From the human T2T-CHM13v2.0 reference genome, Homo sapiens, in assembly GCF_009914755.1 (NCBI RefSeq), contig NC_060946.1: a DNA stretch of 64,000 nucleotides, one strand, 5' to 3'. The notes under the pieces were generated by a model. That model saw only the letters and a list, made by a program, of their open reading frames with translations. It was not told the origin of the DNA and did no database searches. Positions 1-64,000 of the stretch are shown here, one piece after another. The first letter of the stretch is position 1. Every line of letters starts with the position of its first letter. The translations under genes and the position numbers were made by a program.

Positions 1-391
1 CCTGGCTTCCATGGTTCGAGCCTAGGGTGTGCCTCGGGCCGCTAGGGGTACCCCAAAGCGTGCAAAAGGCACAACAGGGGAAGGAGAGGCACATGGGGCA
101 GAGAAAAAAATCCCTGCCGCGGAGAAGCGGGGACTGCGTCCTAAACACGGACGAAAGTGTCTTCCCATCAGGCCTTGCGCTGGGCCTCAGGGACCCTGGA
201 GTCTCTGGTTCGAGCCCACAGCGCACCTCGGACCGCTAGGTGTACCCCAAGGCAGACAGAAGACCCATGAGGGGAAGGTGAGATTTGAGAAAGGAGAGGT
301 GAGGCAACTATAGCAGGAAAAAAAAAAACCGCGCCACGGAGAAGCAGGGCATGAATCCCCCACAGACGAAAGTGCCTTCCCATCAGGCCCT
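1..391. repeat. Gamma satellite (GSATII-like), ~216-bp GC-rich monomers, ~1.8 diverged copies; end of block
   Basis: cacgg-acgaaagtgtcttcccatcaggcc at ~146-174 recurs as cacag-acgaaagtgccttcccatcaggcc at ~361-389, and ccgctagg-gtaccccaa at ~39-57 recurs at ~233-250. The motifs match my recall of the gamma-satellite consensus. Confidence 0.75.
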
Positions 392-767
392 GAGGGTTTG
401 AGACAGAATGAGGAGTGACTAATGTCTACAGGGTTTTTCTCTGGTCGGGGGTGATAAGACGTTCTACAATGGATTGCGAATTAAAATTGAATGTGCACAA
501 CCACAGGTATAGTAAAAGCCACTCAATTCATGACTTTTACTGGGGGAATCTTATGTGGCGCAGTCTCATGGAGACCACGGCAGACATAGTGAGAGAGAAA
601 AAGGTGAGTAAATATCTGAAACGGAGGCAGAAACAGAGAGAATGAAAAGCCCTGTGAATGGAAGGGAGAGCGAAAAGGGAAAATGGTCCCATTGACAAAT
701 GACAGATGTGAAACTGGGGTTCACATCAACAGTGTCACTGCCAGGAAGGAGGGTCATGCTAGCCATG

Positions 768-3749
768 TCACCGGTAGTGTGGCCCGCAGGGACGCCGACC
801 TGCTGGAGCGTCGTGCCAGCATGGGCTATGGCATCCACGTGGGCCAGCAGGAGGTTCCCGCTGCACAGCTGTGGGGTGAGGATAGACTGGGTGGTGATGT
901 CGGCCATTACAGGGGCCTCTTCTGCTGGCAAGAGTGTGACAGTAGCAAGTAGATGGACAGGCCTGCGTGTGAGGACGGAATGCAGGAGGGGCTCTTGTAC
1001 GGCTGGGTGTGGGGCCCTCATGGGAACCGTGGAGAAATGGCCAGGTAACTGCGTCATGTGGGCTAGTAGATTGGCCAGGGCTTCGAACTGAAGGACGATA
1101 ACGGGGAGTAGCTGTCAGGCCCTGGGAGTGCCTGAGTGTAAGTGGAGATGGGTTTGGGGTCACTGAGGGATGCGTGGGAGCCATCCCTGTATAGGTACAG
1201 GTCATAGGGAGATAGTCTCGTGAGGCCTGTGAGTGTCTAGGGTTGTCCTGGGTGCCTGGGGCTGACTGTGGCAGAAATCTGGGGAAGGCTGGAGAGAAGC
1301 TGGGAGACCCAGGAGAGTCCCTGAAGGCAGGGGTTGAAGAGGTGAAAGAAATGGGGGAGGGTTGCAGTAAGGTCCGTGAGTTTGTAGGTGATTCCTGGGT
1401 GCGGGAAGCTGACTCCAGGTGAAATCTGGAGATGGTTGGAGAGTAGCTGAGAGAGACAGAAGAGTCCCTGAGGGCTGGGGGTGAGAACATGAGGGAGACG
1501 GGGGAGTAAGTCAGTGAAATTCGTGAGTTCGGTGGTGTATCGTGGGTGCCTGGAACTGACTCCAGCTGGAATCTAGAGAAGTTTTGAGAGTAGCTGAAGG
1601 AGACACAAGAGTCCCTGTGGGCTGAGGGCAAAGACCTGAGAGAGACCAGGGAGGACCTCAGTGAAGTCTGTGAGTCTGTAGGTGATTCCGGAGTGTGGGA
1701 GGCTGACTCCCGCTGAAATCTGGGCGTGGTGGGAGAGTAGGTGGGACAGACAGGAGAGTCCCAGGGGGCTGGGGGTGAAGACATGAGAGAGACTGGGGAG
1801 TAACTCAGTGAAATTGCTGAGTTGGTTGGTGATACCTGGGTGCCTGGAACTGACCCCAGCTAAAATATGGGCATGGTTGGAGAGTAGCTGGGACACACAG
1901 GAGAGTCCCTGAGGGCTGGGGGTGAAGACATGAGCGAGACTGGGGAGTAACTGAGTGAAACTGGTGAGTTTGGTGGTGACTCCGGGGTGCCTGGAACTGA
2001 CTCCAGCTGAAATGTGGGCGTGGTTGGAGAGTAGCTGGGACAGACAGGAGAGTCCCTGAGGACTGGTGAAGACATGAGAGAGACTGGAGAGTAATTGAGT
2101 GAAATTGGTGAGTTTGGTGGTGATTCCTGGGTGCCTGGAACTGACACCCGCTGAAGTGTGGGCGTGGTTGGAGAGTAGCTGGGACACACAGGCGAGTCCC
2201 TGAGGGTTGGAGATAAAGACGTGCTAGAGACTGAGGAGTAACTGAGTGAAATTGGTGAGTTTGGTGGTGATTCCGGGGTGCCTGGAACGGACTCCAGCTG
2301 AAATGTGGGCGTGGTTGGAGAGTAGCTGGGACAGACGGGAGAGTCCCTGAGGGATGGTGAAGACATGAGAGAGACTGGGGAGTAACGCAGTGAAATTGGT
2401 GAGTTTGGTGGTGATTTCTGGGTGCCTGCAACGGACTCCCGCTGAAGTGTGGGCGTGTTTGGAGAGTAGCTGGGACAGACAGGCGAGTCCCTGAGGGTTG
2501 GAGATAAAGACGTGCTGGAGACTGGGGAGTAACTCAGTGAAAGTGGTGGGCTTGGTGGTGATCCCAGGGTTCCTGGAACTGACCCGCGCTGAAATGTGGG
2601 CGTGGTTGGAGAGTAGCTAGGACAGACTGGAGGGTCCGTAAGGGCTGGGGGTGAAGACGTGAGAGAGACTGGCGAGGATCTCACTGAGGTCTGTGAGTTT
2701 GTAGGTGTTTCTGGGGTGTGGGGTACAGACTCCCGCTGAAATCTGGGCGTAGTTGGAGAGTAGCTGGGACAGACAGGAGAGTCATGGGTGGCTGGGGGTG
2801 AGCTGCTGGATGATGGCAGTAAGAACATATGGTACATTATTGATGAATGAGGTGACTGTGAAGAATCTCCAGAGGAGGACACGGGAGAACACAATGACAT
2901 GAGTGACTGTCCTGCTTGGTTAGGAAAGGGAAACGTAAAGTTGTGGAATTCTGTTGATGATGGATGTGAGAGTGGTGAAGCCCTGCGGGATGATGTAGAG
3001 CACTTCCACATCCCTGGTGAGGAGCTGCCCCTTGGGTCTGAGTTTCTGGGAGGGGAGAGGGAGAAGCTGGGTGAGGCAGGCATGAATCTTGAGGAGTCAG
3101 GGCTGGGGGACCGCTCATATTCTCCCGAGAGCTGTGAGTCTCTGGGGGACTCCTGGGTGCATGGGGCTGACTCCCGCAGGAACCTGGGGATGGCTGGAGA
3201 GTAACTGGGAGCCACAGGAGGGTCCCTGAGGCCTGGGGGTGAAGAGATGCAAGACACAGGGGTGGAGCAGCGTGAGGCTCGTGAGTTTGTAGGTGATTCC
3301 TGGGTGTGGGGGGCTGACTCCAGCTGAAATCTGGGGTTGTTTGGAGAGTAGCTGGGAGACACAGGAGACCCCCCGAGAGCTGGGGGTGAGCTGCTGGGTG
3401 ATGGCAGTAAGAACATGTGGTATATTATTGATGAACGTGGGGACTCTGAGGAGTCCTCAGAGGAGGACACGGCAGAGCCCAATGGCTTCATTGATTGCCC
3501 ATCACGGTAAGGACAGGGAAATGGGAGCTTGTGGGATTCTGGTGATGACAGAGGTGAGTGTGGTGAAGCCCAAGGGGATGGTGAATGGTAGTTCCGGATC
3601 CCTGGTGAGGAGCTTCCCCTTAAGCCTGAGTTTCTGAGAGGGGAGAGGGAGAAGCTGGGTGAGGCTCGCATGGACCTTGGGGTGTCCGTGCTGGGGGACC
3701 GTTCATAAGAAGAGCCAGACAAGACCCTACTGTTCTTAGGTGCAGACAT
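768..3749 (-). pseudogene. Unit 1 copy of the Ser/Pro-rich CTD-heptad-like repeat ORF, interrupted by a nonsense codon (629 aa instead of 993 aa)
   Basis: ORFs 1860..3749 and 768..1784 are in the same frame. The plus strand reads cta at 1860-1862 (TAG) where other units have ctg (CAG, Gln). The span of 2982 nt equals intact unit 8. Confidence 0.75.
1215..3720. repeat. 147/144-bp satellite array (ACRO1-type) of unit 1; an equivalent array lies under the long ORF in every unit
   Basis: ggttggagagtagctgggaca recurs at ~1875, 2022, 2166, 2313 (steps 147, 144, 147). Central monomers are near-identical and flanking monomers are diverged. Confidence 0.9.
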
Positions 3750-3810
3750 GATTAGGAAACCTGCAGCTCCCAGGGGCCCCTACTAATGTTCTAACTCGAA
3801 GAATGAAGGA

Positions 3811-3866
3811 GTGTGTGTGCGTGTGTGCGTGTGCGTGTGAGTGTGTGTTTGTGTGTGTGCGGTGTG
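3811..3866. repeat. Imperfect (TG)n microsatellite in the putative 5' leader/intron; present in every unit with variable length
   Basis: gtgtgtgtgcgtgtgtgcgtgtgcgtgtg... read directly. Confidence 0.95.
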
Positions 3867-3909
3867 AGGTATGTGCCCCTTAAGAAAATGGAAATCAAGC
3901 AACCAATGG

Positions 3910-3934
3910 GACAGACAGACAGACAGACAGACAG
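3910..3934. repeat. (GACA)n microsatellite; about 5-7 copies depending on unit
   Basis: gacagacagacagacagacagacag read directly. Confidence 0.95.
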
Positions 3935-4057
3935 AGATTCACTTGCCCAAGTGTTCTGTCCTGTCCTCTGAATCCGCTTCCAAGTCGCAAGACGCTGTGA
4001 GCTCCAAGTCCACACAGAGTCCGCCAAACGCTCCGGCCGCTGATCCGCTCCGCGAAG

Positions 4058-4129
4058 ATCTGAGTACAGGCCAGCCAGGGTGGGTTTAAATAGCCTCGGG
4101 CGCAGCCTAGCAGCGGAAAGGGCGGAGCT
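4058..4129 (-). promoter_or_regulatory. Putative Pol II core promoter of unit 1: GC box, TATA box, Inr
   Basis: On the minus strand TATTTAAA is at 4092-4085 and Inr TCA(+1)GATC has its A at 4061, 31 nt from the first T of the TATA box. GGGCGGAGC is at 4120-4128. The region is locally CpG-rich. Confidence 0.65.
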
Positions 4130-4679
4130 TCACTCCTCCTTTCCATCGGTCACCCCCAACTTTCCCAGGCTACACCTCGTAGGAAACTGTTCTCCTGCTT
4201 TGATTTCATGCGCCACCTTTGGGACAATCTAAGAACTTACAGGTTTTCTTGGCCAGATTTATTAGGAATTGTATGCACTGAAACACTGAAAACCAACTAG
4301 TGGTTCTGTGCTTCCCACGTTGTGGTTTTGACACCAGCAGCATCCTTGCCACAATCAAACCCCGGAGATCCGCAGATCTGTGTTGTAACAAGACCTCCCC
4401 CTGACCCTGATGCATGGCAGTTGAAGAAGTCTTTCCGTGTAAGCAAAAAGACTTCGAAGAAAAGGTGGAGATATGCGTAGTATAAACATTCTTTGGCTCT
4501 GGAACCACGTAGAGACTTGGGAGCCAGTTGGGTGGAGCATTCGTTGGATGAGGGTGCTCGGGTTAGGAATATCAAGGTGTGGCTCCAGATAATCCAATCA
4601 TCTAATTAAGATTCCAGTTATGCTCATCTGTTTTAAAATTCCGTTTGGGTAAATTCTTTTAGTCAGACTGAGAATGGCA

Positions 4680-5140
4680 AAGCCTCAACCCCAATTTCCA
4701 GGGAGGGTGGAGAGCCTCAGGTGGAGTTGATCACCAATAGCCGATGGTTTAACCCATCATGCCTATAGAATGAGGTCTCCATCAAAACCCATAAGGACTG
4801 GGTTCAGAGAGCTTCTGGATAACACTTCCTGGAAGGTAGCGCGCCCCTCCCCACATTCCGGGCCCCACATTTATTTCTGAACTTTGTGCAATGTCCGCAA
4901 AAATACAACGGCAAATGTAAGTGTTTCCCTGCGTGCTGTGAGCTCTTCCAGCAAATGAATGCAACTAAATCTGGGAGTGGTGGCAACCTGATTTATAGCC
5001 AGTTGCTGAGAAGCACAGGTAAAACAACGTAGGGCTTCCCATTGTTATTATTGTCGGAGGTGTGTCTGGCGGGACTCGGCCCTTTGGAATCTAATGCTAT
5101 GTCCCGGTAGATAGCGTCACCATTGAATTAGAAGACACAC
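4680..5140 (+). mobile_element. MER21-family LTR fragment; repeated in every unit
   Basis: gagttgatcaccaat...atcatgcctat...ctccatcaaaaccc...ggttcagagagcttc...gtaagtgtttccctg...gatttatagccagttg...agaagcacaggtaaaacaac...gaattagaagacac match the recalled MER21 consensus. Boundaries are approximate. Confidence 0.7.
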
Positions 5141-5309
5141 ATATGTGGAGAATAATCTTTCTGGTCATTTGCTGCATGTCTTATTTACAATATGTAATCA
5201 AATTCTTTATCCTGACTTTGTGGCACCTGGGTTGAGAACCATGATTTGAACCAAACGTTGGTCTGTCACTTTCTGAGTTTGAAACTTTATTTTGCCTTTA
5301 GCGTTTTGC

Positions 5310-5615
5310 TATTGCTTTTTCGTTTTCTTTTGTTTCGTTTCGTTTCTAAGTTCTGGGGTATATGTGCAGGATGTGCAGATTTGTTACTAAGGTAAACGTG
5401 TGCCATGGTGGTTTGCTGCACCTGTCAACCCGTCACCTAGGTATTAAGCCCAGCATGCAGTAGCTGTTTTTCTTAACGCTCTGCCTCCCGAAAGGCCCCA
5501 GTGTGTGTTGTTCCCCTTCCTGTGTCCATGGGATCTCACTTTTCAGCTCCCATTATAAGTGAGAAGGTGGCGTTTGGTTTTCTTTCCCTGGATTAGTTTG
5601 CTGACGATAATGACC
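5310..5615 (-). mobile_element. 5'-truncated L1PA 3' end (older L1PA, roughly L1PA8-13) with decayed poly(A); also at ~11470, 18069, 24390, 30993, 37596, 43913, 50221, 56830, 63438
   Basis: A T-rich tail is followed by aagttctggggtatatgtgcagg...gtgtgccatggtggtttgctgcacc...ctaggtattaagcccagcatgca...cccagtgtgtgttgttcccc...tataagtgagaa, the antisense of the L1PA 3' UTR. Confidence 0.85.
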
Positions 5616-5629
5616 ACACATCACCACTG

Positions 5630-5664
5630 TTTTTGTTTTTTAGTATAAAGAGTAGTATTTTATT
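5630..5664 (-). terminator. Putative polyadenylation signal AATAAA with downstream A-rich and GT-rich tract; also at 11819, 18418, 24739, 31342, 37945, 44262, 50570, 57179, 63787
   Basis: The minus strand reads AATAAA (5664-5659), then 17 nt, then aaaaaacaaaaac-agtggtgatgtgtggt. It lies ~1.4 kb downstream of the stop codon of the next unit's ORF. Confidence 0.45.
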
Positions 5665-6003
5665 GAATAAGATTTGCTCACAGAAAAATAAGCTTAAATC
5701 TACAATGAATGCCAGACCCTACAGCAGAAAGCAATTTTCTCACTTTTCCACACACAATGGTTCCTACTAAGTGAAAAAAAAGCCATAAAATTTCATTCAC
5801 AAATGTACTACTCTGTCTCAAAACATCTCACATAATCATGCACTGTTCTAAACCCATTAGATCAGTTCTTCAGTCAGGTTAAAGAAGTATCCCTCTAATA
5901 ACTGACTTTTATAATGCTATCAATATCCACTCCCAATCAGTCTGCCATTGTTAATGGTGTACAGCATTACTGAATACAATGGAATTGATGACGCCCATAT
6001 CCA

Positions 6004-6135
6004 CAGACAAACCGTGACTTATGATGGTTTGATTTATGATTTTTCAACGTTATGATGGGTTTATTGGAATATTAGATTCGTTTCTGAGTTACACTGGGTT
6101 TATGAGTATGCGACCCTATACTCCAGAAACAGCTG
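6004..6135. mobile_element. MER47/Tigger5-like TcMar-Tigger DNA transposon remnant; in every complete unit
   Basis: gacttatgatggtttgacttatgatttttcaac...tatgatgggtttat resembles the recalled MER47 terminal sequence and ends cagctg-ta. Confidence 0.5.
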
Positions 6136-6360
6136 TATAAGGAAAAACAGGTGTACCTAATAAAAATATGCTTAGTGACTTGGGGTAAACCAATAGATGT
6201 TCACAAGTGATGGAGAGCCGTGAAAGAGAGATAGCGGTAAATAGTTACAATAACACAATTTTCCTGCACCTGTCGAGGATTTCCCCCAAAAAACGCAGAA
6301 TGTGGGATGCACCTAAGGCATGTGAAAGAGAGAGGGCAGAAGGAGTAAGAGAGAAATAAG

Positions 6361-6465
6361 AGGAAGGAAGGAAGAAAGGAAGGAAGGAAGGAAGGAAGGA
6401 AAGAAGCAAGCTAGGACGGAAGGAAGGAAGGAAGGAAGGGAGGAAAGAAGGACGAAAGGAAGGAG
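6361..6465. repeat. (GGAA)n compound microsatellite; variable length in each unit (also ~12520, 19118, 25440, 32043, 38646, 44963, 51271, 57880)
   Basis: aggaaggaaggaag... read directly. Confidence 0.95.
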
Positions 6466-6519
6466 AAAACACCGGTGTTACTAAAACCCCACAAAAAATG
6501 GTTTCCCCCTGTGGGTAAG

Positions 6520-6855
6520 CCTACAATGTGGATGAACCTTGAAAATATTGTGCTACGTGTTATGTCAGTCATAGCAGCTCACCTATTGTGCAATTCCGTT
6601 TATAGGAAATGTCCACAATATGGAAATCTATGCATATGGGATTGATCGCACTAGGTAGTTGCTACCTAGGGCTGAGGGTCAGGGAGAGGGTTTGAGACAG
6701 AATGAGGAGTGACTAATGTCTACAGGGTTTTTCTCTGGTCGGGGGTGATAAGACGTTCTACAATGGATTGCGAATTAAAATTGAATGTGCACAACCACAG
6801 GTATACTAAAAGCCACTCAATTCATGACTTTTAATGGGGGAATCTTATGTGGCGC
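6520..6855 (+). mobile_element. Ancient L1M (L1MB/L1MC-type) 3' fragment; in every unit and truncated at the unit 1 junction
   Basis: ggatgaaccttgaaaatattgtgcta...tattgtgcaattccgtttataggaaatgtcc...tagggctgaggg...gagtgactaat...tgcacaac...tatactaaaagccact are typical old L1M 3' end motifs. Confidence 0.65.
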
Positions 6856-7061
6856 AGTCTCATGGAGACCACGGCAGACATAGTGAGAGAGAAAAAGGTG
6901 AGTAAATATCTGAAACGGAGGCAGAAACAGAGAGAATGAAAAGCCCTGTGAATGGAAGGGAGAGCGAAAAGGGAAAATGGTCCTATTTACAAATGACAGA
7001 TGTGAAACTGGGGTTCACATCAACAGTGTCACTGCCAGGAAGGAGGGTCATGCTAGCCATG

Positions 7062-9899
7062 TCACCGGTAGTGTGGCCCGCAGGGACGCCGACCTGCTGG
7101 AGCGTCGTGCCAGCATGGGCTATGGCATCCACGTGGGCCAGCAGGAGGTTCCCGCTGCACAGCTGTGGGGTGAGGATAGACTGGTTGGTGATATCGGCCA
7201 TTACAAGGGCCTCTTCTGCTGGCAAGAGTGTGACAGTAGCAAGTAGATGGACAGGCCTGCGTGTGAGGACGGAATGCAGGAGGGGTTCTTGTGCGCCTGG
7301 GTGTGGGGCCCTCACGGGAACCGTGGAGAAATGGCCAGGTAACTGCGTCATGTGGGCTAGTAGATTGGCCGGGGCTTCGAACTGAAGGACGATAACGGGG
7401 AGTAGCTGTCAGGCCCTGGGAGTGCCTGAGTGTAAGTGGAGATGGGTTTGGGGTCACTGAGGGATGCGTGGGAGCCATCCCTGTATAGGTACAGGTCATA
7501 GGGAGATAGTCTCGTGAGGCCTGTGAGTGTCTAGGGTTGTCCTGGGTGCCTGGGGCTGACTGTGGCAGAAGTCTGGGGAAGGCTGGAGAGAAGCTGGGAG
7601 ACCCAGGAGAGTCCCTGAAGGCAGGGGGTGAAGAGGTGAAAGAAATGGGGGAGGGTTGCAGTAAGGTCCGTGAGTTTGTAGGTGATTCCTGGGTGCGGGA
7701 AGCTGACTCCAGGTGAAATCTGGAGATGGTTGGAAAGTAGCTGAGAGAGACAGAAGAGTCCCTGAGGGCTGTGGGTGAGAACATGAGGGAGACGGGGGAG
7801 TAAGTCAGTGAAATTCGTGAGTTCGGTGGTGTATCGTGGGTGCCTGGAACTGACTCCAGCTGGAATCTAGAGAAGTTTTGAGAGTAGCTGAAGGAGACAC
7901 AAGAGTCCCTGTGGGCTGAGGGCAAAGACCTGAGACAGACCAGGGAGGACCTCAGTGAAGTCTGTGAGTCTGTAGGTGATTCCGGAGTGTGGGAGGCTGA
8001 CTCCCGCTGAAATCTGGGCGTGGTGGGAGAGTAGGTGGGACAGACAGGAGAGTCCCAGGGGGCTGGGGGTGACCACGTGAGAGAGACTGGGGAGTAACTC
8101 AGTGAAATTGCTGAGTTGGTTGGTGATACCTGGGTGCCTGGAACAGACCCCCGCTGAAATCTGGGCATGGTTGGAGAGTAGCTGGGACACAAAGGAGAGT
8201 CCCTGAGGGCTGGGGGTGAAGACATGAGCGAGACCGGGGAGTAACTGAGTGAAACTGGTGAGTTTGGTGGTGACACCGGGGTGCCTGGAACCGACTCCCG
8301 CTGAAGTGTGGGCGTGGTTGGAGAGTAGCTGGGACACACAGGAGAGTCCCTGAGGGTTGGAGATAAAGACGTGCTAGAGACTGAGGAGTAACTGAGTGAA
8401 ATTGGTGAGTTTGGTGGTGATTCCGGGGTGCCTGGAACGGACTCCAGCTGAAATGTGGGCGTGGTTGGAGAGTAGCTGGGACAGACGGGAGAGTCCCTGA
8501 GGGATGGTGAAGACATGAGAGAGACTGGGGAGTAACGCAGTGAAATTGGTGAGTTTGGTGGTGATTTCTGGGTGCCTGCAACGGACTCCCGCTGAAGTGT
8601 GGGCGTGTTTGGAGAGTAGCTGGGACAGACAGGCGAGTCCCTGAGGGTTGGAGATAAAGACGTGCTGGAGACTGGGGAGTAACTCAGTGAAAGTGGTGGG
8701 CTTGGTGGTGATCCCAGGGTTCCTGGAACTGACCCGCGCTGAAATGTGGGCGTGGTTGGAGAGTAGCTGGGACAGACTGGAGGGTCCGTTAGGGCTGGGG
8801 GTGAAGACGTGAGAGAGACTGGCGAGGATCTCACTGAGGTCTGTGAGTTTGTAGGTGTTTCTGGGGTGTGGGGTACAGACTCCCGCTGAAATCTGGGCGT
8901 AGTTGGAGAGTAGCTGGGACAGACAGGAGAGTCATGGGTGGCTGGGGGTGAGCTGCTGGATGATGGCAGTAAGAACATATGGTACATTATTGATGAATGA
9001 GGTGACTGTGAAGAATCTCCAGTGGAGGACACGGGAGAACACAATGACATGAGTGACTGTCCTGCTTGGTTCGGAAAGGGAAACGTAAAGTTGTGGAATT
9101 CTGTTGATGATGGATGTGAGAGTGGTGAAGCCCTGCGGGATGATGTAGAGGACTTCCACATCCCTGGTGAGGAGCTGCCCCTTGGGTCTGAGTTTCTGGG
9201 AGGGGAGAGGGAGAAGCTGGGTGAGGCAGGCATGAATCTTGAGGAGTCAGGCCTGGGGGACGGCTCATATTCTCCCGAGACCTGTGAGTCTCTGGGGGAC
9301 TCCTGGGTGCATGGGACTGACTCCCGCTGGAACCTGGGCATGGCTGGAGAGTAACTGGGAGCCACAGGAGGGTCCCTGAGGACTGGGGTTGAAGAGATGA
9401 AAGACACAGGGGTGGAGCAGCGTGAGGCTCGTGAGTTTGTAGGTGATTCCTGGGTGTGGGGGGCTGACTCCAGGTGAAATCTGGGGTTGTTTGGAGAGTA
9501 GCTGGGAGACACAGCAGACCCCCCGAGAGCTGGGGGTGATCTGCTGGGTGATGGCAGTAAGAACATGTGGCATATTATTGATGAACGTGGGGACTCTGAG
9601 GAATCCTCAGAGGAGGACACGTGAGAGCCCAATGGCTTCATTGATTGCCCATCACGGTGAGGACAGGGAAATGGGAGCTTGTGGGATTCTGGTGATGGCA
9701 GAGGTGAGTGTGGTGAAGCCCTAGGGGCTGCTGAATGGTAGCTCCGGATCCCTGGTGAGGAGCTTCCCCTTAAGCCTGAGTTTCTGAGAGGGGAGAGGGA
9801 GAAGCTGGGTGAGGCTCGCATGGACCTTGGGGTGTCCGTGCTGGGGGACCGTTCATAAGAAGAGCCAGACAAGACCCTACTGTTCTTAGGTGCAGACAT
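7062..9899 (-). CDS. Full-length Ser/Pro-rich CTD-heptad-like repeat protein, 945 aa (unit 2; one 144-bp monomer fewer than unit 8)
   Basis: Uninterrupted ORF MSAPKNS...PCGPHYR. Start context aatcATGt has A at -3. TATA at 10245-10252. Coding status is inferred. Confidence 0.55.
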   Translation of the reverse strand: MSAPKNSRVLSGSSYERSPSTDTPRSMRASPSFSLSPLRNSGLRGSSSPGIRSYHSAAPRASPHSPLPSPESHKLPFPCPHRDGQSMKPLGSHVSSSEDSSESPRSSIICHMFLLPSPSRSPPALGGSAVSPSYSPNNPRFHLESAPHTQESPTNSRASRCSTPVSFISSTPVLRDPPVAPSYSPAMPRFQRESVPCTQESPRDSQVSGEYEPSPRPDSSRFMPASPSFSLSPPRNSDPRGSSSPGMWKSSTSSRRASPLSHPSSTEFHNFTFPFPNQAGQSLMSLCSPVSSTGDSSQSPHSSIMYHMFLLPSSSSSPPATHDSPVCPSYSPTTPRFQRESVPHTPETPTNSQTSVRSSPVSLTSSPPALTDPPVCPSYSPTTPTFQRGSVPGTLGSPPSPPLSLSYSPVSSTSLSPTLRDSPVCPSYSPNTPTLQRESVAGTQKSPPNSPISLRYSPVSLMSSPSLRDSPVCPSYSPTTPTFQLESVPGTPESPPNSPISLSYSSVSSTSLSPTLRDSPVCPSYSPTTPTLQRESVPGTPVSPPNSPVSLSYSPVSLMSSPPALRDSPLCPSYSPTMPRFQRGSVPGTQVSPTNSAISLSYSPVSLTWSPPAPWDSPVCPTYSPTTPRFQRESASHTPESPTDSQTSLRSSLVCLRSLPSAHRDSCVSFSYSQNFSRFQLESVPGTHDTPPNSRISLTYSPVSLMFSPTALRDSSVSLSYFPTISRFHLESASRTQESPTNSRTLLQPSPISFTSSPPAFRDSPGSPSFSPAFPRLLPQSAPGTQDNPRHSQASRDYLPMTCTYTGMAPTHPSVTPNPSPLTLRHSQGLTATPRYRPSVRSPGQSTSPHDAVTWPFLHGSREGPTPRRTRTPPAFRPHTQACPSTCYCHTLASRRGPCNGRYHQPVYPHPTAVQREPPAGPRGCHSPCWHDAPAGRRPCGPHYR

Positions 9900-10217
9900 G
9901 ATTAGGAAACCAGCAGCTCCCAGGGGCCCCTACTAGTGTTCTAACTCGCAGAAGGAAGGAGTGTGTGTGCGTGTGTGCGTGTGCGTTTGTGTGTGTGTGT
10001 GTGTTTGTGTGTGTGCGGTGTGAGGTATGGGCCCCTTAAGAAAATGGAAATCAACCAACCAATGGGACAGACAGACAGACAGACAGACAGACAGAGATTC
10101 ACTTGCCCAAGTGTTCTGTCTTGTCCTCTGAATCCGCTTCCAAGTCGCAAGACGCTGTGAGCTCCAAGTCCACGCAGAGTCCGCCAAACGCTCCGGTCGC
10201 TGATCCGCTCCGCGAAG

Positions 10218-10289
10218 ATCTGAGTACAGGCCAGCCAGGGTGGGTTTAAATAGCCTCGGGCGCAGCCTAGCAGCGGAAAGGGCGGAGCT
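10218..10289 (-). promoter_or_regulatory. Putative core promoter of unit 2
   Basis: TATTTAAA at 10252-10245, Inr A at 10221, GC box at ~10280. Confidence 0.6.
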
Positions 10290-13233
10290 TCACTCCTCCT
10301 TTCCATCAGTCACCCCCAACTTTCCCAGGCTACACCTCGTAGGAAACTGTTCTCCTGCTTTGATTTCATGCGCCACCTTTGGGACAATCTAAGAACTTAC
10401 AGGTTTTCTTGGCCAGATTTATTAGGAATTGTATGCACTGAAACACTGAAAACCAACTAGTGGTTCTGTGCTTCCCACGTTGTGGTTTTGACACCAGCAG
10501 CATCCTTGCCACAATCAAACCCCGGAGATCCGCAGATCTGTGTTGTGACAAGACCTCCCCCTGACCCTGATGCATGGCAGTTGAAGAAGTCTTTCCGTGT
10601 AAGCAAAAAGACTTTGAAGAAAAGGTGGAGATATGCGTTGTATAAACATTCTTTTGCTCTGGAACCACGTAGAGACTTGGGAGCCAGTTGGGTGGAGCAT
10701 TCGTTGGATGAGGGTGCTCAGGTTAGGAATATCAAGGTTTTTCTCCAGATAATCCAATCATCTAATTAAGATTCCAGTTATGCTCATCTGTTTTAAAATT
10801 CCGTTTGGGTAAATTCTTTTAGTCAGACTGAGAATGGCAAAGCCTCAACCCCAATTTCCAGGGAGGGTGGAGAGCCTCAGGTGGAGTTGATCACCAATAG
10901 CCTATGGTTTAACCCATCATGCCTATAGAATGAGGTCTCCATCAAAACCCAAAAGGACTGGGTTCAGAGAGCTTCTGGATAACACTTCCTGGAAGTTAGT
11001 GCACCCCTCCCCGCATGCCGGGCCCCACATTTATTTCTGAACTTTGTGCAATGTCCGCTAAAATACAACGGCAAATGTAAGTGTTTCCCTGCGTGCTGTG
11101 AGCTCTTCCAGCAAATGAATGCAACTAAATCTGGGAGTGGTGGCAACCTGATTTATAGCCAGTTGCTGAGAAGCACAGGTAAAACAACGTAGGGCTTCCC
11201 ATTGTTATTGGTGTGGGAGGCCTGTCTGGCGGGACTCGGCCCTTTGGAATCTAATGCTATGTCCCGGTAGATAGCGTCACCATTGAATTAGAAGACACAC
11301 ATATGTGGAGAATAATCTTTCTGGTCATTTACTGCATGTCATATTTACAATATGTAATCAAATTCTTTATCCTGACCTTATGGCACCTGGGTTTAGGACC
11401 ATGATTTGAACCAAACGTTGGTCTGTCACTTTCTGAGTTTGAAACTTTATTTTGCCTTTAGCGTTTTGCTATTGCTTTTTCGTTTTCTTTTGTTTCGTTT
11501 CGTTTCTAAGTTCTGGGGTATATGTGCAGGATGTGCAGATTTGTTACTAAGGTAAACGTGTGCCATGGTGGTTTGCTGCACCTGTCAACCCGTCACCTAG
11601 GTATTAAGCCCAGCATGCAGTAGCTGTTTTTCTTAACGCTCTGCCTCCCGAAAGGCCCCAGTGTGTGTTGTTCCCCTTCCTGTGTCCATGGGATCTCACT
11701 TTTCAGCTCCCATTATAAGTGAGAAGGTGGCGTTTGGTTTTCTTTCCCTGGATTAGTTTGCTGACGATAATGACCACACATCACCACTGTTTTTGTTTTT
11801 TAGTATAAAGAGTAGTATTTTATTGAATAAGATTTGCTCACAGAAAAATAAGCTTAAATCTACAATGAATGCCAGACCCTACAGCAGAAAGCAATTTTCT
11901 CACTTTTCCACACACAATGGTTCCTACTAAGTGAAAAAAAAGCCATAAAATTTCATTCACAAATGTACTACTCTGTCTCAAAACATCTCACGTAATCATG
12001 CACTGTACTAAAGCCATCAGATCAGTTCTTCAGTCAGGTTAAAGAAGTATCCCTCTAATAACTGACTTTTATAATGCTATCAATATCCACTCCCAATCAG
12101 TCTGCCATTGTTAATGGTGTACAACATTACTGAATACAACGGAATTGATGACGCCCATATCCACAGACAAACCGAGACTTATGATGGTTTGATTTATGAT
12201 TTTTCAACGTTATGATGGGTTTATTGGAATATTAGATTCGTTTCTGAGTTACACTGGGTTTATGAGTATGCGACCCTACACTCCAGAAACAGCTGTATAA
12301 GGAAAAACAGGTGTACCTAATAAAAATATGCTTAGTGACTTGGGATAAACCAATAGATGTTCACAAGTGATGGAGAGCCGTGAAAGAGAGATAGCGGTAA
12401 ATAGTTACAATAACACAACTTTCCTGCACCTGTCGAGGATTTCCTCCAAAAAACGCAGAATGTGGGATGCACCTAAGGCATATGAAAGAGAGAGGGCAGA
12501 AGGAGTAAGAGAGAAATAGGAGGAAGGAAGGAAGGAAGCAAGGAAGAAAGGAAGGAAGGAAAGAAGGAAGGTAGGACGGAAGGAAGGAAGGAAGGAAGGA
12601 AGGAAGGAAGGAAGGAAGGAAGGATGAAAGGAAGGAGAAAACACCGGTGTTACTAAAACTCCCCAAAAAATGGTTTCCCCCTGTGGGTAAGCCTACAATG
12701 TGGATGAATCTTGAAAATATTGTGCTACGTGTTATGTCAGTCATAGCAGCTCACCTATTGTGCAATTCCGTTTATAGGAAATGTCCACAATATGGAAATC
12801 TATGCATATGGGATTGATCGCACTAGGTAGTTGCTACCTAGGGCTGAGGGTCAGGGAGAGGGTTTGAGACAGAATGAGGAGTGACTAATGTCTACAGGGT
12901 CTTTCTCTGGTCGGGGGTGATAAGACGTTTTACAATGGATTGCGAATTAAAATTGAATGTGCACAACCACAGGTATACTAAAAGCCACTCAATTCATGAC
13001 CTTTAATGGGGGAATCTTACGTGGCGTAGTCTCATGGAGACCACGGCAGACATAGTGAGAGAGAAAAAGGTGAGTAAATATCTGAAACGGAGGCAGAAAC
13101 AGAGAGAATGAAAAGCCCTGTGAATGGAAGGGAGAGCGAAAAGGGAAAATGGTCCTATTTACAAATGACAGATGTGAAACTGGGGTTCACATCAACAGTG
13201 TCACTGCCAGGAAGGAGGGTCATGCTAGCCATG

Positions 13234-16200
13234 TCACCGGTAGTGTGGCCCGCAGGGACGCCGACCTGCTGGAGCGTCGTGCCAGCATGGGCTGTGGCAA
13301 GCACGTGGGCCAGCAGGAGGTTCCCGCTGCACAGCTGTGGGGTGAGGATAGACTGGGTGGTGATATCGGCCATTACAGGGGCCTCTTCTGCTGGCAAGAG
13401 TGTGACAGTAGCAAGTAGATGGACAGGCCTGCGTGTGAGGACGGAATGCAGGAGGGGTTCTTGTGCGCCTCGGTGTGGGGCCCTCACGGGAACCGTGGAG
13501 AAATGGCCAGGTAACTGCGTCATGTGGGCTAGTAGATTGGCCGGGGCTTCGAACTGAAGGACGATAACGGGGAGTAGCTGTCAGGCCCTGGGAGTGCCTG
13601 AGTGTAAGTGGAGATGGGTTTGGGGTCACTGAGGGATGCGTGGGAGCCATCCCTGTATAGGTACAGGTCATAGGAAGATAGTCTCGTGAGGCCTGTGAGT
13701 GTCTAGGGTTGTCCTGGGTGCCTGGGGCTGACTGTGGCAGAAGTCTGGGGAAGGCTGGAGAGAAGCTGGGAGACCCAGGAGATTCCCTGAAGGCAGGGGG
13801 TGAAGAGGTGAAAGAAATGGGGAAGGGTTGCAGTAAGGTCCGTGAGTTTGTAGGTGATTCCTGGGTGCGGGAAGCTGACTCCAGGTGAAATCTGGAGATG
13901 GTTGGAGAGTAGCTGAGAGAGACAGAAGAGTCCCTGAGGGCTGGGGGTGAGAACATGAGGGAGACGGGGGAGTAAGTCAGTGAAATTCGTGAGTTCGGTG
14001 GTGTATCGTGGGTGCCTGGAACTGACTCCAGCTGGAATCTAGAGAAGTTTTGAGAGTAGCTGAAGGAGACACAAGAGTCCCTGTGGGCTGAGGGCAAAGA
14101 CCTGAGACAGACCAGGGAGGACCTCAGTGAAGTCTGTGAGTCTGTAGGTGATTCCGGAGTGTGGGAGGCTGACTCCCGCTGAAATCTGGGCGTGGTGGGA
14201 GAGTAGGTGGGACAGACAGGAGAGTCCCAGGGGGCTGGGGGTGACGACGTGAGAGAGACTGGGGAGTAACTCAGTGAAATTGCTGAGTTGGTTGGTGATA
14301 CCTGGGTGCCTGGAACTGACCCCCGCTGAAATCTGGGCATGGTTGGAGAGTAGCTGGGACACACAGGAGAGTCCCTGAGGGCTGGGGGTGAAGACATGAG
14401 CGAGACCGGGGAGTAACTGAGTGAAACTGGTGAGTTTGGTGGTGACTCCGGGGTGCCTGGAACTGACTCCAGCTGAAATGTGGGCGTGGTTGGAGAGTAG
14501 CTGGGACAGACAGGAGAGTCCCTGAGGACTGGTGAAGACATGAGAGAGACTGGAGAGTAATTGAGTGAAATTGGTGAGTTTGGTGGTGATTCCTGGGTGC
14601 CTGGAACTGACTCCCGCTGAAGTGTGGGCGTGGTTGGAGAGTAGCTGGGACACACAGGAGAGTCCCTGAGGGTTGGAGATAAAGACGTGCTAGAGACTGA
14701 GGAGTAACTGAGTGAAATTGGTGAGTTTGGTGGTGATTCCGGGGTGCCTGGAACGGACTCCTGCTGAAATGTGGGCGTGGTTGGAGAGTAGCTGGGACAG
14801 ACGGGAGAGTCCCTGAGGGATGGTGAAGACATGAGAGAGACTGGGGAGTAACGCAGTGAAATTGGTGAGTTTGGTGGTGATTTCTGGGTGCCTGCAACGG
14901 ACTCCCGCTGAAGTGTGGGCGTGCTTGGAGAGTAGCTGGGACAGACAGGCGAGTCCCTGAGGGTTGGAGATAAAGACGTGCTAGAGACTGAGGAGTAACT
15001 GAGTGAAATTGGTGAGTTTGGTGGTGATTCCGGGGTGCCTGGAACGGACTCCAGCTGAAATGTGGGCGTGGTTGGAGAGTAGCTGGGACAGACGGGAGAG
15101 TCCCTGAGGGATGGTGAAGACATGAGAGAGACTGGGGAGTAACGCAGTGAAATTGGTGAGTTTGGTGGTGATTTCTGGGTGCCTGCAACGGACTCCCGCT
15201 GAAGTGTGGGCGTGCTTGGAGAGTAGCTGGGACAGACAGGCGAGTCCCTGAGGGTTGGAGATAAAGACGTGCTGGAGACTGGGGAGTAACTCAGTGAAAG
15301 TGGTGGGCTTGGTGGTGATCCCAGGGTTCCTGGAACTGACCCGCGCTGAAATGTGGGCGTGGTTGGAGAGTAGCTGGGACAGACTGGAGGGTCCGTAAGG
15401 GCTGGGGGTGAAGACGTGAGAGAGACTGGCGAGGATCTCACTGAGGTCTGTGAGTTTGTAGGTGTTTCTGGGGTGTGGGGTACAGACTCCCGCTGAAATC
15501 TGGGCGTAGTTGGAGAGTAGCTGGGACAGACAGGAGAGTCATGGGTGGCTGGGGGTGAGCTGCTGGATGATGGCAGTAAGAACATATGGTACATTATTGA
15601 TGAATGAGGTGACTGTGAAGAATCTCCAGAGGAGGACACGGGAGAACACAATGACATGAGTGACTGTCCTGCTTGGTTAGGAAAGGGAAACGTAAAGTTG
15701 TGGAATTCTGTTGATGATGGATGTGAGAGTGGTGAAGCCCTGCGGGATGATGTAGAGGACTTCCACATCCCTGGTGAGGAGCTGCCCCTTGGGTCTGAGT
15801 TTCTGGGAGGGGAGAGGGAGAAGCTGGGTGAGGCAGGCATGAATCTTGAGGAGTCAGGGCTGGGGGACCGCTCATATTCTCCCGAGACCTGTGAGTCTCT
15901 GGGGGACTCCTGGGTGCATGGGGCTGACTCCCGCAGGAACCTGGGGATGGCTGGAGAGTAACTGGGAGCCACAGGAGGGTCCCTGAGGCCTGGGGGTGAA
16001 GAGATGCAAGACACAGGGGTGGAGCAGCGTGAGGCTCGTGAGTTTGTAGGTGATTCCTGGGTGTGGGGGGCTGACTCCAGCTGAAATCTGGGGTTGTTTG
16101 GAGAGTAGCTGGGAGACACAGGAGAACCCCCGAGAGCTGGGGGTGAGCTGCTGGGTGATGGCAGTAAGAACATGTGGTATATTATTGATGAACGTGGGGA

Positions 16201-16506
16201 CTCTGAGGAGTCCTCAGAGGAGGACACGGCAGAGCCCAATGGCTTCATTGATTGCCCATCACGGTGAGGACAGGGAAATGGGAGCTTGTGGGATTCTGGT
16301 GATGACAGAGGTGAGTGTGGTGAAGCCCTAGGGGATGGTGAATGGTAGTTCCGGATCCCTGGTGAGGAGCTTCCCCTTAAGCCGGAGTTTCTGAGAGGGG
16401 AGAGGGAGAAGCTGGGTGAGGCTCGCATGGACCTTGGGGTGTCCGTGCTGGGGGACCGTTCATAAGAAGAGCCAGACAAGACCCTACTGTTCTTAGGTGC
16501 AGACAT
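13234..16506 (-). CDS. Full-length Ser/Pro-rich CTD-heptad-like repeat protein, 1090 aa (unit 3; extra 291-bp dimer)
   Basis: Uninterrupted 3273-nt ORF, exactly 291 nt longer than unit 8. Confidence 0.55.
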   Translation of the reverse strand: MSAPKNSRVLSGSSYERSPSTDTPRSMRASPSFSLSPLRNSGLRGSSSPGIRNYHSPSPRASPHSPLSSPESHKLPFPCPHRDGQSMKPLGSAVSSSEDSSESPRSSIIYHMFLLPSPSSSPPALGGSPVSPSYSPNNPRFQLESAPHTQESPTNSRASRCSTPVSCISSPPGLRDPPVAPSYSPAIPRFLRESAPCTQESPRDSQVSGEYERSPSPDSSRFMPASPSFSLSPPRNSDPRGSSSPGMWKSSTSSRRASPLSHPSSTEFHNFTFPFPNQAGQSLMSLCSPVSSSGDSSQSPHSSIMYHMFLLPSSSSSPPATHDSPVCPSYSPTTPRFQRESVPHTPETPTNSQTSVRSSPVSLTSSPPALTDPPVCPSYSPTTPTFQRGSVPGTLGSPPSPPLSLSYSPVSSTSLSPTLRDSPVCPSYSPSTPTLQRESVAGTQKSPPNSPISLRYSPVSLMSSPSLRDSPVCPSYSPTTPTFQLESVPGTPESPPNSPISLSYSSVSSTSLSPTLRDSPVCPSYSPSTPTLQRESVAGTQKSPPNSPISLRYSPVSLMSSPSLRDSPVCPSYSPTTPTFQQESVPGTPESPPNSPISLSYSSVSSTSLSPTLRDSPVCPSYSPTTPTLQRESVPGTQESPPNSPISLNYSPVSLMSSPVLRDSPVCPSYSPTTPTFQLESVPGTPESPPNSPVSLSYSPVSLMSSPPALRDSPVCPSYSPTMPRFQRGSVPGTQVSPTNSAISLSYSPVSLTSSPPAPWDSPVCPTYSPTTPRFQRESASHTPESPTDSQTSLRSSLVCLRSLPSAHRDSCVSFSYSQNFSRFQLESVPGTHDTPPNSRISLTYSPVSLMFSPPALRDSSVSLSYSPTISRFHLESASRTQESPTNSRTLLQPFPISFTSSPPAFRESPGSPSFSPAFPRLLPQSAPGTQDNPRHSQASRDYLPMTCTYTGMAPTHPSVTPNPSPLTLRHSQGLTATPRYRPSVRSPGQSTSPHDAVTWPFLHGSREGPTPRRTRTPPAFRPHTQACPSTCYCHTLASRRGPCNGRYHHPVYPHPTAVQREPPAGPRACHSPCWHDAPAGRRPCGPHYR

Positions 16507-16816
16507 GATTAGGAAACCTGCAGCTCCCAGGGGCCCCCACTAATGTTCTAACTCGCAGAAGGAAGGAGTGTGTGTGCGTGTGTGCGTGTGCGTGTGTGTG
16601 TGTGTGTTTGTGTGTGTGCGGTGTGAGGTATGGGCCCCTTAAGGAAATGGAAATCAACCAACCAATGGGACAGACAGACAGACAGACAGACAGAGATTCA
16701 CTTGCCCAAGTGTTCTGTCCTGTCCTCTGAATCCGCTTTCAAGTCGCAAGACGCTGTGAGCTCCAAGTCCACGCAGAGTCCGCCAAACGCTCCGGCCGCT
16801 GATCCGCTCCGCGAAG

Positions 16817-16888
16817 ATCTGAGTACAGGCCAGCCAGGGTGGGTTTAAATAGCCTCGGGCGCAGCCTAGCAGCGGAAAGGGCGGAGCT
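16817..16888 (-). promoter_or_regulatory. Putative core promoter of unit 3
   Basis: TATTTAAA at 16851-16844, Inr A at 16820, GC box upstream. Confidence 0.6.
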
Positions 16889-19800
16889 TCACTCCTCCTT
16901 TCCATCAGTCACCCCCAACTTTCCCAGGCTACACCTCGTAGGAAACTGTTCTCCTGCTTTGATTTCATGCGCCACCTTTGGGACAATCTAAGAACTTACA
17001 GGTTTTCTTGGCCAGATTTATTAGGAATTGTATGCACTGAAACACTGAAAACCAACTAGTGGTTCTGTGCTTCCCACGTTGTGGTTTTGACACCAGCAGC
17101 ATCCTTGCCACAATCAAACCCCGGAGATCCGCAGATCTGTGTTGTAACAAGACCTCCCCCTGACCCTGATGCATGGCAGTTGAAGAAGTCTTTCCGTGTA
17201 AGCGAAAAGACTTTGAAGAAAAGGTGGAGATATGCGTAGTATAAACATTCTTTGGCTCTGGAACCACGTAGAGACTTGGGAGACAGTTGCGTGGAGCATT
17301 CGTTGGATGAGGGTGCTCGGGTTTGGAATATCAAGGTGTTTCTCCAGATAATCCAATCATCTAATTAAGATTCCAGTTATGCTCATCTGTTTTAAAATTC
17401 CGTTTGGGTAAATTCTTTTAGTCAGACTGAGAATGGCAAAGCCTCAACCCCAATTTCCAGGGAGGGTGGAGAGCCTCAGGTGGAGTTGATCACCAATAGC
17501 CTATGGTTTAACCCATCATGCCTATAGAATGAGGTCTCCATCAAAACCCAAAAGGACTGGGTTCAGAGAGCTTCTGGATAACACTTCCTGGAAGGTAGTG
17601 CACCCCTCCCCGCATGCCGGGCCCCACATTTATTTCTGAACTTTGTGCAATGTCCGCTAAAATACAACGGCAAATGTAAGTGTTTCCCTGCGTGCTGTGA
17701 GCTCTTCCAGCAAATGAATGCAACTAAATCTGGGAGTGGTGGCAACCTGATTTATAGCCAGTTGCTGAGAAGCACAGGTAAAACAACGTAGGGCTTCCCA
17801 TTGTTATTGGTGTGGGAGGCCTGTCTGGCGGGACTCGGCCCTTTGGAATCTAATGCTATGTCCCGGTAGATAGCGTCACCATTGAATTAGAAGACACACA
17901 TATGTGGAGAATAATCTTTCTGGTCATTTACTGCATGTCATATTTACAATATGTAATCAAATTCTTTATCCTGACCTTATGGCACCTGGGTTTAGGACCA
18001 TGATTTGAACCAAACGTTGGTCTGTCACTTTCTGAGTTTGAAACTTTATTTTGCCTTTAGCGTTTTGCTATTGCTTTTTCGTTTTCTTTTGTTTCGTTTC
18101 GTTTCTAAGTTCTGGGGTATATGTGCAGGATGTGCAGATTTGTTACTAAGGTAAACGTGTGCCATGGTGGTTTGCTGCACCTGTCAACCCGTCACCTAGG
18201 TATTAAGCCCAGCATGCAGTAGCTGTTTTTCTTAACGCTCTGCCTCCCGAAAGGCCCCAGTGTGTGTTGTTCCCCTTCCTGTGTCCATGGGATCTCACTT
18301 TTCAGCTCCCATTATAAGTGAGAAGGTGGCGTTTGGTTTTCTTTCCCTGGATTAGTTTGCTGACGATAATGACCACACATCACCACTGTTTTTGTTTTTT
18401 AGTATAAAGAGTAGTATTTTATTGAATAAGATTTGCTCACAGAAAAATAAGCTTAAATCTACAATGAATGCCAGACCCTACAGCAGAAAGCAATTTTCTC
18501 ACTTTTCCACACACAATGGTTCCTACTAAGTGAAAAAAAAGCCATAAAATTTCATTCACAAATGTACTACTCTGTCTCAAAACATCTCACGTAATCATGC
18601 ACTGTACTAAAGCCATCAGATCAGTTCTTCAGTCAGGTTAAAGAAGTATCCCTCTAATAACTGACTTTTATAATGCTATCAATATCCACTCCCAATCAGT
18701 CTGCCATTGTTAATGGTGTACAGCATTACTGAATACAACGGAATTGATGACGCCCATATCCACAGACAAACCGTGACTTATGATGGTTTGACTTATGATT
18801 TTTCAACGTTATGATGGGTTTATTGGAATATTAGATTCGTTTCTGAGTTACACTGGGTTTATGAGTATGCGACCCTACACTCCAGAAACAGCTGTATAAG
18901 GAAAAACAGGAGTACCTAATAAAAATATGCTTAGTGACTTGGGATAAACCAATAGATGTTCACAAGTGATGGAGAGTCGTGAAAGAGAGATAGCGGTAAA
19001 TAGTTACAATAACACAATTTTCCTGCACCTGTCGAGGATTTCCCCCAAAAAACGCAGAATGTGGGATGCACCTAAGGCATATGAAAGAGAGAGGGCAGAA
19101 GGAGTAAGAGAGAAATAGGAGGAAGGAAGGAAGGAAGCAAGCAAGGAAGAAAGGAAGGAAGGAAAGAAGGAAGGAAGGACGGAAGGAAGGAAGGAAGGAA
19201 GGAAGGAAGGAAGGAAGGAAGGAAAGAAGGATGAAAGGAAGGAGAAAACACCGGTGTTACTAAAACCCCCCAAAAAATGGTTTCCCCCTGTGGGTAAGCC
19301 TACAATGTGGATGAATCTTGAAAATATTGTGCTACGTGTTATGTCAGTCATAGCAGCTCACCTATTGTGCAATTCCGTTTATAGGAAATGTCCACAATAT
19401 GGAAATCTATGCATATGGGATTGATCGCACTAGGTAGTTGCTACCTAGGGCTGAGGGTCAGGGAGAGGGTTTGAGACAGAATGAGGAGTGACTAATGTCT
19501 ACAGGGTCTTTCTCTGGTCGGGGGTGATAAGACGTTTTACAATGGATTGCGAATTAAAATTGAATGTGCACAACCACAGGTATACTAAAAGCCACTCAAT
19601 TCATGACCTTTAATGGGGGAATCTTACGTGGCGTAGTCTCATGGAGACCACGGCAGACATAGTGAGAGAGAAAAAGGTGAGTAAATATCTGAAACGGAGG
19701 CAGAAACAGAGAGAATGAAAAGCCCTGTGAATGGAAGGGAGAGCGAAAAGGGAAAATGGTCCTATTTACAAATGACAGATGTGAAACTGGGGTTCACATC

Positions 19801-19979
19801 AACAGTGTCACTGCCAGGAAGGAGGGTCATGCTAGCCATGTCACCGGTAGTGTGGCCCGCAGGGACGCCGACCTGCTGGAGCGTCGTGCCAGCATGGGCT
19901 GTGGCAACCACGTGGGCCAGCAGGAGGTTCCCGCTGCACAGCTGTGGGGTGAGGATAGACTGGGTGGTGATATCGGCCA

Positions 19980-22823
19980 TTACAGAGGCCCTCTTCTGCT
20001 GGCAAGAGTGTGACAGTAGCAAGTAGATGGACAGGCCTGCGTGTGAGGACGGAATGCAGGAGGGGTTCTTGTGCGCCTGGGTGTGGGGCCCTCACGGGAA
20101 CCGTGGAGAAATGGCCAGGTAACTGCGTCATGTGGGCTAGTAGATTGGCCAGGGCTTCGAACTGAAGGACGATAACGGGGAGTAGCTGTCAGGCCCTGGG
20201 AGTGCCTGAGTGTAAGTGGAGATGGGTTTGGGGTCACTGAGGGATGCGTGGGAGCCATCCCTGTATAGGTACAGGTCATAGGGAGATAGTCTCGTGAGGC
20301 CTGTGAGTGTCTAGGGTTGTCCTGGGTGCCTGGGGCTGACTGTGGCAGAAATCTGGGGAAGGCTGGAGAGAAGCTGGGAGACCCAGGAGAGTCCCTGAAG
20401 GCAGGGGGTGAAGAGGTGAAAGAAATGGGGGAGGGTTGCAGTAAGGTCCGTGAGTTTGTAGGTGATTCCTGGGTGCGGGAAGCTGACTCCAGGTGAAATC
20501 TGGAGATGGTTGGAGAGTAGCTGAGAGAGACAGAAGAGTCCCTGAGGGCTGGGGGTGAGAACATGAGGGAGACGGGGGAGTAAGTCAGTGAAATTCGTGA
20601 GTTCGGTGGTGTATCGTGGGTGCCTGGAACTGACTCCAGCTGGAATCTAGAGAAGTTTTGAGAGTAGCTGAAGGAGACACAAGAGTCCCTGTGGGCTGAG
20701 GGCAAAGACCTGAGACAGACCAGGGAGGACCTCAGTGAAGTCTGTGAGTCTGTAGGTGATTCCGGAGTGTGGGAGGCTGACTCCCGCTGAAATCTGGGCG
20801 TGGTGGGAGAGTAGGTGGGACAGACAGGAGAGTCCCAGGGGGCTGGGGGTGACGACGTGAGAGAGACTGGGGAGTAACTCAGTGAAATTGCTGAGTTGGT
20901 TGGTGATACCTGGGTGCCTGGAACTGACCCCCGCTGAAATCTGGGCATGGTTGGAGAGTAGCTGGGACACACAGGAGAGTCCCTGAGGGCTGGGGGTGAA
21001 GACATGAGCGAGACCGGGGAGTAACTGAGTGAAACTGGTGAGTTTGGTGGTGACTCCGGGGTGCCTGGAACTGACTCCAGCTGAAATGTGGGCGTGGTTG
21101 GAGAGTAGCTGGGACAGACAGGAGAGTCCCTGAGGACTGGTGAAGACATGAGAGAGACTGGAGAGTAATTGAGTGAAATTGGTGAGTTTGGTGGTGATTC
21201 CTGGGTGCCTGGAACTGACTCCCGCTGAAGTGTGGGCGTGGTTGGAGAGTAGCTGGGACACACAGGAGAGTCCCTGAGGGTTGGAGATAAAGACGTGCTA
21301 GAGACTGAGGAGTAACTGAGTGAAATTGGTGAGTTTGGTGGTGATTCCGGGGTGCCTGGAACGGACTCCAGCTGAAATGTGGGTGTGGTTGGAGAGTAGC
21401 TGGGACAGACGGGAGAGTCCCTGAGGGATGGTGAAGACATGAGAGAGACTGGGGAGTAACGCAGTGAAATTGGTGAGTTTGGTGGTGATTTCTGGGTGCC
21501 TGCAACGGACTCCCGCTGAAGTGTGGGCGTGCTTGGAGAGTAGCTGGGACAGACAGGCGAGTCCCTGAGGGTTGGAGATAAAGACGTGCTGGAGACTGGG
21601 GAGTAACTCAGTGAAAGTGGTGGGCTTGGTGGTGATCCCAGGGTTCCTGGAACTGACCCGCGCTGAAATGTGGGCGTGGTTGGAGAGTAGCTGGGACAGA
21701 CTGGAGGGTCCGTAAGGGCTGGGGGTGAAGACGTGAGAGAGACTGGCGAGGATCTCACTGAGGTCTGTGAGTTTGTAGGTGTTTCTGGGGTGTGGGGTAC
21801 AGACTCCCGCTGAAATCTGGGCGTAGTTGGAGAGTAGCTGGGACAGACAGGAGAGTCATGGGTGGCTGGGGGTGAGCTGCTGGATGATGGCAGTAAGAAC
21901 ATATGGTACATTATTGATGAATGAGGTGACTGTGAAGAATCTCCAGAGGAGGACACGGGAGAACACAATGACATGAGTGACTGTCCTGCTTGGTTAGGAA
22001 AGGGAAACGTAAAGTTGTGGAATTCTGTTGATGATGGATGTGAGAGTGGTGAAGCCCTGCGGGATGATGTAGAGGACTTCCACATCCCTGGTGAGGAGCT
22101 GCCCCTTGGGTCTGAGTTTCTGGGAGGGGAGAGGGAGAAGCTGGGTGAGGCAGGCATGAATCTTGAGGAGTCAGGGCTGGGGGACCGCTCATATTCTCCC
22201 GAGACCTGTGAGTCTCTGGGGGACTCCTGGGTGCATGGGGCTGACTCCCGCAGGAACCTGGGGATGGCTGGAGAGTAACTGGGAGCCACAGGAGGGTCCC
22301 TGAGGCCTGGGGGTGAAGAGATGCAAGACACAGGGGTGGAGCAGCGTGAGGCTCGTGAGTTTGTAGGTGATTCCTGGGTGTGGGGGGCTGACTCCAGCTG
22401 AAATCTGGGGTTGTTTGGAGAGTAGCTGGGAGACACAGGAGAACCCCCGAGAGCTGGGGGTGAGCTGCTGGGTGATGGCAGTAAGAACATGTGGTATATT
22501 ATTGATGAACGTGGGGACTCTGAGGAGTCCTCAGAGGAGGACACGGCAGAGCCCAATGGCTTCATTGATTGCCCATCACGGTGAGGACAGGGAAATGGGA
22601 GCTTGTGGGATTCTGGTGATGACAGAGGTGAGTGTGGTGAAGCCCTAGGGGATGGTGAATGGTAGTTCCGGATCCCTGGTGAGGAGCTTCCCCTTAAGCC
22701 TGAGTTTCTGAGAGGGGAGAGGGAGAAGCTGGGTGAGGCTCGCATGGACCTTGGGGTGTCCGTGCTGGGGGACCGTTCATAAGAAGAGCCAGACAAGACC
22801 CTACTGTTCTTAGGTGCAGACAT
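19980..22823 (-). CDS. C-terminally truncated copy, 947 aa (unit 4; +1 frameshift, ends RRGPL)
   Basis: ggccctctt at ~19987-19995 versus ggcctctt in intact units removes the last ~46 aa. TATA at 23165-23172. Confidence 0.45.
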   Translation of the reverse strand: MSAPKNSRVLSGSSYERSPSTDTPRSMRASPSFSLSPLRNSGLRGSSSPGIRNYHSPSPRASPHSPLSSPESHKLPFPCPHRDGQSMKPLGSAVSSSEDSSESPRSSIIYHMFLLPSPSSSPPALGGSPVSPSYSPNNPRFQLESAPHTQESPTNSRASRCSTPVSCISSPPGLRDPPVAPSYSPAIPRFLRESAPCTQESPRDSQVSGEYERSPSPDSSRFMPASPSFSLSPPRNSDPRGSSSPGMWKSSTSSRRASPLSHPSSTEFHNFTFPFPNQAGQSLMSLCSPVSSSGDSSQSPHSSIMYHMFLLPSSSSSPPATHDSPVCPSYSPTTPRFQRESVPHTPETPTNSQTSVRSSPVSLTSSPPALTDPPVCPSYSPTTPTFQRGSVPGTLGSPPSPPLSLSYSPVSSTSLSPTLRDSPVCPSYSPSTPTLQRESVAGTQKSPPNSPISLRYSPVSLMSSPSLRDSPVCPSYSPTTPTFQLESVPGTPESPPNSPISLSYSSVSSTSLSPTLRDSPVCPSYSPTTPTLQRESVPGTQESPPNSPISLNYSPVSLMSSPVLRDSPVCPSYSPTTPTFQLESVPGTPESPPNSPVSLSYSPVSLMSSPPALRDSPVCPSYSPTMPRFQRGSVPGTQVSPTNSAISLSYSPVSLTSSPPAPWDSPVCPTYSPTTPRFQRESASHTPESPTDSQTSLRSSLVCLRSLPSAHRDSCVSFSYSQNFSRFQLESVPGTHDTPPNSRISLTYSPVSLMFSPPALRDSSVSLSYSPTISRFHLESASRTQESPTNSRTLLQPSPISFTSSPPAFRDSPGSPSFSPAFPRFLPQSAPGTQDNPRHSQASRDYLPMTCTYTGMAPTHPSVTPNPSPLTLRHSQGLTATPRYRPSVRSPGQSTSPHDAVTWPFLHGSREGPTPRRTRTPPAFRPHTQACPSTCYCHTLASRRGPL

Positions 22824-25800
22824 GATTAGGAAACCTGCAGCTCCCAGGGGCCCCCACTAATGTTCTAACTCGCAGAAGGAAGGAGTGTGTGTGCGTGTGT
22901 GCGTGTGCGTGTGTGTGTGTGTGTGTGTTTGTGTGTGTGCGGTGTGAGGTATGGGCCCCTTAAGGAAATGGAAATCAACCAACCAATGGGACAGACAGAC
23001 AGACAGACAGACAGAGATTCACTTGCCCAAGTGTTCTGTCCTGTCCTCTGAATCCGCTTTCAAGTCGCAAGACGCTGTGAGCTCCAAGTCCACGCAGAGT
23101 CCGCCAAACGCTCCGGCCGCTGATCCGCTCCGCGAAGATCTGAGTACAGGCCAGCCAGGGTGGGTTTAAATAGCCTCGGGCGCAGCCTAGCAGCGGAAAG
23201 GGCGGAGCTTCACTCCTCCTTTCCATCAGTCACCCCCAACTTTCCCAGGCTACACCTCGTAGGAAACTGTTCTCCTGCTTTGATTTCATGCGCCACCTTT
23301 GGGACAATCTAAGAACTTACAGGTTTTCTTGGCCAGATTTATTAGGAATTGTATGCACTGAAACACTGAAAACCAACTAGTGGTTCTGTGCTTCCCACGT
23401 TGTGGTTTTGACACCAGCAGCATCCTTGCCACAATCAAACCCCGGAGATCCGCAGATCTGTGTTGTAACAAGACCTCCCCCTGACCCTGATGCATGGCAG
23501 TTGAAGAAGTCTTTCCGTGTAAGCGAAAAGACTTTGAAGAAAAGGTGGAGATATGCGTAGTATAAACATTCTTTGGCTCTGGAACCACGTAGAGACTTGG
23601 GAGCCAGTTGGGTGGAGCATTCGTTGGATGAGGGTGCTCGGGTTAGGAATATCAAGGTGTTTCTCCAGATAATCCAATCATCTAATTAAGATTCCAGTTA
23701 TGCTCATCTGTTTTAAAATTCCGTTTGGGTAAATTCTTTTAGTCAGACTGAGAATGGCAAAGCCTCAACCCCAATTTCCAGGGAGGGTGGAGAGCCTCAG
23801 GTGGAGTTGATCACCAATAGCCTATGGTTTAACCCATCATGCCTATAGAATGAGGTCTCCATCAAAACCCAAAAGGACTGGGTTCAGAGAGCTTCTGGAT
23901 AACACTTCCTGGAAGGTAGTGCACCCCTCCCCGCATGCCGGGCCCCACATTTATTTCTGAACCTTGTGCAATGTCCGCTAAAATACAACGGCAAATGTAA
24001 GTGTTTCCCTGCGTGCTGTGAGCTCTTCCAGCAAATGAATGCAACTAAATCTGGGAGTGGTGGCAACCTGATTTATAGCCAGTTGCTGAGAAGCACAGGT
24101 AAAACAACGTAGGGCTTCCCATTGTTATTGGTGTGGGAGGCCTGTCTGGCGGGACTCGGCCCTTTGGAATCTAATGCTATGTCCCGGTAGATAGCGTCAC
24201 CATTGAATTAGAAGACACACATATGTGGAGAATAATCTTTCTGGTCATTTACTGCATGTCATATTTACAATATGTAATCAAATTCTTTATCCTGACCTTA
24301 TGGCACCTGGGTTTAGGACCATGATTTGAACCAAACGTTGGTCTGTCACTTTCTGAGTTTGAAACTTTATTTTGCCTTTAGCGTTTTGCTATTGCTTTTT
24401 CGTTTTCTTTTGTTTCGTTTCGTTTCTAAGTTCTGGGGTATATGTGCAGGATGTGCAGATTTGTTACTAAGGTAAACGTGTGCCATGGTGGTTTGCTGCA
24501 CCTGTCAACCCGTCACCTAGGTATTAAGCCCAGCATGCAGTAGCTGTTTTTCTTAACGCTCTGCCTCCCGAAAGGCCCCAGTGTGTGTTGTTCCCCTTCC
24601 TGTGTCCATGGGATCTCACTTTTCAGCTCCCATTATAAGTGAGAAGGTGGCGTTTGGTTTTCTTTCCCTGGATTAGTTTGCTGACGATAATGACCACACA
24701 TCACCACTGTTTTTGTTTTTTAGTATAAAGAGTAGTATTTTATTGAATAAGATTTGCTCACAGAAAAATAAGCTTAAATCTACAATGAATGCCAGACCCT
24801 ACAGCAGAAAGCAATTTTCTCACTTTTCCACACACAATGGTTCCTACTAAGTGAAAAAAAAGCCATAAAATTTCATTCACAAATGTACTACTCTGTCTCA
24901 AAACATCTCACGTAATCATGCACTGTACTAAAGCCATCAGATCAGTTCTTCAGTCAGGTTAAAGAAGTATCCCTCTAATAACTGACTTTTATAATGCTAT
25001 CAATATCCACTCCCAATCAGTCTGCCATTGTTAATGGTGTACAGCATTACTGAATACAACGGAATTGATGACGCCCATATCCACAGACAAACCGTGACTT
25101 ATGATGGTTTGACTTATGATTTTTCAACGTTATGATGGGTTTATTGGAATATTAGATTCGTTTCTGAGTTACACTGGGTTTATGAGTATGCGACCCTACA
25201 CTCCAGAAACAGCTGTATAAGGAAAAACAGGAGTACCTAATAAAAATATGCTTAGTGACTTGGGATAAACCAATAGATGTTCACAAGTGATGGAGAGCCG
25301 TGAAAGAGAGATAGCGGTAAATAGTTACAATAACACAATTTTCCTGCACCTGTCGAGGATTTCCCCCAAAAAACGCAGAATGTGGGATGCACCTAAGGCA
25401 TATGAAAGAGAGAGGGCAGAAGGAGTAAGAGAGAAATAGGAGGAAGGAAGGAAGGAAGCAAGCAAGGAAGAAAGGAAGGAAGGAAAGAAGGAAGGAAGGA
25501 CGGAAGGAAGGAAGGAAGGAAGGAAGGAAGGAAGGAAGGAAAGAAGGATGAAAGGAAGGAGAAAACACCGGTGTTACTAAAACCCCCCAAAAAATGGTTT
25601 CCCCCTGTGGGTAAGCCTACAATGTGGATGAATCTTGAAAATATTGTGCTACGTGTTATGTCAGTCATAGCAGCTCACCTATTGTGCAATTCCGTTTATA
25701 GGAAATGTCCACAATATGGAAATCTATGCATATGGGATTGATCGCACTAGGTAGTTGCTACCTAGGGCTGAGGGTCAGGGAGAGGGTTTGAGACAGAATG

Positions 25801-26592
25801 AGGAGTGACTAATGTCTACAGGGTCTTTCTCTGGTCGGGGGTGATAAGACGTTTTACAATGGATTGCGAATTAAAATTGAATGTGCACAACCACAGGTAT
25901 ACTAAAAGCCACTCAATTCATGACCTTTAATGGGGGAATCTTACGTGGCGTAGTCTCATGGAGACCACGGCAGACATAGTGAGAGAGAAAAAGGTGAGTA
26001 AATATCTGAAACGGAGGCAGAAACAGAGAGAATGAAAAGCCCTGTGAATGGAAGGGAGAGCGAAAAGGGAAAATGGTCCTATTTACAAATGACAGATGTG
26101 AAACTGGGGTTCACATCAACAGTGTCACTGCCAGGAAGGAGGGTCATGCTAGCCATGTCACCGGTAGTGTGGCCCGCAGGGACGCTGACCTGCTGGAGCG
26201 TCGTGCCAGCATGGGCTGTGGCAACCACGTGGGCCAGCAGGAGGTTCCCGCTGCACAGCTGTGGGGTGAGGATAGACTGGGTGGTGATATCGGCCATTAC
26301 AGGGGCCCTCTTCTGCTGGCAAGAGTGTGACAGTAGCAAGTAGATGGACAGGCCTGCGTGTGAGGACGGAATGCAGGAGGGGTTCTTGTGCGCCTGGGTG
26401 TGGGGCCCTCACGGGAACCGTGGAGAAATGGCCAGGTAACTGCGTCATGTGGGCTAGTAGATTGGCCAGGGCTTCGAACTGAAGGACGATAACGGGGAGT
26501 AGCTGTCAGGCCCTGGGAGTGCCTGAGTGTAAGTGGAGATGGGTTTGGGGTCACTGAGGGATGCGTGGGAGCCATCCCTGTATAGGTACAGG

Positions 26593-29430
26593 TCATAGGG
26601 AGATAGTCTCGTGAGGCCTGTGAGTGTCTAGGGTTGTCCTGGGTGCCTGGGGCTGACTGTGGCAGAAATCTGGGGAAGGCTGGAGAGAAGCTGGGAGACC
26701 CAGGAGAGTCCCTGAAGGCAGGGGTGAAGAGGTGAAAGAAATGGGGGAGGGTTGCAGTAAGGTCCGTGAGTTTGTAGGTGATTCCTGGGTGCGGGAAGCT
26801 GACTCCAGGTGAAATCTGGAGATGGTTGGAGAGTAGCTGAGAGAGACAGAAGAGTCCCTGAGGGCTGGGGGTGAGAACATGAGGGAGACGGGGGAGTAAG
26901 TCAGTGAAATTCGTGAGTTCGGTGGTGTATCGTGGGTGCCTGGAACTGACTCCAGCTGGAATCTAGAGAAGTTTTGAGAGTAGCTGAAGGAGACACAAGA
27001 GTCCCTGTGGGCTGAGGGCAAAGACCTGAGACAGACCAGGGAGGACCTCAGTGAAGTCTGTGAGTCTGTAGGTGATTCCGGAGTGTGGGAGGCTGACTCC
27101 CGCTGAAATCTGGGCGTGGTGGGAGAGTAGGTGGGACAGACAGGAGAGTCCCAGGGGGCTGGGGGTGACGACGTGAGAGAGACTGGGGAGTAACTCAGTG
27201 AAATTGCTGAGTTGGTTGGTGATACCTGGGTGCCTGGAACTGACCCCCGCTGAAATCTGGGCATGGTTGGAGAGTAGCTGGGACACACAGGAGAGTCCCT
27301 GAGGGCTGGGGGTGAAGACATGAGCGAGACCGGGGAGTAACTGAGTGAAACTGGTGAGTTTGGTGGTGACTCCGGGGTGCCTGGAACTGACTCCAGCTGA
27401 AATGTGGGCGTGGTTGGAGAGTAGCTGGGACAGACAGGAGAGTCCCTGAGGACTGGTGAAGACATGAGAGAGACTGGAGAGTAATTGAGTGAAATTGGTG
27501 AGTTTGGTGGTGATTCCTGGGTGCCTGGAACTGACTCCCGCTGAAGTGTGGGTGTGGTTGGAGAGTAGCTGGGACACACAGGAGAGTCCCTGAGGGTTGG
27601 AGATAAAGACGTGCTAGAGACTGAGGAGTAACTGAGTGAAATTGGTGAGTTTGGTGGTGATTCCGGGGTGCCTGGAACGGACTCCTGCTGAAATGTGGGC
27701 GTGGTTGGAGAGTAGCTGGGACAGACGGGAGAGTCCCTGAGGGATGGTGAAGACATGAGAGAGACTGGGGAGTAACGCAGTGAAATTGGTGAGTTTGGTG
27801 GTGATTTCTGGGTGCCTGCAACGGACTCCCGCTGAAGTGTGGGCGTGCTTGGAGAGTAGCTGGGACAGACAGGCGAGTCCCTGAGGGTTGGAGATAAAGA
27901 CGTGCTAGAGACTGAGGAGTAACTGAGTGAAATTGGTGAGTTTGGTGGTGATTCCGGGGTGCCTGGAACGGACTCCAGCTGAAATGTGGGCGTGGTTGGA
28001 GAGTAGCTGGGACAGACGGGAGAGTCCCTGAGGGATGGTGAAGACATGAGAGAGACTGGGGAGTAACGCAGTGAAATTGGTGAGTTTGGTGGTGATTTCT
28101 GGGTGCCTGCAACGGACTCCCGCTGAAGTGTGGGCGTGCTTGGAGAGTAGCTGGGACAGACAGGCGAGTCCCTGAGGGTTGGAGATAAAGACGTGCTGGA
28201 GACTGGGGAGTAACTCAGTGAAAGTGGTGGGCTTGGTGGTGATCCCAGGGTTCCTGGAACTGACCCGCGCTGAAATGTGGGCGTGGTTGGAGAGTAGCTG
28301 GGACAGACTGGAGGGTCCGTAAGGGCTGGGGGTGAAGACGTGAGAGAGACTGGCGAGGATCTCACTGAGGTCTGTGAGTTTGTAGGTGTTTCTGGGGTGT
28401 GGGGTACAGACTCCCGCTGAAATCTGGGCGTAGTTGGAGAGTAGCTGGGACAGACAGGAGAGTCATGGGTGGCTGGGGGTGAGCTGCTGGATGATGGCAG
28501 TAAGAACATATGGTACATTATTGATGAATGAGGTGACTGTGAAGAATCTCCAGAGGAGGACACGGGAGAACACAATGACATGAGTGACTGTCCTGCTTGG
28601 TTAGGAAAGGGAAACGTAAAGTTGTGGAATTCTGTTGATGATGGATGTGAGAGTGGTGAAGCCCTGCGGGATGATGTAGAGGACTTCCACATCCCTGGTG
28701 AGGAGCTGCCCCTTGGGTCTGAGTTTCTGGGAGGGGAGAGGGAGAAGCTGGGTGAGGCAGGCATGAATCTTGAGGAGTCAGGACTGGGGGACCGCTCATA
28801 TTCTCCCGAGACCTGTGAGTCTCTGGGGGACTCCTGGGTGCATGGGGCTGACTCCCGCAGGAACCTGGGGATGGCTGGAGAGTAACTGGGAGCCACAGGA
28901 GGGTCCCTGAGGCCTGGGGGTGAAGAGATGCAAGACACAGGGGTGGAGCAGCGTGAGGCTCGTGAGTTTGTAGGTGATTCCTGGGTGTGGGGGGCTGACT
29001 CCAGCTGAAATCTGGGGTTGTTTGGAGAGTAGCTGGGAGACACAGGAGAACCCCCGAGAGCTGGGGGTGAGCTGCTGGGTGATGGCAGTAAGAACATGTG
29101 GTATATTATTGATGAACGTGGGGACTCTGAGGAGTCCTCAGAGGAGGACACGGCAGAGCCCAATGGCTTCATTGATTGCCCATCACGGTGAGGACAGGGA
29201 AATGGGAGCTTGTGGGATTCTGGTGATGACAGAGGTGAGTGTGGTGAAGCCCTAGGGGATGGTGAATGGTAGTTCCGGATCCCTGGTGAGGAGCTTCCCC
29301 TTAAGCCGGAGTTTCTGAGAGGGGAGAGGGAGAAGCTGGGTGAGGCTCGCATGGACCTTGGGGTGTCCGTGCTGGGGGACCGTTCATAAGAAGAGCCAGA
29401 CAAGACCCTACTGTTCTTAGGTGCAGACAT
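26593..29430 (-). pseudogene. Frameshifted copy, 945 aa with an alternative tail ending HETISL (unit 5)
   Basis: G5 is reduced to G4 at 26721-26724, with a second +1 at 26306-26308. TATA at 29768-29775. Confidence 0.55.
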
Positions 29431-32400
29431 GATTAGGAAACCTGCAGCTCCCAGGGGCCCCCACTAATGTTCTAACTCGCAGAAGGAAGGAGTGTGTGTG
29501 CGTGTGTGCGTGTGCGTGTGTGTGTGTGTGTTTGTGTGTGTGCGGTGTGAGGTATGGGCCCCTTAAGGAAATGGAAATCAACCAACCAATGGGACAGACA
29601 GACAGACAGACAGACAGAGATTCACTTGCCCAAGTGTTCTGTCCTGTCCTCTGAATCCGCTTTCAAGTCGCAAGACGCTGTGAGCTCCAAGTCCACGCAG
29701 AGTCCGCCAAACGCTCCGGCCGCTGATCCGCTCCGCGAAGATCTGAGTACAGGCCAGCCAGGGTGGGTTTAAATAGCCTCGGGCGCAGCCTAGCAGCGGA
29801 AAGGGCGGAGCTTCACTCCTCCTTTCCATCAGTCACCCCCAACTTTCCCAGGCTACACCTCGTAGGAAACTGTTCTCCTGCTTTGATTTCATGCGCCACC
29901 TTTGGGACAATCTAAGAACTTACAGGTTTTCTTGGCCAGATTTATTAGGAATTGTATGCACTGAAACACTGAAAACCAACTAGTGGTTCTGTGCTTCCCA
30001 CGTTGTGGTTTTGACACCAGCAGCATCCTTGCCACAATCAAACCCCGGAGATCCGCAGATCTGTGTTGTAACAAGACCTCCCCCTGACCCTGATGCATGG
30101 CAGTTGAAGAAGTCTTTCCGTGTAAGCGAAAAGACTTTGAAGAAAAGGTGGAGATATGCGTAGTATAAACATTCTTTGGCTCTGGAACCACGTAGAGACT
30201 TGGGAGCCAGTTGGGTGGAGCATTCGTTGGATGAGGGTGCTCGGGTTAGGAATATCAAGGTGTTTCTCCAGATAATCCAATCATCTAATTAAGATTCCAG
30301 TTATGCTCATCTGTTTTAAAATTCCGTTTGGGTAAATTCTTTTAGTCAGACTGAGAATGGCAAAGCCTCAACCCCAATTTCCAGGGAGGGTGGAGAGCCT
30401 CAGGTGGAGTTGATCACCAATAGCCTATGGTTTAACCCATCATGCCTATAGAATGAGGTCTCCATCAAAACCCAAAAGGACTGGGTTCAGAGAGCTTCTG
30501 GATAACACTTCCTGGAAGGTAGTGCACCCCTCCCCGCATGCCGGGCCCCACATTTATTTCTGAACTTTGTGCAATGTCCGCTAAAATACAACGGCAAATG
30601 TAAGTGTTTCCCTGCGTGCTGTGAGCTCTTCCAGCAAATGAATGCAACTAAATCTGGGAGTGGTGGCAACCTGATTTATAGCCAGTTGCTGAGAAGCACA
30701 GGTAAAACAACGTAGGGCTTCCCATTGTTATTGGTGTGGGAGGCCTGTCTGGCGGGACTCGGCCCTTTGGAATCTAATGCTATGTCCCGGTAGATAGCGT
30801 CACCATTGAATTAGAAGACACACATATGTGGAGAATAATCTTTCTGGTCATTTACTGCATGTCATATTTACAATATGTAATCAAATTCTTTATCCTGACC
30901 TTATGGCACCTGGGTTTAGGACCATGATTTGAACCAAACGTTGGTCTGTCACTTTCTGAGTTTGAAACTTTATTTTGCCTTTAGCGTTTTGCTATTGCTT
31001 TTTCGTTTTCTTTTGTTTCGTTTCGTTTCTAAGTTCTGGGGTATATGTGCAGGATGTGCAGATTTGTTACTAAGGTAAACGTGTGCCATGGTGGTTTGCT
31101 GCACCTGTCAACCCGTCACCTAGGTATTAAGCCCAGCATGCAGTAGCTGTTTTTCTTAACGCTCTGCCTCCCGAAAGGCCCCAGTGTGTGTTGTTCCCCT
31201 TCCTGTGTCCATGGGATCTCACTTTTCAGCTCCCATTATAAGTGAGAAGGTGGCGTTTGGTTTTCTTTCCCTGGATTAGTTTGCTGACGATAATGACCAC
31301 ACATCACCACTGTTTTTGTTTTTTAGTATAAAGAGTAGTATTTTATTGAATAAGATTTGCTCACAGAAAAATAAGCTTAAATCTACAATGAATGCCAGAC
31401 CCTACAGCAGAAAGCAATTTTCTCACTTTTCCACACACAATGGTTCCTACTAAGTGAAAAAAAAGCCATAAAATTTCATTCACAAATGTACTACTCTGTC
31501 TCAAAACATCTCACGTAATCATGCACTGTACTAAAGCCATCAGATCAGTTCTTCAGTCAGGTTAAAGAAGTATCCCTCTAATAACTGACTTTTATAATGC
31601 TATCAATATCCACTCCCAATCAGTCTGCCATTGTTAATGGTGTACAGCATTACTGAATACAACGGAATTGATGACGCCCATATCCACAGACAAACCGTGA
31701 CTTATGATGGTTTGACTTATGATTTTTCAACGTTATGATGGGTTTATTGGAATATTAGATTCGTTTCTGAGTTACACTGGGTTTATGAGTATGCGACCCT
31801 ACACTCCAGAAACAGCTGTATAAGGAAAAACAGGAGTACTTAATAAAAATATGCTTAGTGACTTGGGATAAACCAATAGATGTTCACAAGTGATGGAGAG
31901 CCGTGAAAGAGAGATAGCGGTAAATAGTTACAATAACACAATTTTCCTGCACCTGTCGAGGATTTCCCCCAAAAAACGCAGAATGTGGGATGCACCTAAG
32001 GCATATGAAAGAGAGAGGGCAGAAGGAGTAAGAGAGAAATAGGAGGAAGGAAGGAAGGAAGCAAGCAAGGAAGAAAGGAAGGAAGGAAAGAAGGAAGGAA
32101 GGACGGAAGGAAGGAAGGAAGGAAGGAAGGAAGGAAGGAAGGAAAGAAGGATGAAAGGAAGGAGAAAACACCGGTGTTACTAAAACCCCCCAAAAAATGG
32201 TTTCCCCCTGTGGGTAAGCCTACAATGTGGATGAATCTTGAAAATATTGTGCTACGTGTTATGTCAGTCATAGCAGCTCACCTATTGTGCAATTCCGTTT
32301 ATAGGAAATGTCCACAATATGGAAATCTATGCATATGGGATTGATCGCACTAGGTAGTTGCTACCTAGGGCTGAGGGTCAGGGAGAGGGTTTGAGACAGA

Positions 32401-33195
32401 ATGAGGAGTGACTAATGTCTACAGGGTCTTTCTCTGGTCGGGGGTGATAAGACGTTTTACAATGGATTGCGAATTAAAATTGAATGTGCACAACCACAGG
32501 TATACTAAAAGCCACTCAATTCATGACCTTTAATGGGGGAATCTTACGTGGCGTAGTCTCATGGAGACCACGGCAGACATAGTGAGAGAGAAAAAGGTGA
32601 GTAAATATCTGAAACGGAGGCAGAAACAGAGAGAATGAAAAGCCCTGTGAATGGAAGGGAGAGCGAAAAGGGAAAATGGTCCTATTTACAAATGACAGAT
32701 GTGAAACTGGGGTTCACATCAACAGTGTCACTGCCAGGAAGGAGGGTCATGCTAGCCATGTCACCGGTAGTGTGGCCCGCAGGGACGCTGACCTGCTGGA
32801 GCGTCGTGCCAGCATGGGCTGTGGCAACCACGTGGGCCAGCAGGAGGTTCCCGCTGCACAGCTGTGGGGTGAGGATAGACTGGGTGGTGATATCGGCCAT
32901 TACAGGGGCCCTCTTCTGCTGGCAAGAGTGTGACAGTAGCAAGTAGATGGACAGGCCTGCGTGTGAGGACGGAATGCAGGAGGGGTTCTTGTGCGCCTGG
33001 GTGTGGGGCCCTCACGGGAACCGTGGAGAAATGGCCAGGTAACTGCGTCATGTGGGCTAGTAGATTGGCCAGGGCTTCGAACTGAAGGACGATAACGGGG
33101 AGTAGCTGTCAGGCCCTGGGAGTGCCTGAGTGTAAGTGGAGATGGGTTTGGGGTCACTGAGGGATGCGTGGGAGCCATCCCTGTATAGGTACAGG

Positions 33196-36033
33196 TCATA
33201 GGGAGATAGTCTCGTGAGGCCTGTGAGTGTCTAGGGTTGTCCTGGGTGCCTGGGGCTGACTGTGGCAGAAATCTGGGGAAGGCTGGAGAGAAGCTGGGAG
33301 ACCCAGGAGAGTCCCTGAAGGCAGGGGTGAAGAGGTGAAAGAAATGGGGGAGGGTTGCAGTAAGGTCCGTGAGTTTGTAGGTGATTCCTGGGTGCGGGAA
33401 GCTGACTCCAGGTGAAATCTGGAGATGGTTGGAGAGTAGCTGAGAGAGACAGAAGAGTCCCTGAGGGCTGGGGGTGAGAACATGAGGGAGACGGGGGAGT
33501 AAGTCAGTGAAATTCGTGAGTTCGGTGGTGTATCGTGGGTGCCTGGAACTGACTCCAGCTGGAATCTAGAGAAGTTTTGAGAGTAGCTGAAGGAGACACA
33601 AGAGTCCCTGTGGGCTGAGGGCAAAGACCTGAGACAGACCAGGGAGGACCTCAGTGAAGTCTGTGAGTCTGTAGGTGATTCCGGAGTGTGGGAGGCTGAC
33701 TCCCGCTGAAATCTGGGCGTGGTGGGAGAGTAGGTGGGACAGACAGGAGAGTCCCAGGGGGCTGGGGGTGACGACGTGAGAGAGACTGGGGAGTAACTCA
33801 GTGAAATTGCTGAGTTGGTTGGTGATACCTGGGTGCCTGGAACTGACCCCCGCTGAAATCTGGGCATGGTTGGAGAGTAGCTGGGACACACAGGAGAGTC
33901 CCTGAGGGCTGGGGGTGAAGACATGAGCGAGACCGGGGAGTAACTGAGTGAAACTGGTGAGTTTGGTGGTGACTCCGGGGTGCCTGGAACTGACTCCAGC
34001 TGAAATGTGGGCGTGGTTGGAGAGTAGCTGGGACAGACAGGAGAGTCCCTGAGGACTGGTGAAGACATGAGAGAGACTGGAGAGTAATTGAGTGAAATTG
34101 GTGAGTTTGGTGGTGATTCCTGGGTGCCTGGAACTGACTCCCGCTGAAGTGTGGGCGTGGTTGGAGAGTAGCTGGGACACACAGGAGAGTCCCTGAGGGT
34201 TGGAGATAAAGACGTGCTAGAGACTGAGGAGTAACTGAGTGAAATTGGTGAGTTTGGTGGTGATTCCGGGGTGCCTGGAACGGACTCCAGCTGAAATGTG
34301 GGCGTGGTTGGAGAGTAGCTGGGACAGACGGGAGAGTCCCTGAGGGATGGTGAAGACATGAGAGAGACTGGGGAGTAACGCAGTGAAATTGGTGAGTTTG
34401 GTGGTGATTTCTGGGTGCCTGCAACGGACTCCCGCTGAAGTGTGGGCGTGCTTGGAGAGTAGCTGGGACAGACAGGCGAGTCCCTGAGGGTTGGAGATAA
34501 AGACGTGCTAGAGACTGAGGAGTAACTGAGTGAAATTGGTGAGTTTGGTGGTGATTCCGGGGTGCCTGGAACGGACTCCAGCTGAAATGTGGGCGTGGTT
34601 GGAGAGTAGCTGGGACAGACGGGAGAGTCCCTGAGGGATGGTGAAGACATGAGAGAGACTGGGGAGTAACGCAGTGAAATTGGTGAGTTTGGTGGTGATT
34701 TCTGGGTGCCTGCAACGGACTCCCGCTGAAGTGTGGGCGTGCTTGGAGAGTAGCTGGGACAGACAGGCGAGTCCCTGAGGGTTGGAGATAAAGACGTGCT
34801 GGAGACTGGGGAGTAACTCAGTGAAAGTGGTGGGCTTGGTGGTGATCCCAGGGTTCCTGGAACTGACCCGCGCTGAAATGTGGGCGTGGTTGGAGAGTAG
34901 CTGGGACAGACTGGAGGGTCCGTAAGGGCTGGGGGTGAAGACGTGAGAGAGACTGGCGAGGATCTCACTGAGGTCTGTGAGTTTGTAGGTGTTTCTGGGG
35001 TGTGGGGTACAGACTCCCGCTGAAATCTGGGCGTAGTTGGAGAGTAGCTGGGACAGACAGGAGAGTCATGGGTGGCTGGGGGTGAGCTGCTGGATGATGG
35101 CAGTAAGAACATATGGTACATTATTGATGAATGAGGTGACTGTGAAGAATCTCCAGAGGAGGACACGGGAGAACACAATGACATGAGTGACTGTCCTGCT
35201 TGGTTAGGAAAGGGAAACGTAAAGTTGTGGAATTCTGTTGATGATGGATGTGAGAGTGGTGAAGCCCTGCGGGATGATGTAGAGGACTTCCACATCCCTG
35301 GTGAGGAGCTGCCCCTTGGGTCTGAGTTTCTGGGAGGGGAGAGGGAGAAGCTGGGTGAGGCAGGCATGAATCTTGAGGAGTCAGGGCTGGGGGACCGCTC
35401 ATATTCTCCCGAGACCTGTGAGTCTCTGGGGGACTCCTGGGTGCATGGGGCTGACTCCCGCAGGAACCTGGGGATGGCTGGAGAGTAACTGGGAGCCACA
35501 GGAGGGTCCCTGAGGCCTGGGGGTGAAGAGATGCAAGACACAGGGGTGGAGCAGCGTGAGGCTCGTGAGTTTGTAGGTGATTCCTGGGTGTGGGGGGCTG
35601 ACTCCAGCTGAAATCTGGGGTTGTTTGGAGAGTAGCTGGGAGACACAGGAGAACCCCCGAGAGCTGGGGGTGAGCTGCTGGGTGATGGCAGTAAGAACAT
35701 GTGGTATATTATTGATGAACGTGGGGACTCTGAGGAGTCCTCAGAGGAGGACACGGCAGAGCCCAATGGCTTCATTGATTGCCCATCACGGTGAGGACAG
35801 GGAAATGGGAGCTTGTGGGATTCTGGTGATGACAGAGGTGAGTGTGGTGAAGCCCTAGGGGATGGTGAATGGTAGTTCCGGATCCCTGGTGAGGAGCTTC
35901 CCCTTAAGCCGGAGTTTCTGAGAGGGGAGAGGGAGAAGCTGGGTGAGGCTCGCATGGACCTTGGGGTGTCCGTGCTGGGGGACCGTTCATAAGAAGAGCC
36001 AGACAAGACCCTACTGTTCTTAGGTGCAGACAT
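33196..36033 (-). pseudogene. Frameshifted copy, 945 aa ending HETISL (unit 6)
   Basis: Same G5 to G4 deletion at 33324-33327 and downstream +1 as unit 5. TATA at 36371-36378. Confidence 0.55.
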
Positions 36034-39000
36034 GATTAGGAAACCTGCAGCTCCCAGGGGCCCCCACTAATGTTCTAACTCGCAGAAGGAAGGAGTGTGT
36101 GTGCGTGTGTGCGTGTGCGTGTGTGTGTGTGTGTTTGTGTGTGTGCGGTGTGAGGTATGGGCCCCTTAAGGAAATGGAAATCAACCAACCAATGGGACAG
36201 ACAGACAGACAGACAGACAGAGATTCACTTGCCCAAGTGTTCTGTCCTGTCCTCTGAATCCGCTTTCAAGTCGCAAGACGCTGTGAGCTCCAAGTCCACG
36301 CAGAGTCCGCCAAACGCTCCGGCCGCTGATCCGCTCCGCGAAGATCTGAGTACAGGCCAGCCAGGGTGGGTTTAAATAGCCTCGGGCGCAGCCTAGCAGC
36401 GGAAAGGGCGGAGCTTCACTCCTCCTTTCCATCAGTCACCCCCAACTTTCCCAGGCTACACCTCGTAGGAAACTGTTCTCCTGCTTTGATTTCATGAGCC
36501 ACCTTTGGGACAATCTAAGAACTTACAGGTTTTCTTGGCCAGATTTATTAGGAATTGTATGCACTGAAACACTGAAAACCAACTAGTGGTTCTGTGCTTC
36601 CCACGTTGTGGTTTTGACACCAGCAGCATCCTTGCCACAATCAAACCCCGGAGATCCGCAGATCTGTGTTGTAACAAGACCTCCCCCTGACCCTGATGCA
36701 TGGCAGTTGAAGAAGTCTTTCCGTGTAAGCGAAAAGACTTTGAAGAAAAGGTGGAGATATGCGTAGTATAAACATTCTTTGGCTCTGGAACCACGTAGAG
36801 ACTTGGGAGCCAGTTGGGTGGAGCATTCGTTGGATGAGGGTGCTCGGGTTAGGAATATCAAGGTGTTTCTCCAGATAATCCAATCATCTAATTAAGATTC
36901 CAGTTATGCTCATCTGTTTTAAAATTCCGTTTGGGTAAATTCTTTTAGTCAGACTGAGAATGGCAAAGCCTCAACCCCAATTTCCAGGGAGGGTGGAGAG
37001 CCTCAGGTGGAGTTGATCACCAATAGCCTATGGTTTAACCCATCATGCCTATAGAATGAGGTCTCCATCAAAACCCAAAAGGACTGGGTTCAGAGAGCTT
37101 CTGGATAACACTTCCTGGAAGGTAGTGCACCCCTCCCCGCATGCCGGGCCCCACATTTATTTCTGAACTTTGTGCAATGTCCGCTAAAATACAACGGCAA
37201 ATGTAAGTGTTTCCCTGCGTGCTGTGAGCTCTTCCAGCAAATGAATGCAACTAAATCTGGGAGTGGTGGCAACCTGATTTATAGCCAGTTGCTGAGAAGC
37301 ACAGGTAAAACAACGTAGGGCTTCCCATTGTTATTGGTGTGGGAGGCCTGTCTGGCGGGACTCGGCCCTTTGGAATCTAATGCTATGTCCCGGTAGATAG
37401 CGTCACCATTGAATTAGAAGACACACATATGTGGAGAATAATCTTTCTGGTCATTTACTGCATGTCATATTTACAATATGTAATCAAATTCTTTATCCTG
37501 ACCTTATGGCACCTGGGTTTAGGACCATGATTTGAACCAAACGTTGGTCTGTCACTTTCTGAGTTTGAAACTTTATTTTGCCTTTAGCGTTTTGCTATTG
37601 CTTTTTCGTTTTCTTTTGTTTCGTTTCGTTTCTAAGTTCTGGGGTATATGTGCAGGATGTGCAGATTTGTTACTAAGGTAAACGTGTGCCATGGTGGTTT
37701 GCTGCACCTGTCAACCCGTCACCTAGGTATTAAGCCCAGCATGCAGTAGCTGTTTTTCTTAACGCTCTGCCTCCCGAAAGGCCCCAGTGTGTGTTGTTCC
37801 CCTTCCTGTGTCCATGGGATCTCACTTTTCAGCTCCCATTATAAGTGAGAAGGTGGCGTTTGGTTTTCTTTCCCTGGATTAGTTTGCTGACGATAATGAC
37901 CACACATCACCACTGTTTTTGTTTTTTAGTATAAAGAGTAGTATTTTATTGAATAAGATTTGCTCACAGAAAAATAAGCTTAAATCTACAATGAATGCCA
38001 GACCCTACAGCAGAAAGCAATTTTCTCACTTTTCCACACACAATGGTTCCTACTAAGTGAAAAAAAAGCCATAAAATTTCATTCACAAATGTACTACTCT
38101 GTCTCAAAACATCTCACGTAATCATGCACTGTACTAAAGCCATCAGATCAGTTCTTCAGTCAGGTTAAAGAAGTATCCCTCTAATAACTGACTTTTATAA
38201 TGCTATCAATATCCACTCCCAATCAGTCTGCCATTGTTAATGGTGTACAGCATTACTGAATACAACGGAATTGATGACGCCCATATCCACAGACAAACCG
38301 TGACTTATGATGGTTTGACTTATGATTTTTCAACGTTATGATGGGTTTATTGGAATATTAGATTCGTTTCTGAGTTACACTGGGTTTATGAGTATGCGAC
38401 CCTACACTCCAGAAACAGCTGTATAAGGAAAAACAGGAGTACCTAATAAAAATATGCTTAGTGACTTGGGATAAACCAATAGATGTTCACAAGTGATGGA
38501 GAGTCGTGAAAGAGAGATAGCGGTAAATAGTTACAATAACACAATTTTCCTGCACCTGTCGAGGATTTCCCCCAAAAAACGCAGAATGTGGGATGCACCT
38601 AAGGCATATGAAAGAGAGAGGGCAGAAGGAGTAAGAGAGAAATAGGAGGAAGGAAGGAAGGAAGCAAGCAAGGAAGAAAGGAAGGAAGGAAAGAAGGAAG
38701 GAAGGACGGAAGGAAGGAAGGAAGGAAGGAAGGAAGGAAGGAAGGAAAGAAGGATGAAAGGAAGGAGAAAACACCGGTGTTACTAAAACCCCCCAAAAAA
38801 TGGTTTCCCCCTGTGGGTAAGCCTACAATGTGGATGAATCTTGAAAATATTGTGCTACGTGTTATGTCAGTCATAGCAGCTCACCTATTGTGCAATTCCG
38901 TTTATAGGAAATGTCCACAATATGGAAATCTATGCATATGGGATTGATCGCACTAGGTAGTTGCTACCTAGGGCTGAGGGTCAGGGAGAGGGTTTGAGAC

Positions 39001-39502
39001 AGAATGAGGAGTGACTAATGTCTACAGGGTCTTTCTCTGGTCGGGGGTGATAAGACGTTTTACAATGGATTGCGAATTAAAATTGAATGTGCACAACCAC
39101 AGGTATACTAAAAGCCACTCAATTCATGACCTTTAATGGGGGAATCTTACGTGGCGTAGTCTCATGGAGACCACGGCAGACATAGTGAGAGAGAAAAAGG
39201 TGAGTAAATATCTGAAACGGAGGCAGAAACAGAGAGAATGAAAAGCCCTGTGAATGGAAGGGAGAGCGAAAAGGGAAAATGGTCCTATTTACAAATGACA
39301 GATGTGAAACTGGGGTTCACATCAACAGTGTCACTGCCAGGAAGGAGGGTCATGCTAGCCATGTCACCGGTAGTGTGGCCCGCAGGGACGCCGACCTGCT
39401 GGAGCGTCGTGCCAGCATGGGCTGTGGCAACCACGTGGGCCAGCAGGAGGTTCCCGCTGCACAGCTGTGGGGTGAGGATAGACTGGGTGGTGATATCGGC
39501 CA

Positions 39503-42346
39503 TTACAGAGGCCCTCTTCTGCTGGCAAGAGTGTGACAGTAGCAAGTAGATGGACAGGCCTGCGTGTGAGGACGGAATGCAGGAGGGGTTCTTGTGCGCC
39601 TGGGTGTGGGGCCCTCACGGGAACCGTGGAGAAATGGCCAGGTAACTGCGTCATGTGGGCTAGTAGATTGGCCAGGGCTTCGAACTGAAGGACGATAACG
39701 GGGAGTAGCTGTCAGGCCCTGGGAGTGCCTGAGTGTAAGTGGAGATGGGTTTGGGGTCACTGAGGGATGCGTGGGAGCCATCCCTGTATAGGTACAGGTC
39801 ATAGGGAGATAGTCTCGTGAGGCCTGTGAGTGTCTAGGGTTGTCCTGGGTGCCTGGGGCTGACTGTGGCAGAAATCTGGGGAAGGCTGGAGAGAAGCTGG
39901 GAGACCCAGGAGAGTCCCTGAAGGCAGGGGGTGAAGAGGTGAAAGAAATGGGGGAGGGTTGCAGTAAGGTCCGTGAGTTTGTAGGTGATTCCTGGGTGCG
40001 GGAAGCTGACTCCAGGTGAAATCTGGAGATGGTTGGAGAGTAGCTGAGAGAGACAGAAGAGTCCCTGAGGGCTGGGGGTGAGAACATGAGGGAGACGGGG
40101 GAGTAAGTCAGTGAAATTCGTGAGTTCGGTGGTGTATCGTGGGTGCCTGGAACTGACTCCAGCTGGAATCTAGAGAAGTTTTGAGAGTAGCTGAAGGAGA
40201 CACAAGAGTCCCTGTGGGCTGAGGGCAAAGACCTGAGACAGACCAGGGAGGACCTCAGTGAAGTCTGTGAGTCTGTAGGTGATTCCGGAGTGTGGGAGGC
40301 TGACTCCCGCTGAAATCTGGGCGTGGTGGGAGAGTAGGTGGGACAGACAGGAGAGTCCCAGGGGGCTGGGGGTGACGACGTGAGAGAGACTGGGGAGTAA
40401 CTCAGTGAAATTGCTGAGTTGGTTGGTGATACCTGGGTGCCTGGAACTGACCCCCGCTGAAATCTGGGCATGGTTGGAGAGTAGCTGGGACACACAGGAG
40501 AGTCCCTGAGGGCTGGGGGTGAAGACATGAGCGAGACCGGGGAGTAACTGAGTGAAACTGGTGAGTTTGGTGGTGACTCCGGGGTGCCTGGAACTGACTC
40601 CAGCTGAAATGTGGGCGTGGTTGGAGAGTAGCTGGGACAGACAGGAGAGTCCCTGAGGACTGGTGAAGACATGAGAGAGACTGGAGAGTAATTGAGTGAA
40701 ATTGGTGAGTTTGGTGGTGATTCCTGGGTGCCTGGAACTGACTCCCGCTGAAGTGTGGGCGTGGTTGGAGAGTAGCTGGGACACACAGGAGAGTCCCTGA
40801 GGGTTGGAGATAAAGACGTGCTAGAGACTGAGGAGTAACTGAGTGAAATTGGTGAGTTTGGTGGTGATTCCGGGGTGCCTGGAACGGACTCCAGCTGAAA
40901 TGTGGGCGTGGTTGGAGAGTAGCTGGGACAGACGGGAGAGTCCCTGAGGGATGGTGAAGACATGAGAGAGACTGGGGAGTAACGCAGTGAAATTGGTGAG
41001 TTTGGTGGTGATTTCTGGGTGCCTGCAACGGACTCCCGCTGAAGTGTGGGCGTGCTTGGAGAGTAGCTGGGACAGACAGGCGAGTCCCTGAGGGTTGGAG
41101 ATAAAGACGTGCTGGAGACTGGGGAGTAACTCAGTGAAAGTGGTGGGCTTGGTGGTGATCCCAGGGTTCCTGGAACTGACCCGCGCTGAAATGTGGGCGT
41201 GGTTGGAGAGTAGCTGGGACAGACTGGAGGGTCCGTAAGGGCTGGGGGTGAAGACGTGAGAGAGACTGGCGAGGATCTCACTGAGGTCTGTGAGTTTGTA
41301 GGTGTTTCTGGGGTGTGGGGTACAGACTCCCGCTGAAATCTGGGCGTAGTTGGAGAGTAGCTGGGACAGACAGGAGAGTCATGGGTGGCTGGGGGTGAGC
41401 TGCTGGATGATGGCAGTAAGAACATATGGTACATTATTGATGAATGAGGTGACTGTGAATAATCTCCAGAGGAGGACACGGGAGAACACAATGACATGAG
41501 TGACTGTCCTGCTTGGTTAGGAAAGGGAAACGTAAAGTTGTGGAATTCTGTTGATGATGGATGTGAGAGTGGTGAAGCCCTGCGGGATGATGTAGAGGAC
41601 TTCCACATCCCTGGTGAGGAGCTGCCCCTTGGGTCTGAGTTTCTGGGAGGGGAGAGGGAGAAGCTGGGTGAGGCAGGCATGAATCTTGAGGAGTCAGGGC
41701 TGGGGGACCGCTCATATTCTCCCGAGACCTGTGAGTCTCTGGGGGACTCCTGGGTGCATGGGGCTGACTCCCGCAGGAACCTGGGGATGGCTGGAGAGTA
41801 ACTGGGAGCCACAGGAGGGTCCCTGAGGCCTGGGGGTGAAGAGATGCAAGACACAGGGGTGGAGCAGCGTGAGGCTCGTGAGTTTGTAGGTGATTCCTGG
41901 GTGTGGGGGGCTGACTCCAGCTGAAATCTGGGGTTGTTTGGAGAGTAGCTGGGAGACACAGGAGAACCCCCGAGAGCTGGGGGTGAGCTGCTGGGTGATG
42001 GCAGTAAGAACATGTGGTATATTATTGATGAACGTGGGGACTCTGAGGAGTCCTCAGAGGAGGACACGGCAGAGCCCAATGGCTTCATTGATTGCCCATC
42101 ACGGTGAGGACAGGGAAATGGGAGCTTGTGGGATTCTGGTGATGACAGAGGTGAGTGTGGTGAAGCCCTAGGGGATGGTGAATGGTAGTTCCGGATCCCT
42201 GGTGAGGAGCTTCCCCTTAAGCCTGAGTTTCTGAGAGGGGAGAGGGAGAAGCTGGGTGAGGCTCGCATGGACCTTGGGGTGTCCGTGCTGGGGGACCGTT
42301 CATAAGAAGAGCCAGACAAGACCCTACTGTTCTTAGGTGCAGACAT
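39503..42346 (-). CDS. C-terminally truncated copy, 947 aa (unit 7; ends RRGPL)
   Basis: +1 C at 39512-39514 as in unit 4. TATA at 42688-42695. Confidence 0.45.
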   Translation of the reverse strand: MSAPKNSRVLSGSSYERSPSTDTPRSMRASPSFSLSPLRNSGLRGSSSPGIRNYHSPSPRASPHSPLSSPESHKLPFPCPHRDGQSMKPLGSAVSSSEDSSESPRSSIIYHMFLLPSPSSSPPALGGSPVSPSYSPNNPRFQLESAPHTQESPTNSRASRCSTPVSCISSPPGLRDPPVAPSYSPAIPRFLRESAPCTQESPRDSQVSGEYERSPSPDSSRFMPASPSFSLSPPRNSDPRGSSSPGMWKSSTSSRRASPLSHPSSTEFHNFTFPFPNQAGQSLMSLCSPVSSSGDYSQSPHSSIMYHMFLLPSSSSSPPATHDSPVCPSYSPTTPRFQRESVPHTPETPTNSQTSVRSSPVSLTSSPPALTDPPVCPSYSPTTPTFQRGSVPGTLGSPPSPPLSLSYSPVSSTSLSPTLRDSPVCPSYSPSTPTLQRESVAGTQKSPPNSPISLRYSPVSLMSSPSLRDSPVCPSYSPTTPTFQLESVPGTPESPPNSPISLSYSSVSSTSLSPTLRDSPVCPSYSPTTPTLQRESVPGTQESPPNSPISLNYSPVSLMSSPVLRDSPVCPSYSPTTPTFQLESVPGTPESPPNSPVSLSYSPVSLMSSPPALRDSPVCPSYSPTMPRFQRGSVPGTQVSPTNSAISLSYSPVSLTSSPPAPWDSPVCPTYSPTTPRFQRESASHTPESPTDSQTSLRSSLVCLRSLPSAHRDSCVSFSYSQNFSRFQLESVPGTHDTPPNSRISLTYSPVSLMFSPPALRDSSVSLSYSPTISRFHLESASRTQESPTNSRTLLQPSPISFTSSPPAFRDSPGSPSFSPAFPRFLPQSAPGTQDNPRHSQASRDYLPMTCTYTGMAPTHPSVTPNPSPLTLRHSQGLTATPRYRPSVRSPGQSTSPHDAVTWPFLHGSREGPTPRRTRTPPAFRPHTQACPSTCYCHTLASRRGPL

Positions 42347-45300
42347 GATTAGGAAACCTGCAGCTCCCAGGGGCCCCCACTAATGTTCTAACTCGCAGAA
42401 GGAAGGAGTGTGTGTGCGTGTGTGCGTGTGCGTGTGTGTGTGTGTGTGTGTTTGTGTGTGTGCGGTGTGAGGTATGGGCCCCTTAAGGAAATGGAAATCA
42501 ACCAACCAATGGGACAGACAGACAGACAGACAGACAGAGATTCACTTGCCCAAGTGTTCTGTCCTGTCCTCTGAATCCGCTTTCAAGTCGCAAGACGCTG
42601 TGAGCTCCAAGTCCACGCAGAGTCCGCCAAACGCTCCGGCCGCTGATCCGCTCCGCGAAGATCTGAGTACAGGCCAGCCAGGGTGGGTTTAAATAGCCTC
42701 GGGCGCAGCCTAGCAGCGGAAAGGGCGGAGCTTCACTCCTCCTTTCCATCAGTCACCCCCAACTTTCCCAGGCTACACCTCGTAGGAAACTGTTCTCCTG
42801 CTTTGATTTCATGCGCCACCTTTGGGACAATCTAAGAACTTACAGGTTTTCTTGGCCAGATTTATTAGGAATTGTATGCACTGAAACACTGAAAACCAAC
42901 TAGTGGTTCTGTGCTTCCCACGTTGTGGTTTTGACACCAGCAGCATCCTTGCCACAATCAAACCCCGGAGATCCGCAGATCTGTGTTGTAACAAGACCTC
43001 CCCCTGACCCTGATGCATGGCAGTTGAAGAAGTCTTTCCGTGTAAGCGAAAAGACTTTGAAGAAAAGGTGGAGATATGCGTAGTATAAACATTCTTTGGC
43101 TCTGGAACCACGTAGAGACTTGGGAGCCAGTTGGGTGGAGCATTCGTTGGATGAGGGTGCTCGGGTTAGGAATATCAAGGTGTGGCTCCAGATAATGCAA
43201 TCATCTAATTAAGATTCCAGTTATGCTCATCTGTTTTAAAATTCCGTTTGGGTAAATTCTTTTAGTCAGACTGAGAATGGCAAAGCCTCAACCCCAATTT
43301 CCAGGGAGGGTGGAGAGCCTCAGGTGGAGTTGATCACCAATAGCCTATGGTTTAACCCATCATGCCTATAGAATGAGGTCTCCATCAAAACCCAAAAGGA
43401 CTGGGTTCAGAGAGCTTCTGGATAACACTTCCTGGAAGGTAGTGCACCCCTCCCCGCATGCCGGGCCCCACATTTATTTCTGAACTTTGTGCAATGTCCG
43501 CTAAAATACAACGGCAAATGTAAGTGTTTCCCTGCGTGCTGTGAGCTCTTCCAGCAAATGAATGCAACTAAATCTGGGAGTGGTGGCAACCTGATTTATA
43601 GCCAGTTGCTGAGAAGCACAGGTAAAACAACGTAGGGCTTCCCATTGTTATTGGTGTGGGAGGCCTGTCTGGCGGGACTCGGCCCTTTGGAATCTAATGC
43701 TATGTCCCGGTAGATAGCGTCACCATTGAATTAGAAGACACACATATGTGGAGAATAATCTTTCTGGTCATTTACTGCATGTCATATTTACAATATGTAA
43801 TCAAATTCTTTATCCTGACCTTATGGCACCTGGGTTTAGGACCATGATTTGAACCAAACGTTGGTCTGTCACTTTCTGAGTTTGAAACTTTATTTTGCCT
43901 TTAGCGTTTTGCTATTGCTTTTTCGTTTTCTTTTGTTTCGTTTCGTTTCTAAGTTCTGGGGTATATGTGCAGGATGTGCAGATTTGTTACTAAGGTAAAC
44001 GTGTGCCATGGTGGTTTGCTGCACCTGTCAACCCGTCACCTAGGTATTAAGCCCAGCATGCAGTAGCTGTTTTTCTTAACGCTCTGCCTCCCGAAAGGCC
44101 CCAGTGTGTGTTGTTCCCCTTCCTGTGTCCATGGGATCTCACTTTTCAGCTCCCATTATAAGTGAGAAGGTGGCGTTTGGTTTTCTTTCCCTGGATTAGT
44201 TTGCTGACGATAATGACCACACATCACCACTGTTTTTGTTTTTTAGTATAAAGAGTAGTATTTTATTGAATAAGATTTGCTCACAGAAAAATAAGCTTAA
44301 ATCTACAATGAATGCCAGACCCTACAGCAGAAAGCAATTTTCTCACTTTTCCACACACAATGGTTCCTACTAAGTGAAAAAAAAGCCATAAAATTTCATT
44401 CACAAATGTACTACTCTGTCTCAAAACATCTCACGTAATCATGCACTGTACTAAAGCCATCAGATCAGTTCTTCAGTCAGGTTAAAGAAGTATCCCTCTA
44501 ATAACTGACTTTTATAATGCTATCAATATCCACTCCCAATCAGTCTGCCATTGTTAATGGTGTACAGCATTACTGAATACAACGGAATTGATGACGCCCA
44601 TATCCACAGACAAACCGTGACTTATGATGGTTTGACTTATGATTTTTCAACGTTATGATGGGTTTATTGGAATATTAGATTCGTTTCTGAGTTACACTGG
44701 GTTTATGAGTATGCGACCCTACACTCCAGAAACAGCTGTATAAGGAAAAACAGGAGTACCTAATAAAAATATGCTTAGTGACTTGGGATAAACCAATAGA
44801 TGTTCACAAGTGATGGAGAGTCGTGAAAGAGAGATAGCGGTAAATAGTTACAATAACACAATTTTCCTGCACCTGTCGAGGATTTCCCCCAAAAAACGCA
44901 GAATGTGGGATGCACCTAAGGCATATGAAAGAGAGAGGGCAGAAGGAGTAAGAGAGAAATAGGAGGAAGGAAGGAAGGAAGGAAGCAAGGAAGAAAGGAA
45001 GGAAGGAAAGAAGGAAGGAAGGACGGAAGGAAGGAAGGAAGGAAGGAAGGAAGGAAGGAAAGAAGGATGAAAGGAAGGAGAAAACACCGGTGTTACTAAA
45101 ACCCCCCAAAAAATGGTTTCCCCCTGTGGGTAAGCCTATAATGTGGATGAATCTTGAAAATATTGTGCTACGTGTTATGTCAGTCATAGCAGCTCACCTA
45201 TTGTGCAATTCCGTTTATAGGAAATGTCCACAATATGGAAATCTATGCATATGGGATTGATCGCACTAGGTAGTTGCTACCTAGGGCTGAGGGTCAGGGA

Positions 45301-45676
45301 GAGGGTTTGAGACAGAATGAGGAGTGACTAATGTCTACAGGGTCTTTCTCTGGTCGGGGGTGATAAGACGTTTTACAATGGATTGCGAATTAAAATTGAA
45401 TGTGCACAACCACAGGTATACTAAAAGCCACTCAATTCATGACCTTTAATGGGGGAATCTTACGTGGCGTAGTCTCATGGAGACCACGGCAGACATAGTG
45501 AGAGAGAAAAAGGTGAGTAAATATCTGAAACGGAGGCAGAAACAGAGAGAATGAAAAGCCCTGTGAATGGAAGGGAGAGCGAAAAGGGAAAATGGTCCTA
45601 TTTACAAATGACAGATGTGAAACTGGGGTTCACATCAACAGTGTCACTGCCAGGAAGGAGGGTCATGCTAGCCATG

Positions 45677-48658
45677 TCACCGGTAGTGTGGCCCGCAGGG
45701 ACGCCGACCTGCTGGAGCGTCGTGCCAGCATGGGCTGTGGCAACCACGTGGGCCAGCAGGAGGTTCCCGCTGCACAGCTGTGGGGTGAGGATAGACTGGG
45801 TGGTGATATCGGCCATTACAGGGGCCTCTTCTGCTGGCAAGAGTGTGACAGTAGCAAGTAGATGGACAGACCTGCGTGTGAGGACGGAATGCAGGAGGGG
45901 TTCTTGTGCGCCTGGGTGTGGGGCCCTCACGGGAACCGTGGAGAAATGGCCAGGTAACTGCGTCATGTGGGCTAGTAGATTGGCCAGGGCTTCGAACTGA
46001 AGGACGATAACGGGGAGTAGCTGTCAGGCCCTGGGAGTGCCTGAGTGTAAGTGGAGATGGGTTTGGGGTCACTGAGGGATGCGTGGGAGCCATCCCTGTA
46101 TAGGTACAGGTCATAGGGAGATAGTCTCGTGAGGCCTGTGAGTGTCTAGGGTTGTCCTGGGTGCCTGGGGCTGACTGTGGCAGAAATCTGGGGAAGGCTG
46201 GAGAGAAGCTGGGAGACCCAGGAGAGTCCCTGAAGGCAGGGGGTGAAGAGGTGAAAGAAATGGGGGAGGGTTGCAGTAAGGTCCGTGAGTTTGTAGGTGA
46301 TTCCTGGGTGCGGGAAGCTGACTCCAGGTGAAATCTGGAGATGGTTGGAGAGTAGCTGAGAGAGACAGAAGAGTCCCTGAGGGCTGGGGGTGAGAACATG
46401 AGGGAGACGGGGGAGTAAGTCAGTGAAATTCGTGAGTTCGGTGGTGTATCGTGGGTGCCTGGAACTGACTCCAGCTGGAATCTAGAGAAGTTTTGAGAGT
46501 AGCTGAAGGAGACACAAGAGTCCCTGTGGGCTGAGGGCAAAGACCTGAGACAGACCAGGGAGGACCTCAGTGAAGTCTGTGAGTCTGTAGGTGATTCCGG
46601 AGTGTGGGAGGCTGACTCCCGCTGAAATCTGGGCGTGGTGGGAGAGTAGCTGGGACAGACAGGAGAGTCCCAGGGGGCTGGGGGTGACGACGTGAGAGAG
46701 ACTGGGGAGTAACTCAGTGAAATTGCTGAGTTGGTTGGTGATACCTGGGTGCCTGGAACTGACCCCCGCTGAAATCTGGGCATGGTTGGAGAGTAGCTGG
46801 GACACACAGGAGAGTCCCTGAGGGCTGGGGGTGAAGACATGAGCGAGACCGGGGAGTAACTGAGTGAAACTGGTGAGTTTGGTGGTGACTCCGGGGTGCC
46901 TGGAACTGACTCCAGCTGAAATGTGGGCGTGGTTGGAGAGTAGCTGGGACAGACAGGAGAGTCCCTGAGGACTGGTGAAGACATGAGAGAGACTGGAGAG
47001 TAATTGAGTGAAATTGGTGAGTTTGGTGGTGATTCCTGGGTGCCTGGAACTGACTCCCGCTGAAGTGTGGGCGTGGTTGGAGAGTAGCTGGGACACACAG
47101 GAGAGTCCCTGAGGGTTGGAGATAAAGACGTGCTAGAGACTGAGGAGTAACTGAGTGAAATTGGTGAGTTTGGTGGTGATTCCGGGGTGCCTGGAACGGA
47201 CTCCAGCTGAAATGTGGGCGTGGTTGGAGAGTAGCTGGGACAGACGGGAGAGTCCCTGAGGGATGGTGAAGACATGAGAGAGACTGGGGAGTAACGCAGT
47301 GAAATTGGTGAGTTTGGTGGTGATTTCTGGGTGCCTGCAACGGACTCCCGCTGAAGTGTGGGCGTGCTTGGAGAGTAGCTGGGACAGACAGGCGAGTCCC
47401 TGAGGGTTGGAGATAAAGACGTGCTGGAGACTGGGGAGTAACTCAGTGAAAGTGGTGGGCTTGGTGGTGATCCCAGGGTTCCTGGAACTGACCCGCGCTG
47501 AAATGTGGGCGTGGTTGGAGAGTAGCTGGGACAGACTGGAGGGTCCGTAAGGGCTGGGGGTGAAGACGTGAGAGAGACTGGCGAGGATCTCACTGAGGTC
47601 TGTGAGTTTGTAGGTGTTTCTGGGGTGTGGGGTACAGACTCCCGCTGAAATCTGGGCGTAGTTGGAGAGTAGCTGGGACAGACAGGAGAGTCATGGGTGG
47701 CTGGGGGTGAGCTGCTGGATGATGGCAGTAAGAACATATGGTACATTATTGATGAATGAGGTGACTGTGAAGAATCTCCAGAGGAGGACACGGGAGAACA
47801 CAATGACATGAGTGACTGTCCTGCTTGGTTAGGAAAGGGAAACGTAAAGTTGTGGAATTCTGTTGATGATGGATGTGAGAGTGGTGAAGCCCTGCGGGAT
47901 GATGTAGAGGACTTCCACATCCCTGGTGAGGAGCTGCCCCTTGGGTCTGAGTTTCTGGGAGGGGAGAGGGAGAAGCTGGGTGAGGCAGGCATGAATCTTG
48001 AGGAGTCAGGGCTGGGGGACCGCTCATATTCTCCCGAGACCTGTGAGTCTCTGGGGGACTCCTGGGTGCATGGGGCTGACTCCCGCAGGAACCTGGGGAT
48101 GGCTGGAGAGTAACTGGGAGCCACAGGAGGGTCCCTGAGGCCTGGGGGTGAAGAGATGCAAGACACAGGGGTGGAGCAGCGTGAGGCTCGTGAGTTTGTA
48201 GGTGATTCCTGGGTGTGGGGGGCTGACTCCAGCTGAAATCTGGGGTTGTTTGGAGAGTAGCTGGGAGACACAGGAGAACCCCCGAGAGCTGGGGGTGAGC
48301 TGCTGGGTGATGGCAGTAAGAACATGTGGTATATTATTGATGAACGTGGGGACTCTGAGGAGTCCTCAGAGGAGGACACGGCAGAGCCCAATGGCTTCAT
48401 TGATTGCCCATCACGGTGAGGACAGGGAAATGGGAGCTTGTGGGATTCTGGTGATGACAGAGGTGAGTGTGGTGAAGCCCTAGGGGATGGTGAATGGTAG
48501 TTCCGGATCCCTGGTGAGGAGCTTCCCCTTAAGCCTGAGTTTCTGAGAGGGGAGAGGGAGAAGCTGGGTGAGGCTCGCATGGACCTTGGGGTGTCCGTGC
48601 TGGGGGACCGTTCATAAGAAGAGCCAGACAAGACCCTACTGTTCTTAGGTGCAGACAT
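45677..48658 (-). CDS. Full-length Ser/Pro-rich CTD-heptad-like repeat protein, 993 aa (unit 8)
   Basis: Uninterrupted 2982-nt ORF ending PCGPHYR. Confidence 0.55.
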   Translation of the reverse strand: MSAPKNSRVLSGSSYERSPSTDTPRSMRASPSFSLSPLRNSGLRGSSSPGIRNYHSPSPRASPHSPLSSPESHKLPFPCPHRDGQSMKPLGSAVSSSEDSSESPRSSIIYHMFLLPSPSSSPPALGGSPVSPSYSPNNPRFQLESAPHTQESPTNSRASRCSTPVSCISSPPGLRDPPVAPSYSPAIPRFLRESAPCTQESPRDSQVSGEYERSPSPDSSRFMPASPSFSLSPPRNSDPRGSSSPGMWKSSTSSRRASPLSHPSSTEFHNFTFPFPNQAGQSLMSLCSPVSSSGDSSQSPHSSIMYHMFLLPSSSSSPPATHDSPVCPSYSPTTPRFQRESVPHTPETPTNSQTSVRSSPVSLTSSPPALTDPPVCPSYSPTTPTFQRGSVPGTLGSPPSPPLSLSYSPVSSTSLSPTLRDSPVCPSYSPSTPTLQRESVAGTQKSPPNSPISLRYSPVSLMSSPSLRDSPVCPSYSPTTPTFQLESVPGTPESPPNSPISLSYSSVSSTSLSPTLRDSPVCPSYSPTTPTLQRESVPGTQESPPNSPISLNYSPVSLMSSPVLRDSPVCPSYSPTTPTFQLESVPGTPESPPNSPVSLSYSPVSLMSSPPALRDSPVCPSYSPTMPRFQRGSVPGTQVSPTNSAISLSYSPVSLTSSPPAPWDSPVCPSYSPTTPRFQRESASHTPESPTDSQTSLRSSLVCLRSLPSAHRDSCVSFSYSQNFSRFQLESVPGTHDTPPNSRISLTYSPVSLMFSPPALRDSSVSLSYSPTISRFHLESASRTQESPTNSRTLLQPSPISFTSSPPAFRDSPGSPSFSPAFPRFLPQSAPGTQDNPRHSQASRDYLPMTCTYTGMAPTHPSVTPNPSPLTLRHSQGLTATPRYRPSVRSPGQSTSPHDAVTWPFLHGSREGPTPRRTRTPPAFRPHTQVCPSTCYCHTLASRRGPCNGRYHHPVYPHPTAVQREPPAGPRGCHSPCWHDAPAGRRPCGPHYR

Positions 48659-48968
48659 GATTAGGAAACCTGCAGCTCCCAGGGGCCCCCACTAATGTTC
48701 TAACTCGCAGAAGGAAGGAGTGTGTGTGCGTGTGTGCGTGTGCGTGTGTGTGTGTGTGTGTGTTTGTGTGTGTGCGGTGTGAGGTATGGGCCCCTTAAGG
48801 AAATGGAAATCAACCAACCAATGGGACAGACAGACAGACAGACAGAGATTCACTTGCCCAAGTGTTCTGTCCTGTCCTCTGAATCCGCTTTCAAGTCGCA
48901 AGACGCTGTGAGCTCCAAGTCCACGCAGAGTCCGCCAAACGCTCCGGCCGCTGATCCGCTCCGCGAAG

Positions 48969-49040
48969 ATCTGAGTACAGGCCAGCCAGGGTGGGTTTAA
49001 ATAGCCTCGGGCGCAGCCTAACAGCGGAAAGGGCGGAGCT
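48969..49040 (-). promoter_or_regulatory. Putative core promoter of unit 8
   Basis: TATTTAAA at 49003-48996, Inr A at 48972, GC box upstream. Confidence 0.6.
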
Positions 49041-52000
49041 TCACTCCTCCTTTCCATCAGTCACCCCCAACTTTCCCAGGCTACACCTCGTAGGAAACTG
49101 TTCTCCTGCTTTGATTTCATGCGCCACCTTTGGGACAATCTAAGAACTTACAGGTTTTCTTGGCCAGATTTATTAGGAATTGTATGCACTGAAACACTGA
49201 AAACCAACTAGTGGTTCTGTGCTTCCCACGTTGTGGTTTTGACACCAGCAGCATCCTTGCCACAATCAAACCCCGGAGATCCGCAGATCTGTGTTGTAAC
49301 AAGACCTCCCCCTGACCCTGATGCATGGCAGTTGAAGAAGTCTTTCCGTGTAAGCGAAAAGACTTTGAAGAAAAGGTGGAGATATGCGTAGTATAAACAT
49401 TCTTTGGCTCTGGAACCACGTAGAGACTTGGGAGCCAGTTGGGTGGAGCATTCGTTGGATGAGGGTGCTCGGGTTAGGAATATCAAGGTGTGGCTCCAGA
49501 TAATGCAATCATCTAATTAAGATTCCAGTTATGCTCATCTGTTTTAAAATTCCGTTTGGGTAAATTCTTTTAGTCAGACTGAGAATGGCAAAGCCTCAAC
49601 CCCAATTTCCAGGGAGGGTGGAGAGCCTCAGGTGGAGTTGATCACCAATAGCCTATGGTTTAACCCATCATGCCTATAGAATGAGGTCTCCATCAAAACC
49701 CAAAAGGACTGGGTTCAGAGAGCTTCTGGATAACACTTCCTGGAAGGTAGTGCACCCCTCCCCGCATGCCGGGCCCCACATTTATTTCTGAACTTTGTGC
49801 AATGTCCGCTAAAATACAACGGCAAATGTAAGTGTTTCCCTGCGTGCTGTGAGCTCTTCCAGCAAATGAATGCAACTAAATCTGGGAGTGGTGGCAACCT
49901 GATTTATAGCCAGTTGCTGAGAAGCACAGGTAAAACAACGTAGGGCTTCCCATTGTTATTGGTGTGGGAGGCCTGTCTGGCGGGACTCGGCCCTTTGGAA
50001 TCTAATGCTATGTCCCGGTAGATAGCGTCACCATTGAATTAGAAGACACACATATGTGGAGAATAATCTTTCTGGTCATTTACTGCATGTCATATTTACA
50101 ATATGTAATCAAATTCTTTATCCTGACCTTATGGCACCTGGGTTTAGGACCATGATTTGAACCAAACGTTGGTCTGTCACTTTCTGAGTTTGAAACTTTA
50201 TTTTGCCTTTAGCGTTTTGCTATTGCTTTTTCGTTTTCTTTTGTTTCGTTTCGTTTCTAAGTTCTGGGGTATATGTGCAGGATGTGCAGATTTGTTACTA
50301 AGGTAAACGTGTGCCATGGTGGTTTGCTGCACCTGTCAACCCGTCACCTAGGTATTAAGCCCAGCATGCAGTAGCTGTTTTTCTTAACGCTCTGCCTCCC
50401 GAAAGGCCCCAGTGTGTGTTGTTCCCCTTCCTGTGTCCATGGGATCTCACTTTTCAGCTCCCATTATAAGTGAGAAGGTGGCGTTTGGTTTTCTTTCCCT
50501 GGATTAGTTTGCTGACGATAATGACCACACATCACCACTGTTTTTGTTTTTTAGTATAAAGAGTAGTATTTTATTGAATAAGATTTGCTCACAGAAAAAT
50601 AAGCTTAAATCTACAATGAATGCCAGACCCTACAGCAGAAAGCAATTTTCTCACTTTTCCACACACAATGGTTCCTACTAAGTGAAAAAAAAGCCATAAA
50701 ATTTCATTCACAAATGTACTACTCTGTCTCAAAACATCTCACGTAATCATGCACTGTACTAAAGCCATCAGATCAGTTCTTCAGTCAGGTTAAAGAAGTA
50801 TCCCTCTAATAACTGACTTTTATAATGCTATCAATATCCACTCCCAATCAGTCTGCCATTGTTAATGGTGTACAGCATTACTGAATACAACGGAATTGAT
50901 GACGCCCATATCCACAGACAAACCGTGACTTATGATGGTTTGACTTATGATTTTTCAACGTTATGATGGGTTTATTGGAATATTAGATTCGTTTCTGAGT
51001 TACACTGGGTTTATGAGTATGCGACCCTACACTCCAGAAACAGCTGTATAAGGAAAAACAGGAGTACCTAATAAAAATATGCTTAGTGACTTGGGATAAA
51101 CCAATAGATGTTCACAAGTGATGGAGAGTCGTGAAAGAGAGATAGCGGTAAATAGTTACAATAACACAATTTTCCTGCACCTGTCGAGGATTTCCCCCAA
51201 AAAACGCAGAATGTGGGATGCACCTAAGGCATATGAAAGAGAGAGGGCAGAAGGAGTAAGAGAGAAATAGGAGGAAGGAAGGAAGGAAGCAAGCAAGGAA
51301 GAAAGGAAGGAAGGAAAGAAGGAAGGAAGGACGGAAGGAAGGAAGGAAGGAAGGAAGGAAGGAAGGAAGGAAGGAAAGAAGGATGAAAGGAAGGAGAAAA
51401 CACCGGTGTTACTAAAACCCCCCAAAAAATGGTTTCCCCCTGTGGGTAAGCCTACAATGTGGATGAATCTTGAAAATATTGTGCTACGTGTTATGTCAGT
51501 CATAGCAGCTCACCTATTGTGCAATTCCGTTTATAGGAAATGTCCACAATATGGAAATCTATGCCTATGGGATTGATCGCACTAGGTAGTTGCTACCTAG
51601 GGCTGAGGGTCAGGGAGAGGGTTTGAGACAGAATGAGGAGTGACTAATGTCTACAGGGTCTTTCTCTGGTCGGGGGTGATAAGACGTTTTACAATGGATT
51701 GCGAATTAAAATTGAATGTGCACAACCACAGGTATACTAAAAGCCACTCAATTCATGACCTTTAATGGGGGAATCTTACGTGGCGTAGTCTCATGGAGAC
51801 CACGGCAGACATAGTGAGAGAGAAAAAGGTGAGTAAATATCTGAAACGGAGGCAGAAACAGAGAGAATGAAAAGCCCTGTGAATGGAAGGGAGAGCGAAA
51901 AGGGAAAATGGTCCTATTTACAAATGACAGATGTGAAACTGGGGTTCACATCAACAGTGTCACTGCCAGGAAGGAGGGTCATGCTAGCCATGTCACCGGT

Positions 52001-52427
52001 AGTGTGGCCCGCAGGGACGCTGACCTGCTGGAGCGTCGTGCCAGCATGGGCTGTGGCAACCACGTGGGCCAGCAGGAGGTTCCCGCTGCACAGCTGTGGG
52101 GTGAGGATAGACTGGGTGGTGATATCGGCCATTACAGGGGCCCTCTTCTGCTGGCAAGAGTGTGACAGTAGCAAGTAGATGGACAGGCCTGCGTGTGAGG
52201 ACGGAATGCAGGAGGGGTTCTTGTGCGCCTGGGTGTGGGGCCCTCACGGGAACCGTGGAGAAATGGCCAGGTAACTGCGTCATGTGGGCTAGTAGATTGG
52301 CCAGGGCTTCGAACTGAAGGACGATAACGGGGAGTAGCTGTCAGGCCCTGGGAGTGCCTGAGTGTAAGTGGAGATGGGTTTGGGGTCACTGAGGGATGCG
52401 TGGGAGCCATCCCTGTATAGGTACAGG

Positions 52428-55265
52428 TCATAGGGAGATAGTCTCGTGAGGCCTGTGAGTGTCTAGGGTTGTCCTGGGTGCCTGGGGCTGACTGTGGCAG
52501 AAATCTGGGGAAGGCTGGAGAGAAGCTGGGAGACCCAGGAGAGTCCCTGAAGGCAGGGGTGAAGAGGTGAAAGAAATGGGGGAGGGTTGCAGTAAGGTCC
52601 GTGAGTTTGTAGGTGATTCCTGGGTGCGGGAAGCTGACTCCAGGTGAAATCTGGAGATGGTTGGAGAGTAGCTGAGAGAGACAGAAGAGTCCCTGAGGGC
52701 TGGGGGTGAGAACATGAGGGAGACGGGGGAGTAAGTCAGTGAAATTCGTGAGTTCGGTGGTGTATCGTGGGTGCCTGGAACTGACTCCAGCTGGAATCTA
52801 GAGAAGTTTTGAGAGTAGCTGAAGGAGACACAAGAGTCCCTGTGGGCTGAGGGCAAAGACCTGAGACAGACCAGGGAGGACCTCAGTGAAGTCTGTGAGT
52901 CTGTAGGTGATTCCGGAGTGTGGGAGGCTGACTCCCGCTGAAATCTGGGCGTGGTGGGAGAGTAGGTGGGACAGACAGGAGAGTCCCAGGGGGCTGGGGG
53001 TGACGACGTGAGAGAGACTGGGGAGTAACTCAGTGAAATTGCTGAGTTGGTTGGTGATACCTGGGTGCCTGGAACTGACCCCCGCTGAAATCTGGGCATG
53101 GTTGGAGAGTAGCTGGGACACACAGGAGAGTCCCTGAGGGCTGGGGGTGAAGACATGAGCGAGACCGGGGAGTAACTGAGTGAAACTGGTGAGTTTGGTG
53201 GTGACTCCGGGGTGCCTGGAACTGACTCCAGCTGAAATGTGGGCGTGGTTGGAGAGTAGCTGGGACAGACAGGAGAGTCCCTGAGGACTGGTGAAGACAT
53301 GAGAGAGACTGGAGAGTAATTGAGTGAAATTGGTGAGTTTGGTGGTGATTCCTGGGTGCCTGGAACTGACTCCCGCTGAAGTGTGGGCGTGGTTGGAGAG
53401 TAGCTGGGACACACAGGAGAGTCCCTGAGGGTTGGAGATAAAGACGTGCTAGAGACTGAGGAGTAACTGAGTGAAATTGGTGAGTTTGGTGGTGATTCCG
53501 GGGTGCCTGGAACGGACTCCTGCTGAAATGTGGGCGTGGTTGGAGAGTAGCTGGGACAGACGGGAGAGTCCCTGAGGGATGGTGAAGACATGAGAGAGAC
53601 TGGGGAGTAACGCAGTGAAATTGGTGAGTTTGGTGGTGATTTCTGGGTGCCTGCAACGGACTCCCGCTGAAGTGTGGGCGTGCTTGGAGAGTAGCTGGGA
53701 CAGACAGGCGAGTCCCTGAGGGTTGGAGATAAAGACGTGCTAGAGACTGAGGAGTAACTGAGTGAAATTGGTGAGTTTGGTGGTGATTCCGGGGTGCCTG
53801 GAACGGACTCCAGCTGAAATGTGGGCGTGGTTGGAGAGTAGCTGGGACAGACGGGAGAGTCCCTGAGGGATGGTGAAGACATGAGAGAGACTGGGGAGTA
53901 ACGCAGTGAAATTGGTGAGTTTGGTGGTGATTTCTGGGTGCCTGCAACGGACTCCCGCTGAAGTGTGGGCGTGCTTGGAGAGTAGCTGGGACAGACAGGC
54001 GAGTCCCTGAGGGTTGGAGATAAAGACGTGCTGGAGACTGGGGAGTAACTCAGTGAAAGTGGTGGGCTTGGTGGTGATCCCAGGGTTCCTGGAACTGACC
54101 CGCGCTGAAATGTGGGCGTGGTTGGAGAGTAGCTGGGACAGACTGGAGGGTCCGTAAGGGCTGGGGGTGAAGACGTGAGAGAGACTGGCGAGGATCTCAC
54201 TGAGGTCTGTGAGTTTGTAGGTGTTTCTGGGGTGTGGGGTACAGACTCCCGCTGAAATCTGGGCGTAGTTGGAGAGTAGCTGGGACAGACAGGAGAGTCA
54301 TGGGTGGCTGGGGGTGAGCTGCTGGATGATGGCAGTAAGAACATATGGTACATTATTGATGAATGAGGTGACTGTGAAGAATCTCCAGAGGAGGACACGG
54401 GAGAACACAATGACATGAGTGACTGTCCTGCTTGGTTAGGAAAGGGAAACGTAAAGTTGTGGAATTCTGTTGATGATGGATGTGAGAGTGGTGAAGCCCT
54501 GCGGGATGATGTAGAGGACTTCCACATCCCTGGTGAGGAGCTGCCCCTTGGGTCTGAGTTTCTGGGAAGGGAGAGGGAGAAGCTGGGTGAGGCAGGCATG
54601 AATCTTGAGGAGTCAGGGCTGGGGGACCGCTCATATTCTCCCGAGACCTGTGAGTCTCTGGGGGACTCCTGGGTGCATGGGGCTGACTCCCGCAGGAACC
54701 TGGGGATGGCTGGAGAGTAACTGGGAGCCACAGGAGGGTCCCTGAGGCCTGGGGGTGAAGAGATGCAAGACACAGGGGTGGAGCAGCGTGAGGCTCGTGA
54801 GTTTGTAGGTGATTCCTGGGTGTGGGGGGCTGACTCCAGCTGAAATCTGGGGTTGTTTGGAGAGTAGCTGGGAGACACAGGAGAACCCCCGAGAGCTGGG
54901 GGTGAGCTGCTGGGTGATGGCAGTAAGAACATGTGGTATATTATTGATGAACGTGGGGACTCTGAGGAGTCCTCAGAGGAGGACACGGCAGAGCCCAATG
55001 GCTTCATTGATTGCCCATCACGGTGAGGACAGGGAAATGGGAGCTTGTGGGATTCTGGTGATGACAGAGGTGAGTGTGGTGAAGCCCTAGGGGATGGTGA
55101 ATGGTAGTTCCGGATCCCTGGTGAGGAGCTTCCCCTTAAGCCTGAGTTTCTGAGAGGGGAGAGGGAGAAGCTGGGTGAGGCTCGCATGGACCTTGGGGTG
55201 TCCGTGCTGGGGGACCGTTCATAAGAAGAGCCAGACAAGACCCTACTGTTCTTAGGTGCAGACAT
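52428..55265 (-). pseudogene. Frameshifted copy, 945 aa ending HETISL, with a mutated TATA box (unit 9)
   Basis: G4 at 52556-52559. The TATA position reads TATGTAAA at 55612-55605. Confidence 0.6.
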
Positions 55266-58200
55266 GATTAGGAAACCTGCAGCTCCCAGGGGCCCCCACT
55301 AATGTTCTAACTCGCAGAAGGAAGGAGTGTGTGTGCGTGTGTGCGTGTGCGTGTGTGTGTGTGTGTGTTTGTGTGTGTGCGGTGTGAGGTATGGGCCCCT
55401 TAAGGAAATGGAAATCAACCAACCAATGGGACAGACAGACAGACAGACAGACAGAGATTCACTTGCCCAAGTGTTCTGTCCTGTCCTCTGAATCCGCTTT
55501 CAAGTCGCAAGACGCTGTGAGCTCCAAGTCCACGCAGAGTCCGCCAAACGCTCCGGCCGCTGATCCGCTCCGCGAAGATCTGAGTACAGGCCAGCCAGGG
55601 TGGGTTTACATAGCCTCGGGCGCAGCCTAGCAGCGGAAAGGGCGGAGCTTCACTCCTCCTTTCCATCAGTCACCCCCAACTTTCCCAGGCTACACCTCGT
55701 AGGAAACTGTTCTCCTGCTTTGATTTCATGCGCCACCTTTGGGACAATCTAAGAACTTACAGGTTTTCTTGGCCAGATTTATTAGGAATTGTATGCACTG
55801 AAACACTGAAAACCAACTAGTGGTTCTGTGCTTCCCACGTTGTGGTTTTGACACCAGCAGCATCCTTGCCACAATCAAACCCCGGAGATCCGCAGATCTG
55901 TGTTGTAACAAGACCTCCCCCTGACCCTGATGCATGGCAGTTGAAGAAGTCTTTCCGTGTAAGCGAAAAGACTTTGAAGAAAAGGTGGAGATATGCGTAG
56001 TATAAACATTCTTTGGCTCTGGAACCACGTAGAGACTTGGGAGACAGTTGCGTGGAGCATTCGTTGGATGAGGGTTCTCGGGTTTGGAATATCAAGGTGT
56101 TTCTCCAGATAATCCAATCATCTAATTAAGATTCCACTTATGCTCATCTGTTTTAAAATTCCGTTTGGGTAAATTCTTTTAGTCAGACTGAGAATGGCAA
56201 AGCCTCAACCCCAATTTCCAGGGAGGGTGGAGAGCCTCAGGTGGAGTTGATCACCAATAGCCTATGGTTTAACCCATCATGCCTATAGAATGAGGTCTCC
56301 ATCAAAACCCAAAAGGACTGGGTTCAGAGAGCTTCTGGATAACACTTCCTGGAAGGTAGTGCACCCCTCCCCGCATGCCGGGCCCCACATTTATTTCTGA
56401 ACTTTGTGCAATGTCCGCTAAAATACAACGGCAAATGTAAGTGTTTCCCTGCGTGCTGTGAGCTCTTCCAGCAAATGAATGCAACTAAATCTGGGAGTGG
56501 TGGCAACCTGATTTATAGCCAGTTGCTGAGAAGCACAGGTAAAACAACGTAGGGCTTCCCATTGTTATTGGTGTGGGAGGCCTGTCTGGCGGGACTCGGC
56601 CCTTTGGAATCTAATGCTATGTCCCGGTAGGTAGCGTCACCATTGAATTAGAAGACACACATATGTGGAGAATAATCTTTCTGGTCATTTACTGCATGTC
56701 ATATTTACAATATGTAATCAAATTCTTTATCCTGACCTTATGGCACCTGGGTTTAGGACCATGATTTGAACCAAACGTTGGTCTGTCACTTTCTGAGTTT
56801 GAAACTTTATTTTGCCTTTAGCGTTTTGCTATTGCTTTTTCGTTTTCTTTTGTTTCGTTTCGTTTCTAAGTTCTGGGGTATATGTGCAGGATGTGCAGAT
56901 TTGTTACTAAGGTAAACGTGTGCCATGGTGGTTTGCTGCACCTGTCAACCCGTCACCTAGGTATTAAGCCCAGCATGCAGTAGCTGTTTTTCTTAACGCT
57001 CTGCCTCCCGAAAGGCCCCAGTGTGTGTTGTTCCCCTTCCTGTGTCCATGGGATCTCACTTTTCAGCTCCCATTATAAGTGAGAAGGTGGCGTTTGGTTT
57101 TCTTTCCCTGGATTAGTTTGCTGACGATAATGACCACACATCACCACTGTTTTTGTTTTTTAGTATAAAGAGTAGTATTTTATTGAATAAGATTTGCTCA
57201 CAGAAAAATAAGCTTAAATCTACAATGAATGCCAGACCCTACAGCAGAAAGCAATTTTCTCACTTTTCCACACACAATGGTTCCTACTAAGTGAAAAAAA
57301 AGCCATAAAATTTCATTCACAAATGTACTACTCTGTCTCAAAACATCTCACGTAATCATGCACTGTACTAAAGCCATCAGATCAGTTCTTCAGTCAGGTT
57401 AAAGAAGTATCCCTCTAATAACTGACTTTTATAATGCTATCAATATCCACTCCCAATCAGTCTGCCATTGTTAATGGTGTACAGCATTACTGAATACAAC
57501 GGAATTGATGACGCCCATATCCACAGACAAACCGTGACTTATGATGGTTTGACTTATGATTTTTCAACGTTATGATGGGTTTATTGGAATATTAGATTCG
57601 TTTCTGAGTTACACTGGGTTTATGAGTATGCGACCCTACACTCCAGAAACAGCTGTATAAGGAAAAACAGGAGTACCTAATAAAAATATGCTTAGTGACT
57701 TGGGATAAACCAATAGATGTTCACAAGTGATGGAGAGTCGTGAAAGAGAGATAGCGGTAAATAGTTACAATAACACAATTTTCCTGCACCTGTCGAGGAT
57801 TTACCCCAAAAAACGCAGAATGTGGGATGCACCTAAGGCATATGAAAGAGAGAGGGCAGAAGGAGTAAGAGAGAAATAGGAGGAAGGAAGGAAGGAAGCA
57901 AGCAAGGAAGAAAGGAAGGAAGGAAAGAAGGAAGGAAGGACGGAAGGAAGGAAGGAAGGAAGGAAGGAAGGAAGGAAGGAAGGAAGGAAAGAAGGATGAA
58001 AGGAAGGAGAAAACACCGGTGTTACTAAAACCCCCCAAAAAATGGTTTCCCCCTGTGGGTAAGCCTACAATGTGGATGAATCTTGAAAATATTGTGCTAC
58101 GTGTTATGTCAGTCATAGCAGCTCACCTATTGTGCAATTCCGTTTATAGGAAATGTCCACAATATGGAAATCTATGCATATGGGATTGATCGCACTAGGT

Positions 58201-58744
58201 AGTTGCTACCTAGGTCTGAGGGTCAGGGAGAGGGTTTGAGACAGAATGAGGAGTGACTAATGTCTACAGGGTCTTTCTCTGGTCGGGGGTGATAAGACGT
58301 TTTACAATGGATTGCGAATTAAAATTGAATGTGCACAACCACAGGTATACTAAAAGCCACTCAATTCATGACCTTTAATGGGGGAATCTTACGTGGCGTA
58401 GTCTCATGGAGACCACGGCAGACATAGTGAGAGAGAAAAAGGTGAGTAAATATCTGAAACGGAGGCAGAAACAGAGAGAATGAAAAGCCCTGTGAATGGA
58501 AGGGAGAGCGAAAAGGGAAAATGGTCCTATTTACAAATGACAGATGTGAAACTGGGGTTCACATCAACAGTGTCACTGCCAGGAAGGAGGGTCATGCTAG
58601 CCATGTCACCGGTAGTGTGGCCCGCAGGGACGCTGACCTGCTGGAGCGTCGTGCCAGCATGGGCTGTGGCAACCACGTGGGCCAGCAGGAGGTTCCCGCT
58701 GCACAGCTGTGGGGTGAGGATAGACTGGGTGGTGATATCGGCCA

Positions 58745-61700
58745 TTACAGAGGCCCTCTTCTGCTGGCAAGAGTGTGACAGTAGCAAGTAGATGGACAGG
58801 CCTGCGTGTGAGGACGGAATGCAGGAGGGGTTCTTGTGCGCCTGGGTGTGGGGCCCTCACGGGAACCGTGGAGAAATGGCCAGGTAACTGCGTCATGTGG
58901 GCTAGTAGATTGGCCAGGGCTTCGAACTGAAGGACGATAACGGGGAGTAGCTGTCAGGCCCTGGGAGTGCCTGAGTGTAAGTGGAGATGGGTTTGGGGTC
59001 ACTGAGGGATGCGTGGGAGCCATCCCTGTATAGGTACAGGTCATAGGGAGATAGTCTCGTGAGGCCTGTGAGTGTCTAGGGTTGTCCTGGGTGCCTGGGG
59101 CTGACTGTGGCAGAAATCTGGGGAAGGCTGGAGAGAAGCTGGGAGACCCAGGAGAGTCCCTGAAGGCAGGGGGTGAAGAGGTGAAAGAAATGGGGGAGGG
59201 TTGCAGTAAGGTCCGTGAGTTTGTAGGTGATTCCTGGGTGCGGGAAGCTGACTCCAGGTGAAATCTGGAGATGGTTGGAGAGTAGCTGAGAGAGACAGAA
59301 GAGTCCCTGAGGGCTGGGGGTGAGAACATGAGGGAGACGGGGGAGTAAGTCAGTGAAATTCGTGAGTTCGGTGGTGTATCGTGGGTGCCTGGAACTGACT
59401 CCAGCTGGAATCTAGAGAAGTTTTGAGAGTAGCTGAAGGAGACACAAGAGTCCCTGTGGGCTGAGGGCAAAGACCTGAGACAGACCAGGGAGGACCTCAG
59501 TGAAGTCTGTGAGTCTGTAGGTGATTCCGGAGTGTGGGAGGCTGACTCCCGCTGAAATCTGGGCGTGGTGGGAGAGTAGCTGGGACAGACAGGAGAGTCC
59601 CAGGGGGCTGGGGGTGACGACGTGAGAGAGACTGGGGAGTAACTCAGTGAAATTGCTGAGTTGGTTGGTGATACCTGGGTGCCTGGAACTGACCCCCGCT
59701 GAAATCTGGGCATGGTTGGAGAGTAGCTGGGACACACAGGAGAGTCCCTGAGGGCTGGGGGTGAAGACATGAGCGAGACCGGGGAGTAACTGAGTGAAAC
59801 TGGTGAGTTTGGTGGTGACTCCGGGGTGCCTGGAACTGACTCCAGCTGAAATGTGGGCGTGGTTGGAGAGTAGCTGGGACAGACAGGAGAGTCCCTGAGG
59901 ACTGGTGAAGACATGAGAGAGACTGGAGAGTAATTGAGTGAAATTGGTGAGTTTGGTGGTGATTCCTGGGTGCCTGGAACTGACTCCCGCTGAAGTGTGG
60001 GCGTGGTTGGAGAGTAGCTGGGACACACAGGAGAGTCCCTGAGGGTTGGAGATAAAGACGTGCTAGAGACTGAGGAGTAACTGAGTGAAATTGGTGAGTT
60101 TGGTGGTGATTCCGGGGTGCCTGGAACGGACTCCAGCTGAAATGTGGGCGTGGTTGGAGAGTAGCTGGGACAGACGGGAGAGTCCCTGAGGGATGGTGAA
60201 GACATGAGAGAGACTGGGGAGTAACGCAGTGAAATTGGTGAGTTTGGTGGTGATTTCTGGGTGCCTGCAACGGACTCCCGCTGAAGTGTGGGCGTGCTTG
60301 GAGAGTAGCTGGGACAGACAGGCGAGTCCCTGAGGGTTGGAGATAAAGACGTGCTAGAGACTGAGGAGTAACTGAGTGAAATTGGTGAGTTTGGTGGTGA
60401 TTCCGGGGTGCCTGGAACGGACTCCAGCTGAAATGTGGGCGTGGTTGGAGAGTAGCTGGGACAGACGGGAGAGTCCCTGAGGGATGGTGAAGACATGAGA
60501 GAGACTGGGGAGTAACGCAGTGAAATTGGTGAGTTTGGTGGTGATTTCTGGGTGCCTGCAACGGACTCCCGCTGAAGTGTGGGCGTGCTTGGAGAGTAGC
60601 TGGGACAGACAGGCGAGTCCCTGAGGGTTGGAGATAAAGACGTGCTGGAGACTGGGGAGTAACTCAGTGAAAGTGGTGGGCTTGGTGGTGATCCCAGGGT
60701 TCCTGGAACTGACCCGCGCTGAAATGTGGGCGTGGTTGGAGAGTAGCTGGGACAGACTGGAGGGTCCGTAAGGGCTGGGGGTGAAGACGTGAGAGAGACT
60801 GGCGAGGATCTCACTGAGGTCTGTGAGTTTGTAGGTGTTTCTGGGGTGTGGGGTACAGACTCCCGCTGAAATCTGGGCGTAGTTGGAGAGTAGCTGGGAC
60901 AGACAGGAGAGTCATGGGTGGCTGGGGGTGAGCTGCTGGATGATGGCAGTAAGAACATATGGTACATTATTGATGAATGAGGTGACTGTGAAGAATCTCC
61001 AGAGGAGGACACGGGAGAACACAATGACATGAGTGACTGTCCTGCTTGGTTAGGAAAGGGAAACGTAAAGTTGTGGAATTCTGTTGATGATGGATGTGAG
61101 AGTGGTGAAGCCCTGCGGGATGATGTAGAGGACTTCCACATCCCTGGTGAGGAGCTGCCCCTTGGGTCTGAGTTTCTGGGAGGGGAGAGGGAGAAGCTGG
61201 GTGAGGCAGGCATGAATCTTGAGGAGTCAGGGCTGGGGGACCGCTCATATTCTCCCGAGACCTGTGAGTCTCTGGGGGACTCCTGGGTGCATGGGGCTGA
61301 CTCCCGCAGGAACCTGGGGATGGCTGGAGAGTAACTGGGAGCCACAGGAGGGTCCCTGAGGCCTGGGGGTGAAGAGATGCAAGACACAGGGGTGGAGCAG
61401 CGTGAGGCTCGTGAGTTTGTAGGTGATTCCTGGGTGTGGGGGGCTGACTCCAGCTGAAATCTGGGGTTGTTTGGAGAGTAGCTGGGAGACACAGGAGAAC
61501 CCCCGAGAGCTGGGGGTGAGCTGCTGGGTGATGGCAGTAAGAACATGTGGTATATTATTGATGAACGTGGGGACTCTGAGGAGTCCTCAGAGGAGGACAC
61601 GGCAGAGCCCAATGGCTTCATTGATTGCCCATCACGGTGAGGACAGGGAAATGGGAGCTTGTGGGATTCTGGTGATGACAGAGGTGAGTGTGGTGAAGCC

Positions 61701-61879
61701 CTAGGGGATGGTGAATGGTAGTTCCGGATCCCTGGTGAGGAGCTTCCCCTTAAGCCTGAGTTTCTGAGAGGGGAGAGGGAGAAGCTGGGTGAGGCTCGCA
61801 TGGACCTTGGGGTGTCCGTGCTGGGGGACCGTTCATAAGAAGAGCCAGACAAGACCCTACTGTTCTTAGGTGCAGACAT
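58745..61879 (-). CDS. C-terminally truncated copy, 1044 aa (unit 10; extra dimer, ends RRGPL)
   Basis: +1 C at 58754-58756. TATA at 62213-62220. Confidence 0.45.
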   Translation of the reverse strand: MSAPKNSRVLSGSSYERSPSTDTPRSMRASPSFSLSPLRNSGLRGSSSPGIRNYHSPSPRASPHSPLSSPESHKLPFPCPHRDGQSMKPLGSAVSSSEDSSESPRSSIIYHMFLLPSPSSSPPALGGSPVSPSYSPNNPRFQLESAPHTQESPTNSRASRCSTPVSCISSPPGLRDPPVAPSYSPAIPRFLRESAPCTQESPRDSQVSGEYERSPSPDSSRFMPASPSFSLSPPRNSDPRGSSSPGMWKSSTSSRRASPLSHPSSTEFHNFTFPFPNQAGQSLMSLCSPVSSSGDSSQSPHSSIMYHMFLLPSSSSSPPATHDSPVCPSYSPTTPRFQRESVPHTPETPTNSQTSVRSSPVSLTSSPPALTDPPVCPSYSPTTPTFQRGSVPGTLGSPPSPPLSLSYSPVSSTSLSPTLRDSPVCPSYSPSTPTLQRESVAGTQKSPPNSPISLRYSPVSLMSSPSLRDSPVCPSYSPTTPTFQLESVPGTPESPPNSPISLSYSSVSSTSLSPTLRDSPVCPSYSPSTPTLQRESVAGTQKSPPNSPISLRYSPVSLMSSPSLRDSPVCPSYSPTTPTFQLESVPGTPESPPNSPISLSYSSVSSTSLSPTLRDSPVCPSYSPTTPTLQRESVPGTQESPPNSPISLNYSPVSLMSSPVLRDSPVCPSYSPTTPTFQLESVPGTPESPPNSPVSLSYSPVSLMSSPPALRDSPVCPSYSPTMPRFQRGSVPGTQVSPTNSAISLSYSPVSLTSSPPAPWDSPVCPSYSPTTPRFQRESASHTPESPTDSQTSLRSSLVCLRSLPSAHRDSCVSFSYSQNFSRFQLESVPGTHDTPPNSRISLTYSPVSLMFSPPALRDSSVSLSYSPTISRFHLESASRTQESPTNSRTLLQPSPISFTSSPPAFRDSPGSPSFSPAFPRFLPQSAPGTQDNPRHSQASRDYLPMTCTYTGMAPTHPSVTPNPSPLTLRHSQGLTATPRYRPSVRSPGQSTSPHDAVTWPFLHGSREGPTPRRTRTPPAFRPHTQACPSTCYCHTLASRRGPL

Positions 61880-64000
61880 GATTAGGAAACCTGCAGCTCC
61901 CAGGGGCCCCCACTAATGTTCTAACTCGCAGAAGGAAGGAGTGTGTGTGCGTGTGTGCGTGTGTGTGTGTGTGTGTTTGTGTGTGTGCGGTGTGAGGTAT
62001 GGGCCCCTTAAGGAAATGGAAATCAACCAACCAATGGGACAGACAGACAGACAGACAGACAGAGATTCACTTGCCCAAGTGTTCTGTCCTGTCCTCTGAA
62101 TCCGCTTTCAAGTCGCAAGACGCTGTGAGCTCCAAGTCCACGCAGAGTCCGCCAAACGCTCCGGCCGCTGATCCGCTCCGCGAAGATCTGAGTACAGGCC
62201 AGCCAGGGTGGGTTTAAATAGCCTCGGGCGCAGCCTAGCAGCGGAAAGGGCGGAGCTTCACTCCTCCTTTCCATCAGTCACCCCCAACTTTCCCAGGCTA
62301 CACCTCGTAGGAAACTGTTCTCCTGCTTTGATTTCATGCGCCACCTTTGGGACAATCTAAGAACTTACAGGTTTTCTTGGCCAGATTTATTAGGAATTGT
62401 ATGCACTGAAACACTGAAAACCAACTAGTGGTTCTGTGCTTCCCACGTTGTGGTTTTGACACCAGCAGCATCCTTGCCACAATCAAACCCCGGAGATCCG
62501 CAGATCTGTGTTGTAACAAGACCTCCCCCTGACCCTGATGCATGGCAGTTGAAGAAGTCTTTCCGTGTAAGCGAAAAGACTTTGAAGAAAAGGTGGAGAT
62601 ATGCGTAGTATAAACATTCTTTGGCTCTGGAACCACGTAGAGACTTGGGAGCCAGTTGGGTGGAGCATTCGTTGGATGAGGGTGCTCGGGTTAGGAATAT
62701 CAAGGTGTGGCTCCAGATAATGCAATCATCTAATTAAGATTCCAGTTATGCTCATCTGTTTTAAAATTCCGTTTGGGTAAATTCTTTTAGTCAGACTGAG
62801 AATGGCAAAGCCTCAACCCCAATTTCCAGGGAGGGTGGAGAGCCTCAGGTGGAGTTGATCACCAATAGCCTATGGTTTAACCCATCATGCCTATAGAATG
62901 AGGTCTCCATCAAAACCCAAAAGGACTGGGTTCAGAGAGCTTCTGGATAACACTTCCTGGAAGGTAGTGCACCCCTCCCCGCATGCCGGGCCCCACATTT
63001 ATTTCTGAACCTTGTGCAATGTCCGCTAAAATACAACGGCAAATGTAAGTGTTTCCCTGCGTGCTGTGAGCTCTTCCAGCAAATGAATGCAACTAAATCT
63101 GGGAGTGGTGGCAACCTGATTTATAGCCAGTTGCTGAGAAGCACAGGTAAAACAACGTAGGGCTTCCCATTGTTATTGGTGTGGGAGGCCTGTCTGGCGG
63201 GACTCGGCCCTTTGGAATCTAATGCTATGTCCCGGTAGATAGCGTCACCATTGAATTAGAAGACACACATATGTGGAGAATAATCTTTCTGGTCATTTAC
63301 TGCATGTCATATTTACAATATGTAATCAAATTCTTTATCCTGACCTTATGGCACCTGGGTTTAGGACCATGATTTGAACCAAACGTTGGTCTGTCACTTT
63401 CTGAGTTTGAAACTTTATTTTGCCTTTAGCGTTTTGCTATTGCTTTTTCGTTTTCTTTTGTTTCGTTTCGTTTCTAAGTTCTGGGGTATATGTGCAGGAT
63501 GTGCAGATTTGTTACTAAGGTAAACGTGTGCCATGGTGGTTTGCTGCACCTGTCAACCCGTCACCTAGGTATTAAGCCCAGCATGCAGTAGCTGTTTTTC
63601 TTAACGCTCTGCCTCCCGAAAGGCCCCAGTGTGTGTTGTTCCCCTTCCTGTGTCCATGGGATCTCACTTTTCAGCTCCCATTATAAGTGAGAAGGTGGCG
63701 TTTGGTTTTCTTTCCCTGGATTAGTTTGCTGACGATAATGACCACACATCACCACTGTTTTTGTTTTTTAGTATAAAGAGTAGTATTTTATTGAATAAGA
63801 TTTGCTCACAGAAAAATAAGCTTAAATCTACAATGAATGCCAGACCCTACAGCAGAAAGCAATTTTCTCACTTTTCCACACACAATGGTTCCTACTAAGT
63901 GAAAAAAAAGCCATAAAATTTCATTCACAAATGTACTACTCTGTCTCAAAACATCTCACGTAATCATGCACTGTACTAAAGCCATCAGATCAGTTCTTCA

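What the first reader, a model, noticed from the sequence alone, without database searches (positions are those of the whole stretch)
4058..4129. Textbook GC box / TATA(-31) / Inr core promoter facing the satellite ORF
Seen: the minus strand reads gctccgccc ... TATTTAAA cccaccctggctggcctgtac TCAGATC. The Inr matches YYANWYY fully and its A lies 31 nt from the first T of the TATA box. No ATG occurs between that A (4061) and the ORF start (3749). The region is CpG-rich and not in a recognisable transposon. The arrangement is kept in 9 of 10 units. Established: -30/-31 is the preferred TATA spacing. Inference: a real, probably methylation-controlled, promoter. This evidence is independent of the ORF argument.
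Basis: partly seen in the sequence, partly recalled or inferred. Interest (0 to 1): 0.7.

Follow-up and report, generated by a model that had tools for sequence, protein, structure and literature searches.

The report
Embryo gene promoter inside ACRO satellite
A TATA-type promoter motif repeated in about 200 copies of a human 'satellite' unit sits in front of a long reading frame shared with monkeys and below a site that the early-embryo factor DUX4 binds in a related copy, so the unit is likely a tandemly multiplied gene that would switch on in cleavage-stage embryos.

Summary
The array is the known 6-kb ACRO composite (ACRO1 satellite). '9 of 10' is not independent evidence (units 97-98% identical), and the TATA has one mismatch to consensus. 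Better evidence came from elsewhere. In 15 paralogs up to 17% diverged, -80..+10 is the least-changed window (12 changes, 26 expected). A DUX4-type site at -539 maps onto a published DUX4 ChIP-seq peak in the chr2 paralog, and DUX4 raises ACRO1 RNA 15.8-fold. The ATG and C-terminus are shared with a marmoset 832-aa model and an unnamed 40%-identical homolog lacking the tandem array. A likely 5'-UTR intron and a polyA hexamer complete a gene. The coding exon shows weak homology to POLR2A's last two exons. Against: no start site was observed, chr14 units amplified a weakened TATA, pN/pS is near 1, and many copies (including this unit) are truncated. Verdict: likely a real promoter of a multiplied, DUX4-responsive gene; protein function untested.

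The parts
4590..4600 (+). DUX4-type 11-mer TAATCCAATCA at -539..-529 from the Inr A; consensus-fitting in 7 of 10 units (other 3 have one change)
   Evidence: homologous site in the chr2 paralog lies under a published DUX4 ChIP-seq peak; consensus TAAYYYAATCA is recalled
4120..4128 (-). GC box (reverse GGGCGG core), -67..-59
4085..4092 (-). TATA-like box TATTTAAA, first T at -31; one mismatch to TATAWAWR
   Evidence: >75% of wild-type activity in a purified yeast system (PMC2396422 passages)
4057..4063 (-). Initiator TCAGATC, predicted +1 A at 4061
   Evidence: 0 changes in 15 paralogs
3947..4061 (-). predicted non-coding exon 1 (about 115 nt, CpG-rich)
   Evidence: inferred from donor-like site
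3791..3946 (-). predicted 5'-UTR intron with (TCTG)n and (CA)n; donor is GC-type here but GT in 8 of the 11 dispersed paralogs L029-L039; alternative donor at 3942, alternative acceptors at 3795 and 3761
   Evidence: splicing not shown
1860..3749 (-). ORF of this unit, 629 aa, cut short by a stop; S/P-rich, A at -3 of the ATG
1246..2801 (-). ACRO1 147-bp array, read in frame as 48/49-aa modules
   Evidence: named from match to the description in PMC7714431
13234..17359 (-). an intact unit: DUX4-type site 17349-17359, TATA-Inr 16816-16851, 1090-aa ORF 16506-13234 to the ancestral stop
7062..10760 (-). second intact unit: DUX4-type site 10750-10760, TATA-Inr 10217-10252, 945-aa ORF 9899-7062
6830..6835 (-). 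ATTAAA candidate polyA signal about 226 nt after the stop of the 9899-7062 ORF

Best explanation
The GC box-TATA-Inr cluster is likely the real RNA polymerase II core promoter of a gene that has been tandemly multiplied as the ACRO composite, and DUX4 bound about 540 bp upstream likely switches it on in cleavage-stage embryos. Shown: the motifs and spacing, about 200 genomic copies, reduced change at the core among paralogs, DUX4 ChIP signal on the homologous site of the chr2 paralog, DUX4-induced and 4-cell-peaking ACRO1 RNA (literature), and an ORF with the same start and end in monkey gene models. Inferred: germline hypomethylation leaves the small CpG patch open; DUX4 recruits co-activators; TBP/TFIID uses TATTTAAA to start at the Inr A; a 115-nt non-coding exon splices to one coding exon that runs through the ACRO1 array to an ATTAAA; somatic methylation and RNA-mediated elongation block (Boots 2020) keep it silent elsewhere. 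The product would be a disordered S/P-rich protein with degenerate heptads, probably descended from a copy of the 3' end of POLR2A.
For: Motifs and spacing; GC+TATA+Inr chance 0.002 near the ATG. 216 copies at <=3 mismatches vs 0 control; exact TATA-21-Inr 205 vs 17 control. 15 paralogs, tree length 0.47: TATA+Inr 1 change vs 5.1 expected, P=0.037; -80..+10 12 vs 26.0, P=0.002, lowest of 1071 overlapping 90-bp windows. DUX4 peak hg19 chr2:162,137,020-400, height 151, 2 motifs (PMC3836709 Table S1); 5 of 5 neighbouring peaks tested gave offsets 398,153-398,266 and the paralog site 398,203. ACRO1 RNA 15.8x up with DUX4, ACRO1 itself unbound (Table S2). 4-cell peak (PMC6545021); germline hypomethylation (PMC5832720). 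Marmoset 832-aa model, 71% over aa 1-330, same Met and C-terminus; Piliocolobus model; unnamed P0014, 38-45%, same Met, one module, leader also homologous; chr2 paralog has an intact 358-aa ORF, 97.8% to an unnamed NCBI protein. Splice donors and acceptor are closer to consensus in dispersed paralogs. 21-nt/7-aa periodicity and ungapped 44-aa match to POLR2A's penultimate exon starting in the leader (1, 17, 48 of 2000 shuffles).
Against: No mapped 5' end: none of the 32 four-cell-up TFEs in PMC4569847 fell on a paralog I could recognise, six coordinate prefixes found nothing relevant in 7 files; the NET-CAGE table could not be opened. RNA near the chr2 peak was not significantly induced (log2FC 2.62, FDR 0.87). 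28 of 34 listed chr14 distal units lack the exact TATA+Inr; 3 of 3 aligned have AATTTAAA and a changed GC box. GC box and DUX4 site alone are not significantly conserved (P 0.19, 0.20). pN/pS 0.66-2.10 in 24 of 25 paralog pairs; only 3 of 10 window ORFs and 5 of 23 readable outside copies reach the ancestral stop, and this unit stops at 629 aa. No stable ACRO1 RNA in HeLa, and ACRO1 RNA blocks elongation in cis (PMC7714431). RefSeq annotates no gene here. POLR2A homology is not found at database scale nor for the 3'UTR or introns.
Confidence: 0.68

Rival explanations
1. Fossil promoter: the motifs belonged to an ancestral single-copy gene, but in the acrocentric arrays they are carried passively by concerted evolution; the copies are pseudogenes and their RNA is non-coding leak from DUX4-opened chromatin.
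For: TATA-weakened units spread on chr14; pN/pS near 1 and many truncated copies; donor degraded to GC in these arrays; no TFE found.
Against: 9 of 10 window ORFs stay >=945 aa and modules differ by whole codons; the ORF frame has 0 stops across one array vs 4-5 in the other two minus frames; core still the least-changed window.
Confidence: 0.2
2. The promoter is real but makes a regulatory non-coding RNA (Pol II-binding aptamer array, nucleolar or heterochromatin role); the ORF is a by-product of its CTD-coding origin.
For: ACRO1 RNA binds Pol II and blocks elongation in cis; ACRO is the most acrocentric-specific repeat class; no purifying signal on protein.
Against: Frame kept from the same ATG in marmoset and in a 40%-identical homolog; a neutral 358-codon ORF would survive a 0.06 branch with P about 0.0015 under my assumed rates.
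Confidence: 0.25
3. Chance motifs: no promoter here; ACRO1 RNA starts in the unit's MER21B or L1 pieces or reads through from neighbours.
For: TATA+Inr alone occurs in 77% of shuffled units; TATA is non-consensus; MER21B class is 3.1x enriched in DUX4 peaks.
Against: Only one GC+TATA+Inr site exists in the unit, on the ORF strand, about 310-320 nt before the conserved ATG; conservation dip sits on it; the DUX4 peak is labelled unique sequence.
Confidence: 0.1

Closest known systems
ACRO composite / ACRE (ACRO1, L1PA10, MER21B, L1MB8; Boots 2020 PMC7714431; Hoyt preprint; 10.64898/2025.12.22.696095)
   Same: Same element: 147-bp arrays in a 6-kb unit on chr 3, 13, 14, 15, 21, 22 and dispersed. 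CTD-like translation, possible CTD-mRNA origin and a 'putative protein coding gene' are already in print.
   Different: In the passages read none describes a core promoter, a DUX4 site, exon-intron structure, or homologs without the array; Boots reports no non-primate ACRO1 homologue and treats the RNA as the active part.
Macrosatellite-embedded genes (D4Z4/DUX4; RS447/USP17 and the chr5 TAF11-like array, the last two recalled)
   Same: A whole gene with its promoter is the repeat unit, silenced in soma, active in germline or cleavage embryo; many copies degenerate.
   Different: Here the coding exon itself holds a satellite, the product has no folded domain (no Pfam hit; Atlas model pLDDT 0.40), and protein expression is not shown.
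DUX4-activated embryonic genome activation genes and repeat promoters (ZSCAN4, PRAMEF, TRIM48, MaLR promoters; PMC3836709, PMC8990217, PMC4569847)
   Same: DUX4 motif upstream, bound in ChIP, RNA up with DUX4 and at 4-cell stage.
   Different: Site is 540 bp upstream in non-LTR sequence; no mapped start site; induction near the one mappable peak was not significant.
POLR2A (RPB1) linker and CTD
   Same: Heptad periodicity and a 44-codon in-register match to the penultimate exon; public models are named RPB1-like.
   Different: No perfect YSPTSPS in the three homologs counted, no polymerase domains, unrelated C-terminus, 3'UTR and promoter.

Membership tests
TATA/Inr Pol II core promoter | TATAWAWR-type box with first T at -30/-31 | tested here: inconclusive
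   Position met; sequence has one mismatch; this 8-mer works in a purified yeast system, human activity untested
TATA/Inr Pol II core promoter | Inr consensus around +1 | tested here: met
   TCAGATC fits YYANWYY in 10 of 10 units
TATA/Inr Pol II core promoter | Sequence constraint on the core | tested here: met
   12 vs 26.0 changes at -80..+10, P=0.002; weaker for single motifs; chr14 exception
TATA/Inr Pol II core promoter | Focused capped 5' ends and TBP dependence | not testable with these tools
   No raw CAGE/STRT access; published tables gave no hit or could not be opened
CpG island | >=200 bp, GC>50%, o/e>0.6 (loose) or >=500 bp, GC>55%, o/e>0.65 (strict); thresholds recalled | tested here: inconclusive
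   Loose met (0.60, 0.85), strict not met (0.52, 0.60)
DUX4 target promoter | DUX4 motif bound in ChIP near the start | tested here: met
   For the chr2 paralog only; acrocentric copies absent from hg19
DUX4 target promoter | Transcript induced by DUX4 from this start | tested here: inconclusive
   ACRO1 class 15.8x; locus-level FDR 0.87; start not mapped
ACRO composite | 147-bp arrays within a 6-kb tandem unit on acrocentric short arms | tested here: met
   no direct Dfam comparison possible
Protein-coding gene | ORF conserved across species from the same start | tested here: met
   (homologs are predicted models)
Protein-coding gene | Purifying selection on amino acids | tested here: not met
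   pN/pS 0.66-2.10 among human paralogs over 190 codons, low counts
Protein-coding gene | Translation shown | not testable with these tools
   no Ribo-seq or proteomics access
POLR2A-derived gene | Homology outside the low-complexity heptads | tested here: inconclusive
   Penultimate exon: pairwise E 3e-5, DNA z 3.2-4.7; not with P0014, not at PDB scale, not for introns or 3'UTR
LTR or other transposon promoter | Lies in an interspersed repeat | tested here: inconclusive
   Copy number equals ACRO count; upstream site labelled unique; no Dfam available

The most novel reading that the evidence does not exclude
The ACRO 'satellite' of human and ape acrocentric short arms is a roughly 200-copy, DUX4-driven, TATA-promoter gene family born from a copy of POLR2A's 3' end, which makes a long disordered CTD-like protein during embryonic genome activation that could act as a decoy or scaffold for CTD kinases and readers.
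Probability: 0.3. Interest if true: 0.88.

Novelty: new member of a known kind. Interest (0 to 1): 0.62.

Why it matters
ACRO is the repeat most specific to ape acrocentric short arms, peaks at the 4-cell stage, answers to DUX4, changes copy number between generations, and is still handled as a satellite. Naming its start site, activator site and exon structure turns a bulk repeat signal into a gene that can be tested with a reporter, CRISPRi at one shared sequence, and peptides. If translated, it would be among the highest-copy human protein-coding families, missed because the arrays were absent from older assemblies, and relevant to embryo genome activation and to DUX4 disease (FSHD).

Tried and rejected
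Using 9/10 units as evidence: rejected, units are near-identical. First paralog set was partly chosen by exact promoter match; 4 such loci were dropped from the 19-row alignment, leaving 15; four partial hits and L040 (no hit) were also left out. The chr2:161.74 Mb copy was hoped to be a processed retrocopy that would mark the start site; it is a genomic copy with promoter and intron. Pfam, Rfam on 500-7200, Atlas (best score 0.78, lead only), PDB sequence searches and a PF05001 genome search (control also silent) gave nothing useful. POLR2A 3'UTR as source of the C-terminus: score 31 vs 25.6+-3.8, rejected; POLR2A introns as source of promoter or leader intron: z -1.1 to 1.4, not supported. 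Published 5'-end tables: no hit; NET-CAGE table too large; one search matched only numeric noise. A strong DUX4 peak at hg19 chr4:49.51 Mb may be an ACRO copy but was not verified and is not used. Young Table S1 is cut in the held copy, so chr19 paralogs could not be checked. Hendrickson 2017 and the journal version of Hoyt 2022 were not held under the ids tried.

Full report
Observation. The minus strand shows GCTCCGCCC at 4128-4120, TATTTAAA at 4092-4085 and TCAGATC at 4063-4057, with 31 nt from the first T to the A at 4061. The TATA-Inr pair is in 9 of 10 units; the unit with Inr A at 55581 has TATGTAAA. The first ATG is 310-322 nt downstream in all 10. Three qualifiers apply. The box is one mismatch from TATAWAWR, though this 8-mer gave over 75% of wild-type signal in a purified yeast system (PMC2396422, passages). 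The CpG-rich patch is about 200 bp (o/e 0.85). The units are 96.9-98.3% identical here, so the count of 9 is one event. TATA+Inr alone appears in 77% of 400 shuffled units, but with a GC box in 1.5%, and in 0.2% of 3000 shuffles of the 1 kb before the ATG.

What the array is. Units of 6.2-6.6 kb with 147-bp arrays match the ACRO composite described as ACRE by Boots 2020 (PMC7714431; parts 1-3 of 5 and supplement part 1 read), by the Hoyt preprint (passages) and by the ape acrocentric preprint, which lists ACRO1, L1PA10, MER21B and L1MB8 (passages). The promoter 50-mer has 216 copies at up to 3 mismatches. [quoted passage not shown]

Is the core under constraint? Diverged paralogs on chr2, 19, 20, 21 and 22 were found by protein and DNA search, not by promoter match. 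After dropping 4 of 19 rows chosen for an exact promoter, 15 sequences (83-95% identical to this unit, tree length 0.47) remained. TATA+Inr had 1 parsimony change against 5.1 expected (P=0.037); GC box 4 vs 6.8 and DUX4-type site 3 vs 5.5 were not significant. Non-CpG sites at -80..+10 had 12 changes vs 26.0 (P=0.002), the lowest of 1071 overlapping windows, driven mostly by -80..-41. Poisson rates and a single tree are approximations for paralogs that exchange sequence. Against: 28 of the 34 chr14 distal units listed lack the exact TATA+Inr, and 3 of 3 aligned (4 fetched, one off target) read AATTTAAA with the GC box changed to a CACCC form.

An activator site. A DUX4-type 11-mer (consensus recalled) lies at -539 in 7 of 10 units; chance 1.75% per unit. 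Young 2013 (PMC3836709; passages and Tables S1, S2 rows) lists a DUX4 peak at hg19 chr2:162,137,020-400, height 151, two motifs, unique sequence. Five of five neighbouring peaks tested fell on DUX4-type motifs in CHM13 at offsets 398,153-398,266, and the paralog's site gives 398,203, so the peak is on the homologue of window 4590-4600. Reads from unassembled acrocentric copies may contribute. ACRO1 itself had 0 peaks and 1.1x ChIP signal but 15.8x RNA with DUX4, as expected if DUX4 binds upstream and transcription runs into the array. Local induction was not significant (FDR 0.87).

What it would drive. The ORF from 3749 is 629 aa in this unit, at least 945 aa in the other 9, and reaches the ancestral stop in 3 of 10. 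A marmoset model of 832 aa shares the first Met and the C-terminus (71% over aa 1-330), as does the N-terminus of a Piliocolobus model. An unnamed 355-aa protein, 38-45% identical, has one module, the same Met at residue 51 and a homologous leader; its species is unknown. The chr2 paralog carries an intact 358-aa form with no array. So ACRO1 is an internal expansion of an older gene. The donor at +116 is GC-type here but GT in dispersed paralogs, and the two most diverged have a canonical CAG acceptor and a perfect second donor; an ATTAAA follows the stop by about 226 nt. Against coding function: pN/pS 0.66-2.10 in 24 of 25 pairs, and only 5 of 23 readable outside copies reach the ancestral stop. 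All homologs are predicted models.

Origin. The module has 21-nt and 7-aa periodicity (lag 21: 0.414 vs 0.29+-0.05). The CTD-bearing locus on chr17 (named POLR2A from its heptads, name recalled) has a penultimate exon that aligns without gaps over 44 codons to the ACRO leader and N-terminus, starting 7 codons before the ATG (1, 17 and 48 of 2000 shuffles reach the score; pairwise E 3e-5; DNA z 3.2-4.7). This was noticed post hoc, fails with P0014 and at database scale, and introns and 3'UTR do not match. I put it at about 0.6. The promoter's origin is unexplained.

What is missing. No start site was observed. None of 32 four-cell-up 5' ends in PMC4569847 (table read whole) fell on a paralog I could recognise; coordinate searches of 7 files and a partial view of the 129-row table found none. 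Multicopy loci are probably lost in such unique mapping (inference). The NET-CAGE table of PMC8990217 could not be opened and may bear directly on this. Boots found no stable RNA in HeLa and showed that ACRO1 RNA blocks elongation in cis.

Novelty. Ten searches; 38 papers hold the word ACRO1, 32 were listed, and I read passages of nine of them. None of those passages describes this promoter, the DUX4 site, the intron or the array-less homolog; closed journals, unread supplements (for example Supplementary Figure 11 of PMC12746033) and genome-browser annotations were not seen. The kind (a gene as macrosatellite unit, DUX4 target) is known; this would be a new member. Confidence in a working promoter in at least some units 0.68; in a translated functional protein about 0.35.

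Noticed in passing
L029:2833-3909 (G000:C2:161.74 Mb): Single dispersed paralog with intact promoter, DUX4 peak and an uninterrupted 358-aa ORF without the ACRO1 array; homology to the unit ends about 50 nt after the stop, in an Alu-like sequence. Best handle for experiments because it maps uniquely.
   Followed up: partly
L030, L031, L035 (G000:C19:47.23-47.29 Mb): Inverted set of older paralogs on chr19 with a 4-nt insertion upstream of the TATA and perfect GT donor; homology upstream stops at -1080, so the 5' part of the acrocentric unit was added later or lost here.
   Followed up: partly
L037, L038 (G000:C22:5.72 Mb, C21:5.61 Mb): Most diverged paralogs (83%); keep TATA, Inr and DUX4-type site, lose the GC box core, and have the most canonical splice sites.
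   Followed up: partly
L046, L047, L049 (G000:C14:22-205 kb): Most of the chr14 distal array carries a TATA first-base change and GC box to CACCC change: a natural promoter-variant array for allele-specific expression tests.
   Followed up: partly
window:6361-6464: (GGAA)n microsatellite of 26-32 copies in every unit, about 2.3 kb upstream of the promoter; possible ETS-fusion response element, though EWS:FLI1 did not change ACRO1 in HeLa while ACRO1 RNA was raised in Ewing sarcoma plasma.
   Followed up: no
window:19980-22823, 26593-29430: Six of ten units share one of two C-terminal frameshifts (ends LASRRGPL or HETISL), so variant classes are interleaved in the array.
   Followed up: partly
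window:45680-46159: The non-repetitive C-terminus is Cys/His-rich with a conserved CPSTCYCHTL block across all homologs; possible metal binding, no family match.
   Followed up: no
L029:2392-2402: A second near-consensus DUX4-type 11-mer about 145 bp upstream of the Inr in the chr2 paralog, altered in the window's units.
   Followed up: no
window:3184-3749: The N-terminal 196 codons are duplicated in tandem in the acrocentric, marmoset and Piliocolobus forms but not in the chr2 paralog or P0014.
   Followed up: partly
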